Made by a program: the position numbers and the translations under genes. This document shows positions 1 through 56,021 of a stretch of DNA of 56,021 bases, one piece after another. Source of the stretch: Streptosporangiaceae bacterium (GTDB taxonomy: Bacteria; Actinomycetota; Actinomycetes; Streptosporangiales; JBOHCT01). A model generated the notes under the pieces. That model did no database searches, was not told the DNA's origin, and saw only the letters and a list, made by a program, of their open reading frames with translations. The stretch spans positions 1 to 56,021 of the forward strand of contig JBOHCT010000002.1 of the NCBI GenBank assembly GCA_050699055.1, given 5' to 3'. Within the stretch, counting starts at the first letter, position 1. Every line of letters begins with the position of its first letter.

Positions 1-847
1 GGCCAGGTGTGCACAGGTCGGAGGCGAAGATGTCGTCGAACCCGACGACGCTGATGTCCCCGGGCACCGCGACGCCGCGGTCGGCGAACCGGCGGAGCGC
101 GCCGATGGCGAGCAGGTCGTTGTACGCGACCACGGCGGTTGCCCCGCAGCCCAGTGCCGCGTCGGCGGCCGCTCCGCCGCTGGACACCGTCGGCGAGAAC
201 GGCCCTAGCTTGGTGGCTCGCATGCCGAGTCGCTTGGCCGCGCCGAAGATCGCCCGCCACCGGTGCAGGGCGAGCCAGGAGACGCGTGGACCAGCAAGGA
301 AGACCACGGACCGGTGGCCCAGGGACGCGAGATGCTGCACGATCTGCTGGCATCCTTCGACGTGGTCCACCTCGACGCTGGGGAGCCCGTCCAGTTCCCG
401 GCTTACCAAGGCGATGTTGTAGTCTGCCTGCAATCCCCTGATCGTTTCGTCGCTCATCCTGCTGGAGGCCAGGATGAAGCCGTCGACCGACCGGGAAAGC
501 CGTTCGATCTGGTTCCGCTCGGTCTGCGCAGACTCCTCGGTGTTGACCAGGATGAGTGTGAGCCCCGCGGCCTTGGCGCGCCGCTCTGCTCCGCGAATCA
601 TCTCGAAGTAGTGCGGGTTGGTGATGTCGGCAACGAGCAGCGCGACCGTTCTCGTCCGTCCCGACGGCAGGGAGCGGGCAAGCGGGTTGGGCCGGTAGCC
701 CAGGCGCTTGGCGACATCGAGCACGTGCTCCCGGGTGGTGGCGTTCACCCGGTCGGGATTGCTGAAAGCCCGGGACACGGTGGACGTGGCCACGCCAGCC
801 TGCTCGGCGACGTCGTAGATCGTCGGTCCCCGCCTGGGATTCTTCAC
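1..847 (-). CDS. LacI family transcriptional regulator (C-terminal end cut by window edge)
   Basis: Own reverse translation from GTG at 847 gives 'VKNPRRGPTIYDVAEQAGVATSTVSRAFSNPDRVNATTREHVLDVAKRLGYRPN...'. This is a LacI-type HTH followed by a sugar-binding fold. It is absent from the ORF track because it has no stop inside the window. Confidence 0.85.
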   Translation of the reverse strand, partial: MKNPRRGPTIYDVAEQAGVATSTVSRAFSNPDRVNATTREHVLDVAKRLGYRPNPLARSLPSGRTRTVALLVADITNPHYFEMIRGAERRAKAAGLTLILVNTEESAQTERNQIERLSRSVDGFILASSRMSDETIRGLQADYNIALVSRELDGLPSVEVDHVEGCQQIVQHLASLGHRSVVFLAGPRVSWLALHRWRAIFGAAKRLGMRATKLGPFSPTVSSGGAAADAALGCGATAVVAYNDLLAIGALRRFADRGVAVPGDISVVGFDDIFASDLCTPG

Positions 848-867
848 ATCCCCGTTCTACCGACTAC

Positions 868-898
868 GGCAACAATTGGCAACCGCTTGTCGTGCGTG
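868..898. promoter_or_regulatory. Operator-like motif GGCAACAATTGGCAACCGCTTG (copy 1) between the LacI gene and the shikimate dehydrogenase gene
   Basis: 21 of 22 nt are identical to a second copy at 4430-4451. It contains the imperfect dyad GCAAC-CG-CTTGC, typical of LacI-family operators. Confidence 0.5.
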
Positions 899-1073
899 CG
901 CGCCGAACCCTAATGTTGGCGACCGTGCGTGACAACGTTCTGGTCCTCAACGGCCCCCGGCGGCACTCCTACGTCTCCCTGGTCGCGGAGACCGTGATCG
1001 CGGGGGCCGGAGCCCACGGGTATGTCCTCGCACTGCGCTACGTCGCTCACCTTCTCCGAGAGGGGAAGCGCTG

Positions 1074-2003
1074 ATGGGCCGGCAGGGCTGCGCCGCCGAC
1101 CCAACGGGTCTGCGGAGCTACGTCGTCGGCCTGATCGGCTCCGGGGTGGGGTCCTCGCTCAGCCCGGCGTTGCACGAGCGGGAAGGCGCCCGGCAGGGAC
1201 TCAGCTACGCCTACCGGACCATCGACATCGCCACCTTGAACCTGGCCCCTGAGGCAGCCGGCGACCTGGTCGACGCGGCCAGAACGCTCGGGTTCGACGG
1301 GCTCAACATCACCCACCCCTGCAAGCAACTTGTGCTCGGCCACCTCGACGAACTCTCCGCCGACGCCGAGGCCATGGGCGCGGTGAATACGATCGTATTT
1401 ACCGACGGCACGGCGGTCGGCCACAACACCGACGTCACCGGGTTCGCGAGGTCGTTCGCGCAGGGTCTGCCGGATGCCCGTACCGGCACCGTCGTACAAC
1501 TCGGGGCCGGAGGCGCCGGTTCCGCGGTCGCCCACGCGCTGCTCAGGCTGGGAACGGACCGGCTGGTTCTCGCCGACGCGGACAGCAAACGGGCCGAGCG
1601 CCTCGCCCGGACGCTGCGGAAGCGCTCGGAGCCTGGTGAGGTCGAACACGCCGACCTCGCCCGGCTGCGGGAGGTGGTGGCCAACGCGGACGGCGTGGTG
1701 AACGCCACGCCGCTCGGGATGGCCGACCACCCGGGAAGCGCGGTGCCGCTGGAGCTGCTTCGACCGGACCTCTGGGTGGCCGACATCGTCTACCGCCCGC
1801 TGCGGACCGCACTCGTGCGCGCCGCCGAACAGGCAGGATGCCGGGTGCTGACAGGTGCCGGCATGAACATCTTCCAGGCCGTGGAGTCGTTCGCGCTGAT
1901 CACCGGGCGGCAGCCCGACCAGGAGGCGATGTTCGGCGACTTCGAGGACCTCGTCGCTTTGGAGACTGCCGAGGAGGACAGGCCTCAACAAGGGAACCGG
2001 TGA
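1074..2003 (+). CDS. aroE: Shikimate/quinate 5-dehydrogenase
   Basis: 309-aa ORF with motifs 'SYVVGLIGSGVGSSLSPALHE', 'NITHPCK', 'GAVNTIV', 'GHNTD' and 'GAGGAGSAV'. A GAGAGGGG Shine-Dalgarno lies upstream. The stop overlaps the next start (TGATG). Confidence 0.9.
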   Translation: MGRQGCAADPTGLRSYVVGLIGSGVGSSLSPALHEREGARQGLSYAYRTIDIATLNLAPEAAGDLVDAARTLGFDGLNITHPCKQLVLGHLDELSADAEAMGAVNTIVFTDGTAVGHNTDVTGFARSFAQGLPDARTGTVVQLGAGGAGSAVAHALLRLGTDRLVLADADSKRAERLARTLRKRSEPGEVEHADLARLREVVANADGVVNATPLGMADHPGSAVPLELLRPDLWVADIVYRPLRTALVRAAEQAGCRVLTGAGMNIFQAVESFALITGRQPDQEAMFGDFEDLVALETAEEDRPQQGNR

Positions 2004-3913
2004 TGCGAAAGTCCATCGCGACCGTCTGTCTCAGCGGCACACTCACCGAAAAGCTCGACGCGGTGACCGCGGCCGGCTTCGACGGCGTGGAGATCTTCGA
2101 GAACGATCTGCTCACCTCGCCGCTGCCGCCGGAGTCAGTGCGGGCACGGCTCACCGACCTCGGCCTGAAGCTCGAGCTCTACCAGCCGTTTCGTGACTTC
2201 GAGGGCGTGTCCACGGACCGGTTCAAAGCGAACCTTCGCCGCGCGCGGCACAAGTTCGCGCTGATGCGCCGGCTGGGCGCCACACAGCTGCTGGTCTGCT
2301 CGAACGTGGGAGGCGACCCCGTCGCGGACGACGAGCTGGCCGCCGCACAGCTCGCGGACATGGCCGAGCTGGCCGCCGAGCGCGGGATGCGCGTCGCCTA
2401 CGAGGCCCTCGCGTGGGGGCGACATGTCAACGACTACGAGCACGCCTGGCGGATCGTGGAGATGGCCGACCACCCCGCGTTGGGCGTGTGCCTGGACAGC
2501 TTCCACATCCTTTCGCGCGGCGGTGACCCCGCCGCCATCGAGCGGATTCCGGGCGAGAAGATCTTCTTCCTCCAGCTCTCCGACGCACCGGTGATGTCGC
2601 TGGACGTACTGAACTGGAGCCGACACTTCCGCAACTTTCCCGGCCAAGGGGGATTGGACGTGGCGGGACTGACCGCGCACGCGATCCGCGCGGGGTACGA
2701 AGGTCCGCTCTCGCTCGAGGTGTTCAACGACGTGTTCCGGCAGTCCCCCGCCGACCGGACCGCGGTGGACGCGTTCCGCTCGCTGGTCGCGCTCGAGGAG
2801 GCAACCGCCCGGCTGGTCTCGACCGAGACCCACGCCACCGCGGCGCGCGGGGAGCATTGGGAGCATGGGGAGCATGGGGAGCACGGCCCCGTTCTCGTGG
2901 CGCCACCCGCCCCCGTCGTACCGTCAGGATTCGCGTTCGTCGAGCTGTCGACGACGTCCGCGGACGAGCTCGACGGGCTCCTCTCCGCGCTCGGGTTCAC
3001 CCGTCTCGGCCAGCACCGGACGAAACCGGTCGCCTTGTGGGAGCAGGGCGCGGCACGAATCCTGATCAATGCTGGCCACGGGGCTGGCCACGGTGCCGAC
3101 CACCGGTTCGGCCTGACGCGGTTGTCGACGTTGGGGTTGGAAAGCGCGAACCCGGAGACGTCCGTGGCGCGCGCCGCGGCGCTGGGCTCGCCTGTCCTGC
3201 CGAGAAGCAAGGCAGCTGACGAGGTAGAGCTGAACTCGATCTCCGCCCCGGACGGCACGGAGATCTTCTTCTGCCGCACCGGCGAGCCCGACCACTCCAG
3301 CTGGACCGCCGACTTCGAGCCCACTGGCCACGCGGCGCGCCCCCCGGCCATCAGCCGCGTCGACCACGTGGCGCTGACCCAGCCGTGGCGGTACTTCGAC
3401 GAGGCGACGCTCTTCTACCGCAGCGTCCTCGGTCTGGAGCCGTACGACAGCCTGGACGTCCTCGACCCCCACGGTTTGCTGCGCAGCCGGGCCGTGAGCA
3501 GCGCCGACGGGCTGGTGCGACTCGCCCTCAACGTGCCGCCCGCGTCGGCAAGCGGCACGGACGCGCCGACCCAGCACGTCGCGTTCCGCACCGACGACAT
3601 CCTCACCACCGCCCACCGCCTGCACGAGGGCGGCGCCGAGCCGCTGCGGGTCTCCCCGAACTACTACGACGACCTCGAGGCACGCTACGAGCTCGACGCC
3701 GGGTTCGCGAACCAGTTGCGGGAGTTCGGGCTGCTCTACGACCGGTCGGGGGACGCGGAGTTCCTGCAGCTGTTCACGCTCACCCAGGGGGAGGTCTTCT
3801 TCGAGGTCGTGCAGCGCATCGGCGGCTACGACGGGTACGGCGCGGCCAACGCACCGTACCGGCTGGCCGCGCAGCACGCCGCTGCCGCGCGTTCTCGGGC
3901 CGGCGAGTCGTGA
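2003..3913 (+). CDS. qsuB: 3-dehydroshikimate dehydratase (sugar-phosphate isomerase/epimerase TIM barrel fused to a 4-hydroxyphenylpyruvate-dioxygenase-like C-terminal domain)
   Basis: The true start is probably the ATG at 2003 ('MRKSIATVCLSGTLTEKLDAVTAAGFDGVEIFENDL'). The C-terminal half is VOC/HPPD-like ('FFEVVQRIGGYDGYGAANAPYRLAAQ'). The ORF-track start at 1838 overlaps aroE and is rejected. Confidence 0.85.
   Translation: MRKSIATVCLSGTLTEKLDAVTAAGFDGVEIFENDLLTSPLPPESVRARLTDLGLKLELYQPFRDFEGVSTDRFKANLRRARHKFALMRRLGATQLLVCSNVGGDPVADDELAAAQLADMAELAAERGMRVAYEALAWGRHVNDYEHAWRIVEMADHPALGVCLDSFHILSRGGDPAAIERIPGEKIFFLQLSDAPVMSLDVLNWSRHFRNFPGQGGLDVAGLTAHAIRAGYEGPLSLEVFNDVFRQSPADRTAVDAFRSLVALEEATARLVSTETHATAARGEHWEHGEHGEHGPVLVAPPAPVVPSGFAFVELSTTSADELDGLLSALGFTRLGQHRTKPVALWEQGAARILINAGHGAGHGADHRFGLTRLSTLGLESANPETSVARAAALGSPVLPRSKAADEVELNSISAPDGTEIFFCRTGEPDHSSWTADFEPTGHAARPPAISRVDHVALTQPWRYFDEATLFYRSVLGLEPYDSLDVLDPHGLLRSRAVSSADGLVRLALNVPPASASGTDAPTQHVAFRTDDILTTAHRLHEGGAEPLRVSPNYYDDLEARYELDAGFANQLREFGLLYDRSGDAEFLQLFTLTQGEVFFEVVQRIGGYDGYGAANAPYRLAAQHAAAARSRAGES
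2850..2885 (+). repeat. 4 x 9-bp tandem repeat (GGGAGCATN) encoding EHWEHGEHGEHG in the interdomain linker
   Basis: Direct reading of gggagcatt gggagcatg gggagcatg gggagcacg. Confidence 0.8.
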
Positions 3914-3930
3914 CAGCGACGAGGTGAACC

Positions 3931-4357
3931 ATGACGTTGAGGGTCGCGCTCGTGGGGTGCGGCAAGATCTCTTCTTCGGCGGACCGGATGATCGCCGCCG
4001 GCGCGGACGCCGGCATCCAGATCGGCGTGCTGTTCCAGCGTCGCTACTGGCCGGCCGCGTGCCGGATTCGCGCGGCGATCGATGACGGCACGGTGGGCTC
4101 TCCAATGGTTCCTCGGACCGGCGCGCACGGTCAGCGGGCACATCGCGACGTTGCGGCACGGCAGCTACCTCGAGGTCGAGGACACGGCGGTTCTGCCGTA
4201 CCACCACAAGCAGGTGGAAGACTTCCTGGTCTCACTCGCCGAGGGGCGGGCACCTGAGGTGGACGCCGTCGAGGCCCGGAAGGCGCTGGAGCTCGTCCTT
4301 GCCATTTACGAGTCCTCCCGGACCGGCGAGAGCGTCCGGCTGCCACAGCGACGGTAG
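3931..4357 (+). pseudogene. Gfo/Idh/MocA-family oxidoreductase remnant (internal deletions plus frameshift)
   Basis: The N-terminus 'MTLRVALVGCGKIS' (Rossmann start) jumps directly to mid-protein sequence. The frame changes near 4085-4140. The C-terminal piece 'HHKQVEDFLVSLAEGRAPEVDAVEARKALELVLAIYESSRTGESV' is typical of the family. About 140 codons remain of an expected ~330 or more. Confidence 0.65.
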
Positions 4358-4429
4358 GACAACGCTCCCGAAGGAGCTGAACACCGACCCGCTCATCAGC
4401 GTCCATGCCCGCGAATGATCGCCCCAGCT

Positions 4430-4458
4430 GGCAACCATTGGCAACCGCTTGCTGCGTG
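4430..4458. promoter_or_regulatory. Operator-like motif GGCAACCATTGGCAACCGCTTG (copy 2) upstream of the ABC permease operon
   Basis: Near-identical to 868-889. It lies about 95 nt upstream of the permease start. Confidence 0.5.
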
Positions 4459-4551
4459 TTGCAAACCACTCTAGTGTCGTTGAGAACGACGTCGAGAGGA
4501 CCGGTACCCGCTTCCCGCGGCAGGACCTCGTTGGGACTCGAAGAGAGGGCC

Positions 4552-5421
4552 ATGACTACCGCCATCGCGAGGTCGGCGACCACGGCTGTGACGAAGCGCA
4601 AAACGCCCATGGCGGAGTGGGCTTTCATCTTCGCCATCCCCTACGTCGCCTTGTTCCTGCTCTTCATCGGCTACTCGGTGGTGTACGGCTTCTGGTTGGG
4701 CAGGGGGCCAGCCAACTACCTTCAGCTGTTCGCCAACGAGACCTACCGGACCGCCATTGTCAATACGCTCATCTACCTGGCGCTCGGCGTCAACGTGAAG
4801 ATGGTTCTCGCCCTGCTGCTGTCAGGGTTCTTCGCGATCCCCAGGTGGTGGGCGAAGGGGCTGCTGGTCGTGTTCATCCTGCCGTGGGCGATACCCGCGG
4901 TGCCGGCCTTCCTGTCGATCCACTGGATGTTGTCCGGCAACGGGATGATGAACGCGATTCTCCACGACATCGGCATCTCCCATACCCCGGAATGGTTGCT
5001 GACGAGGCCCTGGGCCATGGCCTCCGCACTAGGCGCGTACATCTGGAAATGGCTGCCCTTCTGGACGATAATCCTGCTGGCAGCGCGGATGGCCCTCCCG
5101 AAGGACGTGTACGAGGCCGCGGAGGTCGACGGCGCAACCAGCGTGAAGCGCTTCTTCCATGTGACGTTTCCCCTATTGCGAAACGTCTACCTCACCAGCA
5201 CACTGCTTTCCACCATCTGGACACTGAGTGACTACAACACAATCCACTTCGTCACCGGGGGTGGCCCGTTCGACGCGACCCAGGTGTTCGCGACGCTCGG
5301 CATCCAGTACGCCTTCGACATGGGGGACATCGGCCAGGGTATCGCGATAGCCCTGACAGCGCTGCCGGTGATCGTGCCCCTCGTGGCAATCCTCGTGGTT
5401 CGACTCAAGAGGGAGGGGTAG
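4552..5421 (+). CDS. Carbohydrate ABC transporter permease (MalF/CUT1-like)
   Basis: ATG at 4552 is preceded by GAAGAGAGGG. Multi-pass membrane protein with the EAA-type loop 'DVYEAAEVDGATSVKRFFHVTFPLL'. Confidence 0.85.
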   Translation: MTTAIARSATTAVTKRKTPMAEWAFIFAIPYVALFLLFIGYSVVYGFWLGRGPANYLQLFANETYRTAIVNTLIYLALGVNVKMVLALLLSGFFAIPRWWAKGLLVVFILPWAIPAVPAFLSIHWMLSGNGMMNAILHDIGISHTPEWLLTRPWAMASALGAYIWKWLPFWTIILLAARMALPKDVYEAAEVDGATSVKRFFHVTFPLLRNVYLTSTLLSTIWTLSDYNTIHFVTGGGPFDATQVFATLGIQYAFDMGDIGQGIAIALTALPVIVPLVAILVVRLKREG

Positions 5422-5423
5422 AG

Positions 5424-6275
5424 ATGCGAAGCCGTCGTTCTCCGCTCTCCAAGCGAGTCGGATGCGTCTTGCTCGGCGTGGTCCTGCTGATCTGGACCCT
5501 GCTGCCCATCTACCACATGTGCATGATGGCGGTGAGTCCGAACGCGGCGGTGTCGAAGGGGCACGTGTGGCCCGACAACCCGACCCTCACTAACTTCCTG
5601 ACAGTAATCAACGAGGGCGAGTACCACGTCTCGCACTTCTGGCGCCAGCTCTTCAACAGCGTCTTCGTCGCCTTCATGACGACGCTGGGGGTCCTGGCCG
5701 TCGGCACCATGTCGAGTTTCGCCATCGCGCGACTTCGGCCGCGGTGGGCTAACGCGCTCTCCAACGTCGCGCTGGCGACTTATGTGATTCCCTTGTCGTT
5801 CTTGGCGATCCCCATGTTCAAGGTGATGGCTGTCTATCACCTGCTGAACACGGAGTGGTCGCTGATCATCGCGCTGATCGCCTTCGCGTCCCCGTATGCG
5901 ATGTGGGTCTTCACGCAGTACGCCCGATCCAGCATTCCAGCGGAGCTGGACGAGGCGGCGCGCATCGACGGGGCGGACGCGTGGCGGCTCTTCGCGCGGA
6001 TCTTCGTCCCGCTGATGAGACCCGTGCTGGTCGCGATCGGCACCTACGCGATGCTGCTGGCCTGGAACGAGTACCTCCTGGCCTTCCTGTTCCTGAGCTC
6101 CAGCCAGACCATGACGCTGCCGGTCGCGCTGAGCGGGTTCGTCAGCGGCGACCTGGTGCCCTGGAACCTGTTGATGGCCACCTCTCTGTTCTATGCGGTA
6201 CCCCCGGTGGTCGTGTACTACCTGTTCCGGCGACATGTGACATCTGGCCTGACGGCGGGTGGGGTGAAGGCCTGA
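5424..6275 (+). CDS. Carbohydrate ABC transporter permease (MalG/CUT1-like)
   Basis: 283 aa with 'ELDEAARIDGADAWRLFARIFVPLMRP'. Starts 3 nt after the previous stop. Confidence 0.85.
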   Translation: MRSRRSPLSKRVGCVLLGVVLLIWTLLPIYHMCMMAVSPNAAVSKGHVWPDNPTLTNFLTVINEGEYHVSHFWRQLFNSVFVAFMTTLGVLAVGTMSSFAIARLRPRWANALSNVALATYVIPLSFLAIPMFKVMAVYHLLNTEWSLIIALIAFASPYAMWVFTQYARSSIPAELDEAARIDGADAWRLFARIFVPLMRPVLVAIGTYAMLLAWNEYLLAFLFLSSSQTMTLPVALSGFVSGDLVPWNLLMATSLFYAVPPVVVYYLFRRHVTSGLTAGGVKA

Positions 6276-6345
6276 CGGTGTCGACCCCGATTCTTGTGCG
6301 GAAGTGAACGGTGCTGTAACCAGCTGACAGACAAGGAGAAGACCG

Positions 6346-7767
6346 ATGGACGAGAGGCTGTTTGATCGAAACGGCTCGGCGCGGCAGGACACCAAGCCCT
6401 CGTACCGGCCGGCACGCCGCGACGTTCTGCGGGGGCTGGGACTGGCCGCGGCCGGCGCCTCCGTCGCGCCGTTGCTCAATGCCTGCGGTGGCGGCTCGAG
6501 CTCGAGCTCCGGAGGTTTGACGGTGTGGTGGGGCAAGGGCTTCTACGAAGCGGAGGACGAGGCCGTCAAGAAGGTGGTCGACGAATGGTCGTCGAAGACC
6601 GGCAAGAAGGTCAGCCTGCAGTTCTACAACACCGATGACATCGAGACCAAGGTGACGAGTGCCGTGACCGCCGGCCAGGGGCCGGACATCCTCTATCAGC
6701 AGAACACCCGAGCGCAGTACCTGGCCTACAAAGGGGAGCTCGCGGAGATCGGCGAGGTGGTGAAGTCAGCGCCGCTGACGGCCAACGCGCTCAAGGCGGC
6801 GCGGCACTACAACAGCAAGAAGGACGCCAGTGGTTACTACGCGGTCCCCATCATGGGGTGGACGACACCGCTGTTTCACTGGAAAGACATGCTGGCGAAG
6901 GTTGGCATGGACTACGCGGACGCGCCGAGCGACTGGCACGGATACTGGCGCTTCTTCGAGGACGCGCAGAAGAAGTACCGCGGTCAGGGGACCTCGAAGG
7001 TGTACGCGATCGGCTGGCCCATGAGCACCGCTGCGCCCGACACGCACGAGCACTTCCAGATAGTCATCCGCGCGTTCGGGGGCCAGCTGCTGAACGACGA
7101 CGGAACCCTGGCGACGGGTGCCGGCGCGAAGAAGGCGCTGACCGAGGCACTCGCGTGGGTCACGAACCTCTACCAGAAGCATTACACCCCGAAGGGTTGC
7201 ATCAGCTGGGACTCGGGTGGCAACAACACCGCCTTCTTGAACCAGCAGGTCCTGCTGACCCCGAACGGGAGCCTTTCGATTCCCGGAGCCGTGCAGCAGG
7301 ACAACCACGCCAAGTGGGAGAAGATCGTCACGACCAAGTGGCCTGACAGCCCAGCGGGCGGCCCGACGCCGACTCCGTGGAAGTTCGGCAAGATGGTCCT
7401 CTTCGCCAAGTCGGACAACCAGGACACGGCGAAGGACCTGATGAAGCACATCGTGCGGCCGAAGAGCATCCAGAAGTTCTTGTCGGGGGGAAGGGACCGG
7501 TGGTTCCCGACCCTTAAGCCCCTGATCAAGGACCCGTACTGGAGTCACAACGATGACCCAAACGTGGCCGCGATCGCCGCGATCCAGGCGGCCAACCCGG
7601 TCGTGGACTGGAGGGAGCTGAGCCTAGCGTGGTCCCGAGTCGAGGACGAGGACCTGGAGGGCAAGGCCATGGGGCGGGTTCTGCAACAGGGCCAGTCAGT
7701 ATCCGACTCGGCCAACCAACTCCTGGAGGCGACGAAGCATATATTCCAGCAGTACGAACACGCGTAG
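6346..7767 (+). CDS. ABC transporter extracellular solute-binding lipoprotein (sugar type)
   Basis: Tat-like 'RRDVLRGLGLAAAGASVAPLLNAC' plus lipobox Cys and a Gly/Ser linker. 473 aa, SBP family 1-like. Confidence 0.85.
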   Translation: MDERLFDRNGSARQDTKPSYRPARRDVLRGLGLAAAGASVAPLLNACGGGSSSSSGGLTVWWGKGFYEAEDEAVKKVVDEWSSKTGKKVSLQFYNTDDIETKVTSAVTAGQGPDILYQQNTRAQYLAYKGELAEIGEVVKSAPLTANALKAARHYNSKKDASGYYAVPIMGWTTPLFHWKDMLAKVGMDYADAPSDWHGYWRFFEDAQKKYRGQGTSKVYAIGWPMSTAAPDTHEHFQIVIRAFGGQLLNDDGTLATGAGAKKALTEALAWVTNLYQKHYTPKGCISWDSGGNNTAFLNQQVLLTPNGSLSIPGAVQQDNHAKWEKIVTTKWPDSPAGGPTPTPWKFGKMVLFAKSDNQDTAKDLMKHIVRPKSIQKFLSGGRDRWFPTLKPLIKDPYWSHNDDPNVAAIAAIQAANPVVDWRELSLAWSRVEDEDLEGKAMGRVLQQGQSVSDSANQLLEATKHIFQQYEHA

Positions 7768-7790
7768 ACTACTCGGTTAGTCTTTTCTGT
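7766..7790 (+). terminator. Putative intrinsic terminator after the SBP gene
   Basis: Hairpin AGACTA-CTCGGT-TAGTCT followed by TTTCTGT. It overlaps the stop codon, and the convergent MarR gene ends at 7840. Confidence 0.45.
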
Positions 7791-7839
7791 CTTCGCCCGC
7801 TCCTCCCGCACAGGCGACGGCGCGGTTGTGCCGAACAGG

Positions 7840-8382
7840 CTAAGGCCGCGGCTGGGCGAGTTTGGCGGCCGCTTCACGTTGACGGCGGGCGGCTTCGGTG
7901 AGGAACCCGGCGATCACTTTCAGCTGCTCGCCTGTGTAACCGGCGTACAGCTCGTCCATCGAGCGCAGGAAATCGGCGAACAGCGGCTCGAGGCCCGCGG
8001 CTCGTTCGGGATGGAGCTCGATCAGTACTCGCCGCCCATCCCGCGGGTGCTGCACCCGTCGGGCGAAGCCTTTGCCTTCTAGCCGGTTGACGAGTCCCGT
8101 CACGGATGCCGGTGCGAGCCCCGAGCGCTTGGACAGCTGGCCGGCGGTCAGGGGCCCGTCACGCTCGAGCAGGTCCAGCGCCTTCTCCTCGGTCACACTC
8201 AGGTGCTGGTGTGCCGCCACGGTGGTGTGGAACGTCACCGCTGCCGCCGCCACGTCTCGACCCGCCAGCGCGACGCGGGCGAGAAGCTTGGCTCGACGTT
8301 CTGCTCGCGACCCCTTTGACGCGACGGCCACGCCAGCATATCTTTCGTATAGTCGAGCGAAATAAAGCTCTCTGCGCTCCAT
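7840..8382 (-). CDS. MarR family transcriptional regulator
   Basis: Start taken at ATG 8382 ('MERRELYFARLYERY...'). Winged-helix region 'LTAGQLSKRSGLAPASVTGLVNRLEGKGFARRVQHPRDGRRVLIEL'. The longer ORF-track N-terminus looks non-coding. Confidence 0.85.
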   Translation of the reverse strand: MERRELYFARLYERYAGVAVASKGSRAERRAKLLARVALAGRDVAAAAVTFHTTVAAHQHLSVTEEKALDLLERDGPLTAGQLSKRSGLAPASVTGLVNRLEGKGFARRVQHPRDGRRVLIELHPERAAGLEPLFADFLRSMDELYAGYTGEQLKVIAGFLTEAARRQREAAAKLAQPRP

Positions 8383-8410
8383 GGGGCCCGCAGACCGAAG
8401 GGACACCACC

Positions 8411-8887
8411 GTGCAGCCCACCCGTAAGCGCGCGTTGTCCCGACCCCTCGAGAAGTACCTGCTCAACCCACAGATGCGACTGGGCCTGAGACTCGGTATC
8501 GCGCCACCCAACTTCGCGCTCCTAGAGACCACCGGCCGACGCACCGGGCTGCCGCGACGCACACCAGTCGGCAACGGGCTCCGGAAGGACACTTTCTGGC
8601 TGGTCGCCGAGCACGGGCGGCGTTGCGACTACGTGCGCAACCTGCTGGCGGATCCGAGAGTGCGGGTCAAGGTCGACCATGCCTGGCGTGCGGGGGTAGC
8701 GACCCTCATGCCAGACGACGATGGTCTCGCGCGTCGCCGACAGCTCGACGAAGCCCAGGGCCGCGGTGGCCGCATCGATGGAGCCATCTTCCGCGCCACC
8801 GCCACCGACCCGCTGACGATCCGGATCGACCTCGAACCGTCCACGACCGGTACATCCCACCACGACGCTTCGGTTCACGCTCCGTAA
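8411..8887 (+). CDS. Deazaflavin (F420)-dependent nitroreductase family protein (DDN-like)
   Basis: 'LLETTGRRTGLPRRTPVGNGL..FWLVAEHGRRCDYVRNLLADPRVRV' matches the family signature. The start is uncertain (GTG 8411 or ATG 8381). Divergent from the MarR gene. Confidence 0.75.
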   Translation: MQPTRKRALSRPLEKYLLNPQMRLGLRLGIAPPNFALLETTGRRTGLPRRTPVGNGLRKDTFWLVAEHGRRCDYVRNLLADPRVRVKVDHAWRAGVATLMPDDDGLARRRQLDEAQGRGGRIDGAIFRATATDPLTIRIDLEPSTTGTSHHDASVHAP

Positions 8888-9029
8888 ACCCGCGGCAGGC
8901 GAGCGCACGAGGGCTGGCGGTCGAAGGACGAGACGGTGCGACGGCTGATGGGCTGTTCGGCGATCCCGCCCCGGCAGAAGGTCATGTTCGCCACGATTCT
9001 TTGTCAGTGCCTCGCGCTAGAGTTCGAAC

Positions 9030-9400
9030 ATGTGTTCTGGTTGGGAAGATCTCCTTGGTCCGCTGGAGGCGGCCGCGGGGCAGCTGGCGGCCGATCCGGC
9101 GCCGTACGGGTCGGCGGCGATGGAAGAGACCGAGCGGCTGTCACGGGTGATCGACTTGGCGGAGGCGGCGGTCGCGGCCCGGGTGGACCACGTGGACGCG
9201 GAGAAGGCGGTCAGGGCGTTCGGGTGCGGGTGCACGTCGACGTGGCTTAAGGCAAGCCTGTGGCATGCGGTCCGGGCGAGCGTCCGAGCGTACGGCCTTG
9301 GCGCGGCAGCTGCGGCGGCTGCCGCAGGCGGCGAAGCTGTTCACGTCCGGGAGACTCGGGTACGGCAACTCGGCGGCAATCGCGCACGCGGCTGGAAGGC
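9030..9400 (+). pseudogene. DUF222 / HNH-endonuclease (13E12-repeat type) N-terminal remnant, frameshifted and truncated
   Basis: Frame 1 reads '...EETERLSRVIDLAEAAVAARVDHVDAEKAVRAFGCGCTSTWLKASL'. Near 9255 it shifts into '...RSGRASERTALARQLRRLPQAAKLFTSGRLGYGNSAAIAHAA', the classic DUF222 layout. No HNH domain follows. Confidence 0.6.
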
Positions 9401-9556
9401 ACCACTGCACCACCGGCTGCGGCGCGGGTTCGGGGGTGGTGAGCGTCCCCCATCGGTTTCGGCGGGGACCGCCGGTCGGTGGCATCATGGAAGCGAGGCA
9501 GAAGGGCACACCTTCCCCGTGACAGTCGAGCGTTTCCCTTCCCCGCCCCATCGGTC

Positions 9557-9733
9557 ATGGTCAACTGGCTACTCGCAGCGGTTCCGTCGGTCGTGTTCGG
9601 CGCCGCTCTGGTGTACCTCTTGTGGTCGGTGCTCATTCGTCCCGAGCTCGGCCGCCGGCCCGACGCGCGCTCGGATGACGCGGACACGGACCGATCCGCG
9701 GACGGCGGCTCCGAGCCTCCGGTGGGGGGCTAG
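9557..9733 (+). CDS. Hypothetical small membrane protein (58 aa)
   Basis: 'MVNWLLAAVPSVVFGAALVYLLWSVLI' forms one TM helix, followed by an acidic tail. High third-position GC. No recognisable family. Confidence 0.3.
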   Translation: MVNWLLAAVPSVVFGAALVYLLWSVLIRPELGRRPDARSDDADTDRSADGGSEPPVGG

Positions 9734-9815
9734 TCACGCCCCGGGCCCAAGCGGGAGGCCGGCCAGCCTGGAGAGCCGGTGCGGAGTCCGACGGAGTTAC
9801 ATCATGCATCGCAGA

Positions 9816-9825
9816 ATGATATCAT
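9816..9825. promoter_or_regulatory. Perfect 10-bp palindrome ATGATATCAT just upstream of vapB (likely antitoxin operator)
   Basis: Seen directly. It sits in a locally AT-rich stretch 7 nt before the vapB ATG. Confidence 0.4.
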
Positions 9826-9831
9826 CGAGGT

Positions 9832-10071
9832 ATGATTCGCACCCAGATCTCACTCACAGAAGGCCAGATGACACGTGCGCAGCAGGAAGCACGCAGGCGG
9901 GGCACGTCTGTCGCCGCGCTGCTGCGCGACGCGCTGGATCGGCTGCTGGACGAGACAGGGGAGGCCGCCGTTCGGGATCGCGCGAAGCTCGCCGTCGGCG
10001 GTTTCCGCTCGGGCGCGTCTGACATCAGCTCTCGCCATGACGAGGTGTTGGCCGAGGCGCGGCGTTGGTGA
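9832..10071 (+). CDS. vapB: Ribbon-helix-helix (CopG/VapB-type) antitoxin
   Basis: 'MIRTQISLTEGQMTRAQQEARRRGTSVAALLRDALDRLL' is an RHH fold. The stop overlaps the PIN gene start (GTGA). Confidence 0.8.
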   Translation: MIRTQISLTEGQMTRAQQEARRRGTSVAALLRDALDRLLDETGEAAVRDRAKLAVGGFRSGASDISSRHDEVLAEARRW

Positions 10072-10505
10072 GCGTTTTCGTCGACACGTCCGCCCTCTAC
10101 GCCCTGCTCGACGAGGATGACGCCAACCACAAGCGAGCGGCTGCCAGTTGGCAGCGACTCGTTGACACGTCCACGCTCACCACCCATGCCTACGTAGTCG
10201 TCGAACTCTCCGCCCTGACGCAGCGGCGACTGGGCATGGACGCGGTCGCGCGGCTGCACCGTGCTCTTCTGCCAGTCGTACGGCAGTGGACAGTGGACGC
10301 GCACACCCACGGACGAGCCGTGGAACGATGGCTCGCCCAGAGTCGCCGTGGCCTGTCCCTTGTCGACATGACCAGCTTCGTCATGATGGGCGACCGCCGC
10401 CTGTTCTGGGCGTTCGCCTACGACGAGGACTTCGACTCCGCGGGCTTTGACACCCGTGTCGAGCGGTGGGTCCACTCCGCCGGCCAGGAGGGCGGGAAGC
10501 AGTAA
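10068..10505 (+). CDS. vapC: PIN-domain ribonuclease toxin
   Basis: 'VSVFVDTSALYALLDEDDANH...' contains the acidic PIN residues, with 'LSLVDMTSFVMM' and 'FAYDEDF' later. Start is GTG 10068 (TTG 10065 is an alternative). Confidence 0.8.
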   Translation: MSVFVDTSALYALLDEDDANHKRAAASWQRLVDTSTLTTHAYVVVELSALTQRRLGMDAVARLHRALLPVVRQWTVDAHTHGRAVERWLAQSRRGLSLVDMTSFVMMGDRRLFWAFAYDEDFDSAGFDTRVERWVHSAGQEGGKQ

Positions 10506-10558
10506 GGGGCAGGCCCGGCGCCGGTACGGCAGATCCCCGAGGATTTCGGAGCGGTAGG

Positions 10559-11104
10559 TCACGACTGGTCATTGCGAGGTGTCCTCGCCCGCAGCCGCTG
10601 GGCGGCCAAGTTACACCAGGCGACGTTCTCCCGTTCGTAGGCGATGCCGCGTGCGAGCGTCAGGCTGGGGCCAAGATCGGCGCCGTCGGGATCGGCGAGG
10701 GCGTCGGCCTGCCGTTGATAACGCTCGAGCTTGGCCGCTGACTGGGCGGCGCGCTCCTCGAGCGCTGTGACCAGCGCCTGGGGATCGGCGACGCCGGCCG
10801 AGTAGACCTTGACGGCCAGGTCCTCCTTGAGCGCCCCGGGCCTGGTCGGGGCGGCAGCGAAATCGCGCAGCGCCTCGCGGCCGGCCTGGGTGATCGCGAA
10901 CACGCGCTTGTTAGGCCGCCCCTGCTGGCGCACCGTACGGCCGCGAACCAAGCGCTGGTCCTCCAAACGATGCAGTTCCGTGTAGAGCTGCTGGGGCAAC
11001 GCGTGCCAGAAGTTGGCCACCGAAGCGTCAAAGCGCTTGGCCAGCTCGTAGCCCGACGCCTCTCGGTCGAGCAAGACCGCAAGCACGGCGTGCCGAAGTG
11101 CCAT
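10559..11104 (-). CDS. PadR family transcriptional regulator
   Basis: Start ATG 11104, 'MALRHAVLAVLLDREASGYELAKRFDASVANFWHALPQQLYTELHRLEDQRLV'. Confidence 0.85.
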   Translation of the reverse strand: MALRHAVLAVLLDREASGYELAKRFDASVANFWHALPQQLYTELHRLEDQRLVRGRTVRQQGRPNKRVFAITQAGREALRDFAAAPTRPGALKEDLAVKVYSAGVADPQALVTALEERAAQSAAKLERYQRQADALADPDGADLGPSLTLARGIAYERENVAWCNLAAQRLRARTPRNDQS

Positions 11105-11148
11105 CAGACCGCAGCATAGACAGCCTTGCAATACTCAATTATTTGTGT

Positions 11149-11577
11149 ATGCTTGCGACCATGAGCGCTTCTGGACCCGTCCACCCGTTCCGCGCGGCGG
11201 CCGAAGCTCGCGACATCGACGCTCTGCTAAGCACGCTCGCCTCCGACGTCGTCCTGCATAGTCCCGTAACTTTCCACCCCTACGTCGGACGAGAGACAGT
11301 CGGTGGACTGCTGCGGCTGGTTTCCGAGGCCTTCGAAGGCTGGCACTGCACCGAGGAACTCCACGGGCCCAACGGCACCGTCGAGTTCGTGTTCCGCACG
11401 CGTGTGAATCAGCGTGAGCTCGAGGGCGTCGACTTGCTTCGACTCGACCCCGACGGGCTCGTATCCGACCTGACCGTGATGATCAGACCGCTGTCGGGCC
11501 TCGTCGCGCTCGCCCAGGCCATCGGCCCCAAGGTCGACGCCGCCGGCCTGAAGCCGTCGAACGGCGCGGCGGCGTGA
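11149..11577 (+). CDS. SnoaL-like / NTF2-family protein
   Basis: 'HPFRAAAEARDIDALLSTLASDVVLHSPVTFHPYVGRETVGGLLRLV'. Divergent from PadR. Start is 11149 or 11161. Confidence 0.65.
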   Translation: MLATMSASGPVHPFRAAAEARDIDALLSTLASDVVLHSPVTFHPYVGRETVGGLLRLVSEAFEGWHCTEELHGPNGTVEFVFRTRVNQRELEGVDLLRLDPDGLVSDLTVMIRPLSGLVALAQAIGPKVDAAGLKPSNGAAA

Positions 11578-11733
11578 GCCGATAACTCCGCAGGCTCCGA
11601 TAGCGGATCCTCTTCCGGGACACCGGCGTGCCCGCCACGTGCCGTAGCCGGGGCACGCATCGGTCACCAATGGTCGCTAGCAGGCGCAGCTGAATGTGTC
11701 CTGAACTGCGGCGACGGCGGCAGCCGACGGCCT

Positions 11734-11758
11734 CGGGGTTCGAATCCCTCCGAGCGCG
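11734..11758 (+). other. tRNA 3'-end-like fragment (T-arm plus acceptor 3' strand), possible att-site relic
   Basis: CGGGG-TTCGAAT-CCCTC-CGAGCGC-G contains the canonical GGTTCGAATCC T-loop. No matching 5' acceptor strand, D-arm or anticodon arm was found in the 80 nt upstream. Confidence 0.35.
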
Positions 11759-11879
11759 CAACGTAAGCCCAGGTCACAGTCTTGATGACGTGTCCCACCA
11801 CGAGCCGTGGCTCCCGAAGCGACTGCTGGCCAGCCGGGTCTGCTTCGTTCGTAGGCAGGCGAGGACTATAATTCAGACC

Positions 11880-12170
11880 ATGACGTTGACGGCTCTATCG
11901 GTGAGCGAGGCGAAGGCACACCTCAACGAGTTGGCCCACCGTGTGTACGCACAGCATGAGCGTGTGACGCTGACGCGCAACGGAACCCCGGAGGTGGTCC
12001 TGCTCTCCGTGGACGACTTGGAAGGTCTGGAAACCACGCTGGAGACGCTGGCTGACTCCGGCTCACTCGCTCGTATCAAGGAGTCCCTGGAGGAACTGGA
12101 GCGCGGCGAGGAGGGCGTCGACGTTGCGGAGGTCCGGAAGCAGCTACGCCGCCGTGTCGCCGGCGAATGA
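11880..12170 (+). CDS. Phd/YefM family antitoxin
   Basis: Start ATG 11880 after a TATAAT-like box. 'MTLTALSVSEAKAHLNELAHRVYAQHERVTLTRNGTPEVVLLSVDDLEGLETTLE'. Confidence 0.85.
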   Translation: MTLTALSVSEAKAHLNELAHRVYAQHERVTLTRNGTPEVVLLSVDDLEGLETTLETLADSGSLARIKESLEELERGEEGVDVAEVRKQLRRRVAGE

Positions 12171-12448
12171 CGGGAGGCCGGCCCTACCGGGTACGTCTCA
12201 TGGGTCCCGCGCGGCGTGCGATCGCGGAGAAGCTACCGGAAGCCGTGGCCGCAGCCGTCCTCGAGTTTTGCGAGGGAGACCTCGCCGTGAATCCCCGCCG
12301 CGTGGGTAAGGAGTTGTTCGGCCCGTTCTCCGGCTGCCATGGCGCGCGTCGTGGCACGTACCGGGTCGTCTACCGCATCGACGAAGCGCGGCGCGTCGTG
12401 CACGTAGTCGACGTTGCTCACCGCAGAGATGCATACCGCCGGCGGTAA
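12167..12448 (+). CDS. RelE/ParE family toxin
   Basis: 4-nt overlap with the antitoxin stop. 'YRVRL...ARRAIAEKLPEAVAAAVLEF..GDLAVNPRRVGKEL..GARRGTYRVVYRIDEARRVVHVVDVAHRRDAY'. Confidence 0.8.
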   Translation: MTGGRPYRVRLMGPARRAIAEKLPEAVAAAVLEFCEGDLAVNPRRVGKELFGPFSGCHGARRGTYRVVYRIDEARRVVHVVDVAHRRDAYRRR

Positions 12449-12499
12449 GTCGTCCGGTACAGAGACGCCGAAATATCGCGCACACGGCTCCGGAGCGTG

Positions 12500-13041
12500 A
12501 TCGTGTGTAGAGGGCGACGTACGCTATGACCTGCTTCGATGGACCTGACAAGATTGCTTTCCTTGGCCCCGTGTCCAAGGCGTCGATGAAATCGTAGCTG
12601 GTCGGTATGTCGCCCGCGCTGGTGAACATCTCCCGTTCGGCCTGCATGCGCGCACGGGTGTAGGCAGTGGTGGGTCCGGCACTGGAGATCAAGACGGCCC
12701 GGTCGACTAGCTGTGGTCGGGTGCGGCATAGCTCCTCGGCGATGAAGCCGCCGAGAGACACTCCGATCAGGTGACAGCGTTCCAGGCCAAGATGGGCGAT
12801 CAGGTGTGCGGTGTCGGCGGCCATTGCCGCGATCGTGTACGGCGCCGGTGGGCCGTCGGAGGGGTCCACTCCTCTGCTGGCGAACGTGACCACTTGATAC
12901 CAGGCCTGGGTGAGGGCCGGGACAAGCAGATAGTCCCAGACGACGGGAGACATGCCGGCGCCGCCGATGAGTACGACCGGTGTGCCTGCGCCGTGGGGTT
13001 TGAAGGGCCAGCCGTACCCCGTCCGCTTCGACCGTGTCCAT
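12500..13041 (-). pseudogene. Alpha/beta-hydrolase, frameshifted near the 5' end and truncated at the 3' end
   Basis: 'MDTVEADGVRLA' (frame A) continues as 'FKPHGAGTPVVLIGGAGMSPVVWDY...GVSLGGFIAEE' (frame B) after a 1-nt shift near 13003-13010. Homology decays after about 12560 and the reading frame runs into the relE gene. Confidence 0.6.
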
Positions 13042-13206
13042 CAGCCGCCTTCTACGTTTGTCGAGTCATGCGGGTGCCGCGGCCGACGAAACTCGTTGCA
13101 ACTCGCGGCAGCCACAGTCGGGCCGTCGCCGCCACCTACCACCAGGTGTGGTGGCCCCACACCGACAACCCGGAGGCGCGTCGCCTGCGGCTGTCCGTCA
13201 CCGGCG

Positions 13207-13785
13207 CTAGAGCGTATTCGCGCGGCGGACCGCCTCGGCGGCGTCCTCGGCCCGCTGCCGGGCTTCGACGGTGAAACGCTCATCGAGGTCGCCTAGCTCC
13301 ACGTCGATCCGGACGAGCTCGGCGGCGGACCGCGCCGCCGCCTCCGCGAGAAGCACGGCGGTCCGCGCGTCGCCCACGAGGTTGGGGTTGCCCTCCCGGG
13401 CCAGCCGGGCGCCGAGCTCGGCCACCTCAGCGGCCACGCCCGCGATGCGCAGCGGGACCTCGGCCGCGCGTTCCAGGGACTCGCGAATGCGTGCGCCGGG
13501 TCCCGACCCACTCTCGCGGGGCAGCGCGTACGCGGCGAGGACGGCGCCGTACGCGTCGGCGTCGGCGTCGGCGAGCGGTCCCGCGGCGGCGCGCAGCTCG
13601 TCCGCGCGCCCGGCGACGTCCGCGGCGTCCCCGAGCCGCCCCTCGGAGTAGCGGGCCGCCATCGCGACCAGCCCGGCCGCCATCGCCGTGACGACCGCCG
13701 CGACGCACCCACCGCCGGGCGCCGGCTCCCGCGCGGCGACCGCGTCCAGGAACTCGCCGACGGTGGAGTCCAGGTACGACGTCAC
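13207..13785 (-). CDS. fchA: Cyclodeaminase/cyclohydrolase family protein (methenyl-THF cyclohydrolase-like, FTCD C-terminal type)
   Basis: 'VGEFLDAVAAREPAPGGGCVAAVVTAMAAGLVAMAARYS' is the family signature. It immediately follows fhs. Confidence 0.8.
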   Translation of the reverse strand: MTSYLDSTVGEFLDAVAAREPAPGGGCVAAVVTAMAAGLVAMAARYSEGRLGDAADVAGRADELRAAAGPLADADADAYGAVLAAYALPRESGSGPGARIRESLERAAEVPLRIAGVAAEVAELGARLAREGNPNLVGDARTAVLLAEAAARSAAELVRIDVELGDLDERFTVEARQRAEDAAEAVRRANTL

Positions 13786-15483
13786 TCAGAACAGCCCCAC
13801 GGTCTCCCCGTCGGCGTCGATGTCGACGTGCGCCGCCGCCGGGTCGCTGCCGAGCCCCGGCATCGTGCGCATGTCGCCGCAGATCGGGTACACGAATCCG
13901 GCGCCGGCCGCCGCGCGGACCTCACGGACCGGCAGCGTCCAGCCGGTCGGCGCGCCCTTGAGCGCCGGGTCGGCCGACAGCGACAGGTGGTTCTTGGCCA
14001 TGCAGATCGGCAGCCGGCCGAACCCGGCGCGCTCGTAGGTGTCCAGCGACCGTGCCGCCTCCGCCGAGTACTCGACGCCGTCCGCGCCGTAGATCTTCGT
14101 CGCGATAGCCTCGATCTTCTCCCGCAGCGAGGCGTCGTCCGGGTAGAGCAGCCGAAAGTCCGTCGGTTCGTCCACGGCCTCGGCCACCGCCTCGGCGAGC
14201 TCGGTCGCACCCCGTCCCCCGTCGGTGAAATGCGTCGACACCGCGCAGCGCGCCCCTTCCTCCTCGGCGATCTCGCGGATCACCTGGTACTCCGAGGGGT
14301 GGTCGGTAGGGAAGGCGTTGACCGCCACCACCGGGGTGACGCCGTGCACGCGGACGTTCTCGATCTGCTTGCGCAGGTTCGCCGCCCCGGCGGCCACGTC
14401 GTCCGGGTTCTCCGCGAGCAGCTCGTCCGGCAGCGGCCGGCCGGCCACGATCGTGTACTTGCCGGAGTGCGACTTGAGCGCCCGCACGGTGGCGACCAGC
14501 ACCGCGGCGTCGGGCCGTTCACCTGAGACCCGGCACTTGATGTTGAAGAACCGCTCAGCCCCCATGTCGGCGCCGAACCCGGCCTCGGTGATGTGCACGT
14601 CGCCGGTACGCAGCCCGATGAGGTCCGCCGTCACCGACGAGTTGCCCGTGGCGATGTTGCCGAACGGGCCGCAGTGCACGAGCGCGGGGGTGTTCTCGTA
14701 CGTCTGCAGCAAGTTCGGCTTGATCGCCTCGCGCAACAGGACCGTCATCGTCCCCGCGGCCTGCAGCTGCTCGGCGGTCACCGGCTCCCCGTCGCGCGTG
14801 TAGCCCACGACGATCCGCCCGAGCCGCTCGCGGAGGTCCCGCAGCGACGTCACGAGCGCCAGGGTGGCCATGACCTCGGACGCGGCGGTGATGTCGAAGC
14901 CGGTCTGCCGCGGCACGCCGTCGACCCGGCCGCCGAGGCCGACGACGAGGTTGCGCAACGCCCGGTCGTTGACGTCGAGTACCCGGCGCCAGGTGATGTT
15001 GTGCAGGTCGAGCCCGAGCGCGTTGCCCCGGTACAGGTGGTTGTCCACCATCGCGGCCAGCTGGTTGTGCGCCGCCGCGACCGCGTGCATGTCGCCGGTG
15101 AGGTGGAGGTTGAGCTTCTCCATCGGCACGACCTGGCTGTAGCCGCCGCCCGCCGCGCCGCCCTTGATGCCCAGGGCGGGGCCCATGGAGGCTTCCCTGA
15201 CCGCGATGGTCGCCTTGCGGCCGAGCTGGGTCATGCCCTGCCCGAGCCCGACGGTGGTCGTGGTCTTGCCCTCCCCCAGCGGCGTCGGGGTGATGCCGGT
15301 CACCACGACGTACTTGGCCCGCGGGCGACTGGCGAGCTCGTCGATCGCGTCCAGACTGATCTTCATCACGTCGCGCCCGTACGGCTCCAGCAGGTGGCTG
15401 CCCAGGCCCATCTCGCCCGCGACGTCCTCGATCGGCTTGAGCGCGGCGCTCCGCGCGATCTCCAGGTTGCTCGGAACCGTCAT
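13786..15483 (-). CDS. fhs: Formate--tetrahydrofolate ligase
   Basis: Start ATG 15483, 'MTVPSNLEIARSAALKPIEDVA...VVVTGITPTPLGEGKTTTTVGL'. Full-length, about 565 aa. Confidence 0.95.
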   Translation of the reverse strand: MTVPSNLEIARSAALKPIEDVAGEMGLGSHLLEPYGRDVMKISLDAIDELASRPRAKYVVVTGITPTPLGEGKTTTTVGLGQGMTQLGRKATIAVREASMGPALGIKGGAAGGGYSQVVPMEKLNLHLTGDMHAVAAAHNQLAAMVDNHLYRGNALGLDLHNITWRRVLDVNDRALRNLVVGLGGRVDGVPRQTGFDITAASEVMATLALVTSLRDLRERLGRIVVGYTRDGEPVTAEQLQAAGTMTVLLREAIKPNLLQTYENTPALVHCGPFGNIATGNSSVTADLIGLRTGDVHITEAGFGADMGAERFFNIKCRVSGERPDAAVLVATVRALKSHSGKYTIVAGRPLPDELLAENPDDVAAGAANLRKQIENVRVHGVTPVVAVNAFPTDHPSEYQVIREIAEEEGARCAVSTHFTDGGRGATELAEAVAEAVDEPTDFRLLYPDDASLREKIEAIATKIYGADGVEYSAEAARSLDTYERAGFGRLPICMAKNHLSLSADPALKGAPTGWTLPVREVRAAAGAGFVYPICGDMRTMPGLGSDPAAAHVDIDADGETVGLF

Positions 15484-15597
15484 CCTTGCCCTCCTCAGCC
15501 GCCGAGTGCTCGACATCCCGACCATCCACTCTCGCACCCGGGAGAATCTGTTCGCGAACCGTCCAGGGCAACGGGCACGCTGCCAGCGGAGCGTCCC

Positions 15598-16830
15598 TTA
15601 CCCGGACACGTCCAGCCCGGCCTCGGCACGCAGGATGTCGGTCTTGTCGGTCCGCTCCCAGGTGAAATCGTGCTCGGTGCGCCCGAAGTGGCCGTACGCG
15701 GCGGTCCGCCGATAGATCGGCCGATGCAGGTCGAGGTACTGGCGGAAGGCCGCGGGACGCAGGTCGAAATGCTTCTCCACGAGAGCGGCGATCGCGGAGC
15801 GCGGGATCCTCTCCGTGCCGAACGTCTCGATCAGCGTCGACAGCGGCCGCGCGACCCCGATGGCGTACGCGAGCTGGAGCTCGAGCCGGTCCGCGACGCC
15901 GGCGGCCACGAGGTTCTTCGCGACGTACCGGGCCGCGTACGAGGCCGACCTGTCGACCTTGGAGGGGTCCTTGCCGGAGAACGCGCCGCCCCCGTGGCGC
16001 GCCATCCCCCCGTAGGTGTCGACGATGATCTTGCGACCGGTGAGACCGGAGTCGCCCACCGGCCCTCCGATGACGAAACGGCCGGTCGGGTTGACGAAGA
16101 AGCTGTCCCGCAGCGTCCGCGGGTCGTAGAGATCCGTGGGGAGCACCGGAACGACCACGTGCTCCCACAGCGCGTCGGCCAGCTTGTCCTCCACACCCTC
16201 CTCGTGCTGGGTGGAGATCAACACCTTCTCGACCGCGACCGGTACCCAGTCGCGGTAACGCACGGTCACCTGCGACTTGCCATCCGGGCGCAGGTACGGC
16301 ATGACCCCGCTCCTGCGCATATCGGCCATCCGGTGAGCCAGTCGATGGGCGAGCGCGACCGGCGCCGGCATCAGCTCCGGCGTCTCGCGCGTCGCGTAGC
16401 CGAACATCATCCCCTGATCGCCCGCTCCAACGCGGTCGTAGTCGTTGGTCACGTCTCCGTGTCCCTGGTGCTCCCGCCACTCCTGCGCGGCGTCGACCCC
16501 TCGAGCGATGTCGGGCGACTGCTTGTCCAAGGCGGTGAGGACGGCGCAGCACTTCCCGTCGAAACCGTAGACGCCGTCGTTGTAGCCGATCTCGCAGATC
16601 GTGTCGCGGGCGATCTGGGCGAAGTCGAGCACCGCGCTCGTCGTGATCTCCCCGGCCACGAGAACCAGACCGGTCGTGAGGAGGGTCTCACAGGCGACCC
16701 GCGAGCAGGGGTCCTCCCGCAGGGCGGCGTCCACGACCGCGTCGGAGATCTGGTCCGCGATCTTGTCCGGATGCCCCTCGGTGACCGACTCCGAGGTGAA
16801 CAGGAAGTCGTCGTCTTCGTGCCTGCCCAT
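15598..16830 (-). CDS. metK: S-adenosylmethionine synthetase
   Basis: '[27 protein letters not shown]', '[12 protein letters not shown]' and '[19 protein letters not shown]'. Confidence 0.97.
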
Positions 16831-17987
16831 CAGGGTGCTCCCTTCTCCGCCCGCCCCACGCCGGCGCCCTCGATGCCTGTTCCTGAACTTCGTCGGCGTC
16901 GGCCCGGTGCCCTGCCGTGAGGACCGCCCTTCGCCGCTCCGTCGCCCGCGCCGCCTCGGCCGATCTCACGCCGTACGCTCGAGGTGCCCGCGACCATCGC
17001 GCGCAGCTTGGCGCGCGCGATGGCGGGCGGGAGGTGACGCAGGCCGCAGTCGGGGTTGATCACCAGCCGCTCGGCGGGAATCACCGCCAGCGCCCGCCTG
17101 ACCCGGTCGGCGACGACGTCGGCGGTTTCCACGCCCTCGCTCTTCACGTCGATCACCCCGAGTCCGAGGGCCCGGTCCCAGGGGTAGCGGCGGAACAGCT
17201 TGAGGTCGTCGTAGCCCTTGCGCGCGAACTCCAGCACGAGCTGATCCACCCGAGCGTCCAAGACCGCGGGGAAGAGGAAGTCGTAGTGCCCCTCCCAGGA
17301 GGGCCGGGCGTAGCGGTTGCCGTAGCAGACGTGCAGTGCCCAGGTCGCGTCCACGTCACGGGTCACGATGTTGACGGCCTCGACGGCGAGCGCGATCTGC
17401 TCCGGGTACCCGGCGAGGAAAGGCTCGTCGATCTGCAGCAGCCGCGCCCCCGCCCTCGCGAGCTGTCTCGCCTCGGCGTTCAGGACCGCGGCGAGGGCCC
17501 TGACCAGGTCGGCCCTGTCGGAGTAGGCCTCGTTCCCGATCCTCCTGGACAGCGAGAAGGGCCCGGTGAAGGAGAACTTGATCGGCCGGTCGGTGCTCTC
17601 ACGGGTGAAGCGGTAATCGGCGGCCAACCCCAGGGGCATGTCCTCGCTCTCGGGGAGCGGACTGCTGACCACCGCGTCGTAGTAGTCGTAGTAGTACGAC
17701 TTCGCCCCCCGGGGGATACCGAGGCCGGGGATCTTCACGAGCAGGTAGTCGATGTCGTTGTCGCGCCGGAGCTCGCCGTCGGAGACGATATCGATCCCCG
17801 CGCGCTCCTGATCCTTGACGGCCGCCTTGATCGCGACGTCGTGGATCTCCCGCAGGTAGTCGCCGCTGATGCGCCGCTGGTGGTAGTCCGTCTTGAGGCG
17901 CTCCAGCCACTCGGGCACGGAGTACGAGCCGACCACAGTGGTCGGCAGCAGCGGCACGCCAGAGGCCTTCAACCGGCGCGGAGACAT
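16830..17987 (-). CDS. Short (core) MetE-like cobalamin-independent methyltransferase, C-terminal-domain-only type
   Basis: '[15 protein letters not shown]', '[13 protein letters not shown]', '[10 protein letters not shown]', 'HVCYGN' and '[13 protein letters not shown]' are Meth_synt_2-like motifs. A ~45-aa low-complexity tail follows. The stop overlaps the metK start (ATGA). Confidence 0.8.
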
Positions 17988-17997
17988 ACGGTTCCCG

Positions 17998-19500
17998 TCA
18001 CTCTCGCACCTGGGCGGTCAGGGTCACGATGTTGGACGCCGTCCGGTGCGCGAACGGCGCGCAGCGGACGTCGAAACCCCGCCTGGTCCCGATGTTCTCC
18101 AGGAGCGGGCCGTTGACCCAGTTGACCACGGACCCGTCGTACTTCCCCGGTCCACGGAACCCCGTCTGGTACTGGTGGAGGTCGGTGACGAACAGGTCAT
18201 GGCACTGGAGTCGGCCGTAGGGATGCAGCAGCGGGAGGGTGTCGTCGAAGCTCGCCACCGCCCCGTTGTTCACGTGCATCCGTACGTCGCCGTCGGCCTC
18301 GAGCAGAGGTCGCAGCGCCTCGCCCGTCACCCGAGGGGCTACCTCGTACAGGTCGAGGCCCTCCAGCGGGACGTACCGCTCCTCCAGGCGCAGCGCCAGC
18401 CAGGCCTGCCGCCAGAAGCGGACGGCAGCCCCCACCGCCGGGAACCTGTCGGGCAGGGCCTCGCTCATCAGCTCGGGTCCGAGCCTGAGCAGCTTCGCGA
18501 CAAGCCCGGGGACCTCGTGGGACTGGACCGACACCTGCTCCGCGATCTCTTGGGCGGCCGTGGGAGAAAGGTAGGCCCGCACGTCGATTCGGTACGCCCG
18601 CCCGCCGATGTAGGCGATCTCGTCGCTCGGCAGGTTGTCGTAGACGTTGGAGATGTAGACGAGGAACGCCTTGTACCGCAGGAACCCCAGCGACGTGGTC
18701 GGCCGGGTCGCGTCGAGCACCAGCGAGCTGACGTGGGCGGCGTGGTGGGCGACCGCGGTCTGCGCCTTGCTGAGGACGTGCGGTGAGTAGTCGCCCATGA
18801 GGTAGTGCAGGCGCCGGTAGTAGTCGGCGCCGTGCGCGCGGTCGAGGGCGACGAACTCGTCCAGCCATGTCCTGGCCTGGTTGCCGTTGCCGACGCCGAG
18901 CTCCACCACGTAGAGCTCGGCCGGCAGCGCGTCACGGGCCGCCAGGTCGTCCCAGACCCGGAACAGGTCGAGGATGAGCTCGCGTACGGCGTCCCTGTTC
19001 CTGGCGTCGCTCTCGCCGCCGGGCAGCGCCTGTTCGTACCGCTGGCCGGTCGCCTCCTCCCACAGCGACAGCGCCTGCCAGTACAGGGCGTTGAACCCCC
19101 AGACGCAGCTGTCCACGCCCGGCCGCCACGTCTCCAGGTAGCGCCGCCCGAGGGCGTCGGGACTCTGGTTCCCCCGCAACACCTCCTGGGTCACGGCCTT
19201 GATGTCCACCTCCCCGCAGCGCCGAAGGTCGACGGCGACCTCCACCCCGTCCTCATGACCCGCCGCGTCCGTGCCGAGTTCCGGGGCCGCGCCGGGCGCG
19301 AGGATGCGGCGCAGGTCGATGACCGCACGGAAGTTGTTCTTGTACTGAATCCAGTCGCACACCACACGGAGGCGGGAAAGGTCGACGGCGTCCTCGCAAG
19401 GGTCCTCGCAGAGGGCCTGGACCACCGGCCCCAGCGAGGCGGTCACGTCCATCGGCTGGGATCCGCGCAGCCGCTTGGTAGGACGGACGTCAACGTGCAC
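17998..19500 (-). CDS. Large atypical class I SAM-dependent methyltransferase (500 aa)
   Basis: GTG start with a GGAGGGAG Shine-Dalgarno. Motif I 'VVELGVGNGNQ' and later 'VYISNVYDNLPSDE'. To my eye it distantly resembles the MidA/NDUFAF7 (DUF185) layout. Confidence 0.6.
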   Translation of the reverse strand: MHVDVRPTKRLRGSQPMDVTASLGPVVQALCEDPCEDAVDLSRLRVVCDWIQYKNNFRAVIDLRRILAPGAAPELGTDAAGHEDGVEVAVDLRRCGEVDIKAVTQEVLRGNQSPDALGRRYLETWRPGVDSCVWGFNALYWQALSLWEEATGQRYEQALPGGESDARNRDAVRELILDLFRVWDDLAARDALPAELYVVELGVGNGNQARTWLDEFVALDRAHGADYYRRLHYLMGDYSPHVLSKAQTAVAHHAAHVSSLVLDATRPTTSLGFLRYKAFLVYISNVYDNLPSDEIAYIGGRAYRIDVRAYLSPTAAQEIAEQVSVQSHEVPGLVAKLLRLGPELMSEALPDRFPAVGAAVRFWRQAWLALRLEERYVPLEGLDLYEVAPRVTGEALRPLLEADGDVRMHVNNGAVASFDDTLPLLHPYGRLQCHDLFVTDLHQYQTGFRGPGKYDGSVVNWVNGPLLENIGTRRGFDVRCAPFAHRTASNIVTLTAQVRE

Positions 19501-20527
19501 GGCTGCTCCCTCCGGCCGTGACGGCCTCGCCGGCCTCTCCCGCGCCTCCGGCGGCTTCGACCCGGGCGCGCCGGAGGATCTCGGGGACGGCCGTCTCGTG
19601 GCCGAACGACATCACGTGGATACCCGCGACGCCCGGGATCGCCTTCAGGCGCTCGATGGTCTCGACGCAGACGCGCATGCCCTCCTCGGCGACACGGTCG
19701 GCGGGCACGCCGCGGAGGCGACGGGCGACGCTGTCGGGGACGTACAGACCCGCGACCTTGGTGCTCATGTGGTCCAGCGCCCGAAGCGAACGGATCGGGC
19801 CCACCCCGGCGAGGATTCCGCAGCGTTCGTGCAGCCCGAGGTCGCGGACCTCGGCCATCCAGCGCTCGAACGCGTCCACGTCGAAGACGAACTGGGTCTG
19901 GGCGAACCGCGCCCCCGCCGCGACCTTCTTGGCCAGGCGCCGGGCACGGAAATGTACGGGCGGGGCGAACGGGTTCTCGACGGCGCCGACGAACACTTGC
20001 GGCGGTGGCCGGAGTCGGCTCCCCGACAGCAGCCTGCCCTGGTCCCGCATCGTGCGCGCCGCCCACACCAGCTGAACGCTGTCGAGGTCGAAGACCGGCT
20101 TCGCCCCAGGGTGGTCGCCGAACCGTGGATGGTCACCGGTGAGCAGCAGCGCGTTGGGGATGCCGAGGGCCGCGGCGGACAGCAGGTCGGACTGGAGTGC
20201 CAGCCTGTTCCTGTCGCGGCAGGTGAGCTGCATGACCGGCTCGACGCCCACCTCCAGCGCCAGCAGGCTGCCGGCCCAGCTTGACAGGCGCACGAACGCG
20301 CTCTGGTTGTCGGTGACGTTCGCGGCGTCCACCCACCCGCGGAGCGCCGCGGCCTTGCGGCGGATCACCTCGGCGTCCGAGCCGCGCGGGGGGCCGATCT
20401 CCGCGGTCACGACGAACCGTCCGGAGTCGAGGGCGGCGCGGAGCCGACCTGGCCCAGATGATCGCCCGGCACCGCCCGAGCCGTTACCGGGGGACCGCCC
20501 GTCGACCTCGTCCGGCACCAGCGTCAT
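19490..20527 (-). CDS. metF: Methylenetetrahydrofolate reductase (MetF)
   Basis: 'FVVTAEIGPPRG', 'ANVTDNQSAFVRLSS' and 'VMQLTCRDRNRLALQSDLLSAAALGIPNALLLTGDHP'. Confidence 0.9.
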   Translation of the reverse strand: MTLVPDEVDGRSPGNGSGGAGRSSGPGRLRAALDSGRFVVTAEIGPPRGSDAEVIRRKAAALRGWVDAANVTDNQSAFVRLSSWAGSLLALEVGVEPVMQLTCRDRNRLALQSDLLSAAALGIPNALLLTGDHPRFGDHPGAKPVFDLDSVQLVWAARTMRDQGRLLSGSRLRPPPQVFVGAVENPFAPPVHFRARRLAKKVAAGARFAQTQFVFDVDAFERWMAEVRDLGLHERCGILAGVGPIRSLRALDHMSTKVAGLYVPDSVARRLRGVPADRVAEEGMRVCVETIERLKAIPGVAGIHVMSFGHETAVPEILRRARVEAAGGAGEAGEAVTAGGSSRAR

Positions 20528-21102
20528 CGCGCCGCGACCTCGTCGTCGCGGAGGATGCTCGGAGGCGCCGCGAGGCCGCCGTCATCCGTCCACAGGCCCT
20601 CGTCCCTGCCCTGCCAGTAGTTCACCCAGGAACTCTGGCCCCACTGCCGGTGATCGATGGGACGCTGCAGCAGTGCCAGGTCGCCCGCGTGCCCTTCCGC
20701 CTCGGCGCGCTCGTAGGCGACCAGCCACACGCAGCGCATCTCCGGGTAGACCTCGCACGCCCCCGACTGCGACACGCCCCCACACGGTCCGTTGCGCAGC
20801 TGCTTCGGGCAGCTCATCGGACACGCGTATCCCGTCGCGGGCAGAGCGCACTGACCGCACATCTCGCAGCCGAACGCGGCGCCTTTGACGCCTTCCTCGG
20901 CTCTGGTAAAGATCTTGTACAGCCAAGGGGTCGCCTCGAGTCGCGCGGCCAGCTTCGCGTACAGCGCATTGGGCTCGAGAAAGCGATGCAGGCGGTACAT
21001 CGCGCGGGCGGACAAGGACGGCGTCCTCGGCCGCGGCCACGCCTGGCCGCCGGCGTCCTTGGCCCCCGGCTCGTCCGACCTCTGACGCCCGCGCTTCTTC
21101 AC
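20524..21102 (-). CDS. metV: MTHFR C-terminal-domain (MetV-like) Cys-rich subunit
   Basis: 'FGCEMCGQCALPATGYACPMSCPKQLRNGPCGG' is the signature of the MetV/MTHFR_C family. 4-nt overlaps on both sides. Confidence 0.85.
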   Translation of the reverse strand: MKKRGRQRSDEPGAKDAGGQAWPRPRTPSLSARAMYRLHRFLEPNALYAKLAARLEATPWLYKIFTRAEEGVKGAAFGCEMCGQCALPATGYACPMSCPKQLRNGPCGGVSQSGACEVYPEMRCVWLVAYERAEAEGHAGDLALLQRPIDHRQWGQSSWVNYWQGRDEGLWTDDGGLAAPPSILRDDEVAAR

Positions 21103-21377
21103 CGTCGACCCTCAGGAACGCGGGCCGGTCCGTCGGGGACGCTGAGGAACGACGAGCCGCGCAGGCGCGCGACGGTCTCGCGGAGCTGTCGGACCTCGCT
21201 GGTCAGCGCGTCGATGGTCTCCGTCTCGGCCCGGCTGCTCCTGCGCGCAGCCACCTCGCGCAAGAGCTCGACCTCCCGGGACAGCCCGTCCATGCCGTCC
21301 ATGCCCGCCGCCTCCGCACCGCCCGCCGGCGATCCGCAGTAAGGACACCTTGGCGCGCCGTTGCTCATGCTGTTCAT
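21099..21377 (-). CDS. Small CxxC zinc-ribbon-like / coiled-coil protein (about 92 aa), first gene of the C1/SAM operon
   Basis: 'MNSMSNGAPRCPYCGSP...' followed by heptad-like 'LSREVELLREVAARRSSRAETETIDALTSEVRQLRETVARL'. The stop overlaps the metV start. Start is 21377 or 21368. Confidence 0.5.
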   Translation of the reverse strand: MNSMSNGAPRCPYCGSPAGGAEAAGMDGMDGLSREVELLREVAARRSSRAETETIDALTSEVRQLRETVARLRGSSFLSVPDGPARVPEGRR

Positions 21378-21576
21378 GCCAACCCACTTCGACGACGTCC
21401 ATTGGGGACCGAACGAGACCGAACGAACGATCTGTCTCTCATCCTCCGCGACGGGCCGTCCGTGGTCATCGGGCCGGCCCACGAAGTTCGACGGACGTTC
21501 TTTGTGTTCGCGCCACAATTGGCCACGTCACAAACGCCGAAGGGCAACGGCTCAGAAAGCGAGTCGGATTATGGCG

Positions 21577-22632
21577 TCATTCAATCGAAACTGTCACCGG
21601 CCTGCTCTGCCACGTCCATCCCGGACAGACCGAGGAGAAACGCCCGACCGGTCCGCCGGCCGCTATCACCAAGAGGTCGTCCTCGCTCGTGACCGCCCGC
21701 ACAGGCCCGGCCACCGAGCCTGCCGACTTTTCGAGGACCTCGGCGGGAACGCGGGCGCCATCGGCGATGAACTTCTTCACCTCGGCCTTCGTCCACGACG
21801 CCTCCCGGAGGATGTCCCGATGCTCCTTGGCGAACGCGACCAGCTGCGGGGCGTTCCTCCGGCCCTCGACGCCGCTGCCGACCGCCGCGCTCGCGACGGT
21901 ATACGCCACCGCGGAAAGGATGGCCTCGGGGCTGCTGTCCTGCACACTGACCTGGCGCGGCGCCTCACAGCCCAGCATCGTGACCGCGCTCTGACCGGCG
22001 GTCATGCCGCGCTCGACATGCAGCGGCTCCCACGGAGAGTCCTCCTCGTCCTCCGCGATGCAGTACGAGTACTTTCCGGGATGGCCCAACGTCGCACGAT
22101 CCAAGACACCCGGCACGGCTTTCGCCACATTCTGGAGAATCAGCCGCAACGCCCTACCAATGGTGGCGTTGGCCCTTACGCCATGGCCGAAGACGTTGCC
22201 TCTCGCGTTCATTCCGATGCGCTCGCGAATCGGGCCACTCACGATCGCCAACGGCGCCGCTCCCTTCGTACTGCACGCCACGCCGTACAGCGCGAAGCGA
22301 TCGGCCAGCATCGCCTCGACCGCCGCGAGCACCACCGGGCCGTACTCCGGGCGGCATCCGGCCAGCACCGCGTTCGCGGCGACGTGACCGACCGTCGCCT
22401 CGACGTCGCCCGGCGGGACCGTCCCGACCACCGTGTCCGACGTCCTGCCCATGGCGGCCACCATCGCCGCCACGTTCTCAGCCGTCGGAGGCAGCACGGG
22501 CAATCCGTCGCAGAGATCCGACGCGAGGTATTCCTCCACAATCGCCGCCGCGTCAGTGCGCCGCGCGTCGCTCGCTCCGTCCACGGTCGGATCACCGTCA
22601 CTTTCATGATCGCGAACACTTTTCCACCCCAC
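21577..22632 (-). CDS. Uncharacterised conserved protein, paralog P1 of 3
   Basis: Shares 'DGLPVLPPT', 'LAGCRPEYGPVVLAA', 'STKGAAPL..VSGPIR', 'RANATIGRALRL', 'HPGKYSYC', 'EDEEDSPWEPLHV' with 22698-23756 and 25805-26929. Start is GTG 22632 or GTG 22584. Confidence 0.75.
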   Translation of the reverse strand: MGWKSVRDHESDGDPTVDGASDARRTDAAAIVEEYLASDLCDGLPVLPPTAENVAAMVAAMGRTSDTVVGTVPPGDVEATVGHVAANAVLAGCRPEYGPVVLAAVEAMLADRFALYGVACSTKGAAPLAIVSGPIRERIGMNARGNVFGHGVRANATIGRALRLILQNVAKAVPGVLDRATLGHPGKYSYCIAEDEEDSPWEPLHVERGMTAGQSAVTMLGCEAPRQVSVQDSSPEAILSAVAYTVASAAVGSGVEGRRNAPQLVAFAKEHRDILREASWTKAEVKKFIADGARVPAEVLEKSAGSVAGPVRAVTSEDDLLVIAAGGPVGRFSSVCPGWTWQSRPVTVSIE

Positions 22633-22656
22633 GGCGCTGAAAAGTGTTCGCGATCA
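22607..22656. repeat. Perfect 18-bp inverted repeat TGATCGCGAACACTTTTC-N14-GAAAAGTGTTCGCGATCA
   Basis: Read directly. It spans the P2-P1 intercistronic junction, and the annotated P1 GTG start lies in the loop. Confidence 0.9.
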
Positions 22657-22697
22657 CGGGAGGGGCCACCAGATGCACCGAGAGAGGGGGCGCGGTG

Positions 22698-23756
22698 TCA
22701 GGGGGCGCGGGCCTGGATCTGGCGCTGCCCGTGGCGCCCGTACTCGAGCGAAGGGGAGCCGTAGCACACCATGGACACGATCCCCGCGCCGCCGGCCGCC
22801 ACGATGGTGACGTCGTCCGCCGACCCGAAGAGGGGCACCCAGTCGTCCGGCTGATAGCCGTCGCGCTCGCGCAGGTGGGGGAGGCTGTCGGCACGGCCGG
22901 GCGGCTGGCCGGCTTCGAGGTCCACGGCGGGCCGGCCCGCGCGTTCGTACAGGAAGTCGCGAACGTCGGACTTGCTCCAACCGGCCTCCGCGACGGCGGC
23001 GCGATGGTCGGGGCCGAGGAGCACGAAAGCCTCGGACCGGCCCGTCATGCCGAAGCTCGCCAGCGTGCTCATGACGTCAGCGATGCGGGTGAGCGCGACC
23101 TCGGGATACTTGGGGCTGGCGACCGCGCTCACGTAACGGGGCGCCTCCGAGCCCATGACCGTGACCGTGCTGTCCTCCGGTGAATATCCCGACGAGACGT
23201 GCAGCGGCTCCCAGGGGCTGCCCTCCTCGTCCTCGCCGACCGTGTAGGTGTACTTGCCGGCGTGGCCGAAGCAGGAGTGGTCGGTCACCCCGGGCACCGA
23301 GTTGCCGACGTTGATCAACAGCAGCCTGATCGCCCGCCCGATCGTGGCGTTCGCGCGGGTGCCCGGGCCCAACACGTTCTTGCCGCAGTTCAGCACGATC
23401 CGCTGACGGATGGGCCCATTGACGACGACGAGTGGAGCGTTCCCCTTCGTGCTCGTCGCCAGATGGTCGAGGTGGAAACTCGACTCGAGCATGACCTCCA
23501 CGGCGGCCAGGACCACCGGCATGTACTCCGGCAGGCAGCCCGCCATCGTCGCGTTGACCGCGACATCACGCACGGCCGCTTCCTCGTACGTCGGAGGAAG
23601 CAGACCCACGGCCTCGTCCGCGTCCCTGCCGGAGGCGGCGATCATGGCCTCGGCGCGTTCCACGCTCGGTGGGACGACAGGAAGCCCGTCTGTCGCGCCC
23701 TGTTCGATGTAGCCGTCCACCATGGAGATGAAGTCACTCAAAGAGCCAGCAGCCAT
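22698..23756 (-). CDS. Uncharacterised conserved protein, paralog P2 of 3
   Basis: 352 aa with 'DGLPVVPPS', 'MAGCLPEYMPVVLAA', 'STKGNAPLVVVNGPIR', 'RANATIGRAIRL' and 'EDEEGSPWEPLHV'. Confidence 0.8.
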   Translation of the reverse strand: MAAGSLSDFISMVDGYIEQGATDGLPVVPPSVERAEAMIAASGRDADEAVGLLPPTYEEAAVRDVAVNATMAGCLPEYMPVVLAAVEVMLESSFHLDHLATSTKGNAPLVVVNGPIRQRIVLNCGKNVLGPGTRANATIGRAIRLLLINVGNSVPGVTDHSCFGHAGKYTYTVGEDEEGSPWEPLHVSSGYSPEDSTVTVMGSEAPRYVSAVASPKYPEVALTRIADVMSTLASFGMTGRSEAFVLLGPDHRAAVAEAGWSKSDVRDFLYERAGRPAVDLEAGQPPGRADSLPHLRERDGYQPDDWVPLFGSADDVTIVAAGGAGIVSMVCYGSPSLEYGRHGQRQIQARAP

Positions 23757-23828
23757 CCGCCTGTCGCTCCTTCTCCGCCTCTTGACCCCCCGTCGCGAGG
23801 CCGCGGGCGGGTCTTTACGCCCGGTGTC

Positions 23829-24362
23829 CTACTCGGCCCCGGTCGCGATCGACACCACCTGCGGCAGCGCCTCCTCGGCACGGGCCCACAGGCCGTCGTC
23901 GTCCAGCGACCCCAGCGGATGCTTGACCACCGCGAACCTGAACCCCTCGGCACCGCGCATCGTGGCGAGCTGCGCGGCGCCATGGCTGAACGGCTCCGTG
24001 CAGACGGCCACCCCGGGGATGCCGTGCCGCTCGATCTCTATCGCGTCGTGCAAACTGCACGCACTGCAGGAGCCTCAGTCACCGATGCCCGTCACGATCA
24101 GACGCGAGCGGGCCGCCAATCCCGCGATCAGTTCCGCCGGCGCCGGCTTCGACAGTGCCTCCTTGCCCATGGGTGCCAGCTCGCCTATCCCGTGCCGCTC
24201 CTTCAGCAACGTCCCGAGAAAGTCGAGAAAACGCGCGGCGTTCGGCTTGTAGTTGTCGAGCAGACCGACGGTGACACCCCGCAGGGAGTCCAGCCGAGGA
24301 GCGGACGTGACAGCGACCGCCTTCTTCGGCTTCGGACTGAAAAGCTCCTCATCCCATACCAT
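23829..24362 (-). CDS. UGSC-motif protein, putative selenoprotein (in-frame TGA at 24075-24077)
   Basis: Two same-frame ORFs (24075-24362 and 23829-24053) are joined through TGA plus 7 codons. The joined product aligns over its full length with the CGSC paralog at 26929-27477, and the TGA falls on that paralog's Cys. An AAGGA Shine-Dalgarno precedes the ATG at 24362. Confidence 0.6.
24043..24064 (-). promoter_or_regulatory. Candidate SECIS-like hairpin downstream of the TGA
   Basis: The mRNA reads GUG-CGUGC-AGUUU-GCACG-A-CGC. It starts 11 nt after the UGA and forms 8 bp with one bulged A and a G-U-containing apical loop. Confidence 0.4.
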
Positions 24363-24409
24363 GAGTTATCCTTCGGGTTTTCCTCAACCATTCCCACAGC
24401 CGCAGCTGC

Positions 24410-24631
24410 CTACTCGTCCGGATATGTCAGGTCGATGGAGTGCTCCGGCACCCCGAGAGCCTGCTGGAAGAACCTGCGCATCAGGTCCTTCGGCACCAGG
24501 CAGTCCGGGCATGCCTCGGATGTCGCGGAGATGCGGACGCCGACCCGCCCGCCGCCCTCGTCGACCTCGACCACGTAGCCGTCCGCGCCCAAGGATGACC
24601 GCAGCTCCCGCAGACCCGCCTCGTCGACCAT
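24410..24631 (-). CDS. Small NifU-like / CxxC protein (73 aa)
   Basis: Start ATG 24631 with a GGGAG Shine-Dalgarno. 'DGYVVEVDEGGGRVGVRISATSEACPDCLVPKDLM' resembles the NifU C-terminal (Nfu) layout. Confidence 0.45.
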   Translation of the reverse strand: MVDEAGLRELRSSLGADGYVVEVDEGGGRVGVRISATSEACPDCLVPKDLMRRFFQQALGVPEHSIDLTYPDE

Positions 24632-24683
24632 CGTCAGCTCCCTACCTCTCCGTGGCGGTCCCATCGCCAGGAGACCTCAACCC

Positions 24684-25808
24684 TCAACCCATGCCGTCAC
24701 CACTCTCGTGGATGACGACACCGCGGATGTTCTTCCCCTCCCGCATGTCGCGATAGCCGTCGTTGACCTGGTCGAGCCGGTACCGCCGGGTAATCAGCTC
24801 ATCGAGCTTGAGGTCACCGGATCGGTACAGACCCAGAAGCCTCGGGATGTCGTAGAGCGGGTTCGCCGCGCCGAAAAGAGCGCCCTGGACCCGCTTCTGC
24901 CAACCGGTCAGGGGACCGCCCGGCAGCTGTACGACCATCTCGCCCCGACTGCCGACCCCGGTGACGGTCACCTGGCTCGTCTTGCCGACGATGTCCACCC
25001 CGCGCCGCACGACCTCCGCGTTCATCTCGCCCACGGTCAGGATCGCGTGATCGGCGAGCTGTCCACGGGTGAGCTCGACGACCAGCTCGTGAGCCTCGTC
25101 GGGGTCGGACGTGGCGTGCGTGGCACCGAACTTCTGCGCCGACTCCAGCTTGAACGCCACCGGATCGACCGCGACGATGTTCTTCGCGCCCGCGTAGCTC
25201 GCTCCCTGAACGGCGTTGATGCCGACGCCCCCGACACCGAAGACCACGACGGTGTCGCCGGGCCGCACGCCCGCCGCGTAGACGGCGGAGCCCCACCCCG
25301 TCGTCACGCCGCAGCCGACCAGGGCAGCCACGTCGAACGGGATGTCCTCGCCCACCTTCACGCACGACCACTCGGAGAGCACGGCATACCGCGAGAACGT
25401 CCCGAGCACACAGAAGGCACCCAGATCCCGATCGCCTTCATGGAAGCGGTACGTGCCGTCGGTCAGACAGCCCACGGCGGCGTTCAGCCCCGCGTCGCAC
25501 ATGTTCTGATGGCCGGTCGAGCAGTAACGGCAGGTCCCGCAGACAGGGACGAACGAGCACACGATGTGGTCGCCCACCCCCACCCGCGTGACACCCGGAC
25601 CGACCGCCTCGACAACGCCGGCACCCTCGTGCCCGCCGACCATGGGCAGCCGGACCGGCGCGGCCCCGGTCCGCGCGTGCTCGTCGGAGTGGCACAGGCC
25701 GGCGGCCGCGAACCGAACGAGCACCTCCCGTGCCTTCGGCGGATCGAGGGACAGCTCGGTCACGTCCCACTGGCCAGGTCGGTGCAGGACCGCCGCCCGA
25801 GTCTTCAC
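24684..25808 (-). CDS. Zn-dependent alcohol dehydrogenase (class III / NDMA-dependent-ADH-like), paralog 1
   Basis: GTG start at 25808 overlaps the P3 stop (GTGA). 'GLCHSDEH', 'GHEGAGVVEAVG', 'CGTCRYCSTGHQNMC', 'VFGVGGVGINAVQGA' and the C-terminal 'GYRDMREGKNIRGVVIH'. Confidence 0.9.
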   Translation of the reverse strand: MKTRAAVLHRPGQWDVTELSLDPPKAREVLVRFAAAGLCHSDEHARTGAAPVRLPMVGGHEGAGVVEAVGPGVTRVGVGDHIVCSFVPVCGTCRYCSTGHQNMCDAGLNAAVGCLTDGTYRFHEGDRDLGAFCVLGTFSRYAVLSEWSCVKVGEDIPFDVAALVGCGVTTGWGSAVYAAGVRPGDTVVVFGVGGVGINAVQGASYAGAKNIVAVDPVAFKLESAQKFGATHATSDPDEAHELVVELTRGQLADHAILTVGEMNAEVVRRGVDIVGKTSQVTVTGVGSRGEMVVQLPGGPLTGWQKRVQGALFGAANPLYDIPRLLGLYRSGDLKLDELITRRYRLDQVNDGYRDMREGKNIRGVVIHESGDGMG

Positions 25809-26929
25809 GTCGCCACTCCCCAATCTGCGGATCCCGCCGCGGTTCCCGCTGCTCGGGCCGCGGCACGGTCGCTCGAGACCTCCTCCACGGGGATCGCGGT
25901 CCCCGACCACTCACCGAAGACCCGCACGACCATCGAGATGGCCGCGTTCTTGGCCCCGGCGACGACGATCGGCACGTGCCGGGGCGAGGGGAGAATGGGC
26001 GAGAAATCGTCCGCGTCGACGTCCGACGGCTCGCCGGCGTCCGTACCGGTCGCTTTCTTGTGCTGTGCGGCCTTACCGGCCCGTTCGAGGGCGGTGAAGG
26101 TGCATCCGCAGTGCTCCATGAACCAGGCCTGGACGTCGGCCTTGGCGTACCCGGCGCCGGCGAGAAGCTGGGCATGCTCGGGGCTCAGGACCACCGCACA
26201 CGAGGTGTCCCGGAAGATCAGCGCGCCCGTGCGCGAGATCGTGTCAGCGAAGTCCCACAGAACCTGCTCGGCGTCGTGGGTGTGCCGGTTGTCGACGAAC
26301 TCACAGGTACGGGTCAGCGTCGCCGACACCGCGCTCGAGCCCGACGGCTGCCCCCCGTCCACGCACAGCGGCTCCCACGGACTCTCCTCCTCGTTCTCGG
26401 CGACACAGACCGACCAACGCCCAGGGAGACCCTGTGTGGCCTGCTCGAAGACGTGCGGACGGACGCCGAAGGCGTTGCGGACGATGAGCCCGACGGCGCG
26501 GGCGACGGTGGCGTTCGCCCGGAACCCCGGCCCGAACACCCCGCCGCGGCTGTTGAACCCGAGGCCGGCGCGGATCGGACCGTTCACCACGATGAGCGGC
26601 GACGGGCCGCTGGTACTCTGCCACCCACCTCCCTCCGCCGCCCGCTCGCGCATCAGCGCCTCGAACGCGGCCAACACCACAGGGAAGTACTCGGGCCGAC
26701 AGCCCGCCATCGCGGCGTTGATGGCCGCCAGCTCGACCGTGCACTCGCCGTTCAGATGTGTGAGACGGCCGATGACCTCGTCGGGAGCGCGGCTCGTGCG
26801 ACCCAGGAAGCGGTCGACGAGCGGCTGTGAGGCGGGGGCGAGCGGCAGCCCGTCCGACCAGTCCTGCTCGTAGCAGTATTCGATCACTCGCTGGGCGGCG
26901 TCCGGGTCGAGGTCGGAAGCCTCCGCCAT
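25805..26929 (-). CDS. Uncharacterised conserved protein, paralog P3 of 3
   Basis: Start ATG 26929 overlaps the CGSC gene stop (ATGA). 'SDGLPLAPAS', 'MAGCRPEYFPVVLAA', 'PLIVVNGPIR', 'RANATVARAVGL' and 'ENEEESPWEPLCV'. The ORF-track N-terminal extension is rejected. Confidence 0.8.
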   Translation of the reverse strand: MAEASDLDPDAAQRVIEYCYEQDWSDGLPLAPASQPLVDRFLGRTSRAPDEVIGRLTHLNGECTVELAAINAAMAGCRPEYFPVVLAAFEALMRERAAEGGGWQSTSGPSPLIVVNGPIRAGLGFNSRGGVFGPGFRANATVARAVGLIVRNAFGVRPHVFEQATQGLPGRWSVCVAENEEESPWEPLCVDGGQPSGSSAVSATLTRTCEFVDNRHTHDAEQVLWDFADTISRTGALIFRDTSCAVVLSPEHAQLLAGAGYAKADVQAWFMEHCGCTFTALERAGKAAQHKKATGTDAGEPSDVDADDFSPILPSPRHVPIVVAGAKNAAISMVVRVFGEWSGTAIPVEEVSSDRAAARAAGTAAGSADWGVAT

Positions 26930-27477
26930 CAGGCAGCCCCTCGCTGCTCCACGGCGACCATGAGGGATACGACGTCGGGCAGGGCACGCCCGGCACGCTC
27001 GCGCACCTCGTCCGGGGTGAGCACGGCGACCGGGTGTGGCGTCGTAGCGTAGCGGTAGCCTGGCGCGCCCTGGACGCGGGCCATCGCGTCGCTGGTCGCC
27101 GTGAAGGCATCGCTGCAGACCACCGCGCTGGGGATGCCGCGCCCTTCGAAGAGCAGACCGTCCGCGACCGCCGCCGCGCTGCACGACCCGCAGTCGCCCA
27201 CACCCGTGACGACGACATCACACTGGCCAGCCATCTCCTCGACGACCTCGTCGGGGGCGGGGGCGGTGATCGGGCCCGTCTTCCTCCGGGTCACCACGTC
27301 CGCGGCGCCCTCGCGGTCCACCAGCAGCCGACCCAGCTCCTCGAGAAAGAGATCGGCGTTCCGTTTGGTGTTGACCAGCAGCCCCACCGTCGCTCCGCGA
27401 AGGTCCGGGCGCCGCGACGCCTGCACCGCCCGCTTGCTGCTGACCTTTCCCGTTGGATCCAGAACCGCGTTCGCCAT
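26929..27477 (-). CDS. CGSC-motif protein (Cys paralog of the UGSC protein)
   Basis: Start ATG 27477 lies 9 nt after a perfect AAGGAG. '...RGATVGLLVNTKRNADLFLEELG...CDVVVTGVGDCGSCSAAAV...GRGIPSAVVCSDAF'. Confidence 0.8.
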   Translation of the reverse strand: MANAVLDPTGKVSSKRAVQASRRPDLRGATVGLLVNTKRNADLFLEELGRLLVDREGAADVVTRRKTGPITAPAPDEVVEEMAGQCDVVVTGVGDCGSCSAAAVADGLLFEGRGIPSAVVCSDAFTATSDAMARVQGAPGYRYATTPHPVAVLTPDEVRERAGRALPDVVSLMVAVEQRGAA

Positions 27478-27530
27478 CTCGGGCTTCTCCTTACCTAGAG
27501 CGCCCATCCGTACGGACGATCCGTTGGACC

Positions 27531-27567
27531 CCCACCAGTATTCGACTTTAATATGACGACCGTCAAG
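27531..27567 (-). promoter_or_regulatory. Conserved promoter/operator-like element, copy a (CCCACCAGTATTCGAC-N8-GACGACCGTCAAG on the + strand)
   Basis: Near-identical to 34666-34702 with identical spacing. Read on the minus strand it gives TTGACG-N18-AATACT upstream of the CGSC operon. Confidence 0.55.
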
Positions 27568-27613
27568 ACTTGAGACCTGGTTTTAGGGGCTGCGGGGTAC
27601 TCGTTTCAAGCTC

Positions 27614-28540
27614 TCAGCTCACCTGGGGAAGCACCTCGCGGCCGAGCAGGCGGATGTGCTCCAGGTCGGCGACGTCGTAGATGTGAAAGTAGACGGTGTC
27701 GATGCCCAGTGAGGAAAGCTTGCCGAGGTGGCCGACCACGTCCTCTGGCACGCCGACCACGCCCTGGCGCAGGAGCCTGGCGGCTGGTTCCCCGACCGCG
27801 GTGGCGCGCCGCTCGGCCTCGGCCCGTGTCGCGCCAAGGCAGACCGGGAGCAGGGTCGACAGTCTGACGGTGGCGGGGTCCCGCCCGACCTCCGCGCAGA
27901 TACGAAGGAAGCCCGCGATGTGCTTCCCCCGATCTTCGCCGAAGGCCGCGTTGAACTCATCGGCGAACCGGGCGGCGAGCGTGGGTGTCCGACGCGGGCC
28001 CGAGCCCCCGATGACCAGCGGCGGGCGGGGCTGCTGGGCGGGCCTCGGGAAGTTGGCGCACCCGTCGATGCGGTAGTGCTCGCCCTCGAAGGTGAAACGC
28101 TCGCCCGGAGACGTCGCCCACAGCCCCGAGATGACGGCCAGCTGCTCCTCGAGGCGGTCGAAGCGCTCACCCGTGGGCGGAAAGGGCATGCCGAAGGACT
28201 CGTGCTCGCGCGCATACCAGCCCGCGCCGATGCCGAGCTCGACGCGTCCGCCGCTCATCGCGTCGACTGTGGCGACGCTCACGGCGAGCGGGCCGGGGTG
28301 CCGGAAGGTCGCGGCGGTCACCAAGGTGCCGAGCCGCACCCGTGTGGTCTCTCTCGCCAGCCCGGCGAGCGTCGTCCAGGAGTCGGTCGGCAGGTAGGAG
28401 GTGTCCGCGGCGTCGACACCAAGATAGTGGTCGGAGCGGAAGAAGGCGTCGAAGCCGGCCTCCTCGGTGGCCCGCGCCAGGGCCAGGACCTGCTCGTAGG
28501 TCGCCCCGTGGCGCGGCTCCATCAGTACCCGTAGCCTCAT
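27614..28540 (-). CDS. LLM-class F420-dependent oxidoreductase (luciferase-like)
   Basis: Start ATG 28540, 'MRLRVLMEPRHGATYEQVLALARATEEAGFDAFFRSDHY' and 'GRVELGIGAGW'. Confidence 0.85.
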   Translation of the reverse strand: MRLRVLMEPRHGATYEQVLALARATEEAGFDAFFRSDHYLGVDAADTSYLPTDSWTTLAGLARETTRVRLGTLVTAATFRHPGPLAVSVATVDAMSGGRVELGIGAGWYAREHESFGMPFPPTGERFDRLEEQLAVISGLWATSPGERFTFEGEHYRIDGCANFPRPAQQPRPPLVIGGSGPRRTPTLAARFADEFNAAFGEDRGKHIAGFLRICAEVGRDPATVRLSTLLPVCLGATRAEAERRATAVGEPAARLLRQGVVGVPEDVVGHLGKLSSLGIDTVYFHIYDVADLEHIRLLGREVLPQVS

Positions 28541-28606
28541 GCTGGACTCCTCGTCGTCGCTGGCGGGTAGCCGGTCGCCGACCGCCATGCCGTTACTCGG
28601 TGGCGC

Positions 28607-29713
28607 TTAGCGCGCGCTGGTGGTGGCCCGGGTGGGCTCGTGGTCTTCCTCCTGCCCCGCAGGAAAATGACACGCCACGGCATGGTCGTCCCCGAGGATG
28701 CGCAGCGGCGGCTCCTCGACCGCGCAGCGCTCCTGCGCGCGGGGGCAACGGGTGCGAAATCGGCACCCGCTCGGCGGGTCGATCGGGGAGGGGGGCTCCC
28801 CACTGATCGCCCCCTCCGCTCTCGCCCTCGACGAGGTGGGGTCGGGATCGGGGATGGAGGCGAGGAGCGCCAGCGTGTAGGGGTGCAGGGGTCCCCGGTA
28901 GAGAGACTCGGCGGGACCGATCTCGCAGAGCTTGCCGAGGTACATGACCGCGACCCGGTCGCTCACCTGCTTGACGAGCGTGAGGTCGTGCGCGATGAAC
29001 AGGTAGGCGAGACCGAGTTCGGTACGTAGCTCCTCGAAGAGGTTGAGCACCTGCGCCTGGATCAGGACGTCGAGCGACGAGACCGGCTCGTCGCAGACGA
29101 TGAGGTCCGGGCCGAGGGTGAGCGCGCGGGCGATGGCGACCCGTTGGCACTGGCCACCCGAGAGCGCCCGAGGCCGGCGGCTGCCGTAGGTGCGCGGGTC
29201 GAGGCCGACGAGGTCGAGCACCGTGTCCACCCGGCGCCGGCGTTCCGCCCTGCTACCCACCTTGTAGGCGACAAGCGGCTCCTCGACGATCTGCGACACC
29301 CGCCACTTCGGGTTGAGCGAACCGAACGGGTCCTGAAAGACCATCTGCATGTGACGACGGGCCTCGAGGAGCTGACGCCGGCCCAGTTTGACGAGGTCCT
29401 TTCCACGGAAGAACACCTCACCCGACTTCGGCTTCGGAGCCTGCAACAACGACCTCGCCAGCGTCGACTTCCCGGAGCCCGTCTCGCCGACGACGCCCAC
29501 GGTCTCGCCGGACCGTACGTCGAAGGACACGTCGGAGACGGCCTGCACGACGCCGCCCTTGACGCCTCCGCTGCCGCGGACGACGAACTCCTGCACGACG
29601 TGCCGGGCTTCGAGCAAGGCCTCGCCCCGCAGCGCCGGGTGAGCGGCGGCGCCTCGCTCTTTGTCGGGCTCTCTCTCGCCCCGCTCGTTCTCGTTGGACG
29701 CTCTAGGCTTCAC
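28607..29713 (-). CDS. Peptide/nickel ABC transporter ATP-binding protein (DppF/OppF-like)
   Basis: Walker A 'GETGSGKST', signature 'LSGGQCQR', Walker B 'LIVCDEPVSSLD', and an oligopeptide C-terminal domain with 'PPSGCRFRTRCP'. The GTG start overlaps the dppD-like stop. Confidence 0.85.
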   Translation of the reverse strand: MKPRASNENERGEREPDKERGAAAHPALRGEALLEARHVVQEFVVRGSGGVKGGVVQAVSDVSFDVRSGETVGVVGETGSGKSTLARSLLQAPKPKSGEVFFRGKDLVKLGRRQLLEARRHMQMVFQDPFGSLNPKWRVSQIVEEPLVAYKVGSRAERRRRVDTVLDLVGLDPRTYGSRRPRALSGGQCQRVAIARALTLGPDLIVCDEPVSSLDVLIQAQVLNLFEELRTELGLAYLFIAHDLTLVKQVSDRVAVMYLGKLCEIGPAESLYRGPLHPYTLALLASIPDPDPTSSRARAEGAISGEPPSPIDPPSGCRFRTRCPRAQERCAVEEPPLRILGDDHAVACHFPAGQEEDHEPTRATTSAR

Positions 29714-30858
29714 TGCGGCTCTCCGTCTTCGCAGGGGTACCAGCAAGCCCACCAGTGGGCTGGTTCGTGCTCTTCGAAGGGCGGGGACGCCTCCTGACAG
29801 GTGTCGCGTGCGCTCGGGCAGCGGGGGGCGAACGGGCAGCCGACCGCGAGCGTCGTGAGGTCGGGAGGCCGACCGTGGACGACGGGGAGGGGGGAATGCG
29901 GGGGCCGCTCGATCCGTGGAACCGCTTCGAGGAGGACCTTGGTATAGGGCATTCGGACGTGCGCGAAGAGCTGCCGTGTCGGCGCGCGTTCCACGGCCCG
30001 CCCGGCGTACATCACGACGATCTCGTCGGCGTAGCTGGCCGCCAGCCCGAGGTCGTGACTGATCATGATGAGACCCATGCCGAGTCGCCCCTGAAGCTCG
30101 AGGAGCAGGTCCATGATCTGCGCCTGCGTCGTGACGTCAAGCGCGGTGGTGGCTTCGTCGGCGATGAGCAGCCGCGGACGTGAGGCGAGCGCGATCGCGA
30201 TCACCACGCGCTGCCGCATTCCTCCGGAGAGCTGATGGGGGTACTCAGCGAACCGCTGCTCGGGGGCGGGCAAGCGAACGAGCCGGAGCAGCTCGACGGC
30301 CCGCTCCTGTGCCGCTCGCCTGCCAGCGGCAGCAGCGGTACCAGCGGTACCAGCGGCACCAGCGGCACCAGCGGCACCAGCGGCACCAGCGGCACCAGCG
30401 GCACCAGCGGCACCAGCGGCACCAGCGGCACCAGCGGCACCAGCGGCACCGGTGGCACTGTGCGCGCGGATCGCCTCGGTGATCTGTGCCCCGACCCGCA
30501 TGGTCGGGTTGAGTGAGCGGGCAGGGTCCTGAAACACCATCGCGAGGTCGGCTCCGCGGTGCCGCCGCATCTCCTTGTCGGACAGCCCGAGCAGCTCCTC
30601 GTCATCGAAGCGGGCGGAACCGGTGACCGAAGCGGTCTCCGGCAGCAGCCCCATCAAGGCGCGGGCGCCCACGGTCTTCCCCGACCCCGACTCGCCGACG
30701 ATCGCGAGTGTCTGCCCGTCGAGGAGCTCGTAGCTGAGCCCGTTCACGGCCCACACCTGCCGGTCACGCAGGCGGAAGCGGACCCAGAGGTCACGAACCT
30801 TGAGCAGCGGCGCCGTGGGTGAGCCTGAGTAACCCCGACCCTCATCCGACAACGACAT
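29710..30858 (-). CDS. Peptide/nickel ABC transporter ATP-binding protein (DppD/OppD-like) with an internal (GAA)11(GTA)2 repeat insertion
   Basis: 'GESGSGKTV', 'LSGGMRQR', '[12 protein letters not shown]' and 'GCPFAPRCP'. Start is ATG 30858 (GGGGAG Shine-Dalgarno) or 30886. Confidence 0.85.
30334..30450. repeat. 13 x 9-bp perfect/near-perfect tandem repeat (AGCGGYACC) inside the dppD-like CDS
   Basis: Counted directly: 2 x agcggtacc followed by 11 x agcggcacc. In frame, encoding Gly-Ala-Ala / Gly-Thr-Ala triplets. Confidence 0.95.
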
Positions 30859-30920
30859 GGCACGGCTCCCCGACATCCCGAGGGTCGACTCGGCCGAAGG
30901 TTTCCGCGAACGGTTGATAC

Positions 30921-31814
30921 TCACTGGACGTTCCACCGCGCACGCAGGCCGTCCCCGAGAAGGTTGAACGCGACGACGGCGACGAAAAGGAAGGCGCTGG
31001 GGAAGAGCACCAGCCTCGGACTGGCAGAGAGGCTCTGCTGCCCCTGGTAGATCATGTTGCCCCAACTCGGGTGCGGAGGTGGGATACCGAGGCCGAGAAA
31101 GCTGAGCGCGCCTTCGAGAACGATGATGATGCCCATCCCGAGCAGGCCGAACGTCAAGAGCTGGGGAGCGATGTTGGGGGCGATGTGGCGGAAAAGGACG
31201 CGCCGAGTCCTCGTTCCCGACAGCTTCGCCGCCACCATGAACGTCTGCTCGCGCAGCCGGAGCGTGGCGGCCCGGGAGACGCGGGCGTTCGCCGGCACGC
31301 TGAAGAATACGAGAGCGAAGATCGTGTGACTCTTGCTCGGCCCGAGGCCCTGGGCGATCGCCAGCGCGAGGACGAGGGAGGGGAAGGCGATCAGCACGTC
31401 GAAGACCCGCATGATGATCGGGTCGACCTTCCCTCCCCAGTAGGCGGCGAAGGCCCCGAGGGAGCCCCCGATCAGGAGGCCGATCACTTGCACGGCGAGC
31501 GCGATCTCGAGCGAGGCACGGCCGCCGTACAGCAGGCGCGACCATATGTCGTTGCCGACCGGGCCGGTCCCGAGAAAATGCCCCGGTGACAGTGGCGGGA
31601 GGTTGGCGTCGATGACGTTTCCGCCGATCGGCTTCGGTACGGGGTAGACGACCGGCCAGAGGAAGCACGCCCCGAAGACCAGGACCAGGACACCCGCTGG
31701 AACCGCGGTCTCCAGCGACCGCGTCCATCCGCGCGCGCGGCGCGCCGGCCTCGCGGCCGCCGCCTCCATCTCGAGACTCGACGGTATGCGGGCGTCAGGC
31801 GGAACGCTGGCCAT
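30921..31814 (-). CDS. Peptide ABC transporter permease (DppC/OppC-like)
   Basis: 'HFLGTGPVGNDIWSRLLYGGRASL' and 'AAKLSGTRTRRVLFRHIAPNI'. Confidence 0.85.
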   Translation of the reverse strand: MASVPPDARIPSSLEMEAAAARPARRARGWTRSLETAVPAGVLVLVFGACFLWPVVYPVPKPIGGNVIDANLPPLSPGHFLGTGPVGNDIWSRLLYGGRASLEIALAVQVIGLLIGGSLGAFAAYWGGKVDPIIMRVFDVLIAFPSLVLALAIAQGLGPSKSHTIFALVFFSVPANARVSRAATLRLREQTFMVAAKLSGTRTRRVLFRHIAPNIAPQLLTFGLLGMGIIIVLEGALSFLGLGIPPPHPSWGNMIYQGQQSLSASPRLVLFPSAFLFVAVVAFNLLGDGLRARWNVQ

Positions 31815-32838
31815 AGCGAATCCTTGGATCCAAGACCGCGTACAGGATATCGGTGAGGAGGTTCGCGAGGACGACGATAAGGGCGAAGACGAGCACGATC
31901 GCCTCGACCACGACGACGTCGCGGTTGTCGATCGCCTGCAGGAGCTCCTGACCGATCCCGGGAAGCGCGAAGATCTGTTCGATGATGACCGTCGCTCCGA
32001 TCAGCGTGCCGAGGTTCAGCCCGACGACGGTCAAGAGCCCGAAGAGCGAGTTGCGCAGCGCGTGGCGTACGAGTACACGCCACGGGCCGATTCCCTTCGC
32101 CTTCGCCGTCACCACGTAGTCCTCGCCCTGCATCTGCTCGAGGATGTCGCCGCGCAGCAGGCGAGTGTAGAAACAGAACAGCGGGAAACCGATCGCGACC
32201 GCTGGCAGCGTGAGAGACCGGATGTTCTCCGCGAGACCCTCGCTCGGAGGCACGAAGCCGATCGCCGGCAGGATCGGCAGGTAAACCGCGAACACGATGA
32301 CGAGGACGAGCGCGAGCACGTAGTTCGCGATCGACAAGCCCATCGTGCTGACAGCCATGCTCAGCCGGTCCGCCAGGCCGCCGGGCTTGCGCGCCGCCAC
32401 CACGGCGACGGGCACGGTGAAAGCGACGGAAACGACGAAAGCGTAGAGCACCAGCTCGAATGTCACGGGCAGGCGCTGGCCCAGGATGGTCGACACCGAC
32501 TGACCGCTCGACAAGGAGGAACCGAGGTCGCCTGTCACCACGCCGTGGAGCCAGTCTCCGTAACGCACCAGGAACGGCTTGTTCAGACCGAGCTTGATCG
32601 CCAGCTGGTGCACTTGTTGCGGGGTGGCGTTGGCGCCGAGGAGCTGCCTGGCGGCGTTACCCGGCATCAGGTTCATCACCGTGAACGTGAGGAGCGTGAC
32701 ACCCCAGAGAACCGGGACCGCCGCCGCGAGACGTCTCCCGATGAGGCGGAGGCTCGGCGAGCGGGCCGCCCTCGCCACCCCGCGGATCAGCCGCTGGTCG
32801 CCGCGCAGGGCCGCGGGGGCGGGGGCGGACGTGCTCAT
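31795..32838 (-). CDS. Peptide ABC transporter permease (DppB/OppB-like)
   Basis: 'LLTFTVMNLMPGNAA', 'YVVTAKAKGIGPWRVLVRHALRNSL' and 'DILYAVLDPRIRY'. Confidence 0.85.
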   Translation of the reverse strand: MSTSAPAPAALRGDQRLIRGVARAARSPSLRLIGRRLAAAVPVLWGVTLLTFTVMNLMPGNAARQLLGANATPQQVHQLAIKLGLNKPFLVRYGDWLHGVVTGDLGSSLSSGQSVSTILGQRLPVTFELVLYAFVVSVAFTVPVAVVAARKPGGLADRLSMAVSTMGLSIANYVLALVLVIVFAVYLPILPAIGFVPPSEGLAENIRSLTLPAVAIGFPLFCFYTRLLRGDILEQMQGEDYVVTAKAKGIGPWRVLVRHALRNSLFGLLTVVGLNLGTLIGATVIIEQIFALPGIGQELLQAIDNRDVVVVEAIVLVFALIVVLANLLTDILYAVLDPRIRYGQRSA

Positions 32839-32872
32839 CCCCGCCCCCGCCGCGGCCCCGACTTCGTATCGC

Positions 32873-34498
32873 TCACCTGGCTTCCTTCGGGATCCACACG
32901 CTGTCCCACATGACGGTGGGGTTCACGACGACCGCCGGGATCTTCGTCGTGAGCCCGGGACCGTGCGCCCCCTTGGTCACGACGTTGGCGGGGGCGAAGG
33001 CGAACAGGAACGGCGCGTAGGCGTGGTCGCTGATGTACTTGGCCGCCTGCGCGTACAGCTTGCCCCGCTTGTCCTTGTCCAGCGTCGCCGCGGCCCGCTG
33101 GAGGAGCTTGTCGAGCTTCGGGTCATGGATACCGCTGAACGGCGAGCTCGAGGAGAAGCGGAAGCCCACGCCGACGCCGGCCGCCGGATCCCAGGAGCCA
33201 GCGGTCTGCAGGCTCGCCTCCCAGTTGCCCTGAAACTCCTTGATGAGCTGCGCGAGGTCGTAGGAGTGGATGGTGGTCTTGATCCCCGCCTTGGACCACT
33301 GGCTCTGCAGAACCTTGTCGACCTGCTCGGCGATATAGTTCTTGATCGTGAAGAGATCCACCTGCAACCCGCCGAGCCGCTTGACGATCTGCTTCGCCTT
33401 GGCGAGGTCGTAGGTCCGGTACCCGGGCACCTTCGGCTTGAAGAACAGCCCGCCGGGCCCGGTGAACGACTGGGTCACCGGGTACAGGCCGTTGAACAGG
33501 TGGGTGCGGATCGCCTCGGTGTTCGTCGCGTAGTAGATCGCCTCCCGGGCCCGCTTGTTGTCGAACGGCGGGGCCTTGGTGTTGAGCTGGATGACATACG
33601 GCGACGTGGGCGGCTCCATCGTCACCGTCAGCCGGTCGTTCTTCTGGGCCTGCTGGATCAGCGGGGTGGTGTTCATGCCCTCGTAGGCTTGGGCTTGGCC
33701 GGCCAGCAGCGCCTGGTAGGCGGGCTGGTCACCGCCGATGGACTTGAACGTGAGCTTGTCGAGATAGGGGTGGCCCTTCTTCCAGTAGCCGTCGTAGCGC
33801 TTCAGCACGAGCTGCGAGCTCAACGTGTCGCTGACCACCTCGAAGGGGCCGGCACCCACCGGCTTGATCTTGAACTTCTTCTCCCCCATCTTCGCGAGCG
33901 CGGCCGGGGACGCGATCCAGTTCGCGTTCGAGTCGATGAACGCGTGGATGACTGCCGCGAACGGCCGCTTGAAGTGCAGTACGACCGTGTGGTCGTCGGG
34001 TGTGGTGATGCCCTGCGAGGCGAGCGGCGGCCACAGCCGCTTGGGGCTGCAGGTGCACGGGGACTTCAGGTCACGTTTGAAGTTCCACGCCACCGCCTTG
34101 GCATTGAACGCGGTGCCGTCCTGGAACTTCACGCCCTTACGGAGGGAGATGCTGACGGTCTTGCCGCCGTCGGAGAACTTGTAGCCGGTCGCGAGGTCGG
34201 GAACGATCTTGCCTCCCTCGCCGAGCTGGAACAGCTGACCGTAGATGGCGCTCATGTAGCTCTGGTTCGCGGCGCCGTTCGTGTTCGTGGCGGGATCGAG
34301 ACCGGTGGGCCATGCGCCCGCGTATCCGGACCCCTCGAGGACTGTTATCTCGCCGCCGCGCTGTGGTCCGCTCGTCGCGTTGTTCGAGCCGCCGCTCCCG
34401 CTCGTCTTCGCGGCGCCCCCACCGCACGCGGCAAGAAGAACCGACGACACCACGAGAAGGAAGAGCATGGCCATGAGCGGCCTCGCCCGATGCCTCAT
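32873..34498 (-). CDS. ABC transporter substrate-binding lipoprotein, family 5 (peptide/nickel type)
   Basis: Start ATG 34498 with a GGAGGA Shine-Dalgarno. 'MRHRARPLMAMLFLLVVSSVLLAACGG' is a lipobox. The ORF-track upstream extension is rejected. Confidence 0.85.
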   Translation of the reverse strand: MRHRARPLMAMLFLLVVSSVLLAACGGGAAKTSGSGGSNNATSGPQRGGEITVLEGSGYAGAWPTGLDPATNTNGAANQSYMSAIYGQLFQLGEGGKIVPDLATGYKFSDGGKTVSISLRKGVKFQDGTAFNAKAVAWNFKRDLKSPCTCSPKRLWPPLASQGITTPDDHTVVLHFKRPFAAVIHAFIDSNANWIASPAALAKMGEKKFKIKPVGAGPFEVVSDTLSSQLVLKRYDGYWKKGHPYLDKLTFKSIGGDQPAYQALLAGQAQAYEGMNTTPLIQQAQKNDRLTVTMEPPTSPYVIQLNTKAPPFDNKRAREAIYYATNTEAIRTHLFNGLYPVTQSFTGPGGLFFKPKVPGYRTYDLAKAKQIVKRLGGLQVDLFTIKNYIAEQVDKVLQSQWSKAGIKTTIHSYDLAQLIKEFQGNWEASLQTAGSWDPAAGVGVGFRFSSSSPFSGIHDPKLDKLLQRAAATLDKDKRGKLYAQAAKYISDHAYAPFLFAFAPANVVTKGAHGPGLTTKIPAVVVNPTVMWDSVWIPKEAR

Positions 34499-34665
34499 GG
34501 GAATCCTCCATTCTGCCCCGGGGGTCGTGCCGCCGGGAAGGTATTCGACGCGAATGTCCCGCTCGCATGCCCGCGAGAAGGGCGTGAGACACGGTCGGCC
34601 ACGAGTAACCTCCCGGAGCAGAGGTCTCAACCAAGACTCGTCCCATACCAACGGTCCACCGGACG

Positions 34666-34702
34666 CCCACCAGTATTCGACGCTCCCGTGACGACCGTCA
34701 AG
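34666..34702 (-). promoter_or_regulatory. Conserved promoter/operator-like element, copy b
   Basis: CCCACCAGTATTCGAC-N8-GACGACCGTCAAG. On the minus strand it reads TTGACG-N18-AATACT, about 170 nt upstream of the SBP start. Confidence 0.55.
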
Positions 34703-34822
34703 TATCCAGGCTTGGTTCGTTCGGCCCTTCTCGGACCTGCTTCGGGTCCGGGACCGCGGGCGTGGTGCCGCCGCCATCCGATGCCGGTTCGCGCGGGCCC
34801 GCGCCCCCCTGGTGGAGCGGAC

Positions 34823-35746
34823 TCAGGCGAACACGATCGTCTTGTTCTGGTGCACGATGACCCTGTCCTCCAGGTGCCACGACACGGCCCGCGCGAGCAC
34901 CACCCGCTCGACGTACCGTCCCATGCGGCGCAGGTCGTCCGTGGAATGCCGATGATCGACACGGACCACGTCCTGCTCGATGATCGGCCCGGCGTCGAGC
35001 TCCTCCGTCACATAGTGGGCGGTCGCACCGATCAGCTTCACGCCACGCTCCGCCGCGGCGCCGTAGGGGTTCGCGCCCACAAACGCCGGCAGGAAACTGT
35101 GGTGAATGTTGATGACCTGGCTGGGGAACTCCTGGAGAAAGCTCCCGGACAGCACCCGCATGTACCGGGCCAACACGATGAGATCGACCTCCCCGACCAG
35201 CAGCTTCAGCTGCTCGGCCGCCGCGGCGGCCTTGTTCTCCTTGGCGACGGGGACGTGTCGGAAGTCGATCCCCCAGCCCCGCACCTTCTCCTCGAGGTCC
35301 GGGTGGTTCGAGATGACCATACGGACATCGGCGCGCAGCTCACCAGAACGCCAGCGCCAGAGGATCTCTTGGAGGGCGTGATCGGCCTTGGAAGCCAGGA
35401 TCGCGACGCGCTTCCGCCTGCCGGCCTGAGCGAGCCGCCAGCTCATATCGAAGCTGGTGGCAAGCGCCGCGCATTCGTACTCCAGCTCGGTGAACTGTTC
35501 GGCGAGACCGGGCAGATAGAACTCGAGGCGAAGAAAGAATGTCCCGCCGAAGGGATCGGTGGAGTACTGCTGCGACTCCAGGATATTCGCTCCCCTACGG
35601 TACAGGAACTGAGAGACCTCGAACACGATCCCCGGCCGGTCCGGGCATCTGATCAACAGCCGACCGACGTCCCGGTAGCGGTCCTCGTCCCGTTCGCTGG
35701 ACTTTGCCGCGGTCCTGGGTCCCTGAGCCGTGGGACTGTGGTCCAT
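34823..35746 (-). CDS. purU: Formyltetrahydrofolate deformylase
   Basis: N-terminal ACT domain '[28 protein letters not shown]'. Formyltransferase core '[17 protein letters not shown]' and '[17 protein letters not shown]'. Start ATG 35746 with a GGGAGG Shine-Dalgarno. Confidence 0.92.
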
Positions 35747-36032
35747 CCGGTCGCCTCCCGCGTACAAGTCGCCCGTAATCGGCGAGGTCGCCGGTTACAT
35801 ACTCCACACCAGTCGACACACGATGCTCTCCGCGTCAAGGATTCATTACGCCTGGTTCAGTGGACAACGTGACGCTCACAGTGTTTACGCCTGTCCGGTT
35901 GTGCCATCGCCACAAACCGCGTCGAAGATCGCCGCACGTAGACACGGGGCCGAGCGACAACTCGTCGGAGCTCTCCCGCTCGCACCGTCCGTACCGGCAC
36001 TATCGGCACCTGCCGCGGCTCCGGCCGGCGAC

Positions 36033-37871
36033 TCAGATCGCCCCGAGCAAGCGGTCGAGGGCGGCGGGATCGCCGCCTGGGGGTGTGAGGACAACTCCGT
36101 CGACCAGCGGTCGGGCCGTACGCAGGAGATCGATCGCCACGTCGAGTCCGACGCGGGCGCCGTCCTGTCCCGCCTGTTCCATCGTGGCCAGTGTGGCCTC
36201 GGGAATCCGCAGGTCGGGAACCTCATGAGCGAGATAGTCGGCCTCGGCGAAACTGCGCAGCGGGACGATGGACGCGAAGATGGGCACCCTCTCGTCGCCC
36301 AGCGCGTCGATCATTCTCCGGAGAGTATCGACGTCGTACACCGGCCGCGTGATGAGGAACTGTGTCCCGGCCTGGACCTTGCGGCGGGTCCGTGCGATCT
36401 CCGCCTCGACGTCCTGCGCACCAGGGTTGAAACGCGCCCCGATGTGGAAGGAGGTCTTGGTCGCGAGGGACAGCCCGTTGCAGTCGCGACCCTCGTTGAG
36501 GCCGACCAGCAGGTCGACAAGACCGATGGAGTCGACCTCCCAGATGCCGTCGGCGTTGGGGTAGTCGCCGAGGAGCGGAGGGTTGCCGGTCTCGCAGACC
36601 ACGTTGACGACTCCGAGGGCGTGCGCGCCTAGGAGGTCCGCCTGCAGGGTCATGATGGTCTTGTCCCAGGTTGTCGCCGTCGCGATCGTCTCCACGCCGA
36701 CCCGTTGTTGGAGGTGGAGAGCGAGGTTGATGGAGCCGAGCTGGGCCCTCGGAGTCTGTCGGGTGGTCACGCACACCAGGTCGATACCACGCTCGCGCAG
36801 CCCTGCCACCTGGTGGGTCGCCTCATCGGCGACGCCGCCGAGCGGCGGGACGATCTGCGCGGCGACCACGAACCTTCTGTCGGCCAGGCGCTCCGCCGCC
36901 GTCCCGCCGCTGCCCACCATGCCGCCCACCATGGGCGATGTGGGAGGCTGCTCCGCATGGGCCGCCGGCGGCCCGCTGCGGACGGGTACGCGCGTCAGCT
37001 CCGCCGTCGCGGCCCGAAGATGGGTGGGCGTCGTGCCGCAGCATCCCCCGATCAACGTCACACCCGCGTCGGCGAGCCGCCGCGCGTAGCGCGCGAAGTA
37101 TGCCCCGTCGACGTTGTACTCGAACCGCCGGCCGTCGACCCGGCGCGGAAGTCCGGCGTTGGGCAGGGCGCTCACCGGCAGCGTGGTGTGTGTGCGCAGC
37201 GCCTCGACCACGGCGAGCGTTCTCTGTGGACCGAGCGTGCAGTTGGTGCCGAGCGCGGCGACGGGCAGCTCGCCGAGGGCCCTCGCCACCTCCAAAGGGC
37301 TTTCCCCCCCGAGGGTGTTGCCGTCGTCGGCGAAGGTCGCCTGGGCGACGACCGGCACATCGCTGATCTCTGTCGCCGCCCCTGCCGCCTCCACGAGCTC
37401 CTCGAGATAGCCGAAAGTCTCCAGGATCACCAGGTCGACCTCCGCGTCCACGAGGGCCTCGACCTGCTCGCGGACCGCCGCGACGCGGTGAGCCGCTTCG
37501 ACGCGACGCCGCTGGTGTACCGTCACCGCCGGCGATACCGAGCCGGCGACGAACACCGCCCGGTCCGCCGTCCGTTTCGCCTCATGAGCGACGCGGACGC
37601 CCGCGGCGTTGATGTCCCTGACCATGTCGGCGTAGCCGTGGGCGGCGAGCCGCAGCCGGCTCGCGCCGAACGTGTTGGTCTGGATGACGTCGACGCCCGC
37701 GCTGATGTAGCTCTCGTGGATCGTGCTGACCAGTGCGGGATCGGAGATGTTGAGCTCGGGCAGCGCCCGGTCGAGCGAGTTGCCCGCGGCGTGCAGCATC
37801 GTGCCCATGGCTCCGTCGCAGACGAGCATGCGACGGCCCAGTGCGTCGGTGAAACTGTTGCCCATAGTCAT
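36033..37871 (-). CDS. Bifunctional homocysteine S-methyltransferase / methylenetetrahydrofolate reductase (YitJ-like fusion)
   Basis: N-terminal 'LVCDGAMGTML', 'IQTNTFGA' and 'GGCCGTTPTH' form the Hcy-binding S-methyltransferase domain. The C-terminal half is MTHFR-like ('FLITRPVYD'). The start ATG overlaps the PucR stop (ATGA). Confidence 0.85.
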   Translation of the reverse strand: MTMGNSFTDALGRRMLVCDGAMGTMLHAAGNSLDRALPELNISDPALVSTIHESYISAGVDVIQTNTFGASRLRLAAHGYADMVRDINAAGVRVAHEAKRTADRAVFVAGSVSPAVTVHQRRRVEAAHRVAAVREQVEALVDAEVDLVILETFGYLEELVEAAGAATEISDVPVVAQATFADDGNTLGGESPLEVARALGELPVAALGTNCTLGPQRTLAVVEALRTHTTLPVSALPNAGLPRRVDGRRFEYNVDGAYFARYARRLADAGVTLIGGCCGTTPTHLRAATAELTRVPVRSGPPAAHAEQPPTSPMVGGMVGSGGTAAERLADRRFVVAAQIVPPLGGVADEATHQVAGLRERGIDLVCVTTRQTPRAQLGSINLALHLQQRVGVETIATATTWDKTIMTLQADLLGAHALGVVNVVCETGNPPLLGDYPNADGIWEVDSIGLVDLLVGLNEGRDCNGLSLATKTSFHIGARFNPGAQDVEAEIARTRRKVQAGTQFLITRPVYDVDTLRRMIDALGDERVPIFASIVPLRSFAEADYLAHEVPDLRIPEATLATMEQAGQDGARVGLDVAIDLLRTARPLVDGVVLTPPGGDPAALDRLLGAI

Positions 37872-39241
37872 GACCCTTCCCCCAGGGCGTCCAGGATCTC
37901 GAGGGCGACCTGTGCCATCAGCCGGTCGCGGTAACGGTCGAAGGTGAGACCCGTGATCTCCTCGCTGCGCCTGACCCGGTAGGCGACGGTGTTGGGGTGC
38001 ACATGCAGCCTCCGCGAGACCCGCTGTGGACTGTTGTTCTCGCGGAAGTACCACGACAGCGTCATCAGGTACTCAGAGTTGTGCTCGCGCTCGTAGGCGC
38101 TGAGCCTACCGAGCACCTCCTCCGCGAATCGCCGCAGCTCGCCGAGCTCGGGAACCTGCAGCAACAGGCGATGGATGCCGAGGTCCTCGAAGGCGACGGT
38201 CTGCCCCAGCCGGCCCAGGCGCCGAGCGGCGTCGACCGTACGCCGCGCCTCGGCGTAGGAGCGCGCGATCTCGCCGGGCTCACGGCAGGTGTCGCCGATA
38301 CCGACCGTCATCACCGTACCGGGCAACTGCTCGGCCACCCGCGCCGCACACGCCTCGGCGAGCCGACGCGGCTCCAACAGGGGCGTACTCCTCCCGACGG
38401 GCTCGGGGACCACGACGACGACCTCCGAGTCGCGGACCGACGTGATCGTCTCGGGTTCGCGCGTGGCGAAGAAGCGCTCGACCGCGCTGACTCTCCGGTG
38501 ACGCGAGCTATCGACGTCCCCAGTGTCGCGCTCAGGGCCGCCCTCGGCACCGTCCCCGGCACGGTTCTTGGGGCCCCCGAAGGCCACTGATAGCACGCGG
38601 TGGTCACGGCCCGAGTCGTATCCCAGGTGCCTGGCCCAGCGGTCCGCCTCGCCGTTCTCGCGGCCGCGCCCGAGCAGCAGGCCCTCGACCAGGTCGCTGC
38701 GCACCCGGCCGGCCGCCGCGGCCACGACACGCTCGCGGCTGAGAATCACCCCACAGATCGTGGCGGCATGCTCGCTGACCAGGAGGCTGATGTCGTCCGC
38801 CCGCCCCTCGCCGGTGTCGACGGCCATGAGATAGGCGGGGACCTCCTCCCCGACCAGGATCGGCGCCACCACGACGGACATGTTCTGGCTGGGGTCGGGG
38901 AGCCGCAGCGACCGCCGCGTCTGCGCGGTGGCGCTCAGCGCCCTGCTCAGCCGCGGGTTGAGGACGACGTCCCGGACGAAGTCGCCGGCGTCCTCGGCCG
39001 CCGCCCGAGGTGCGGCGGCGGCCCATACCTCCATCGTCCGGCTGACGACCGCCACTGTGGAGGAGGTTCGTTCCGCGAGCAACCGCGTGACTGTCGAGAT
39101 CTCGGCGTTCTGCAGCGCGAGTCCGGACAGGTGCCGGTAGATGGTGACGAGCTCGCGAAGCACGCTGGTCTCGCGACTCACGGCGTTCTGGCCCGCGACC
39201 TCTTCGGCGGGCCCATCCGCTGCTGGCCGTCTGTCCGCCAC
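37868..39241 (-). CDS. PucR/CdaR family transcriptional regulator
   Basis: C-terminal 'SPQRVSRRLHVHPNTVAYRVRRSEEITG' is the PucR HTH. The N-terminal sensor region is GAF-like. The start is uncertain (GTG 39241 or 39181). The ORF-track start at 39673 is rejected on codon usage. Confidence 0.8.
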   Translation of the reverse strand: MADRRPAADGPAEEVAGQNAVSRETSVLRELVTIYRHLSGLALQNAEISTVTRLLAERTSSTVAVVSRTMEVWAAAAPRAAAEDAGDFVRDVVLNPRLSRALSATAQTRRSLRLPDPSQNMSVVVAPILVGEEVPAYLMAVDTGEGRADDISLLVSEHAATICGVILSRERVVAAAAGRVRSDLVEGLLLGRGRENGEADRWARHLGYDSGRDHRVLSVAFGGPKNRAGDGAEGGPERDTGDVDSSRHRRVSAVERFFATREPETITSVRDSEVVVVVPEPVGRSTPLLEPRRLAEACAARVAEQLPGTVMTVGIGDTCREPGEIARSYAEARRTVDAARRLGRLGQTVAFEDLGIHRLLLQVPELGELRRFAEEVLGRLSAYEREHNSEYLMTLSWYFRENNSPQRVSRRLHVHPNTVAYRVRRSEEITGLTFDRYRDRLMAQVALEILDALGEGS

Positions 39242-39426
39242 ACCCTCAACATAGCGGCGCGGCTCCCCCGGGAGCTTGTGGCGGACAACAAAACGGCTGG
39301 GTCCGGAGTTGTTGGACCCATGATGCTCGCGACGGGCCGGTCGCCGCATCGACGGCGCGGACCGAGGGATCCTTGCCGCGTGTGTTTCGGCGTACGGAAT
39401 AAGTGACCGCGACGCCCAATCTTGGC

Positions 39427-39438
39427 GACGACCGTCAA
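39427..39438 (-). promoter_or_regulatory. Core 12-mer GACGACCGTCAA (TTGACGGTCGTC on the minus strand), copy d, upstream of the PucR gene
   Basis: Exact 12-mer shared with 27555-27566, 34690-34701 and 44221-44232. Confidence 0.45.
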
Positions 39439-39600
39439 CGCGATATCTTCCGAGTGTCCGGTCGCGTGCGGGGAGTTCTTTGCCGCCGCGGCGATCCAGG
39501 CGGATGGATCGCAAGACGGAGGAGGAGCGCGTAGTGATGTCCGCGCCCACCTGGTAGAGCCGTCCCGGGTCATTACCGGGCCTCCCGATAGACTTGCACC

Positions 39601-40533
39601 ATGGCGCAGCCGGGTATGACCTCACCCGGGCAGGGCGAGGAGGCGGGACTCGAGACCCGGGGGTCGCGGGCACAGACGCAGCACACGCTGCTGACCATCC
39701 TCGGTGACTATTGGTACGAGCGAGACGAGTACCTCCCCTCCGCGGCCCTCGTCGAACTCCTCGCCGAGTTCGACGTGACGGCGTTCAGCGCCCGCGCCGC
39801 GTTGACCAGGTTGACCCGTCGGGCGCTACTGCGCTGGGAGAAGCGCGGACGGCGTACCTTTTACGCGCTCACCGGCCGGGCGGCCGCCGTCCTTACCGAG
39901 GGCGGCCGCAGGATCGTTTCCTTCGGCGCGCACGATGCTCCTTGGGACGGTCAGTGGGCCTTCGTCGCGTTCTCTGTTCCGGAGTCCCGACGACCGATTC
40001 GACACATACTCAGAGAACGGCTGCGATGGCTCGGGTACGCGCCGCTCTACGACGCCCTGTGGGTCTCCCCACGGGACAGGTCCGCGGAGGTGCGTCGGGT
40101 CCTCGACGACCTCGACCTGCGAACCGCGACCCTGTTCACCGGCTCCATGCATACGGCCTCCCCCACCTGCGGAAGCCCGCTGGTCGCCTGGGATCTCGAG
40201 GAACTACGTCGCTACTACGAGACTTTCGCCGCCGAGTGGCGGCCGTGGGCGGAACGTACCCGCAGCGGCTCTGTCACACCGGCGCAGGCCCTTGTCGCCC
40301 GTACCGAGGTCATGGACAAGTGGCGTACCTTCCCCAGACTGGATCCCGAACTTCCCCGCACGCTCCTGCCCCAGGGGGGGCTCCGGACCGAGGCCAGGCA
40401 ACTGTTCGTCGACATCTACGACGGACTCGGCCCGCTCGCCGAGCTGCGTGTACGTCAGCTTCTCACCCGCTACAACCCGCGACTCGCCGAGCTCGCCACG
40501 CACCATACGACCGGCCAACTGCTGCGGATCTGA
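39601..40533 (+). CDS. PaaX family transcriptional regulator
   Basis: 'LLTILGDYWYERDEYLPSAALVELLAEFDVTAFSARAALTRLTRRALL' and 'LRWLGYAPLYDALWVSP'. Confidence 0.85.
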   Translation: MAQPGMTSPGQGEEAGLETRGSRAQTQHTLLTILGDYWYERDEYLPSAALVELLAEFDVTAFSARAALTRLTRRALLRWEKRGRRTFYALTGRAAAVLTEGGRRIVSFGAHDAPWDGQWAFVAFSVPESRRPIRHILRERLRWLGYAPLYDALWVSPRDRSAEVRRVLDDLDLRTATLFTGSMHTASPTCGSPLVAWDLEELRRYYETFAAEWRPWAERTRSGSVTPAQALVARTEVMDKWRTFPRLDPELPRTLLPQGGLRTEARQLFVDIYDGLGPLAELRVRQLLTRYNPRLAELATHHTTGQLLRI

Positions 40534-40588
40534 CGCGGAGTAGCAGAACACGCGCACGGCAACGGGAACTGCTGGACACGCGGTTCAG

Positions 40589-41248
40589 TTATCGCTGGGG
40601 CGTTCCCAACACAGAGAAATCCAACTCCGCTTCGGTGTTCTTGCGTAGGTCATCCGTTGATACTCCGGGCGCGAGCTCGCGTACCCGCAACGGTCCCCCC
40701 GTCACATCGAGGATTCCACAGTCGGAGTAGACCCGATCGACCACCGACTTCGCGGTGAGCGGCAGGCGGCACTCGCGGGCGATCTTCGGCCGCCCGTCCG
40801 CTGTGACGTGTCTGATCATCACCCAGAGCCGCCGCGCGCCGACCGCGATGTCCGCCGCACCGCCGACTCCGCCGATGCGGCCGGCGATGCTGTCCGACTC
40901 GTTCCGCCAACTCGCGATGTCTCCCGTGGCGCTCACCTCGTAGGCGCCGAGAACAGCGGCGTCGAGACGGCCACCGCGGATCATGGTGAACGACGTGACG
41001 CTGTCGAAGAAGGACCCGCCCGGGCTGATGCTCACCGCGCTCTTACCTGCGTGGACGAGGTCGTCATCGGGCTCGCCCTCCAGCGGCGTCACGCCGAGGA
41101 TGCCGTTCTCGCTCTGCAGCACCACCTCGCGGTCCTTTGGGATTCTCCCGACAATGGCGGTGGGCAGGCCGATGCCGAGGTTGACGTACCAGCCCTCCCG
41201 CAGGTCCATCGCGACCCGTTCCGCCAGCTGCTCCTTACTCCACGGCAT
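40589..41248 (-). CDS. 3-oxoacid CoA-transferase subunit B
   Basis: Start ATG 41248. 'LREGWYVNLGIGLPT' and 'LQSENGILG' are B-subunit signatures. Confidence 0.9.
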   Translation of the reverse strand: MPWSKEQLAERVAMDLREGWYVNLGIGLPTAIVGRIPKDREVVLQSENGILGVTPLEGEPDDDLVHAGKSAVSISPGGSFFDSVTSFTMIRGGRLDAAVLGAYEVSATGDIASWRNESDSIAGRIGGVGGAADIAVGARRLWVMIRHVTADGRPKIARECRLPLTAKSVVDRVYSDCGILDVTGGPLRVRELAPGVSTDDLRKNTEAELDFSVLGTPQR

Positions 41249-41942
41249 CTCGGTCCCCCTGCCCCCGGTGGGCTGCGGAGCCAACCTCGCCCGGGGTCAC
41301 CGCGTCCACGAAGATCCCGGGCAGGTGGACCGACTCCGGATCCATCTCCCCCAGGGCACGTCGCCGCCGCACCTCCGCGATGGTCCAGCGTGCCGCCATG
41401 GCCATGGGGATGTTGAAGTTCCTCGACGCGAGCCGGAAGCGCAGGTTCCCCCATCTATCCGCCTCCTCGGCCCTGACGAGGGCGACGTCGGGCGCGATCG
41501 GCCGTTCGAGGACGAACTCACGCCCGTCGACCATGAGGGACCGCTTGCCCTCCGTGAAGGACGTGCCGACACCGGTCGGGCTGAGGATGCCGCCAAGGCC
41601 CGCGCCCGCGGCCCGCAGCCGCTCGGCGATCATGCCCTGCGGGGTCAGCTCGACCGTGACGTCGCCGGTGAGCAGCACCTCGCCGACCCCATCCGACGTC
41701 GGGCCCACAGGAAAGGAGCAGATGACCTTCCGCACGCATCCGTCGATGATCAGGCCCGCGAGTCCGGTGGTTCCACCGCCCGCGCCGTTGGCGACGACGA
41801 CGAGGTCCCGGAGGCCTCGGTTCCTGAGCCCGTCCGTGAGCGGCACGGGCATGCCGGGCGTGCCGAAACCGCCGATGGCGATGGTCATCCCACTCTCGAC
41901 CACGTCGAGTGCGGGATCCGCCTCCGCGAACTTGTTGATCAC
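41235..41942 (-). CDS. 3-oxoacid CoA-transferase subunit A
   Basis: 'GMTIAIGGFGTPGMPVPL' and 'ELTPQGMIAERLRAAGAGLGG'. Confidence 0.9.
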   Translation of the reverse strand: MINKFAEADPALDVVESGMTIAIGGFGTPGMPVPLTDGLRNRGLRDLVVVANGAGGGTTGLAGLIIDGCVRKVICSFPVGPTSDGVGEVLLTGDVTVELTPQGMIAERLRAAGAGLGGILSPTGVGTSFTEGKRSLMVDGREFVLERPIAPDVALVRAEEADRWGNLRFRLASRNFNIPMAMAARWTIAEVRRRRALGEMDPESVHLPGIFVDAVTPGEVGSAAHRGQGDRDAVE

Positions 41943-41949
41943 GGCGCGG

Positions 41950-42798
41950 TTACCCGCCGTCGAGACCGAAGAGGCGGGCGGCGTTCCGCCACAGGATCTT
42001 GGGCCGGACCTCTTCCCGGATGGGGAGGTCAGCGAACTCCCGGAGCCAGCGATCGGGGCTGATCATCGGGTAGTCCGAGCCGAAGAGGCACTTGTCCCGC
42101 AACAATGTGTCCGCGTAGTGCACCACGCTCTGCGGGAAGTATTTCGGCGCCCATCCAGACAGGTCGATGTAGACGTTCTCCTTGTGCCGCGCGACGGCGA
42201 GCATCTCGTTCTCCCACGGCCATGACGGATGGGCGCCGATGATCCTCAGGTCAGGGAAGTCGGCCGCGACGTCGTCGACGTAGGGAATGGGCCTCGCGTA
42301 TTTCAGCTTCAGCCCGCCGCCGCCCGGCTTGCCCTGCTCCACGGCGGTCGTCCCGGTGTGCAGGGTGACAACGAGCCCGAGCCCCTGACACGCCTCATAG
42401 ATCGGGTACACCCGCCGGTCGTTCGGCTCGAACTCCTGCGCGATCGACTGGAACTTCACACCGCGCAGCCCAAGCTCGCCCGCCGCGCGCTCCACCTCCT
42501 TGACAGAACGCCTGCCACCCAATGGATCGACTGAGCAGAAACCCAGGAGCACGTCGGGCGCCGACGCCACAGCCTTGGCGACCTCATCGTTCGAGATACC
42601 CTCTCCCGTCCGCCTGGAAGTGTCGACGTCGAAGATGACCGCACGAAGCCCGCGGGCGCGGTAGTAGTCGGCGACGGACTCCGGAGAACCGTCCGGTCTG
42701 CGGGCCTGCGACGCGGTCAGGTTCGACTCCCGGCCTTGTCCCGCGGTGCGATAGTGGACGTGCACATCGATCGCGACCAGATCCTCGGTAAGCTGCAC
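41950..42798 (-). CDS. Amidohydrolase-2 family metal-dependent hydrolase/decarboxylase
   Basis: 'IDVHVH', 'GVKF', 'VTLHTG', 'IIGAHPSWPW' and 'LFGSDYP'. Confidence 0.8.
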   Translation of the reverse strand: MQLTEDLVAIDVHVHYRTAGQGRESNLTASQARRPDGSPESVADYYRARGLRAVIFDVDTSRRTGEGISNDEVAKAVASAPDVLLGFCSVDPLGGRRSVKEVERAAGELGLRGVKFQSIAQEFEPNDRRVYPIYEACQGLGLVVTLHTGTTAVEQGKPGGGGLKLKYARPIPYVDDVAADFPDLRIIGAHPSWPWENEMLAVARHKENVYIDLSGWAPKYFPQSVVHYADTLLRDKCLFGSDYPMISPDRWLREFADLPIREEVRPKILWRNAARLFGLDGG

Positions 42799-42887
42799 TC
42801 CCGCACTCCTCGCCGCATTAAGAGATCGTTTGTGAACCGCTCTCCCGGGCCCCTCGCGAACAGGTTCTCGGCACCAAGGGTCCGCAC

Positions 42888-44024
42888 TCAGTCGTGCTCG
42901 TGAATGAGCACACCGCGAATGTTCTTGCCGTCCAACAGGTCCCGATAGCCATCGTTGAGCTGGTCCAGCCGGTACCGACGGGTGATCAGCTCGTCGAGCT
43001 TGACATCGCCGGACCGGTACAGCCCGAGCAGCTTCGGGATGTCGCGCAGCGGGTTCGACGCACCGAAAAGCGCGCCCTGGACGCGTTTCTGCCAGCCGGT
43101 CAGCGGGCTGCCAGGGAGCTGGATCGTCATCTCCCCTGGATCGCCGACCGCGGTGATGATCACCTTGCTGGTCTTGCCGACCATGTCCACCGCCTGCCGC
43201 ACGACCTGCGCGTCGAGCACCCCTACGGTGAGGATCGCGTGGTCGGCGAGCTGCCCGCGGGTGAGCTCCACCACCAGCTCCTGGGCCTGGGCCGGGTCAG
43301 AGGCGACATGTGTGGCGCCGAACTTCTGCGCCGTCTCCAGCTTGAACTCGACCGGGTCGATCGCGACCACGTTCTTCGCCCCCGCGTAACGCGCCCCCTG
43401 TACCGCGTTCATGCCGACACCGCCGATACCGAACACCACGACCGTGTCGCCCGCACGCACGCCGGCCGCGTTCACCGCGGAGCCCCAGCCGGTGGGCACG
43501 CCACAGCCCACCAGGGCGGCCACGTCGAACGGAATGTCGTTCTCGATCCTGACACATGACCATTCGGAGACGACCGCACGCCGGGAGAACGTCCCGAGCA
43601 TGCAGAAGCCACCGAGATCCCGGCCGTTTTCGTGGAAACGGAACGTGCCGTCCGGCATACAGCCGACCCCGACGTTCTTTCCCTCGTCACAAAGGTTCTG
43701 ATGGCCCGTCGAACAGTAGCGGCACGTCCCGCAGACCGGCACGTACGAGCAGACGACATGGTCGCCCTCCGCGACTCGGGTGACACCGGGCCCGACGGCC
43801 AGCACCACGCCGGATCCCTCGTGTCCGCCGACGAAAGGGACTCGTACGTGGCCGCTGGCGGCCCGCACGTGCTCGTCGGAATGGCACAACCCGGCCGCCA
43901 TGAAGCGGATGAGGACCTCGTTCGCCTTCGGCGCGTCCAGGTCGAGCTCGGCGAGCTCCCACGACTGACCCGGCTTACGCAGAACCGCCGCCTCGGTGGT
44001 GTACGCACTCATTGTCTTCAGCAC
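42888..44024 (-). CDS. Zn-dependent alcohol dehydrogenase, paralog 2 (roughly 75% identical by eye to 24684-25808)
   Basis: 'GLCHSDEH', 'GHEGSGVVLAVG', 'CGTCRYCSTGHQNLC' and 'GYRDLLDGKNIRGVLIH'. Start is 44024 or 44012. Confidence 0.9.
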   Translation of the reverse strand: MLKTMSAYTTEAAVLRKPGQSWELAELDLDAPKANEVLIRFMAAGLCHSDEHVRAASGHVRVPFVGGHEGSGVVLAVGPGVTRVAEGDHVVCSYVPVCGTCRYCSTGHQNLCDEGKNVGVGCMPDGTFRFHENGRDLGGFCMLGTFSRRAVVSEWSCVRIENDIPFDVAALVGCGVPTGWGSAVNAAGVRAGDTVVVFGIGGVGMNAVQGARYAGAKNVVAIDPVEFKLETAQKFGATHVASDPAQAQELVVELTRGQLADHAILTVGVLDAQVVRQAVDMVGKTSKVIITAVGDPGEMTIQLPGSPLTGWQKRVQGALFGASNPLRDIPKLLGLYRSGDVKLDELITRRYRLDQLNDGYRDLLDGKNIRGVLIHEHD

Positions 44025-44220
44025 CCTTTCGGCCTCGTCACATACCGCCCTTGATGATGACCCTCTTCAGCTGGGTGTACTCCACGATCGAGTCGGCGCT
44101 CGACGATGACGCTGGCGCTGCCTCCTCCCGTCTCGTGCGGCTCACTGGTCGGGCGGGGTAGGGACACGTATCGGGGTCGCTTCACAGCGGGCCATTGGTA
44201 GGTCCCACGACTCGGAAATA

Positions 44221-44232
44221 GACGACCGTCAA
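44221..44232 (-). promoter_or_regulatory. Core 12-mer GACGACCGTCAA, copy c, upstream of ADH paralog 2
   Basis: Exact 12-mer. Flanked by a shortened version of the CCCAC..CGAC half (44204-44211). Confidence 0.45.
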
Positions 44233-44590
44233 CGAAGTCGTACCGCATTCGGTTCAGCGGCGTCAAGGGGGGAGGCGGTGCCTTCCAGCCGCGCACGCAG
44301 GTGGCCGCCTCGCGGCCAGTCCACGACAGCACCGTGTGCTCCGACGGGACGCACCAGACCGTCCGCTGGGCGGTTGAGATCCACTAATGGGAGACTGTGA
44401 CGGCCGTCATCAATTCGTCGCGTAAGGGGCCTCCGGTATGGGCAGGCCGGTACCCCTCCGCGGGACCCTTCCGAGGCAACCACCTCGCAGATGGGTCCCC
44501 CTGCCGCCCACATGGTCACCGCGTGCGGTCAGGACGGGCAGAATACCGGCCGCCCGGACCACTGTGACGGATCTCGGGGGCGAGCTCCGA

Positions 44591-45472
44591 TCAGGACGTC
44601 GGTTGGAGAACGAAGTCGTACCTGGCATCGAGATAAGGCTCCGCGGACTCACCGCCGGCGGGGGTCGTTCCCGGCTCCCTCGGCTCGAACGGGACCACCA
44701 GCGCGTCCTTGGTACCGAAGACGACGTCGCTGTCGAGGTACTCCGCGCCCTCGCGGAAGAGGTGCGTGGTGAGCGGCTCGTAGCCGGGCACGTCGATGCG
44801 GAAGTGCACGTGGGCGGGGCGGAACTGGCTGATCGCCGTGCGCCTCATCAAGCCGCCGACAGTGCCGTCCATCGGGATCGAGTAGCCGCAGGGGGCGATC
44901 GTCCGCACGCAGTAGCCGCCGTCGCCGCGGCTGGCGTACTTGGCACGCAGCCTGGCCTCGTCGACCTCCGGAATCTGCGACTCGTAGAACCCCTCGGCGT
45001 TCGCCTGCCAGACGTCGAGCACGGCGTCTGGCACCGGGTTGCCGTCGAGGTCCCGCACCGTCCCGCTGACGAACAGCCGCTGTCCCGGCGCTCCTTGGGA
45101 CATGTCGCCGCCGTAGGGCAGCGGGGGCGAGCCGTCGATGTGGAACGGCCCGAGGACGGTGGCCGGAGTGGCCCTCTCGCTCAGGCGGTGGTTCATCTGA
45201 ACCACTAGCATGCTGAGCCCGAGGACGTCGGACGCCAGGATGAACTCCTGCCGCTTGTCGTCGCACAGCTGACCCGTGGCCGTCAGCCACTCGATGGCGG
45301 CCGACCACTCATCCTCGCTGAGCTGAACCTCGCGCGCGAAGGCGTGCAGGTGCCGCACGAGCGAGGTCATGATCTCGGCCAGCCGTCGGGGGTCGGCGGT
45401 CGCCCACCGCTCCGCGGCGAAGTCGGTAATGTTCTCCTCGGTGACCAGTCTCATGGGTCCTCCCGGCGACAT
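44591..45472 (-). CDS. Intradiol ring-cleavage dioxygenase (hydroxyquinol/catechol 1,2-dioxygenase type)
   Basis: An N-terminal dioxygenase_N helix region, plus 'GTVRDLDGNPVPDAVLDVWQANAEGFY' and 'RPAHVHF'. Confidence 0.88.
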   Translation of the reverse strand: MSPGGPMRLVTEENITDFAAERWATADPRRLAEIMTSLVRHLHAFAREVQLSEDEWSAAIEWLTATGQLCDDKRQEFILASDVLGLSMLVVQMNHRLSERATPATVLGPFHIDGSPPLPYGGDMSQGAPGQRLFVSGTVRDLDGNPVPDAVLDVWQANAEGFYESQIPEVDEARLRAKYASRGDGGYCVRTIAPCGYSIPMDGTVGGLMRRTAISQFRPAHVHFRIDVPGYEPLTTHLFREGAEYLDSDVVFGTKDALVVPFEPREPGTTPAGGESAEPYLDARYDFVLQPTS

Positions 45473-45497
45473 CCTGTCCCTCGGGCGGCGTCGCGGT

Positions 45498-46640
45498 CTA
45501 CCCCCACACCTCCCGCGCGGTCTCGACGATCAGTCGGAGCTTGGCGACCTCCTCGTCGTAGGTGAGCCGGTTGCCCTCGACGGTGGAGGAGAACCCGCAC
45601 TGCGGCGAGAGACACAGCTGCTCGAGCGGAATGTAGCGGCTGGCCTCGTCGATCCGGCGCTTCAGCTCGTCCTTGCTCTCGAGCTCGCCGCGCTTGGTCG
45701 TGACCAGCCCGAGGACGACCACCTTGTCCTTGGGCACGAAGCGCAGCGGCTCGAAGCCTCCGGAGCGCGGGTCGTCGTACTCGAGGAAGAAGCCGTCGAC
45801 GTTCAGCTCGCTGAAAACCGCCTCCGCCACAAAGTCGTATCCGCCTTCCGCCACCCACGACGACTGGAAGTTGCCGCGGCACATGTGCGTGGTGACGGTC
45901 ATGTCCTTCGGCTTGTCCGCGAGGGCGGCGTTGATCTGTCGTATGTAGCGCAGATGTTGGTGTTCGGCGTCGCCCCCCAACTTCGCCACCTGCTCGCGCT
46001 GCCGTGGGTCGTTCAGGTAGGCGAGACTCGTGTCGTCGAACTGCAGATAGGCGCAGCCGAGATCGTGCAGCCTCGCCACCTCCGCCGCGTACGCGGCGCT
46101 GAGGTCGTCCCAGAACCCGTCGAGCGTCGGGTAGAGGTCAGGATCGACGGCCGCGCGCCCACCCCGGTAGTGGACCATGCTCGGGGAGGGGATGGTCAGC
46201 TTGGGCGTGACGCCGCGCCCCGTGTCGCGGAGCAGGTCGCGAAGGAACGTGAAAGCGTCGCCGAAGATGGTCTTGCTGAGCCCGACCCTGCCGTCGACCT
46301 TGAGCGACGCGGGAGTGAACTCCAACGTGCCGTCCGCGTTGCGGAACTCCACCGTGAGGGTCTCGTCGGACTTGGTGACCCCGTCGAGCTGGTAGATGAA
46401 GTCCATGTGCCACGAGGCGCGGCGGAACTCGCCGTCGGTGGCGGACCGCAGGCCGACATCCTCCTGCATCGCGACGACGGACCGGATGGCGTCGTCTTCC
46501 GCGGCCCGCAGGGCATCGGCGCTGATCTGGCCGGCGTCGTAGTCGTCGCGGGCACCCCGCAGATCCTTGGGGCGCAGCAGGCTCCCCACGTGGTCGGCGC
46601 GAAACGGTGGTGTGTTTCTGCTGGGCATGGCACTCCCCAT
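45498..46640 (-). CDS. Cobalamin-independent methionine synthase II family protein (MetE C-terminal-domain-like, YxjG/YxjH type)
   Basis: 'PPFRADHVGSLLRP', 'LQFDDTSLAYL', 'HMCRGN' and 'LCLSPQCGFSS'. Confidence 0.85.
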   Translation of the reverse strand: MGSAMPSRNTPPFRADHVGSLLRPKDLRGARDDYDAGQISADALRAAEDDAIRSVVAMQEDVGLRSATDGEFRRASWHMDFIYQLDGVTKSDETLTVEFRNADGTLEFTPASLKVDGRVGLSKTIFGDAFTFLRDLLRDTGRGVTPKLTIPSPSMVHYRGGRAAVDPDLYPTLDGFWDDLSAAYAAEVARLHDLGCAYLQFDDTSLAYLNDPRQREQVAKLGGDAEHQHLRYIRQINAALADKPKDMTVTTHMCRGNFQSSWVAEGGYDFVAEAVFSELNVDGFFLEYDDPRSGGFEPLRFVPKDKVVVLGLVTTKRGELESKDELKRRIDEASRYIPLEQLCLSPQCGFSSTVEGNRLTYDEEVAKLRLIVETAREVWG

Positions 46641-46656
46641 GTGACGGTACGTGACG

Positions 46657-47877
46657 TCAGTCAGACAGCGACGAGAGCCGCCGTTTCTGCCAGTTGGTGG
46701 GCACGAAATCGCCGTCCTTCACCTTGTCGACGGCGATGTCGTCGTAGGTGAGCCCCGAGTGGTCCTCGGGTGTGTAGTTGTACTCGCCATTCGGCGTGAG
46801 CAACGTCAGATGCTCCAACGCGGCCTGGACTTTCTCGGGGTCGGTGCTTCCCGCCTTCTTCATCGCCCCGGCGAGCAGCATGACCGCGCTGTAGCCGTCC
46901 ATGCCGAACTGGGGAGGGTAGTAGTCGTACTTCTTCTCGAACGGCTTGGCGAGCCGCATGACCGTCTTCTTCAGGTCGCCGTCCGGCAGGTCGGGCCCGA
47001 TGACGCCGATCGAGCTGTTGAGGATGACGCCCTCGGCGGCCTTACCCGCCGGCCGCGTGTACAGCGTGCTCGCCTCGGCGCCGGTCATGATCAACGGCAT
47101 CGGCATGTCGGCCGCGCCGAACTGCTTGGTGATGATCACCGCCGGCGTGCCCGTCGCCCACACCAACAGCCCGTCAGCCCCACTGTCACGAATGTGGGTG
47201 AGCACCGAGCTGAAGTCGGTCGTGGTCGTCTCGAACCGCTCCGTGTCCACGAGGTCGACGCCGTACCGACCAGCCATCTTCTTCGTCGCCTTGTAACCGG
47301 TTGTCGCGTAGGAGCTCTTCTCGTCGTAGGCCATGGCGATCTTGGTCTTGCCCGTGGCCTTGAAGTAGCGCAGCAGGCTCTCAGCGTAGGCCGCCGAGGT
47401 CGCGGGCGCCATGAACACGTACGGACGGACCGGGTGTACCTGCTGGTCGGACGCGGCGGTCGAGAGGTACGGGATCTTCTCGCGCTGCGCCAGCGGGATC
47501 GTCGCCAGCGCCGAGTTGGAGAACGACGAACCCACGACCGCGTCGGCGCCCCGGCCCACGAGGTCCTTGAAGGCGATGACCGACTGGTCGGGCTCGGTCT
47601 TGTCGTCCCTGACGACGATCTTCAGCTTCCGGCCGAGAACGCCGCCGGCGTCGTTGATCTGCTTCACCGCCAGCGCGGCGGCCTTGCGGTCGTTGGTGCC
47701 CAGCGGCGTGTAGTTACCCGTGAGAGACGCGATCTGGCCCAGCACGATCGGCTCGCTGTTCTTGGACCCTCCGCCGCCACCCGCCGCGCCTCCGCAGGCG
47801 ACAGGGAGGGCAAGGGTCACCGTCAGGACGACGACGCCAAACGGCTTGCCGAGGAGCCTGCCGACGGGCTTACGCAT
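46657..47877 (-). CDS. ABC transporter substrate-binding lipoprotein (LivJ / branched-chain amino-acid type)
   Basis: Lipobox 'LALPVACGG'. 'IVLGQIASLTGNYTPLGTNDRKAAALAVKQINDAGGVLGRKLKIVVRDD'. Confidence 0.85.
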   Translation of the reverse strand: MRKPVGRLLGKPFGVVVLTVTLALPVACGGAAGGGGGSKNSEPIVLGQIASLTGNYTPLGTNDRKAAALAVKQINDAGGVLGRKLKIVVRDDKTEPDQSVIAFKDLVGRGADAVVGSSFSNSALATIPLAQREKIPYLSTAASDQQVHPVRPYVFMAPATSAAYAESLLRYFKATGKTKIAMAYDEKSSYATTGYKATKKMAGRYGVDLVDTERFETTTTDFSSVLTHIRDSGADGLLVWATGTPAVIITKQFGAADMPMPLIMTGAEASTLYTRPAGKAAEGVILNSSIGVIGPDLPDGDLKKTVMRLAKPFEKKYDYYPPQFGMDGYSAVMLLAGAMKKAGSTDPEKVQAALEHLTLLTPNGEYNYTPEDHSGLTYDDIAVDKVKDGDFVPTNWQKRRLSSLSD

Positions 47878-47948
47878 GGCTGCCTCCTCGGTCCGTCACC
47901 CACGACGCGGCACGACCGCAAACCATGTGGGCCATGCATGACTCCAAC

Positions 47949-47983
47949 CTGACGGTCGACGCAGAAATAGTCGTACTTGGTAG
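47949..47983 (+). promoter_or_regulatory. Variant copy e of the conserved element, opposite orientation (CTGACGGTCGAC-N9-GTCGTACTTGGTAG)
   Basis: Lies in the divergent region between the LivJ-type SBP and LysR genes. It matches the minus-strand reading of copies a and b, with 2 mismatches in the 12-mer. Confidence 0.35.
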
Positions 47984-48152
47984 CTCGTATGCCTGTCAAG
48001 GACGGGGTGACGGTGCCGGTGGCGCGTCCGACACAGCCGGGCGACCGCCTTGTCTCCCATGCCGGGTGTGGACACGAGCGATCATAGACGCGACCCCTCG
48101 ACGGGGTCACCGCGATCTCGAGCGGTTGTCACGGGCGAGGACCTGCCATTGG

Positions 48153-49103
48153 ATGAGTCGGGTGGATCGTCCTACCGCGCGTCTCGCGAACCTCGACCTC
48201 AACCTGCTCGTCGCGCTGCGGGAACTCATCCGCGAGCGAAACGTCACCCGGGCCGCCGAGTGTCTCGGCGTCACGCAGCCCGCGGCCAGCGCTGCACTGG
48301 CCCGCCTGCGCAGACACTTCGGAGACGAGCTGCTGGTGCGCGGGAAGGGCGGGTACGTGCTCACCCCGCTCGCGAAGCAACTGGGGGAGCAGGTCGAAAC
48401 GGTGTGCGGGGCGGCAGAACGCCTCTTCGCCACGAGTAGGTGCTTCGATCCCGCCACCTCGGGCCGCGAGTTCACCCTCCTCATGGCCGACTACACGATC
48501 GCCGTCATGGGAGAGCGACTGTCGCAGCTGGTCCACGAGACGGCACCACGGCTGCGCCTGCACGTCAGGCTGGTCAGGGAGTCACTCGCGGCCGAGTACA
48601 CCGAGATCATCCGTTTCATCGACGGCATCGTGTCGCCGCCGATGAGTCGCTTCCGGATGCCGAACATCAGGTCTGTCGAGCTCTTCCGCGACAGGTGGGT
48701 CTGCGTCGTGTCCGCCACGAACCGGACGCTTTCCACCGACTCTCTCCGCCTGGACGACCTCGACCGCTTGTCCTGGGTCGCGCCTTACCACCAGGATCCT
48801 GGTCATCCTTCGGCCGCCCCCATCACGCGCCAGCTCACGCTGCTCGGCATCCGGCCTCGCGTGGCGGTGCGCGTGGAGAGCTACCTGGCGGTGCCCCACT
48901 TCGTCGCGGGCACCGACCGGATCGCGCTGATGCAGGAACGCCTCGCCGTGAAGTTCGCCGACCCGATGGGCCTGCGAGTCCTGGAGTGTCCGGGCGAGCC
49001 GGAGCCCATCGTCGAGGCGCTGTGGTGGCACGACTACTACGAGGACGACGCGGCCCATGCCTGGCTGCGGCAACTCGCCGTGCGGGCTACGCGGGGGCTG
49101 TGA
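48153..49103 (+). CDS. LysR family transcriptional regulator
   Basis: Start ATG 48153, 'LDLNLLVALRELIRERNVTRAAECLGVTQPAASAALARLRRHFGDELLVR'. Confidence 0.88.
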   Translation: MSRVDRPTARLANLDLNLLVALRELIRERNVTRAAECLGVTQPAASAALARLRRHFGDELLVRGKGGYVLTPLAKQLGEQVETVCGAAERLFATSRCFDPATSGREFTLLMADYTIAVMGERLSQLVHETAPRLRLHVRLVRESLAAEYTEIIRFIDGIVSPPMSRFRMPNIRSVELFRDRWVCVVSATNRTLSTDSLRLDDLDRLSWVAPYHQDPGHPSAAPITRQLTLLGIRPRVAVRVESYLAVPHFVAGTDRIALMQERLAVKFADPMGLRVLECPGEPEPIVEALWWHDYYEDDAAHAWLRQLAVRATRGL

Positions 49104-49158
49104 GCCCCCGCGACGGGGGCCGAGACGCACAGCAATCAATCACATTTATACGGAGCAG

Positions 49159-49171
49159 ACAAATTGTTTGT
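49159..49171. promoter_or_regulatory. Palindrome ACAAA-TTG-TTTGT (LysR-box-like) upstream of the FAD oxidoreductase operon
   Basis: Seen directly in a locally AT-rich spacer. Confidence 0.35.
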
Positions 49172-49268
49172 TTCCATGCGCGACGGGGCCGTTTCTATTG
49201 TACGAGCAGGCGCGACGAAGCGTACGCGGCAGGCAACACGGAGTCACAGTCGAGCACCGGGAACGGCG

Positions 49269-50555
49269 ATGCCTCATCCGCTGACCGAGGTGAAGGTCAA
49301 CACCGTCACCAAGCCTGCCGCCGCACCCACACGCGAGGTCGAGGCCGACGTGTGCGTCGTCGGCGCGGGCGTCGCCGGCGTATCGGCCGCGGTCGAGTCC
49401 GCGCGCCTCGGACATGACGTCGTCCTGGTGGACGCGCTCCCCGTGCTCGGCGGGCAGATGGTCAACTCGCTGATCGGGCTCTTCTGCGGCGTCTTCGGGA
49501 ACGCCCCCGAGCACCGGCAGCTCACGCACGGGATCTTCGACGGCGTCTTCCGTGACCTCGGCGCGACCGGAGACCTGCACTTCCACCGCGGCCACACCAC
49601 GACGGTGCAGTACGACGAGGTGGCGCTCGGCCGGTGGGTGGAGACGACGATCCGCGGGCTGGGCGTGCAGGTCGTCTTGGGCACGGTCATCCAACGCGTC
49701 GACGTCTTCGACTCTCGCGTCCAGTCGATCTCGCTGGCCTCGCGCTACGGCGATGTCACGATCTCCGCCACGGGTTTCGTCGACGCCACCGGCGACGCAT
49801 CGCTCACCTGGGAGGCAGGGCTACCGTGCCGGGTCCCCGAACAGCCGATCTACGGCTCCCAGCAGGTCATCGTGGAGCATCTCGATGAGACCCACACGCC
49901 CGCCGCCGACGAGCTGGCCACCCGTCTCGGCGCGAAGGTCACGGAGTACGGGCTGGTGCGTCGTGACGGGCTGGCTTTCTTCTTCCCCACCCGGGCCACC
50001 GCGGTCTTGAACATGACCCACGTCGAGGCGCCCCTGGACCCCCTCCGGGCGTCTGAGGCGCAGCTCGCCGGGAAGGCGCAGGCCGACCGTGCCGTCGCGT
50101 TCCTGCGTTCGGAGTACCCGAAGGCGTTCGGCAACGTGCGGGTCCGGGCGTACGGGTATCCCGGTCGCCGCCAGACCCGGTGGATCAAGGGTCTGCACCA
50201 GCTCACCGTCGACGAGGTGCGGTCGGGTGCCCGGTTCGACGACGCCGTCGCACGCACGGCCTGGCCGATCGAGTTGCACGACCGCGCCGACGGCTACGTG
50301 TGGGAGATGTTCGACGCCGACCACGTGCACTACGTGCCGCTGCGCAGCATGATCCCGCCAGGCGTCCACAACCTCGTCGCCGCGGGACGCTGCGTCGACG
50401 GTGACGCCGCCGCGTTGTCCAGCGTCCGCGTCATGGGTCCGTGCGCCGCCATGGGCGCCGGAGCGGCCCACGCGCTCGACCTCGCCGGGAAGGAAAGCGT
50501 CCGCGACGTCGACGCTACCCGGCTGCACGAGCGGCTGCGGGCGAACCTCGAATGA
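49269..50555 (+). CDS. FAD-dependent oxidoreductase
   Basis: Start ATG 49269. Dinucleotide-binding motif 'DVCVVGAGVAGVSAAVESARLGHDVVLVDALPVLGGQM' and a late 'AAGRCVDGD' motif. Confidence 0.8.
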   Translation: MPHPLTEVKVNTVTKPAAAPTREVEADVCVVGAGVAGVSAAVESARLGHDVVLVDALPVLGGQMVNSLIGLFCGVFGNAPEHRQLTHGIFDGVFRDLGATGDLHFHRGHTTTVQYDEVALGRWVETTIRGLGVQVVLGTVIQRVDVFDSRVQSISLASRYGDVTISATGFVDATGDASLTWEAGLPCRVPEQPIYGSQQVIVEHLDETHTPAADELATRLGAKVTEYGLVRRDGLAFFFPTRATAVLNMTHVEAPLDPLRASEAQLAGKAQADRAVAFLRSEYPKAFGNVRVRAYGYPGRRQTRWIKGLHQLTVDEVRSGARFDDAVARTAWPIELHDRADGYVWEMFDADHVHYVPLRSMIPPGVHNLVAAGRCVDGDAAALSSVRVMGPCAAMGAGAAHALDLAGKESVRDVDATRLHERLRANLE

Positions 50556-50584
50556 GCGTCGCTGCCCGGTGAGGAGGAGTCGAG

Positions 50585-51940
50585 ATGCAGCTCGCCGACG
50601 ACGAGAGGGCCATGCTCGACGGGGCGGAAGGCCCCGCCGTGGCCGCGGCGATGAACCTGCTCGTCCGCTACGGCGAGGCGCTCGACTGCGAGCGCCTCTG
50701 CGAGGTGCGCAATGTGGCCGGGACGATGACGCAGCCGTCGCCGGCGAAGGTCAGGCTGGTGCGGCAGGGCGGGTGGCAGAAGGCGTATGCGGTCATCAAC
50801 CTCGACTGCGCCGACGACATCGAGATCCCTGACATGCGGGTGCCCACCTGTCAGCTCCAGCACGGCTTCGGGCCCGACGCGGAAGGCGTGGTGCCCTACC
50901 CGAAGGAGCTGATCCAGCTCCAGGACGACGCCGAGGCATTCTACGGGCGTCGCGGGGTGAGCATCCTGGCCACCTGCACGCCGTACCAGGTGGGCAACAT
51001 CCCGGTTCGGGACGAGCACTGCGCGTGGATGGAGTCGTCCGCGGTCGTGTACGCCAACTCGGTACTCGGCGCCCGGACGAACTGCGAGGGGACGGCGTCC
51101 ACCGGGGCCGCGGGCCTGACCGGCAAGATCCCCTGCTGGGGCAACCACCTGCCGGAGAACCGGCACGGCACCCACCTGGTGGACGTCCGCATTCCGGTCG
51201 ACGACTTCATGGAATGGGGGATGCTCGGCTACTTCGTCGGTGACCTGGTGCAGGAGGAGCGCCCCGTCGTCGTCGGCGACATCGCCCGGCCCGAGCTCGC
51301 CGACCTGAAGCACTTGGGCGCCGCGGCGGCGACGTCCGGCGGTGTCGAGCTGTACCACATACCCGGCGTCACGCCGGAGGCTCCGACACTGGAGTCGGCG
51401 TTCGGGGGTGGACCGATCCCGACGGCCGTCCCTTACGGTCCCCGCGAACGCCAAGCCGTCTACGCGGATCTCAACTCGCAGGGCTCGAGTACGGACGTCG
51501 ACTTCGTCCTCGCGGTGATCACGCTGCGTGGAAGGAAGGTGGTCCCCGGGGTCGCCGAAGGCGAGGCGCTCGTGTCGCACGAGACGATCTCCGGTTGGGG
51601 CGGCATCGCCCCGGAGAAGGGCACGATCATCGAGCGGCGGCACGAGCTGTTCGGCCAGTCCTTCGCCGGGAGGATCCTCGTGTTCCCCGGCGCCAAGGGC
51701 TCCTCCGGATGGTCCGGGTTCTTCCAGAGCACCCGGCTGATGGGTACCGCGCCACTCGGCATGATCTTCACGACCCTGAGCACGAAGGCAGCGCTCGGCG
51801 CTGTGGTCACCCGCGTTCCGACCGTAACGGCTCTCGATCATGACCCGATCGAGGTGATCGCGACCGGGGACTGGGTCCGTGTCGACGCCGACAGCGGCAC
51901 CGTCGAGGTCAAGCGGCCCAGTGGAGGTGGCGACCGATGA
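50585..51940 (+). CDS. Aconitase-X-like protein: DUF521-type catalytic domain fused to a DUF126-type swivel domain
   Basis: N-terminal 'ERAMLDGAEGPAVAAAMNLLVRYGEAL' is DUF521-like. C-terminal 'GRKVVPGVAEGEALVSHETISGWGGI...GRILVFPGAKGSSGWS' is DUF126-like. Confidence 0.6.
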   Translation: MQLADDERAMLDGAEGPAVAAAMNLLVRYGEALDCERLCEVRNVAGTMTQPSPAKVRLVRQGGWQKAYAVINLDCADDIEIPDMRVPTCQLQHGFGPDAEGVVPYPKELIQLQDDAEAFYGRRGVSILATCTPYQVGNIPVRDEHCAWMESSAVVYANSVLGARTNCEGTASTGAAGLTGKIPCWGNHLPENRHGTHLVDVRIPVDDFMEWGMLGYFVGDLVQEERPVVVGDIARPELADLKHLGAAAATSGGVELYHIPGVTPEAPTLESAFGGGPIPTAVPYGPRERQAVYADLNSQGSSTDVDFVLAVITLRGRKVVPGVAEGEALVSHETISGWGGIAPEKGTIIERRHELFGQSFAGRILVFPGAKGSSGWSGFFQSTRLMGTAPLGMIFTTLSTKAALGAVVTRVPTVTALDHDPIEVIATGDWVRVDADSGTVEVKRPSGGGDR

Positions 51941-52440
51941 AGGTCGTCGTGGCCAGGTTGCGGGATTTCAAGCCGGGAGAGCGGCGGATCGTCGAGGCCG
52001 GCCGCCGGTCCATCGGCGTCTTCCGGGTCGGCGACCGTTTCTACGCGATCAACAACCGCTGTCCGCACCAGGGCGGTCCCCTGTGCCTGGGCCGCACGCT
52101 GCCGTGGGTGCTGTCCGACGGGCCGGGCGAGTTCAACTTGGCGGACGGGGACGTGCTCCTGGCGTGCCCGTGGCACGGCTGGGAGTACGACCTGGCGACC
52201 GGACAGTCCTTCCTCGGGCCGGGTGAGGCGCCGGTGCGCGGTTACGAGGTGTCCGTCGAGTCGGGAGACGCCCTCGACACGGGCCCGGAGGTGGAGCGTC
52301 ACGGCCGGGTCCCCGGCCCGTACGTGGCCGAGACGTTCCCCGTGCGCGTGGCGGCGGAGAACGAGGAGGAGTACGTGGTCGTCGATACCCGATCGAACAC
52401 CCGCGAGCGGCAGCCGGGGCGGACAAGGGGGAACGCGTGA
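51937..52440 (+). CDS. Rieske [2Fe-2S] domain protein
   Basis: 'CPHQGGPL' and 'CPWHGWEYD'. ATGA overlap with the upstream gene. Confidence 0.88.
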   Translation: MKVVVARLRDFKPGERRIVEAGRRSIGVFRVGDRFYAINNRCPHQGGPLCLGRTLPWVLSDGPGEFNLADGDVLLACPWHGWEYDLATGQSFLGPGEAPVRGYEVSVESGDALDTGPEVERHGRVPGPYVAETFPVRVAAENEEEYVVVDTRSNTRERQPGRTRGNA

Positions 52441-53546
52441 CGGTGCGGACGGCAAGCGAGGGAACCGCGGTCGAGCGGCCACCCCAGACGACCGGCGTGG
52501 TCGACACCGACATCCATCCGGTGGTCCTGCCGAAGGCGATCACCTCACGGCTGAACGAGCCGTGGCGGTCGCGCTTCGAACGCTTCGGCCACCGCGTCGC
52601 CAGCCCGCCGATGATCTATCCGCGGACACGCAATGGCGGCATGCGCCTGGACTCGTGGCCGGAAGGGGGGGTACCGGGCAGCGACCTGGGACTCGTACGC
52701 GCGCAGCTGCTCGACGAGTTCGGGATCGTGCGCGGCATTCTCATCCCCTTGCAGAGCCACGGCTACGGCGCCGTGGATCCGGAGTTCTCCCTTGCCCTCT
52801 GTCACGCGCTGAACGAATGCGTCCGCGAGGAGTGGCTCGACCCCGAGCCGCGGCTCTCCACCAGCATCTGCGTACCCCACGAGTCGCCGGAGGCGGCCGC
52901 CGGCGAGATCGAGCACTACGCGGCCGACCCCCGGTTCGTCCAGGTCCTGCTCCCCACGGGCGGCGAGACCTCCCTCGGCCGGGCGAAGTACTGGCCGCTG
53001 TACGCCGCCGCCGCCGACGCCGGCCTGCCGATCGCCGTCCACACCGGCGGCATCGAGCGGCACCGCGGTGACGGCTGGCCTTCCTTCTACCTCGAGCAGC
53101 ACATCTGGTACAGCAACGTGATGGCCGGAGTGGTGATCAGCCTCATCTGCGAGGGCGTCTTCGAACGGTTCCCGACCCTGCGGGTCGTGCTCGTCGAGGG
53201 CGGAGTCTCCTGGGCCGGTCCGCTGATGTGGGCGATGGACGCCGGCTGGTCGAAGCTGCGCGAGGACGTACCACACCTGCGGCGTCCGCCCTCGGAGTAC
53301 CTTCGCGAGCACTTCTGGTTCACGACCCAGCCGATCGAGGAGCCGGAGAACCCGCGGCACCTGGCGGCGGCGATCGAGCATACCGGGATGACCGACAGAA
53401 TCCTTTTCGCCTCCGACTACCCGCATTGGGACTTCGACTCTCCGGCCACGGCACTCCGCGACCTGCCGCGACACCTGCGGAGACAGGTCATGGCCGGCAA
53501 CGCGCGCCGGCTCTACGGTCTCGCCGACGACGGGCGGGGGCGGTAG
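52437..53546 (+). CDS. Amidohydrolase-2 family protein (decarboxylase/hydrolase type)
   Basis: 'VVDTDIHP', 'IAVHTGG' and 'LFASDYPHWDFD'. Confidence 0.8.
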   Translation: MTVRTASEGTAVERPPQTTGVVDTDIHPVVLPKAITSRLNEPWRSRFERFGHRVASPPMIYPRTRNGGMRLDSWPEGGVPGSDLGLVRAQLLDEFGIVRGILIPLQSHGYGAVDPEFSLALCHALNECVREEWLDPEPRLSTSICVPHESPEAAAGEIEHYAADPRFVQVLLPTGGETSLGRAKYWPLYAAAADAGLPIAVHTGGIERHRGDGWPSFYLEQHIWYSNVMAGVVISLICEGVFERFPTLRVVLVEGGVSWAGPLMWAMDAGWSKLREDVPHLRRPPSEYLREHFWFTTQPIEEPENPRHLAAAIEHTGMTDRILFASDYPHWDFDSPATALRDLPRHLRRQVMAGNARRLYGLADDGRGR

Positions 53547-53548
53547 GC

Positions 53549-54685
53549 GTGATCGAGATCGGCCGGCATGCCATCGACACCGACGTGCATTGTGCACCCG
53601 CGTCCTTCGAGGCGCTTCTCCCCTACATGGACGAGTACTGGCGCGAGTACATCGTCGACACCAACCTGCAGCTCTCTCCTTCGCTCGCCGGGGCATACCC
53701 GGTGGGGGCCGCGACCACGGCCACGCCCGAGGCCCGGCGCGGCGGGACGTCCCCGCCCGACAACGTCGAGGCGCTGCGCCGACAGGTCCTCGACCGCTCG
53801 GACCCGCGGTACGTGATCCTCAACTGTCTCAGCTCCTTCGACGTCAGTCGGAACCCGTACTTCGAAGCGGCCCTCACGCGGGCCGTCAACGACTGGCTGC
53901 GGGCGGAATGGCTGAGCCGCGACGAGCGGCTGCGGGCCAGCATGGTGGTCCCGACCGTGGACCCCGAGGCCGCCGTCGCGGAGATCGACCGCCTCGGCGA
54001 GGACCACGGCTTCGTCCAGGTCCTTCTCCCCGTCAGAGGCACCGACGCCCGCTACGGGAACAGGCGCTACCACCCCGTCCTGGAGGCGGCGGCCCGACAC
54101 GACCTGGTGGTCGGTCTGCACGCGTGGGGGCGGGCGGGCAGCGCGCAGTCGGCGACCGGATTCACCCACACCTACCTGGAGGACTACCTGAGTAACTCGC
54201 AGAGCATGGTGCAGGCCCAGGTCGTGAGCCTGGTGACGGAGGGCGTGTTCGAGCGGATCCCGGCGCTTCGGGTGTGCCTGGCAGAGTGCGGGTTCTCGTG
54301 GCTCCCCGCCCTGCTGTGGCGGTGGGACAAGGACTGGAAGGCGCTCTGGCGGGAGGTCCCGTGGGTGCGGACCAAACCCTCGGAGTACGTGTACTGGCAT
54401 TTTCGGGCGACGACCGAGCCCGCCCACCTCCCGAGCGACGCAGGCCAAGCGGCCGAGGTGGTGGAGATGACCAGGGCCCGCGACTTCCTGATGTACGCGA
54501 GCGACTATCCACACGATCACGGCGACGGCGCCGAACCCCTGTTCGCGGCGATGGACACGGACGCGCTGGAAAGCGTGACGCGTCGCAACGCCGCGGAGTT
54601 CTACTCACTCGACGGGCCGCGGGGTCGCGCCAGAGCGCCCGCGTCGCGCGGCCGTGGAGGCGCCGGATTTCAGGCCCAGAGATAA
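53549..54685 (+). CDS. Amidohydrolase-2 family protein, second copy
   Basis: GTG start 3 nt after the previous stop. 'AIDTDVHC', 'VGLHAWG' and 'MYASDYPHDHGD'. Confidence 0.8.
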   Translation: MIEIGRHAIDTDVHCAPASFEALLPYMDEYWREYIVDTNLQLSPSLAGAYPVGAATTATPEARRGGTSPPDNVEALRRQVLDRSDPRYVILNCLSSFDVSRNPYFEAALTRAVNDWLRAEWLSRDERLRASMVVPTVDPEAAVAEIDRLGEDHGFVQVLLPVRGTDARYGNRRYHPVLEAAARHDLVVGLHAWGRAGSAQSATGFTHTYLEDYLSNSQSMVQAQVVSLVTEGVFERIPALRVCLAECGFSWLPALLWRWDKDWKALWREVPWVRTKPSEYVYWHFRATTEPAHLPSDAGQAAEVVEMTRARDFLMYASDYPHDHGDGAEPLFAAMDTDALESVTRRNAAEFYSLDGPRGRARAPASRGRGGAGFQAQR

Positions 54686-54704
54686 AGGCCATGAGGGAGG
54701 ACCC

Positions 54705-55799
54705 ATGGAGAGTCGAATGGCAGGGCGTTGGGGACGTCAGGGTTCCCCAGGGCTGACGCGACGCGCGTTTCTCGGCCGCGCGACCGGGGCGCTCGCCGCG
54801 TCCGGGACGGCCGCGTTGGTCGGTGGGTGCGGCGGGAGCACGCAGTCGACGGCTGGGAAGGGGTCCGGTGGCTCCGGCGGTTTGGAGCCGGTCACCTTTC
54901 TCTCCGTCATCCCGCTCAACCTCAGCTTTATCGACCTGATCCTCGGTAAGCTCAACGGCCACTTCAAGAAAGCGGGCATGGACGTGTCCGTCAAGGCGAC
55001 ACGTGGGTCTGCGTCGGCGCTGCAGGCGGTCCTGCAGGGCTCCGCTCTCGTCACCGCGGCGGGGTCCATCGAGACGGTCCAGCACATCGCGACGAAGGAC
55101 GCGCCGCTGATGGGGATCGGCATGCGGACCCACAAGTCTCCGCTCGGCTTCGTCTCCTGGAAGAAGCATCCGCTGACCGAACCCGAGGACTGGATAGGCA
55201 AGCGGATGGGGGTTCCCTCTGAAGGCGGTACGAGCGAGCTCACCTTCGACCTGTTCCTGGCCTCCGCCGGTGTCTCGCCCGACAAGGTGAACGTGCAGGT
55301 CACCGGCTTCTCGCCGGGTACCTTCCAGCTCGTCAAGAAGGGCCGGATCGATGGCTACGTGATCGGTACGAGCGTGAAGGTCATCTTCAAGCAGAAGATC
55401 CACGACGCGGTGGTGATCGACCCTTCCAAGTACATCCAGGAGGGTTTCGGCTACATCACCTCACGACGGTCGTTGCAGGAGAAACACGACCTGCTCGAGG
55501 GTTACATGAAGGCTACCCATGCCGGCATGGAGGACGTCCTCGACGATCGCGACAAGGACTACAAGAACGTCATCAAGCTGGCGCGCACCAAGTACGACTT
55601 CCCTGAGCTGAAGGAGGACAGCATCGCCAGGGGCGTGCTCGACGAGACGGTGACAGGCTGGCTCTACGCGGGTAAGGACAATCTGCTCAGGACCGTGCCC
55701 AAGAAATGGCAAAAGGTCTACGACGAGCTGGTCGGCGTGCACGAGGTACCAGGGGACAAGGACCCGAGTAAGTGGTTCACGAACGAGCTGGTGCGCTAG
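54705..55799 (+). CDS. ABC transporter substrate-binding protein (NMT1/THI5, NitT/TauT-like), Tat/lipoprotein signal
   Basis: Start ATG 54705 with a GAGGGAGGA Shine-Dalgarno. 'TRRAFLGRATGALAASGTAALVGGCGG'. Confidence 0.8.
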   Translation: MESRMAGRWGRQGSPGLTRRAFLGRATGALAASGTAALVGGCGGSTQSTAGKGSGGSGGLEPVTFLSVIPLNLSFIDLILGKLNGHFKKAGMDVSVKATRGSASALQAVLQGSALVTAAGSIETVQHIATKDAPLMGIGMRTHKSPLGFVSWKKHPLTEPEDWIGKRMGVPSEGGTSELTFDLFLASAGVSPDKVNVQVTGFSPGTFQLVKKGRIDGYVIGTSVKVIFKQKIHDAVVIDPSKYIQEGFGYITSRRSLQEKHDLLEGYMKATHAGMEDVLDDRDKDYKNVIKLARTKYDFPELKEDSIARGVLDETVTGWLYAGKDNLLRTVPKKWQKVYDELVGVHEVPGDKDPSKWFTNELVR

Positions 55800-55942
55800 C
55801 GCCAGCGCGGCCCGACCCAGACGCTGCGCGATCGTGCGGAGTGGATGAATGAGGGATATGAGAGAGATCTGGGCCACCACCGGCGCCCACGGCACCGACG
55901 CACGGCGATGCGCAAAGTCGTTCTCGGGTGTGTCATGACTGG

Positions 55943-56021
55943 TCAGGCGGGTTGCCCGAGGATCTCCAGTGCCCGGATTGGCTGGCGTGACACCCATCGC
56001 AGTGCCGGGGCGATCTTGGTG
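55943..56021 (-). CDS. Possible 3' end of a minus-strand gene running off the window
   Basis: My reverse translation gives '...TKIAPALRWVSRQPIRALEILGQPA*' with mostly GC-rich third positions. It is too short to assign. Confidence 0.2.
   Translation of the reverse strand, partial: TKIAPALRWVSRQPIRALEILGQPA

Follow-up and report, generated by a model that had tools for sequence, protein, structure and literature searches.

The window, the whole 56,021-nucleotide stretch of Streptosporangiaceae bacterium contig JBOHCT010000002.1 that was analyzed, carries on its minus strand a cassette of eight genes (21377–13207) encoding a small CPYC protein, MetV, MetF, a protein here termed X, core-MetE, MetK, Fhs, and an FchA-like cyclohydrolase. 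Gene identities come from Pfam and NCBIfam profile searches, and the junctions were read straight off the sequence. The eight-gene formate-to-SAM operon of the original prediction was found with every gene in its predicted place, and the tight packing also held, with overlaps or tiny gaps throughout save for the spacer before fhs. The metV gene overlaps both of its neighbors by 4 nt, the CPYC gene on one side and metF on the other (ATGA), and is followed by an 11-nt overlap between metF and X, a 10-nt gap between X and core-MetE, a 1-nt overlap (TGATG) between core-MetE and metK, and abutment of fhs and fchA with 0 nt between them. The metF/X overlap is backed by homologues that keep residues 1–16 of X and by an identical overlap in two relatives (L001 and L003). 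The sole sizeable spacer within the cassette is the 115 nt between the metK stop and the fhs start, and a GAGGAGG Shine-Dalgarno sequence lies upstream of the fhs ATG at 15482. The cassette packing is non-random. A spacer of ~200 nt with lower GC separates the cassette from the UGSC module, and ahead of it lies a promoter-like site (21568–21597, minus strand; GTGACA-18-CATAAT, 10/12 matches), a candidate by consensus match only and the one such site found in 12800–21800 versus 0.2 expected.

The first gene (21099–21377, minus strand like all those of the cassette) translates into a 92-residue CPYC protein with a coiled-coil tail and only sub-threshold Pfam matches (DUF6779, E = 3e-4). An alternative frame at 21112–21402 was rejected as the CxxC gene, the GC3 being 0.61 in the alternative frame versus 0.86 for 21099–21377. 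Homologues with 41–45% identity occur in 5 of 80 genome loci, there on the opposite strand, and the CPYC protein is no conserved member of the module. MetV (20524–21102; PF12225, 93.9 bits), the small Cys-rich subunit of a MetVF-type methylenetetrahydrofolate reductase (MTHFR), carries the motif FGCEMCGQC...CPMSCPK...GPCGG and has an N-terminal extension with a GC3 of 0.97. The catalytic subunit MetF (19490–20527; PF02219, 125.9 bits) matches the sequences of solved MTHFRs weakly. The S-adenosylmethionine synthetase MetK (15598–16830; TIGR01034, 549 bits) scores 513 bits to Escherichia coli MetK versus 466–472 bits to mycobacterial MetKs, and the X-linked MetK is roughly equidistant from the E. 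coli and actinobacterial enzymes. The formate-tetrahydrofolate ligase Fhs (13786–15482; PF01268, 816 bits; NF010030, 801 bits with a cut-off of 652) is followed by a methenyl-THF cyclohydrolase of the FTCD_C family (13207–13785; PF04961, 124 bits), which is called FchA-like at the family level only because its score to the NF045657 FchA profile, 106.6 bits, is under the cut-off of 275. The Fhs-FchA pair is found again downstream of X in ~20 related loci. These identities support the predicted route from formate through 10-formyl-THF and methenyl-THF to methyl-THF, methionine, and SAM.

The core-MetE gene (16830–17987, minus strand) encodes a Zn-dependent homocysteine S-methyltransferase without the N-terminal folate-binding barrel and with Meth_synt_2 as its only domain (PF01717, 157 bits). 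The Zn ligands (H219, C221, E253, and C314) and the homocysteine-binding residues (S21, E71, and D187) are conserved. Its best NCBIfam match is PRK04326 (295 bits, under the cut-off of 406), its best plasmid-collection matches are haloarchaeal methionine synthases with 36–39% identity, and among solved structures it comes closest to MesD (3rpd), with no more than 142 bits. It has no Meth_synt_1 partner, and its closest likeness is to the catalytic subunits of split MetE, which require a second subunit.

Protein X (17998–19500, minus strand) has 500 residues and no Pfam or NCBIfam match at threshold, the best being PF02636 with 15.1 bits versus a cut-off of 23.3. This profile is matched at E ≤ 0.01 by 27 of 52 members of the X family, and the member P0135 clears its threshold (29.1 bits). 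The top Foldseek matches of the AF2 model (pLDDT 89.3, pTM 0.90) are MidA (5zu0/5ztz) and COG1565 proteins (4f3n/4g67/1zkd), with E values of 3.5e-8 to 2e-6, a probability of 1.0, 10–12% identity, and TM scores of 0.40–0.43 on the query and 0.48–0.55 on the target; neither phmmer with X alone nor an X-family profile gave a significant sequence-level match to solved structures. Conserved motifs are E200-x-G202, D237-x-S239, N285-V-Y-D-N-L-P291, and W134-x-F-N-x-x-Y-W141, among them equivalents of the ExGxG, (D/E)xS, and N..D.LP motifs of MidA/NDUFAF7 and COG1565 (Pfam Methyltransf_28), and the COG1565 cofactor motifs are kept in every lineage, fusions included. In contrast to MidA/NDUFAF7, X bears an additional N-terminal domain of ~130 residues and has methionine synthesis, not respiratory complex I, as its context. 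By predicted fold and cofactor motifs, X would be a SAM methyltransferase of the MidA/COG1565 type, and these, not a profile match at threshold, are what back the "500-aa methyltransferase" predicted earlier.

Elsewhere in the window, the minus strand encodes PurU (34823–35794; 383 bits versus a cut-off of 286), a YitJ-type fusion of homocysteine S-methyltransferase and MTHFR (36033–38072; PRK08645, 536 bits versus a cut-off of 453), and a PucR-like regulator (37868–39673). These genes directly abut metV or metK in L001 and L003, and therefore the ABC/LLM/UGSC block at 21.5–34.8 kb interrupts, in the window, one methionine/C1 cluster of which 34823–39673 is the distal portion. A YitJ-type gene is also present in 25 of 52 related loci. 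Besides the cassette, the window holds a second MTHFR and two further homocysteine methyltransferases, which, with the similar distance of the X-linked MetK to the E. coli and actinobacterial enzymes, hint indirectly that the cassette genes may be additional copies alongside housekeeping ones. PKS, NRPS, and RiPP genes are absent from the window. The window also has an NDMA-dependent alcohol dehydrogenase and a Meth_synt_2 paralogue adjoining an intradiol dioxygenase.

Gene order was compared across 160 related loci from genome and metagenome sets, all picked via X, with membership of the core-MetE clade set at an identity of at least 45% and adjacency scored only in loci extending far enough. 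The core-MetE clade directly follows X in 112 of 126 loci (genome 68/74; metagenome 44/52), the median distance separating the end of X from the beginning of MetE being −1 nt in the genome set and −13 nt in the metagenome set, and the check by comparative genomics that had been proposed thus found the order around X strongly conserved. In Actinomycetota the genes run MetV-MetF-X-MetE, and in Acidobacteriota, for 15 of the 16 loci with full flanks, they run X-MetE-MetF-MetV(-Fhs). MetK lies within 6 kb of X in 43 of 52 actinobacterial loci versus 0 of 16 in Acidobacteriota, and AhcY is linked to X in 19/52 versus 0/16. In ~22 of the 52 actinobacterial loci MetVF does not adjoin X and the order is X-MetE-MetK-PfkB-AhcY-Fhs-FchA. 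The SAH hydrolase step, listed earlier as missing, is encoded within the X operon of some relatives together with an adenosine-kinase-like PfkB. The original prediction also tied the cassette to the xGSC/UGSC module and named loss of that synteny in relatives as evidence against itself; none of the 68 full-flank loci has the module beside X, and the link is not upheld. Beside X, no lineage examined shows recurrent acceptor-related, PKS, NRPS, or export genes.

An MTHFR + MetV + X architecture is found in 21 protein clusters (830–1273 aa, 38–41% identity to the query), which come from Planctomycetota and Bryobacterales and include two partial sequences; P0253 has MTHFR + X. In the AF2 model of fusion P0196 (pTM 0.72 over 1194 aa), the N-terminal domain forms a true MTHFR barrel. 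MetK, AhcY, and PfkB do not occur beside the MTHFR-MetV-X fusions. A stand-alone PF02574 homocysteine methyltransferase adjoins a fusion in L086, and in L045 such an enzyme adjoins X with core-MetE reduced to a remnant, so in two lineages PF02574 replaces core-MetE as the partner of X in a non-orthologous swap. The constant partners of X are accordingly a homocysteine methyltransferase and MetF/MetV, not MetK/AhcY, which, with the fusions, speaks against the earlier view of X as an embedded orphan consumer of SAM.

The adjacency, the permuted MTHFR linkage, the Rosetta-stone fusions, and the partner swap argue that X is quite probably a functional partner of MetVF and a homocysteine methyltransferase. 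The lineage-restricted linkage to MetK/AhcY, the lack of recurring acceptor genes beside X, the Zn and homocysteine ligands kept by a core-MetE that has no Meth_synt_1 partner, and the cofactor motifs kept by X in every lineage also count in favor of the explanation given next. As our preferred explanation, to which we give a probability of about 0.5 as a whole, the cassette would be a conserved, self-contained methyl-group module running reductively from Fhs and FchA through MetVF and core-MetE to MetK, in which X would not itself be an outside consumer of the SAM but would belong, as an integral subunit, to the machinery that turns methyl-THF into methionine. Core-MetE and its PF02574 replacements have the zinc and homocysteine sites but no folate-binding domain, and X may dock MetF/MetV onto them, so that methyl-THF from MetF would be consumed in place. 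The intact MidA-type SAM/SAH pocket of X could then bind SAM, sense the SAM/SAH ratio, and gate the committed flux, making X a putative prokaryotic functional analogue, with an unrelated fold, of the C-terminal regulatory domain of eukaryotic MTHFR. This specific coupling and sensing mechanism is tentative. The near-invariant motif IV (N-V-Y-D-N-L-P) exceeds what a sensor or scaffold needs and hints at catalysis, we know of no case of folate binding in the fold of X, and the AF2 models are of monomers only. The X-MetE-MetK-PfkB-AhcY-Fhs-FchA operons also fit a SAM-consuming enzyme, and PurU of the same cluster would serve oxidative flux.

The closest parallel is MesD/MesX, a core methionine synthase with an obligatory DUF1852 partner (Price, Deutschbauer & Arkin 2021, PMC7857596). 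Both systems combine a Meth_synt_2-only methionine synthase of ~340–390 aa with intact Zn and homocysteine sites, one uncharacterized partner protein always encoded adjacently, and aerobic-type soil bacteria as hosts. They differ in that the partner here is a MidA-like Rossmann protein, and core-MetE is distant from MesD, its 142 bits to 3rpd comparing with the 390 bits to ACIAD3523 used as a MesD cut-off (PMC7857596). Whereas MesD does not require methyl-THF (PMC7857596), the X system is physically linked to MetVF, and methyl-THF is therefore probably its methyl source. We found no description of an X-type system in the Mes-family literature. Archaeal split MetE consists of a Meth_synt_2 catalytic and a Meth_synt_1 folate-binding subunit; its catalytic subunit is the nearest annotated relative of core-MetE and its partner gene is likewise adjacent, but X has an unrelated SAM-methyltransferase fold without a Meth_synt_1 domain. 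YitJ-type proteins, which have no separate pterin-binding domain, also join MTHFR covalently to the methionine-forming step, although the X system uses a MetVF-type MTHFR, which is fused or adjacent to X, not directly to a homocysteine-binding domain. As in eukaryotic MTHFR, a catalytic barrel precedes a predicted C-terminal SAM-binding module in the fusions (P0196, P0178, and P0271–P0289), and by analogy the logic would be feedback control of a committed step; X differs in its class I methyltransferase fold, and SAM regulation of X-linked MetVF is putative.

The model of the original prediction, in which X is an active SAM-dependent methyltransferase for a bulk or special acceptor and the other genes boost the activated methyl cycle, is the strongest alternative but in our judgment unlikely. 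It draws on the class I fold and its conservation of motifs I, II, and IV, on the full methyl cycle of the actinobacterial operons, on MetK near X in 43/52 loci, and on the resemblance of the X-linked MetK to a divergent extra copy. The acceptor might be a metabolite, an osmolyte, or methionine itself, giving S-methylmethionine (SMM) in a cycle with the adjacent homocysteine methyltransferase: PF02574 enzymes are the classical SMM/SAM:homocysteine methyltransferases, and L092 has a PF02574 + class I methyltransferase fusion near X. Some natural-product clusters carry SAM-cycle genes, and metK, ahcY, adenosine kinase, methionine synthase, MTHFR, and C1-THF genes co-locate in the actinobacterial variants much as in dedicated SAM-regeneration sets. 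Estrogen methylation in Denitratisoma offers a precedent for such a gene set serving one methylation (PMC7448270). Unlike these sets, the X system has no PKS, NRPS, RiPP, or cobalamin methyltransferase genes, and across phyla X is tied to MetE/MetF; MetK, AhcY, and PfkB are missing near X in Acidobacteriota and beside the fusions, where MetE and MetF/MetV are present. A consumer fused to MTHFR-MetV is hard to explain, genes for an acceptor pathway, transport, or biosynthesis do not recur around X, and an SMM cycle would be futile and leaves the MTHFR linkage unexplained.

In the assembly of complex I, NDUFAF7/MidA methylates an NDUFS2 arginine, and X could similarly act on MetF, MetV, or the homocysteine methyltransferase, either by methylating one of their residues or by chaperoning their assembly. 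MidA/NDUFAF7 and bacterial COG1565 are the nearest structural relatives of X and, to our knowledge, the sole functionally characterized branch of the fold family; the operon couples X tightly to these putative substrates, and motif IV looks catalytic. The similarity to MidA is nevertheless remote (TM ~0.4–0.55), a modifying enzyme is needed in catalytic amounts only, yet X is translationally coupled or fused, and two unrelated partner folds make a shared target site unlikely unless it is in MetF, which does not adjoin X in 22 of the 52 loci from Actinomycetota. We regard such a role as improbable. Slightly less probable again is an oxidative module handling methyl groups from substrates such as methoxy-aromatics, as modeled on Sphingobium ligM-metF-ligH, with methyl-THF partly converted to methionine and the rest oxidized to formate by MetVF, cyclohydrolase, and Fhs/PurU. 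Known demethylation pathways use MetF + Fhs clusters for methyl-THF oxidation (PMC11868366). PurU, the alcohol dehydrogenase, and the dioxygenase-linked paralogue of the window would fit, as would three Acidiferrales genomes in which the module adjoins pcaHG, IclR regulators, and aromatic-type CoA ligases, with a VanA-like oxygenase in one of the three. This aromatic context is limited to one subclade, pcaHG being absent from all 160 other loci; no THF-dependent demethylases (GcvT/LigM type) were seen, the actinobacterial MetK/AhcY/PfkB context is biosynthetic, core-MetE retains all homocysteine-binding residues, and X is left without a role. Least probable of all is a cobalamin-free methyl relay, in which X with tightly bound SAH/SAM or a similar thioether/sulfonium would be charged by MetVF from methylene-/methyl-THF and discharged to homocysteine by the homocysteine methyltransferase. 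Such a relay would account jointly for the SAM pocket being intact, for the fusion to MTHFR-MetV, and for the pairing with either donor-domain-less fold, and PF02574 enzymes natively accept sulfonium donors. Against it, we know of no precedent, making a sulfonium from methyl-THF is strongly uphill (~+40 kJ/mol by our own rough estimate), and electrons of low potential or very tight differential binding would be needed.

Protein X is a widely conserved and probable partner of the methionine-forming enzymes, and it points to an undescribed route or control of methionine synthesis.

The eight-gene cassette of the original prediction is borne out by the annotation, with eight consecutive open reading frames spanning 21377-13207 on the minus strand in a window of ~69–70% G+C. 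Seven of the eight could be identified, by Pfam and NCBIfam models and, for a gene with a CPYC motif, by reading frame. This small CxxC gene (21099-21377, minus strand; GC3 0.86) is followed by MetV (PF12225, 93.9 bits), MetF (PF02219, 125.9 bits), a 500-aa protein here called X (17998..19500, minus strand), a homocysteine S-methyltransferase here called core-MetE (16830..17987, minus strand), MetK (TIGR01034, 549 bits), Fhs (PF01268, 816 bits) and an FTCD_C/FchA-like cyclohydrolase (PF04961, 124 bits, under the FchA equivalog cut-off), all on the same strand. The adjoining MetF and MetV, with Cys-rich metal motifs in the translation, make up an MTHFR of the MetVF type. The formate-to-SAM route that had been read from the gene identities is right, and the junctions described for the cassette hold with small corrections. 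The overlaps are 4 nt for CxxC/metV and metV/metF and 11 nt for metF/X; X and core-MetE lie 10 nt apart, and core-MetE overlaps metK by 1 nt (TGATG). A 115-nt spacer lies ahead of fhs, which has a GAGGAGG Shine-Dalgarno sequence before its start ATG at 15482 and joins fchA without a gap. Two observations favor GTG at 19500 as the start of X: the first 16 residues are conserved in homologues, and the same 11-nt overlap is called in two related loci, L001 and L003. Between the cassette and the upstream gene is a ~200-nt spacer of lower GC content, preceded by the sole promoter-like site in 9 kb. No Rfam family reaches its gathering score in the window, L001 or L003, which indicates the absence of known SAM and SAH riboswitches. 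Control by a riboswitch or leader was rejected, as a permissive Rfam scan of 21000-21700 yielded nothing beyond a chance miRNA match.

No Pfam or NCBIfam model matches X at threshold. The best match is Methyltransf_28 (PF02636) with 15.1 bits (E 0.016), short of the gathering score of 23.3 bits, and the relatives of X reach this model in part, with 29.1 bits for protein cluster P0135 and E ≤0.01 for 27 of 52 aligned members. The AlphaFold2 model of X is confident (pLDDT 89.3, pTM 0.90) and, together with the Foldseek search, assigns X a class I Rossmann methyltransferase fold of COG1565 architecture. The top Foldseek matches are MidA/NDUFAF7 (5zu0 and 5ztz) and the bacterial COG1565 structures 4f3n, 4g67, and 1zkd, with a probability of 1.0, E values of 3.5e-8 to 2e-6 and target-normalised TM scores of 0.48–0.55, followed by other class I methyltransferases. 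Comparison of X with solved structures by sequence returned only noise with phmmer (antibody light chains) and nothing at E ≤10 with the family profile. The motifs kept in all lineages are E200-x-G202 (motif I), D237-x-S239 (the ribose-binding position), D263-A264, and N285-V-Y-D-N-L-P291 (motif IV). Across 52 sequences including fusions, E200, G202, D237, S239, and N289-L290-P291 are invariant, and N285 and D288 are at least 90% conserved. We take these residues to be equivalent to the COG1565 cofactor motifs, namely ExGxG, the acidic residue after strand 2, and motif IV. Further conserved positions are specific to the X family (W134-x-F-N-x-x-Y-W141, R308, W363, H426, and G450-P-x-K...W461). 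The fold matches and conserved motifs point to X being a divergent MidA-like protein with a predicted SAM/SAH pocket that is apparently intact. The family comprises more than 2,000 proteins in a large protein collection (653 clusters at 50% identity), the best 120 of these relatives having 63–74% identity, and is encoded in no fewer than 517 species genomes and no fewer than 490 metagenome contigs. It ranges over soil Actinomycetota and Acidobacteriota and occurs as fusions in Planctomycetota and Bryobacterales, and every named member is annotated as 'hypothetical protein' or generically as 'SAM-dependent methyltransferase'.

The decisive evidence on X is its genomic association. The first set covered 80 species genomes with X 59–68% identical to the window copy, namely those of Pseudonocardiaceae, Streptosporangiaceae, Geodermatophilaceae, Haloechinothrix, Actinomadura, and Pseudonocardia sulfidoxydans. 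A core-MetE of the same clade directly follows X in 68 of the 74 genome loci of sufficient length. Among the 52 genome loci with full flanks, MetK is found near X in 43, MetF in 37, MetV in 33, and a YitJ-type fusion in 25; AhcY and a PfkB kinase, present in 19 and 22 of these loci, respectively, have no counterpart in the window, which lacks ahcY and adenosine kinase. Fhs-FchA lies downstream of X in ~20 loci of the whole genome set, and the variant operon X-MetE-MetK-PfkB-AhcY-Fhs-FchA encodes the whole activated methyl cycle. More distant X proteins (36–44% identity) are mostly from the Acidobacteriota 'Candidatus Acidiferrales', where 15 of the 16 loci with full flanks have the genes in the altered order X-MetE-MetF-MetV(-Fhs), and MetF and MetV are fused in three Acidobacteriota loci (L168-L170). 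MetK and AhcY are near X in none of these 16 loci, and linkage of X to either is confined to Actinomycetota. Fusions of MTHFR, MetV, and X make up 21 protein clusters of 830–1273 aa (two partial) from Phycisphaerae/Planctomycetota and Bryobacterales, and since they are 38–41% identical to the window X, the MTHFR-MetV-X architecture is old and conserved. For one fusion of 1194 residues the model reaches a pTM of 0.72, and the N-terminal domain can be superposed on MTHFR with a TM score of 0.75. The homocysteine methyltransferase can also be exchanged: in locus L086 a stand-alone PF02574 homocysteine-binding methyltransferase precedes the fusion, and in L045 X directly adjoins a PF02574 gene and only a remnant of core-MetE is left. 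Synteny, fusions, and this partner swap show that X travels with MTHFR and a homocysteine methyltransferase in at least three phyla, the latter enzyme having one or the other of two unrelated folds. An apparent X-core-MetE fusion from a public collection, P0290 (679 aa; L087 8001-10040), was discarded as a frameshifted long-read artefact, its identity collapsing mid-protein and resuming later. In locus L092, a 597-aa fusion of PF02574 and a generic class I SAM methyltransferase (5433-7223, minus strand) adjoins X, MetK, and AhcY; it may represent an S-methylmethionine cycle in a single polypeptide.

The original prediction had proposed gene-order conservation as a check, and this holds for X and core-MetE; the link to the upstream xGSC/UGSC module does not, as UGSC, DGLP, and NDMA-dependent alcohol dehydrogenase genes are near X in none of 68 full-flank loci. 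Farther upstream on the minus strand (39673-34823) are a PucR-like regulator, a YitJ-type fusion (36033-38072), and PurU, and in the relatives L001 and L003 these genes directly abut MetV/MetK genes. Because the flanking genes adjoin there, the intervening block at 21.5–34.8 kb looks like an insertion interrupting a methionine/C1 super-cluster. A functional tie of X to UGSC/xGSC, the alcohol dehydrogenase, or the LLM oxidoreductase was rejected on both counts. The block contains an Opp/Dpp-type ABC importer, an F420-type LLM oxidoreductase (27614-28588), an NDMA-dependent alcohol dehydrogenase (24684-25910), two UGSC genes, and three family-less paralogues. One UGSC gene (23829-24362, minus strand) has an in-frame TGA ('...IVTGIGD-U-GSCSAC...') and is therefore a predicted selenoprotein; the other (26929-27507, minus strand) has Cys there ('GVGDCGSCS') and scores above threshold for both NCBIfam NF041046 and Pfam PF24696. 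The paralogues of ~350 aa (21577-22632, 22698-23756, and ~25805-26950, minus strand) have a common 'DGLPV(L/V)PP' motif, match no Pfam or NCBIfam family, and are interleaved with the UGSC, dehydrogenase, and oxidoreductase genes. An oligo_HPY-type ABC ATPase (29710-31728, minus strand) has an internal Gly-Ala-Ala repeat run ('GAAGAAGAAGAA...', ~aa 426–469) inside its nucleotide-binding domain, which gives a spurious collagen Pfam match. On the other side of the cassette, an alpha/beta hydrolase (12198-12953, minus strand) lies ~250 nt after fchA. Beyond it are a Phd/YefM antitoxin (11694-12170) and a SnoaL-like protein (11098-11577), both on the plus strand, and a minus-strand PadR-family regulator (10559-11131). 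A third homocysteine-methyltransferase-like gene (44591-46718, minus strand; Meth_synt_2; NCBIfam PRK06520, 443 bits) lies behind a Peripla_BP_6 binding protein and shares an overlap with the gene of an intradiol catechol-type dioxygenase; a comparable Meth_synt_2 paralogue adjoins pcaHG in the Acidiferrales loci L168 and L169.

In total, the window encodes two MTHFRs and three homocysteine methyltransferases, which argues against the cassette being the sole copy of those functions. By score, the cassette MetK is nearer to the E. coli enzyme than to its mycobacterial counterparts, and the X-linked MetK of one Streptosporangiaceae genome shares just 60–64% identity with the Streptomyces, E. coli, and Bacillus MetKs alike, which hints at a divergent extra copy. 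A plasmid collection contains no X and no core-MetE of >39% identity. A metK copy is found on 83 Streptomyces plasmid records in PLSDB, although several entries there are whole chromosomes listed as plasmids, such as those of Nonomuraea gerenzanensis (11.85 Mb) and E. coli (4.8 Mb).

Core-MetE consists of 385 residues (<400) forming a single Meth_synt_2 barrel (PF01717, 157 bits), with no Meth_synt_1-type domain above cut-off (PF08267, 23.3 bits only). The zinc ligands H219, C221, E253, and C314 are invariant in the family alignment, and the homocysteine-binding Ser, Glu, and Asp, as defined by Price et al. 2021 (PMC7857596), are kept in the motifs GSYS, DGE, and IDEP that match 3rpd and MetE. 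Because the zinc ligands and homocysteine-binding residues are kept, core-MetE is a genuine homocysteine S-methyltransferase, and with one barrel, no Meth_synt_1, and the ligands present it has the composition of a core methionine synthase. Assignment as MesD was rejected, as core-MetE scores only 142 bits to the MesD structure 3rpd, where the similarity cut-off of Price et al. is ≥390 bits to ACIAD3523 (PMC7857596), and no DUF1852 gene (MesX) is present in the window or the annotated related loci, the neighbor of core-MetE being X instead. MesA, MesB, and MesC are associated with corrinoid proteins (MtrA or the Wood-Ljungdahl CoFeSP) in strict anaerobes. The annotated neighborhoods contain no corrinoid or CODH/ACS genes. 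The nearest annotated relative is the catalytic subunit of archaeal split MetE (PRK04326, the best NCBIfam match, 295 bits against a cut-off of 406). Archaeal catalytic subunits of this kind work with a separate folate-binding subunit (PMC7857596). Here no gene for a Meth_synt_1 partner is present; its position is taken by X, in which a search for Meth_synt_1 finds nothing.

Both kinds of homocysteine methyltransferase that accompany X are without any domain for holding a methyl donor, and MetF is the sole folate-binding protein in the module. By elimination, X probably acts where methyl-THF passes to methionine. That MTHFR can function in one polypeptide with a homocysteine-binding domain is evident from YitJ-type proteins, of which the window encodes one. 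With this precedent and the placement of X at the junction, we favor X as a coupling subunit that would join MetVF to the homocysteine methyltransferase, its predicted SAM/SAH pocket possibly serving feedback control. The proposed functional analogue for the latter role is the regulatory domain of eukaryotic MTHFR. The system would be a core methionine synthase that depends on a partner and is linked with MetVF, with a small chance of genuinely new chemistry. The weak point of the coupling model is motif IV of X, which is near-invariant and suggests real methyl-transfer chemistry, so rival explanations were retained. X may methylate protein, as a MidA-like enzyme. X as a SAM-consuming methyltransferase, the role originally proposed, is also kept but is probably wrong, since a consumer is expected to be linked to MetK/AhcY at least as tightly as to MetE/MetF and to be unfused to MTHFR, and the opposite is seen on both points. 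A dedicated SAM-recycling cassette would combine metK, ahcY, adenosine kinase, methionine synthase, and MTHFR with the pathway they serve; two of these genes are missing from the window, as noted above, and no pathway consuming the SAM was identified. A further rival, of low probability, is that MetVF-X and the donor-less homocysteine methyltransferase form a cobalamin-free methionine synthase in which SAH/SAM in the Rossmann pocket of X carries the methyl group, loaded by MetVF with methylene- or methyl-THF as the source, or equally that X recharges SAH to SAM directly. Such a relay, if true, would have SAM as a prosthetic group in place of B12. A link of the module to aromatic catabolism is real in three Acidiferrales genomes (L168-L170) and is treated as lineage-specific, because pcaHG is found in 0 of 160 other loci. 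In those genomes X-MetE-MetF/V lies within a conserved neighborhood of protocatechuate 3,4-dioxygenase, IclR regulators, AMP-dependent ligases, a TonB-type outer-membrane protein, and acetone-carboxylase-like genes.

Methionine synthesis has been thought to be covered by MetH, MetE, split MetE, and four Mes families, and a 2026 paper lists only MetH, MetE, and MesA-D as methionine synthases (PMC13059711). The open literature on COG1565/DUF185, actinobacterial MetVF with methionine synthase, and MetE-like O-demethylases gave no description of the X family or its system, and an mlp-cluster preprint and a SYK-6 MTHFR paper were unrelated. Judged from gene content and sequence, a putative fifth partner-dependent methionine system is defined by the uncharacterised X family. 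If X is required for activity, it would provide a testable answer to the methyl source of methionine synthases that lack a folate domain, and would fill gaps in metabolic reconstruction, where soil metagenome-assembled genomes show apparent methionine auxotrophy or B12 dependence. According to a 2026 review, SAM regulation of MTHFR is lacking in prokaryotes (PMC13001107); if X is a SAM sensor, its partner would be the first SAM-regulated prokaryotic MTHFR.

What the first reader, a model, noticed from the sequence alone, without database searches (positions are those of the whole stretch)
21577..27507. Uncharacterised 6-kb module: three paralogs of a ~350-aa protein, two xGSC redox proteins, a NifU-like CxxC protein and a Zn-ADH
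The minus-strand gene order is CGSC (26929-27477), P3 (25805-26929), ADH (24684-25808), a NifU-like gene (24410-24631), UGSC (23829-24362), P2 (22698-23756) and P1 (21577-22632). The first three junctions are ATGA/GTGA overlaps, which indicates translational coupling. P1, P2 and P3 share strongly conserved blocks that I cannot assign to any characterised family. These blocks are DGLP(V/L)xPP, (M/L)AGC(R/L)PEYxPVVLAA, a P(L/S)x(I/V)V(N/S)GPIR block (preceded by STKG in P1 and P2), RANAT(I/V)(G/A)RA, and E(D/N)EE(D/E/G)SPWEPL. Each xGSC protein sits directly upstream of a P paralog. That pattern suggests a small redox carrier paired with a large catalytic partner, duplicated and diverged in place. 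The Sec/Cys-x-x-Cys carrier, the extra CxxC protein and the dehydrogenase together look like a thiol/selenol-based oxidoreductase system with an unknown substrate.
Basis: partly seen in the sequence, partly recalled or inferred. Interest (0 to 1): 0.85.

Follow-up and report, generated by a model that had tools for sequence, protein, structure and literature searches.

The report
Uncharacterised selenoprotein reductase module (UGSC plus partner)
This gene cluster encodes two copies of a widespread, never-characterised enzyme pair: a small selenocysteine/cysteine redox protein (UGSC family) and a large partner protein with no known relatives. Comparative evidence points to a thioredoxin-type-driven reductase whose substrate is unknown.

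Summary
On the minus strand lie CGSC, P3, a Zn-ADH, a 73-aa CxxC protein, a TGA-containing UGSC gene, P2 and P1.

- **xGSC proteins.** Both belong to the catalogued UGSC (seleno)protein family (PF24696/NF041046), whose function is unknown. The TGA is a genuine Sec codon. It is TGA in 66 of 75 P-linked homologues and is followed by a conserved, covarying SECIS-like hairpin.
- **P1-P3.** They belong to a very large family (6226 clusters at 50% identity). It has no Pfam, NCBIfam or PDB relative.
- **Linkage.** 66 of 84 P loci carry UGSC. 75 of 75 judgeable CGSC loci carry P directly downstream.
- **Fusions.** P occurs fused to UGSC, to ferredoxin:thioredoxin-reductase-like domains, to Redoxin-like CxxC domains and to the small CxxC domain.
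- **Electron supply.** Cultured carriers place trxB/trxA in the same operon.
- **Remote homology.** UGSC aligns in register with the Sec region of GrdB/PrdB.

Best reading: P is the catalytic subunit (Cys74, Cys172) of a thiol/selenol-dependent reductase. UGSC is its dedicated Sec-x-x-Cys partner, and the small CxxC protein and the ADH are actinobacterial accessories. The substrate is unknown. High interest.

The parts
27614..28588 (-). F420-dependent LLM-class oxidoreductase (TIGR03560 family). Probable accessory gene, 106 nt upstream of CGSC.
   Evidence: TIGR03560 at 7.8e-83, PF00296 at 8e-50. Orthologues at 63-75% identity lie near UGSC-P in L002, L003 and 5 metagenome loci.
26929..27477 (-). 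CGSC: Cys-type UGSC-family protein (182 aa), active site GD-C96-GS-C99.
   Evidence: PF24696 at 9.8e-62; NF041046 at 160 bits against a cut-off of 125. The AF2 model (pLDDT 89.8) is a flavodoxin-like alpha/beta fold with C96 at the N-cap of helix 97-112. Of 80 homologous loci, 75 of the 75 that can be judged have a P gene directly downstream.
25805..26929 (-). P3: 374-aa member of the uncurated P family. Its start overlaps the CGSC stop by 1 nt (TGATG).
   Evidence: No Pfam, NCBIfam or PDB match. Orthologues at 70-77% identity are abundant in soil actinobacterial metagenomes.
24684..25808 (-). Zn-dependent alcohol dehydrogenase of the TIGR03989 (NDMA-dependent ADH, Rxyl_3153) subfamily. Its GTG start overlaps the P3 stop (GTGA).
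   Evidence: TIGR03989 at 4.1e-156, 520 bits against a cut-off of 440. Junction read. Orthologues at 60-80% identity sit directly next to UGSC/P in L001, L003, L004 and about 40 of 80 metagenome loci.
24410..24631 (-). Small 73-aa CxxC protein (motif C-x-D-C-L-V-P), possibly Nfu/NifU-C-like. Third conserved component of the actinobacterial version.
   Evidence: No HMM hit for the window protein itself. It is conserved in L002 and L004. It lies directly after P in 33 of 44 judgeable metagenome loci. It occurs fused to P (P0273, P0355, P0364, P0367, P0395), to UGSC (Arthrobacter) and as small-UGSC-P (P0289, weak PF01106 match at 0.008).
23829..24362 (-). UGSC: selenocysteine-type UGSC-family protein (177 aa when read through), active site GD-U96-GS-C99.
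   Evidence: In-frame TGA. PF24696 at 4.8e-52. The orthologue in L004 has the same TGA. Local match to the GrdB Sec region at E 0.0013.
24075..24077 (-). Sec codon (TGA) of the UGSC gene.
   Evidence: The aligned codon is TGA in 66 of 75 P-linked UGSC genes and is never TAA or TAG.
24044..24064 (-). SECIS-like hairpin 13 nt downstream of the TGA (core stem 24061-24047, apical loop containing GU).
   Evidence: The 55-sequence alignment A5 gives 80.8% of cells paired, against 19-50% when partners are slid. Pair 21-27 switches between CG (33 sequences) and GC (20 sequences). Loop positions G23 and U24 are conserved.
22698..23756 (-). P2: 352-aa P-family paralogue. It has Cys74 but lacks the second conserved Cys (Thr at position 172).
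   Evidence: The AF2 model has pLDDT 83.4 and pTM 0.87. An orthologue, P0003, is 83% identical.
22608..22655 (.). Perfect 17-bp inverted repeat (GATCGCGAACACTTTTC, 14-nt spacer, GAAAAGTGTTCGCGATC) between P2 and P1. It forms a stable intercistronic hairpin.
   Evidence: RNA fold of -38.9 kcal/mol, z-score -8.3.
21577..22632 (-). P1: P-family paralogue (351 aa from the GTG at 22632; more likely 335 aa from the GTG at 22584). It has both Cys74 and Cys172.
   Evidence: P0002. An orthologue at 74% identity follows a P2-like gene in L004. P-P tandems and P-P fusions are common.

Best explanation
The module encodes two versions of a thiol/selenol-dependent reductase that has not been characterised: CGSC+P3 and UGSC+P2+P1.

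**P, the catalytic subunit (inferred).** P binds the substrate. It carries a nearly invariant Cys74 in the AGC motif, placed at the N-cap of a helix, and a second conserved Cys172. It also has conserved Asp, Tyr, Asn, Arg and Glu residues that would suit an anionic, probably carboxylate, substrate.

**UGSC, the redox partner.** UGSC is a flavodoxin-like protein that binds P. Its Sec/Cys96-x-x-Cys99 centre also sits at a helix N-cap and is remotely homologous to the Sec site of GrdB/PrdB.

**Proposed cycle (inferred).** During turnover, a disulfide or selenenylsulfide forms between P and UGSC or within UGSC. Lineage-specific thiol relays then re-reduce it:
- here, the small CxxC protein;
- elsewhere, TrxA/TrxB, fused FTR-B-like domains or fused Redoxin-like domains.

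**Other actinobacterial components.** The TIGR03989 Zn-ADH, and probably the F420 LLM enzyme, act on the same unknown substrate or product. P2 and P1 probably form a heterodimer served by one UGSC.

**What is shown and what is inferred.** Shown: family memberships, Sec decoding signals, synteny, fusions and trx linkage. Inferred: direction of electron flow, roles of individual residues, and the substrate class.
For: **UGSC identity and Sec.**
- UGSC family membership.
- TGA conserved in 66 of 75 homologues, plus a SECIS-like hairpin with covariation.

**UGSC-P linkage.**
- UGSC is present in 66 of 84 P loci from more than 8 phyla, in both gene orders.
- P lies directly downstream in all 75 judgeable CGSC loci.
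- The pair is also found in haloarchaea.

**Rosetta-stone fusions among the best 150 P representatives.**
- 35 UGSC-P and 3 P-UGSC.
- 11 P-P.
- 4 P-small, 1 small-P, 1 small-P-P and 1 small-UGSC-P.
- FeThRed_B fused in P0356 (2.2e-21) and P0357 (1.4e-16).
- Redoxin/AhpC-TSA CxxC domains fused in P0382, P0387, P0398 and P0399.

**Dedicated thioredoxin systems.**
- Arthrobacter: trxB-trxA-P-UGSC::small.
- Roseovarius: P-UGSC-trxB.
- Variovorax: trxB...P-UGSC.

**Remote homology.** Matches to the Sec segment of GrdB/GrdH/GrdF/PrdB are in register. 85 of 120 members hit PrdB, and UGSC residues 70-165 align to GrdB 320-416.

**Structure and conservation.**
- Both nucleophiles sit at helix N-termini in confident AF2 models.
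- Cys74 is conserved in 97 of 99 diverse P sequences and Cys172 in about 88%.

**Accessories.** The ADH and the small gene are conserved neighbours in Actinobacteria.
Against: - There is no biochemical evidence for any member, and no substrate is indicated. Neighbours vary and give only a loose hint of organic-acid metabolism: TctC, CoA-transferase III, crotonase, SDR, LLM, TPP enzymes.
- 18 of 84 P loci have no UGSC within 8 kb.
- Cys74 is replaced by Ala in P0370.
- A Vibrio fusion has a UGSC domain without Cys or Sec.
- The similarity to GrdB/PrdB is weak per sequence (E 1e-4 to 0.04) and covers only about 90 residues.
- The best fold match of P is a non-redox Fe-S hydro-lyase, though the match is weak.
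- No complex model could be computed.
- Sec machinery could not be checked, because the contig is only 56 kb and carries no tRNA-Sec.
Confidence: 0.6

Rival explanations
1. A glycine/D-proline-reductase-like enzyme in the strict sense. P would be a proenzyme that cleaves itself at Gly73|Cys74, producing a Cys-derived pyruvoyl group as in GrdE/PrdA. The pyruvoyl group would bind an amine substrate. The Sec of UGSC (a 'mini protein B') would attack the alpha-carbon and reductively cleave a C-N or C-X bond, leaving a Sec-Cys selenenylsulfide that thiol relays reduce.
For: - UGSC matches PrdB/GrdB/GrdH/GrdF around the Sec site, in register.
- The Ala-Gly-Cys motif in P is near-invariant.
- A thiol-reductant requirement matches the trx, FTR and Redoxin linkage.
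- A peptide ABC transporter lies upstream in the window.
Against: - P gives no match to the GrdE/PrdA family (PF09338) or to any Grd/Prd model, even at E<=10, in 121 members.
- No GrdA, GrdC or GrdD homologue was found among the window ORFs scanned.
- In the model, Cys74 lies in a loop between two helices, not between strands as in known pyruvoyl enzymes.
- P0370 has Ala at position 74.
- Neighbourhoods are dominated by organic-acid and CoA genes rather than amino-acid genes.
Confidence: 0.15
2. A two-subunit Fe-S hydro-lyase or similar non-redox enzyme. A [4Fe-4S] cluster would be held between the subunits by Cys74 of P and U/C96 plus C99 of UGSC, leaving one iron free to bind a hydroxy-acid or dicarboxylate substrate. 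The Nfu-like small protein would deliver the cluster.
For: - The best Foldseek matches of the P model are class I fumarate hydratase alpha subunits (7xky_A, E 3.6e-4, probability 0.85). MmgE/PrpD and Toblerone-fold hydrolases rank lower.
- The three ligands would be Cys74, U/C96 and C99.
- An Nfu-like partner is present.
- Neighbours include TctC, crotonase, MmgE/PrpD and AcnX.
Against: - TM-scores are only 0.24-0.27 with rmsd 15-18 Å.
- I know of no natural Fe-S cluster with a Sec ligand, whereas Sec is strongly preferred here (66 of 75).
- Fusions to Redoxin-type CxxC domains and operonic trxA/trxB point to disulfide chemistry.
- UGSS variants lack Cys99.
Confidence: 0.08
3. A protein-selenol/thiol-dependent aldehyde (C1) oxidation system. 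The Sec/Cys of UGSC, presented by P, would form a hemi(seleno)thioacetal with formaldehyde or another aldehyde. The linked Zn-ADH would oxidise the adduct, as class III ADHs do with glutathione or mycothiol adducts. The acyl or formyl group would then be released or passed into the neighbouring folate pathway.
For: - The orthologous ADH is the most constant neighbour in Actinobacteria and often overlaps UGSC or P.
- After TIGR03989, its next best matches are S-(hydroxymethyl)glutathione and S-(hydroxymethyl)mycothiol dehydrogenases.
- MTHFR, FTHFS, cyclohydrolase, MetE-like and MetK genes follow the module on the same strand.
Against: - The ADH and the C1 genes are absent from most non-actinobacterial loci.
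- The C1 cluster is not linked in the orthologous locus L004.
- This reading does not explain the trxB, FTR-B or Redoxin linkage.
Confidence: 0.08
4. The TGA in the 23829-24362 gene is a true stop, making it a pseudogene or two short ORFs. Only the Cys-type module would then be functional.
For: - Gene callers split the gene into 95-aa and 74-aa ORFs.
- No Sec machinery or tRNA-Sec lies on the 56-kb contig.
Against: - The same codon is TGA in 66 of 75 homologues across phyla and is never TAA or TAG.
- The reading frame and family match continue through it.
- A conserved SECIS-like hairpin follows, with a covarying pair.
- The family is an established predicted selenoprotein family (PMC2398784).
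Confidence: 0.03

Closest known systems
UGSC family (seleno)protein (PF24696 / NF041046; 'UGSC-containing protein' of Zhang & Gladyshev, PMC1976440, PMC2398784)
   Same: Both xGSC proteins pass the curated family models and carry the U/C-G-S-C motif. As in the literature, most members use Sec.
   Different: The family is catalogued only as a predicted selenoprotein of unknown function, thought to be 'Trx-like'. Here the fold is predicted to be flavodoxin-like. Here it is also shown to have an obligate partner family (P), a small CxxC partner, and links to thioredoxin/FTR modules. The 2008 paper mentions a 'UGSC/Unknown_1' fusion that may be P. I could not verify this because the figure is held only as an image.
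Substrate-specific 'protein B' of glycine/sarcosine/betaine reductase and D-proline reductase (GrdB/GrdF/GrdH + GrdE/GrdG/GrdI; PrdB + PrdA)
   Same: Both have a Sec-x-x-Cys selenoprotein working with a larger, non-seleno substrate-binding partner encoded next to it, and both depend on thiol reductants. UGSC aligns in register with the Sec-containing C-terminal segment of these proteins.
   Different: UGSC is only about 180 aa, against 240-435 aa, and scores far below every family cut-off. P is unrelated to the GrdE/PrdA pyruvoyl proproteins by sequence. No GrdA or GrdCD is present. The hosts are aerobic soil and aquatic bacteria and haloarchaea, not Stickland fermenters.
Thioredoxin-dependent Cys/Sec reductases such as methionine sulfoxide reductases MsrA/MsrB
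   Same: There is a catalytic Cys/Sec plus a resolving Cys. Regeneration is by Trx/TrxR. Both Sec and Cys forms occur, and natural fusions to Trx-like domains exist.
   Different: There is no sequence or fold relationship. Here the Sec sits on a separate dedicated subunit rather than in the catalytic protein, and the substrate is unknown.
Ferredoxin:thioredoxin reductase catalytic subunit (FeThRed_B, PF02943)
   Same: Some P-family proteins carry this domain in the same polypeptide (P0356, P0357). This implies that a disulfide on P/UGSC is reduced through a 4Fe-4S/disulfide centre.
   Different: The window itself has no FTR-like domain. Its candidate relay is the 73-aa CxxC protein.

Membership tests
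UGSC family (PF24696 / NF041046) | Whole-protein HMM score above the curated cut-off | tested here: met
   CGSC scores 208.5 bits (Pfam) and 159.8 bits (NCBIfam). UGSC scores 177 and 135 bits. The cut-offs are 25 and 125.
UGSC family (PF24696 / NF041046) | U/C-G-S-C active-site motif; Sec form encoded by an in-frame TGA with a downstream SECIS | tested here: met
   The motifs are GD-C-GSC and GD-U-GSC. The TGA is at 24077-24075. The hairpin is conserved and covaries in 55 genes.
Thioredoxin fold (proposed for UGSC in PMC2398784) | Trx-like beta-alpha-beta-alpha-beta-beta-alpha topology with CxxC after beta1 | tested here: not met
   The AF2 model (pLDDT 89.8) is a five-stranded alternating beta/alpha flavodoxin/Rossmann-like fold. 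The best Foldseek hits are lumazine synthase, RpiB and PTS IIB, not thioredoxins.
Glycine/betaine/sarcosine/D-proline reductase selenoprotein B (TIGR01917, TIGR01918, TIGR04483, NF040794/5) | Whole-protein HMM score above the cut-off | tested here: not met
   Scores are 12-21 bits against cut-offs of 65-800. Only UGSC residues ~70-165 align to GrdB 320-416.
Glycine/betaine/sarcosine/D-proline reductase selenoprotein B (TIGR01917, TIGR01918, TIGR04483, NF040794/5) | Partner is a GrdE/PrdA-type pyruvoyl proprotein (PF09338) | tested here: not met
   P1-P3 and 121 family members give no hit to it at E<=10.
Glycine/betaine/sarcosine/D-proline reductase selenoprotein B (TIGR01917, TIGR01918, TIGR04483, NF040794/5) | Self-cleavage of the partner at an X-Cys bond to form a pyruvoyl group | not testable with these tools
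   This needs the intact protein mass or carbonyl labelling. The conserved AGC motif is only compatible with it.
Glycine/betaine/sarcosine/D-proline reductase selenoprotein B (TIGR01917, TIGR01918, TIGR04483, NF040794/5) | Accompanying GrdA selenoprotein A and GrdC/GrdD (or PrdC/D/E) | tested here: not met
   None appear among about 30 window ORFs scanned with Pfam/NCBIfam or in the annotated related loci.
NifU C-terminal / Nfu domain (PF01106), for the 73-aa protein | HMM match and CxxC motif | tested here: inconclusive
   The window protein has no hit at E<=10. The homologous domain of the fusion P0289 matches PF01106 over positions 1-66 of 67, but only at E 0.008 and 16.7 bits against a cut-off of 27. 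The CxxC motif is conserved.
NDMA-dependent alcohol dehydrogenase subfamily TIGR03989 | HMM score above the cut-off, with Zn-ADH domains | tested here: met
   519.9 bits against a cut-off of 440; PF08240 and PF00107 are both present. A tightly bound nicotinamide cofactor cannot be tested here.
Class I fumarate hydratase / Fe-S hydro-lyase alpha subunit (for P) | Fold match plus three conserved cluster-ligand cysteines | tested here: not met
   Foldseek gives E 3.6e-4 but TM-scores of 0.24-0.27. No PF05681 hit. Only Cys74 and Cys172 are conserved in P.

The most novel reading that the evidence does not exclude
UGSC·P is a new class of selenoenzyme. It would be one of the most abundant selenoprotein systems in soil, freshwater and marine bacteria, and it is also present in haloarchaea. 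In this reading, a Sec carried on a dedicated mini 'protein B' subunit performs Grd/Prd-like nucleophilic chemistry on carbon, meaning reductive C-X cleavage or carriage of a substrate fragment. It would do so on a substrate held by a catalytic subunit with a previously unseen fold. Electrons would come from thioredoxin, FTR-like or Nfu-like modules. This would bring Stickland-type selenium chemistry into aerobic organic-acid or C1 catabolism.
Probability: 0.2. Interest if true: 0.92.

Novelty: categorically new. Interest (0 to 1): 0.8.

Why it matters
- **An old open question.** UGSC-containing proteins have been listed since 2007-2008 among the most abundant predicted selenoproteins in aquatic metagenomes: about 8% of selenoprotein genes in the Global Ocean Sampling (GOS) marine metagenome dataset (PMC9402790). 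Reviews up to 2026 still list them among selenoproteins whose functions remain largely uncharacterised (PMC13188914).
- **What this analysis adds.**
  - An obligate partner: a family of more than 6000 clusters with no Pfam, NCBIfam or PDB entry.
  - A third small CxxC component.
  - Defined electron-supply modules.
- **The question becomes testable.** Cys-type operons (CGSC-P3-small with the ADH) can be expressed without Sec machinery. Cultured carriers with trxB/trxA operons are available: Arthrobacter sp. ERGS1:01, Roseovarius sp. THAF8 and Variovorax sp. SRS16.
- **If confirmed.** It would define a new selenoenzyme class and a new protein fold family. It would also improve annotation, because Sec-type genes are currently split at the TGA.

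Tried and rejected
- **Sequence families for P.** Pfam and NCBIfam gave no hit at E<=10, for the three paralogues or for 121 relatives. PDB sequence searches with single sequences and with profiles found nothing for P, UGSC or the small protein.
- **Structure searches.** The P2 model gave only weak, low-TM matches against the PDB (class I fumarase alpha, Toblerone-fold hydrolases, PurM-like). The CGSC model gave only generic flavodoxin/Rossmann-like matches. I therefore rejected any fold-based functional assignment.
- **Fusion hunt among close relatives.** A concatenated CGSC+P3 query found no fusions among the nearest P3 relatives. Fusions appeared only in the exhaustive representative search.
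- **'Unknown_1' of PMC2398784.** I could not confirm that it equals P. The figure is held as an image and the sequence file is truncated.
- **A universal third partner.** None exists. Neighbour clustering over 84 loci gave only lineage-specific accessories.
- **RNA and Sec machinery.** Rfam and tRNA scans of the window found nothing. A single-sequence fold of the post-TGA region was not exceptional (z +1.4). The SECIS evidence comes from the comparative alignment instead.

Full report
**What is in the window.** The window is a 56-kb, about 69% GC contig, judged actinobacterial from its closest homologues. Between 21577 and 27507, on the minus strand, lie seven genes:
- CGSC (26929-27477)
- P3 (25805-26929)
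- a Zn-ADH (24684-25808)
- a 73-aa CxxC protein (24410-24631)
- a UGSC gene interrupted by one in-frame TGA (23829-24362; TGA at 24077-24075)
- P2 (22698-23756)
- P1 (21577-22632)

Two details need correcting. First, only two junctions overlap: CGSC/P3 by 1 nt (TGATG) and P3/ADH by 4 nt (GTGA). Second, the proposed P1 start lies inside a perfect 17-bp inverted repeat (22608-22655). That repeat folds into a very stable intercistronic hairpin of -38.9 kcal/mol, z -8.3. The real start is probably the GTG at 22584.

**The xGSC proteins are a known family, and the TGA is a Sec codon.** Both proteins pass the curated UGSC family models, PF24696 and NF041046. The literature treats this family as a predicted selenoprotein of unknown function that is abundant in aquatic metagenomes (PMC1976440, PMC2398784, PMC9402790, PMC13188914).

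I collected 75 UGSC genes that sit next to P genes, in loci from more than eight phyla. The active-site codon is TGA in 66, Cys in 9, and never TAA or TAG. The orthologous Streptosporangiales locus L004 has the same TGA.

Downstream of the TGA, 55 distinct genes, including the window's, share a hairpin. Its core stem lies 16-21 nt after the U of UGA, and the apical loop has a conserved G-U. In the comparative count:
- 80.8% of cells pair, against 19-50% when the partners are slid.
- One pair switches between C-G (33 sequences) and G-C (20 sequences).

Part of the conservation reflects coding constraint, but the covarying pair involves third codon positions. Cys-type genes keep the stem less well. 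I conclude that the window's UGSC gene is a genuine selenoprotein gene. The Sec machinery itself could not be checked on this contig.

**The P family is large and has no known relatives.**
- A profile of P1-P3 retrieved the maximum number of candidates in the 5.8-billion-protein database. 7988 passed E<=1e-3, and every hit that carries a source name is 'hypothetical protein'.
- An exhaustive search of 1.84 billion representatives found 6226 clusters at E<=1e-3 and 1822 at E<=1e-30.
- No Pfam or NCBIfam model matches any of 121 members, even at E<=10.
- No PDB sequence matches.
- The AF2 model of P2 is confident (pLDDT 83, pTM 0.87). Its best PDB matches are weak: class I fumarate hydratase alpha at E 3.6e-4 but TM 0.24-0.27, then Toblerone-fold amidohydrolases.

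Across 102 diverse sequences, the conserved residues (P2 numbering) are D23-G24, A72-G73-C74, Y78, G114-P115, N136, R141, E175 and G190. A second cysteine, C172, is present in about 88%. P1 and P3 have it; P2 has Thr. Cys74 sits between helices 62-72 and 76-90, at the N-cap of the second helix, in a region with pLDDT above 90.

**UGSC and P are a conserved pair.**
- *Starting from P.* A scan of one genome per species gave at least 599 matches. In the 80 loci kept plus four contexts fetched earlier, 66 of 84 carry a UGSC gene. Of 104 P genes, 62 have UGSC within 400 nt on the same strand, in either order.
- *Starting from UGSC.* Of 80 metagenomic CGSC-like loci, all 75 that can be judged have a P gene directly downstream.
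- *Taxonomic spread.* Hosts include Methylomirabilota, Dehalococcoidia, Burkholderiales, Binatia, Nitrospinota, Acidobacteriota, Mycobacterium, Alphaproteobacteria and haloarchaea.
- *P tandems.* P genes are often in tandem and share one UGSC, as P2-P1 do here.
- *Exceptions.* Eighteen loci have P without UGSC.

**Fusions and operon partners indicate thiol/selenol redox chemistry.** Among the best 150 P representatives:
- 35 are UGSC-P fusions. Many called proteins begin exactly after the Sec position, so these are Sec-type.
- 3 are P-UGSC fusions that end at the Sec position.
- 11 are P-P fusions.
- 4 are P-small fusions. There is also one each of small-P, small-P-P and small-UGSC-P (P0289).
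- Two carry a ferredoxin:thioredoxin reductase catalytic domain (P0356 at 2.2e-21; P0357 at 1.4e-16).
- At least four carry an N-terminal Redoxin/AhpC-TSA domain with a CxxC motif.

In RefSeq plasmids of cultured strains, the pair sits with a dedicated thioredoxin system:
- Arthrobacter sp. ERGS1:01: trxB-trxA-P-UGSC, with trxA overlapping P and UGSC fused to the small domain.
- Roseovarius sp. THAF8: P-UGSC-trxB.
- Variovorax sp. SRS16: trxB-TctC-SDR-P-UGSC.

The small 73-aa protein is therefore a real component. It directly follows P in 33 of 44 judgeable actinobacterial loci, and it is conserved with a C-x-D-C-L-V-P motif. Its Nfu/NifU-like nature is only weakly supported.

**UGSC resembles the Sec site of selenoprotein B.** Of 120 UGSC members, 85 give weak hits to PrdB and 17 to GrdB. 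In diverse Sec-type members, UGSC residues ~70-165 align with positions ~320-416 of the GrdB, GrdH and GrdF models, each 431-435 positions long, with the Sec region in register (E 1e-4 to 0.04).

The AF2 model of CGSC (pLDDT 89.8) is a flavodoxin-like three-layer alpha/beta fold, with Cys96 (the Sec position) at the N-terminus of helix 97-112. It is not a thioredoxin fold, and it has no specific PDB relative.

The family fails every membership criterion for Grd/Prd proteins except this local similarity, and P is not detectably related to GrdE/PrdA.

**Actinobacterial context.** The TIGR03989-type Zn-ADH is the most constant extra neighbour. Orthologues at 60-80% identity lie directly beside UGSC/P in L001, L003, L004 and about 40 of 80 metagenome loci. 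The usual order is ADH-CGSC-P-small. An F420-dependent LLM oxidoreductase (27614-28588 in the window) recurs less often.

The window juxtaposes two old modules, each with its own orthologues elsewhere:
- CGSC-P3
- ADH-small-UGSC-P2-P1, which is exactly the arrangement in L004

It is therefore not a recent in-place duplication.

Outside Actinobacteria, the neighbours are TctC-type binding proteins, SDRs, crotonases, CoA-transferases III, TPP enzymes, TauD and MmgE/PrpD. This is a loose hint of organic-acid catabolism, and there is no universal third gene.

**Most likely mechanism (confidence about 0.6).** P is the substrate-binding catalytic subunit of a thiol/selenol-dependent reductase, and UGSC is its dedicated Sec/Cys-x-x-Cys partner. 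A disulfide or selenenylsulfide forms during turnover. It is re-reduced through lineage-specific relays: the small CxxC protein here, and TrxA/TrxB, FTR-like or Redoxin-like modules elsewhere.
- *Shown:* family identities, Sec signals, synteny, fusions and trx linkage.
- *Inferred:* the direction of electron flow, the roles of Cys74/Cys172/Sec96, and an anionic substrate.

**Rivals.**
- A strict Grd/Prd-like mechanism with a Cys74-derived pyruvoyl group (0.15).
- An inter-subunit Fe-S hydro-lyase (0.08).
- A protein-selenol-dependent aldehyde/C1 oxidation coupled to the ADH (0.08).
- A pseudogene reading of the TGA (0.03).

**Novelty and verdict.** One component (UGSC) is catalogued but uncharacterised. 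I found no description of the partner family, the three-component architecture or the redox-module linkage in the literature searched. The system lies outside every characterised enzyme system that I could test it against. Interest 0.8.

Noticed in passing
window 22608-22655: A perfect 17-bp inverted repeat (GATCGCGAACACTTTTC, 14-nt spacer, then its reverse complement) lies between P2 and P1. As RNA it folds at -38.9 kcal/mol (z -8.3). It is unique in the window and absent from the orthologous locus L004, where the two P genes overlap. It could be an mRNA processing or stability element, or an operator.
   Followed up: partly
window 13207-21102 (minus strand): Directly downstream of the module, on the same strand, is a one-carbon/SAM-cycle cluster: DUF5981 + MTHFR (MetVF type), MetE-like, MetK, formate-THF ligase and an FTCD_C cyclodeaminase-like gene. 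The linkage to UGSC-P is not conserved in L004.
   Followed up: partly
window 17998-19500 (minus strand): A 500-aa protein embedded in the C1 cluster has no Pfam or NCBIfam family. It gives only faint SAM-methyltransferase-like signals (Methyltransf_28 at E 0.016; a VELGVGNG motif).
   Followed up: no
window 30323-30458: A 9-nt tandem repeat (CCAGCGGCA, 15 copies, 95% matches) lies inside an ABC-transporter ATPase gene (29710-31728, minus strand). It encodes an (Ala-Ala-Gly)n linker.
   Followed up: no
window 46657-51940; L002; L089: A Peripla_BP_6 binding protein, a FAD_oxidored protein and an aconitase X lie about 20 kb from the module. The same three families flank UGSC-P in metagenome locus L002. 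AcnX also flanks a UGSC-P fusion gene on a Vibrio europaeus plasmid. This may be a wider functional neighbourhood.
   Followed up: partly
window 36033-38072, 42888-44066, 45498-46718: The window holds further methyl-metabolism and redox genes: a homocysteine S-methyltransferase/MTHFR fusion next to a PucR-type regulator, a second Zn-ADH and a second Meth_synt_2 protein.
   Followed up: no
L013, L020, L024, L035, L048, L060 (UGSC genes): One UGSC subfamily has the motif GH-U-G-S-S-TPWT and lacks the +3 cysteine, so its Sec cannot form the intramolecular Sec-x-x-Cys bond. The adjacent P proteins keep Cys74 and Cys172. A Vibrio UGSC-P fusion (L089 5344-7029) has neither Cys nor Sec at this site.
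   Followed up: partly
L085 6054-6869 (Arthrobacter sp. ERGS1:01 plasmid): The gene RefSeq annotates as 'UGSC family (seleno)protein' is in fact a UGSC::small-CxxC-domain fusion (271 aa). It lies in the operon trxB-trxA-P-UGSC, in a cultured strain suitable for experiments.
   Followed up: yes
window 21099-21518 (minus strand): A 139-aa ORF lies between P1 and the DUF5981/MTHFR genes. It has only a sub-threshold DUF6779 match (E 7.6e-4), and its role is unknown.
   Followed up: no

What the first reader, a model, noticed from the sequence alone, without database searches (positions are those of the whole stretch)
23829..24362. In-frame TGA falls exactly where a co-located paralog has Cys: candidate selenocysteine (UGSC) recoding
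The ORFs at 24075-24362 (95 aa) and 23829-24053 (74 aa) share one minus-strand frame. They are separated only by TGA (24075-24077) and 7 sense codons. Read through, they give a 177-aa protein: '...SRLIVTGIGD-[TGA]-GSCSACSLHDAIEIERHGIPGVAVCTEPF...'. This aligns end to end with the 182-aa ORF at 26929-27477 ('...CDVVVTGVGD-C-GSCSAAAVADGLLFEGRGIPSAVVCSDAF...'). The TGA therefore sits on the first Cys of a CxxC-type redox motif, giving U-x-x-C. Eleven nt after the UGA, the mRNA can fold GUG-CGUGC-AGUUU-GCACG-A-CGC (24064-24043). That is 8 bp with a bulged A and a G-U in the apical loop. The spacing and shape resemble bacterial SECIS elements. As far as I recall, 'UGSC-containing' proteins were reported as a selenoprotein family of unknown function in metagenomic selenoproteome surveys. 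Sec usage in high-GC actinobacteria is uncommon, so an annotation pipeline would probably split or drop this gene.
Basis: partly seen in the sequence, partly recalled or inferred. Interest (0 to 1): 0.85.

Follow-up and report, generated by a model that had tools for sequence, protein, structure and literature searches.

The report
UGSC-family selenoprotein gene with SECIS

Summary
On the minus strand, 24362..23829 is one reading frame broken only by TGA at 24077..24075. The joined 177-aa product matches the curated UGSC (seleno)protein models over its full length. The TGA sits opposite the first Cys of GD-C-GSC in the neighbouring paralog.

The comparative evidence is strong:
- At least 119 genomes carry TGA at this same motif position, each followed by about 80 conserved codons.
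- Six close orthologs, from a Streptosporangiales MAG and several metagenome assemblies, all keep the TGA.
- In three of these sequences, dN/dS after the TGA (0.18-0.26) matches dN/dS before it (0.17-0.22).
- The hairpin that starts at the 11th nt after UGA is shared by the whole family, and 5 of its 8 pairs show compensatory changes. In the close orthologs its synonymous sites are frozen (p=0.002). Three Cys forms lack it.
- TGA is the normal stop in this window (28 of 40 genes), so the recoding is site-specific.

Not tested: selA/B/C/D lie outside this 56-kb contig.

UGSC has been a published selenoprotein family since the mid-2000s, so novelty is low. Side results:
- The predicted fold is flavodoxin-like, not thioredoxin-like.
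- There is weak but recurrent similarity to the Sec motif of PrdB/GrdB.
- The gene is tightly linked, and sometimes fused, to a very large unannotated ~350-aa protein family.

The parts
23829..24362 (-). UGSC-family selenoprotein gene. It encodes 177 aa including Sec at residue 96, from ATG at 24362 to the TAG stop at 23831..23829.
   Evidence: Translation. NF041046 scores 135 bits against a cut-off of 125, and PF24696 scores 177 bits. Orthologs of the same length and start are found in L121, L122, L125b, L126 and L127.
24075..24077 (-). UGA codon read as selenocysteine, the first residue of the U-G-S-C motif.
   Evidence: It aligns with Cys96 of the paralog and with the invariant Cys of 120 Cys-form homologs. 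TGA is present at this position in at least 119 genomes and in six close orthologs. dN/dS downstream is 0.18-0.26.
24043..24064 (-). SECIS-like hairpin GUGCGUGC-AGUUU-GCACG-A-CGC. The core stem is CGUGC(A)/(U)GCACG, the apical loop contains GU, and 10 nt separate it from the UGA.
   Evidence: Fold energy -9.8 kcal/mol. Across the family, 91.6% of cells are paired, 5 of 8 pairs show compensatory change and 0 of 500 shuffles reach this. The hairpin is nucleotide-identical in six orthologs apart from the loop U/G and one G-C to G-U change. Synonymous variation is 1/7 inside versus 61/81 outside, p=0.0024.
22698..23756 (-). Partner protein A (352 aa), a member of a very large unannotated family that is linked and sometimes fused to UGSC genes.
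   Evidence: No Pfam or NCBIfam hit. At least 7891 homologs exist, some carrying PF24696. A homolog is adjacent to UGSC-Sec in 90 of 119 loci. Orthologs at 77-84% identity lie in L121 and L122.
21577..22632 (-). Partner protein B, a paralog of A at 47% identity. The start is uncertain: 22632, or 22584 in the Logan gene call.
   Evidence: The UGSC-Sec / partner A / partner B order is conserved in L121, L122, L125, L126 and L127.
24410..24631 (-). Small 73-aa protein with a conserved A-C-P/A-D/E-C-L (CxxC) motif, immediately upstream of the UGSC-Sec gene.
   Evidence: Homologs lie next to UGSC genes in L121, L127, L124 (Saccharomonospora amisosensis) and L123. It was not found in the other loci.
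26929..27477 (-). Cys-form UGSC paralog (182 aa, GD-C-GSC).
   Evidence: NF041046 scores 159.8 bits and PF24696 208.5 bits. The AF2 model has pLDDT 92. Its ortholog in L125 carries TGA.
25805..26929 (-). Partner protein C (about 374 aa), a paralog of A and B that directly follows the Cys-form UGSC gene.
   Evidence: 35-39% identical to A and B. Gene call in L001.

Best explanation
The region 24362..23829 (minus strand) is one gene for a 177-residue UGSC-family selenoprotein. The ribosome reads the UGA at 24077..24075 as selenocysteine. A bacterial-type SECIS hairpin (24064..24043) lies in the coding sequence just after the UGA and recruits SelB with Sec-tRNA(Sec); this recruitment step is inferred, not shown.

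The product is predicted to be a single flavodoxin-like alpha/beta domain. Sec96 and Cys99 (U-G-S-C) sit at the N-terminus of a helix, the usual position for a redox-active pair. The most likely chemistry, held at low confidence, is a selenol/selenenylsulfide cycle. It would be carried out together with the conserved ~350-aa partner proteins encoded next to the gene, and here perhaps also with the small CxxC protein upstream.
For: Shown here:
- The joined protein matches the curated UGSC models over its full length, above cut-off.
- The TGA aligns with an invariant Cys in 120 homologs and in the in-window paralog.
- A TGA-specific motif scan hit at least 119 species-representative genomes. In every locus that was not cut off, the frame continues about 80 codons with conserved sequence. 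Ser after the TGA is encoded by both UCN and AGY codons, which shows selection at the amino-acid level.
- Six orthologs from independent assemblies all have TGA.
- By the Nei-Gojobori method, dN/dS after the TGA is 0.18-0.26 against 0.17-0.22 before it, at dS 0.47-0.94.
- The hairpin is conserved with compensatory changes, for example CAUGG/CCAUG and CGAGC/GCUCG, and its synonymous sites are frozen.
- Three Cys forms lack the hairpin, and the nearest Cys forms have Asn where Sec forms have the stem-forming Cys codon.
- TGA is the ordinary stop of 28 of 40 genes in the window, and this is the only in-frame TGA inside a gene.
- The AF2 model (pLDDT 92) is one compact domain, with the Sec/Cys site between strand 88-94 and helix 97-112.

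Literature: UGSC-containing proteins are an established predicted selenoprotein family (PMC2398784, PMC5029168, PMC13188914).
Against: - The Sec machinery (selA, selB, selC, selD) was not seen. It is absent from this 56-kb contig, and the rest of the assembly could not be searched.
- No protein-level evidence exists for this gene.
- The hairpin alone is not energetically exceptional (z -0.54).
- Rfam has no matching SECIS model.
- The hairpin overlaps conserved codons, so part of its conservation comes from the protein sequence.
- The biochemical function, and the idea that the partner proteins form a complex with UGSC, are inferred only from gene linkage and fusions.
Confidence: 0.9

Rival explanations
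1. The gene is a pseudogene. A TGC/TGT to TGA nonsense mutation truncated a Cys-form UGSC gene, and the downstream part is no longer translated.
For: The closest full-length database homologs (54-56% identity) are all Cys forms. The Sec machinery was not verified.
Against: The same TGA is kept in six orthologs that have diverged to dS 0.5-0.9, with downstream dN/dS of 0.18-0.26 and no frameshifts or further stops. The Sec-form-specific codons and hairpin are present, and they are absent from the nearest Cys forms.
Confidence: 0.02
2. There are two separate small genes, of 95 aa and 74 aa, each translated on its own and perhaps assembling into a split UGSC domain.
For: Every gene caller produced exactly these two ORFs. 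A TTG or GTG start candidate follows 7 codons after the TGA.
Against: The seven codons between the TGA and the candidate start are conserved as amino acids through synonymous changes (GGC/GGG/GGA, UCC/UCG, and UCN/AGY across the family), so they are translated. No ribosome-binding site precedes the TTG. All Cys-form homologs are single chains. The break would fall inside one beta-alpha unit of a compact domain.
Confidence: 0.02
3. The UGA is read through with a standard amino acid (Cys, Trp or another), either by near-cognate decoding or because UGA is reassigned in this organism, with no selenium involved.
For: Nothing tested here tells Sec apart from another residue at the UGA. Selenium incorporation was not tested.
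Against: TGA ends 28 of 40 genes in the window, and no other gene has an internal TGA, so there is no reassignment. A conserved, covarying hairpin at SECIS spacing is the signature of SelB-dependent insertion. The family is known for Sec/Cys alternation at this site (PMC2398784).
Confidence: 0.05

Closest known systems
UGSC-containing (seleno)protein family (NCBIfam NF041046, Pfam PF24696), first reported in marine metagenome selenoproteome surveys
   Same: Full-length HMM match above the curated cut-off. It shares the U/C-G-S-C motif, a length of about 180 aa and Sec/Cys alternation at the same residue. The downstream hairpin is shared with at least 109 distinct Sec-form genes.
   Different: This gene belongs to a small actinobacterial clade (window, L121, L122, L125-L128). 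It is only about 40% identical to most Sec forms and 54% identical to the nearest one outside the clade (L073). It has Ala instead of Ser before the stem, which replaces one stem pair with a bulged-A lower stem. Here it sits beside a Cys-form paralog and three partner paralogs.
Bacterial SECIS elements, with E. coli fdhF as the type example (recalled from memory: a hairpin about 11 nt after UGA whose apical-loop G/U is bound by SelB)
   Same: The hairpin starts at the 11th nt after the UGA and has GU in a small apical loop. Its UGCAGUxUGCA core closely resembles the fdhF UGCAGGUCUGCA core as I recall it. It lies inside the coding sequence.
   Different: SelB binding was not tested. There is no bulged U in the upper stem. 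The element is constrained jointly with the codons S-C-S-L/V-H-D.
Selenoprotein B components of the Stickland reductases (GrdB, GrdF, GrdH, PrdB; TIGR01917, TIGR01918, TIGR04483)
   Same: There is weak but recurrent local similarity around the Sec motif. Of 78 UGSC proteins, 40 hit PrdB (best E 3.8e-5) and 36 hit GrdB (best 2.4e-4). The window protein hits GrdB model positions 343-373 with residues 93-123. Both families have a UxxC motif.
   Different: Scores are far below the family cut-offs (17.8 versus 602 bits). The similarity covers only about 30 residues. UGSC is less than half the length of GrdB. No GrdE/PrdA-type pyruvoyl proprotein, GrdA or GrdC/D was found among the window's predicted genes.

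Membership tests
UGSC family (seleno)protein (NF041046 / PF24696) | Whole-protein HMM score above the curated cut-off | tested here: met
   NF041046 scores 135 bits against a cut-off of 125, covering profile positions 2-145 of 147. PF24696 scores 177 bits against 25, covering 2-171 of 172. U was entered as C for the search.
UGSC family (seleno)protein (NF041046 / PF24696) | G-D-[U/C]-G-S-C-S motif after a T-G-[IV] strand, in a protein of about 180 aa | tested here: met
   The window has VTGIGD-U-GSCS in a 177-aa protein. The motif is invariant in 120 homologs.
Bacterial selenoprotein gene (SelB/SECIS-dependent UGA recoding) | In-frame UGA aligned with Cys in homologs, and conserved as UGA in orthologs | tested here: met
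Bacterial selenoprotein gene (SelB/SECIS-dependent UGA recoding) | Coding constraint continues downstream of the UGA | tested here: met
   dN/dS is 0.18-0.26 downstream and 0.17-0.22 upstream. The HMM match runs through to the C-terminus.
Bacterial selenoprotein gene (SelB/SECIS-dependent UGA recoding) | Conserved stem-loop just 3' of the UGA, with G/U in the apical loop | tested here: met
   Family-wide covariation. The hairpin is nucleotide-identical in orthologs and its synonymous sites are suppressed. It is absent from 3 Cys forms. The spacing and loop criteria come from my memory of bSECISearch and fdhF. No dedicated SECIS predictor was available, and Rfam gave no hit.
Bacterial selenoprotein gene (SelB/SECIS-dependent UGA recoding) | selA, selB, selC (tRNA-Sec) and selD present in the same genome | not testable with these tools
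   None are in the 56-kb contig. The window is a whole contig of a draft assembly whose other contigs could not be reached. No tRNA-Sec lies in the 60 related loci scanned.
Bacterial selenoprotein gene (SelB/SECIS-dependent UGA recoding) | Selenium actually incorporated into the protein | not testable with these tools
   This needs 75Se labelling or mass spectrometry.
GrdB/PrdB selenoprotein B family | Whole-protein match to TIGR01917, TIGR01918 or TIGR04483 above cut-off | tested here: not met
   17.8 bits against a cut-off of 602.2. Only a local stretch of about 30 residues matches.
GrdB/PrdB selenoprotein B family | Encoded with a pyruvoyl proprotein (GrdE/PrdA) and the other reductase components | tested here: not met
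   No such domains were found among the window's predicted genes. The partner proteins have no detectable family.
Thioredoxin-fold redox proteins (as suggested for UGSC in PMC2398784) | Thioredoxin-like fold | tested here: not met
   The AF2 model of the paralog (pLDDT 92) has five alternating strand-helix units. Foldseek returns only generic flavodoxin- or Rossmann-like hits with TM below 0.5 and no thioredoxins. This rests on prediction only.

The most novel reading that the evidence does not exclude
UGSC and its ~350-aa partner, plus in some lineages a small CxxC protein, may form a widespread and completely uncharacterised two- or three-component selenoenzyme. It would be distantly related, at the Sec motif, to the PrdB/GrdB 'protein B' subunits of the Stickland reductases, but it is used by aerobic soil and marine bacteria (Actinomycetota, Chloroflexota, Alphaproteobacteria). 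On this reading the partner family (at least 7891 proteins, no Pfam or NCBIfam model, one invariant Cys in an NAxMAGC motif, no close solved fold) would be the substrate-binding or catalytic subunit. The Sec would act as the nucleophile in a reductive cleavage or thiol-relay reaction.
Probability: 0.2. Interest if true: 0.6.

Novelty: new member of a known kind. Interest (0 to 1): 0.3.

Why it matters
For annotation, this gene and all its orthologs are split into two fragments by standard gene callers. They should be joined with a Sec translation exception. The result also places UGSC selenoproteins in a Streptosporangiales-like lineage, which implies that those organisms decode Sec.

For biology, the recoding event itself is ordinary. 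What is worth following up is that UGSC is an abundant selenoprotein family with no known function. The gene linkage found here (partner family, fusions, small CxxC protein), the flavodoxin-like predicted fold and the weak PrdB/GrdB link give concrete starting points. One is a cultured organism, Robertmurraya sp. 2P01SA (locus L006), that has a UGSC(Sec)-partner fusion.

Tried and rejected
- **Rfam:** the gathering-threshold search of the whole window and the permissive search of 23950-24150 gave no SECIS or other credible family.
- **tRNA search:** ARAGORN found no tRNA in the window and no tRNA-Sec in 60 related loci.
- **Sec machinery:** Pfam or NCBIfam scans of 40 predicted genes in the window found no selA, selB or selD.
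- **Source genome:** the window is a complete 56,021-bp NCBI contig. The four of its proteins found in the protein collection are singletons at 90% identity, so the rest of the assembly could not be reached. The only exact DNA match is a Logan contig of run SRR27067734, probably from the same data.
- **Solved structures, by sequence:** searches with single sequences and with profiles for UGSC and for the partner gave nothing significant.
- **Fold search, UGSC model:** Foldseek gave only generic alpha/beta hits.
- **Fold search, partner model:** the best hit, the class I fumarate hydratase alpha subunit, is weak (TM 0.26-0.30, rmsd 15 A) and I do not rely on it.
- **One-carbon link:** I considered a functional link between UGSC and the surrounding folate, methionine and one-carbon genes. 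I rejected it as unsupported, because the close orthologs L121 and L122 keep only the UGSC/partner A/partner B triad in quite different surroundings. Formate dehydrogenase-like neighbours recur in only 12-15 loci.
- **Other recoding:** genome-wide UGA reassignment and further in-frame TGAs were checked and excluded for this window.

Full report
**1. The observation**

The minus-strand frame from ATG 24362 to TAG 23831..23829 has one internal stop, TGA at 24077..24075. Seven sense codons (GSCSACS) lie between that TGA and the TTG at 24053 that opens the mechanically listed 74-aa ORF. Gene calls on an identical Logan contig give the same 95-aa and 74-aa pieces.

Read through, the product is 177 aa. 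It aligns with the 182-aa ORF 27477..26929 over residues 13-177 at 41% identity (E 9e-41). The TGA lies opposite the first Cys of GD-C-GSC.

A scan of all six frames looked for in-frame stops with coding-type GC3 on both sides. It finds only this case inside a gene; the other three hits are junctions between neighbouring genes.

**2. What the gene is**

With Cys entered for the TGA, the joined protein scores 135 bits on NCBIfam NF041046 'UGSC family (seleno)protein' (curated cut-off 125). It scores 177 bits on Pfam PF24696, and both matches are essentially full length. The paralog scores higher still.

The literature describes UGSC-containing proteins as a predicted selenoprotein family:
- 255 Sec forms and 21 Cys forms in the GOS marine survey (PMC2398784);
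- 33 genes in 26 sequenced organisms in a 2016 survey (PMC5029168);
- a listing under NF041046 in a 2026 review (PMC13188914).

No function is known for the family.

**3. Is the TGA translated?**

These are mostly Dehalococcoidia/Chloroflexota, Alphaproteobacteria, Eremiobacterota and Acidobacteriota, with one Actinomycetota MAG and one Robertmurraya isolate.

In every locus that was not cut off, the frame continues for about 80 codons after the TGA with conserved sequence. The Ser after the TGA is encoded by both UCN and AGY codons across the family. That pattern is a mark of selection on the amino acid, not on the nucleotides.

All 120 best full-length protein homologs in the protein database are Cys forms, at 56% identity or less. 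This is expected if gene callers split the Sec forms.

Close orthologs were found through the neighbouring partner protein. The best hit, at 84% identity, comes from a Streptosporangiales MAG. The orthologous loci are:
- L121, from GCA_009379995.1;
- L122, from an ENA forest-soil assembly;
- L125b and L126, from Logan run SRR32177952;
- L127, from Logan run SRR26467383;
- L128, from a JGI metagenome.

All six carry TGA at the same codon, and the five that are complete have gene lengths within ten codons of the window's.

Nei-Gojobori estimates among the window, L121 and L122 give dN/dS of 0.18-0.26 for the 81 codons after the TGA. The 95 codons before it give 0.17-0.22, at dS 0.47-0.94. The downstream part is therefore under the same protein-level purifying selection as the upstream part. 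This rules out a recent nonsense mutation.

In this window TGA is the ordinary stop codon of 28 of 40 predicted genes. The recoding is therefore specific to this site.

**4. The hairpin**

Folded alone, the 48 nt from the UGA onwards are no more stable than shuffled sequence (z -0.54). The case for the hairpin rests on comparison.

RNAfold of 110 distinct Sec-form sequences shows almost the same hairpin in nearly all of them. It is (U)CGUGC-AGUNU-GCACG(A), starting 12-13 nt after the UGA.

On the ungapped alignment A1 of 109 of these sequences, I counted pairs for an 8-bp stem (columns 15-22 with 26-33):
- 91.6% of cells form a standard pair.
- 5 of 8 pairs show changes on both sides, for example CAUGG/CCAUG in L006, CGAGC/GCUCG in L046 and L094, and GUCGGCC/GGCCGAC in L015.
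- None of 500 shuffles reaches the observed values.
- Registers slid by 1-3 columns pair in only 12-57% of cells.

In the actinobacterial clade, the 22-nt hairpin is nucleotide-identical in all seven sequences. The only differences are the loop U/G (Leu/Val) and one GAC-to-GAU change that turns a G-C pair into G-U.

Among six of these sequences (L128, which is truncated, was left out), I took codons whose amino acid is invariant and counted synonymous variation. It is seen at 1 of 7 hairpin codons but at 61 of 81 codons elsewhere (Fisher p = 0.0024). This points to an RNA-level constraint beyond the protein-level one.

Three Cys-form genes form only 2-4 of the 6 core pairs in the same register. 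They are the window paralog, P0022 and P0038 from Saccharomonospora amisosensis. The nearest Cys forms read GDCGSCS-TNS-VHD, where Sec forms read S/A-C-S-L/V-HD. The stem-forming UGC codon is therefore peculiar to Sec forms.

The spacing, the small GU-containing apical loop and the UGCAGUxUGCA core resemble the E. coli fdhF SECIS as I remember it. That comparison is from memory, not a test.

Rfam holds no matching model, and no dedicated SECIS predictor was available.

**5. What could not be tested**

No selA, selB, selD or tRNA-Sec lies in the window. The window is a complete 56,021-bp contig of a draft assembly, and I had no way to search its other contigs.

The organism is inferred to be an actinobacterium near a Streptosporangiales MAG. 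The grounds are 68% GC, an F420-dependent LLM oxidoreductase, an NDMA-dependent alcohol dehydrogenase of the TIGR03989 type, and best hits with shared gene order to that MAG.

Sec decoding is patchy but documented in this phylum. SelA, SelB and SelD, together with Sec-containing FdhA, are expressed in Actinomycetospora chiangmaiensis (PMC7176365). The machinery occurs in mycobacteria (PMC13449736). Horizontal transfer of the Sec trait among actinobacteria has been reported (PMC5029168).

**6. How it may work**

AlphaFold2 on the Cys paralog with 77 homologs gives a confident model (pLDDT 92, pTM 0.86). It has five alternating strand-helix units, which is a flavodoxin-like sandwich. The Sec/Cys residue sits between strand 88-94 and helix 97-112, at a helix N-terminus.

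Foldseek against the PDB finds only generic Rossmann- or flavodoxin-like matches (TM below 0.5) and no thioredoxins. The thioredoxin-like fold suggested in 2008 (PMC2398784) is therefore not supported by this prediction.

Scanning 78 UGSC proteins against NCBIfam shows weak but recurrent hits to Stickland reductase selenoprotein B models:
- PrdB: 40 of 78, best E 3.8e-5;
- GrdB: 36 of 78, best E 2.4e-4;
- also GrdF, GrdH and 'various_sel_PB'.

For the window protein, the GrdB hit covers residues 93-123, the Sec motif and the following helix. This is a lead for remote homology, not family membership. Scores are far below the cut-offs, and no GrdE/PrdA-like gene is present.

**7. Linked genes**

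Each UGSC gene in the window is followed by members of an unannotated ~350-aa family. Three paralogs are present: 25805-26929, 22698-23756 and 21577-22632, at 35-47% identity to one another.

The family has at least 7891 database members, all labelled 'hypothetical', and no Pfam or NCBIfam model. A member lies next to UGSC-Sec in 90 of 119 loci, and next to the Cys forms in L123 and L124.

Fusions exist. In Robertmurraya (L006) the frame runs 443 codons past the TGA into a partner domain. Several database proteins of 411-429 aa combine PF24696 with the partner. This probably corresponds to the 'UGSC/Unknown_1' fusion noted in PMC2398784.

The partner's AF2 model is confident (pLDDT 91.8). However, its best PDB match, the class I fumarate hydratase alpha subunit, is weak (TM 0.26-0.30). 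The family has a single invariant Cys, in an NAxMAGC motif.

A small 73-aa protein with a conserved CxxC motif lies just upstream (24410-24631). It recurs next to UGSC genes in L121, L127, L124 and L123, but not elsewhere.

From this I infer, at low confidence, a redox module. In it the U-x-x-C pair would cycle between selenol/thiol and selenenylsulfide while acting on, or with, the partner protein.

The surrounding folate, methionine and one-carbon genes are PurU, FTHFS, MTHFR, MetE-like, MetK and a homocysteine methyltransferase-MTHFR fusion. They are not conserved around the close orthologs, so I do not link them to UGSC function.

**8. Verdict**

This is a selenocysteine-encoding UGA with a SECIS element in a UGSC-family gene, and standard gene callers split it.

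The finding is a new member, in a little-sampled actinobacterial clade, of a selenoprotein family that is already published and already has curated models. A specialist would not be surprised. The main residual uncertainty is the unverified Sec machinery. The more interesting open question is what the UGSC-partner module does.

Noticed in passing
window 26929-27477 (-); L125 286-831: The window's Cys-form UGSC paralog has an ortholog in L125 (Logan SRR32177952) that carries TGA at the same codon. That ortholog has its own, different hairpin (GUCCGCG...CGCGGAC). The window's Cys form keeps only a degenerate version of it (5 of 7 pairs by eye). This suggests a recent Sec/Cys switch in this paralog lineage, with the hairpin decaying or still forming.
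   Followed up: partly
window 21577-22632, 22698-23756, 25805-26929 (-): Three paralogs of a very large protein family (at least 7891 database members) that has no Pfam or NCBIfam model. The AlphaFold model is confident, but no close solved structure exists. The family has one invariant Cys in an NAxMAGC motif. It is linked, and sometimes fused, to UGSC genes across phyla.
   Followed up: partly
window 24410-24631 (-): A small 73-aa ORF with a conserved A-C-P/A-D/E-C-L (CxxC) motif and an IDL(T/V)YP tail. It recurs beside UGSC genes in actinobacterial loci L121, L127 and L124 (Saccharomonospora amisosensis) and in L123. It has no family assignment.
   Followed up: partly
L006 (Robertmurraya sp. 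2P01SA, NZ_CP154845.1), around 595-1941 (-): A cultured Bacillaceae isolate encodes a UGSC(Sec)-partner fusion. The frame continues 443 codons past the TGA, and its hairpin is a compensatory variant (CAUGG/CCAUG). This organism could serve as an experimental system.
   Followed up: no
window 13207-20527 and 34823-38054 (-): A dense set of one-carbon and methionine-cycle genes lies on one strand. It comprises FTCD_C-like, formate-THF ligase, MetK, a MetE-like catalytic domain, MTHFR plus a separate MTHFR C-terminal (DUF5981) gene, PurU-like, and a homocysteine S-methyltransferase-MTHFR fusion next to a PucR-type regulator. It looks like a methyl-group or C1 catabolic island. It is not conserved around the UGSC orthologs.
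   Followed up: partly
window 17998-19500 (-): A 500-aa protein with no family. It shows only faint similarity to SAM-dependent methyltransferases (E 0.016-0.26) and lies between the MTHFR and MetE-like genes.
   Followed up: no
window 29710-31728 (-): An Opp/Dpp-type ABC ATPase of unusual length (672 aa). Its ABC_tran domain match is stretched over 200 residues and contains a segment that hits the Pfam Collagen repeat (residues 426-469). This is probably a Gly-rich insertion in the nucleotide-binding domain.
   Followed up: no
L002-L120 (Dehalococcoidia loci, e.g. L041 1041-3887, L089 1064-2827): In 12-15 of the 119 Sec-form loci, NAD-dependent formate dehydrogenase-like genes (FdhA/NuoG-like, NuoF-like, NuoE-like) lie within 8 kb of UGSC-Sec. 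This may be lineage-specific gene order rather than a functional link.
   Followed up: no
window 13786 (-): The formate-THF ligase gene and the downstream FTCD_C-like gene are in the same frame, separated by a single TGA. The ligase matches its Pfam model to the last position, so I read this as two adjacent genes and not as a second recoding site.
   Followed up: partly
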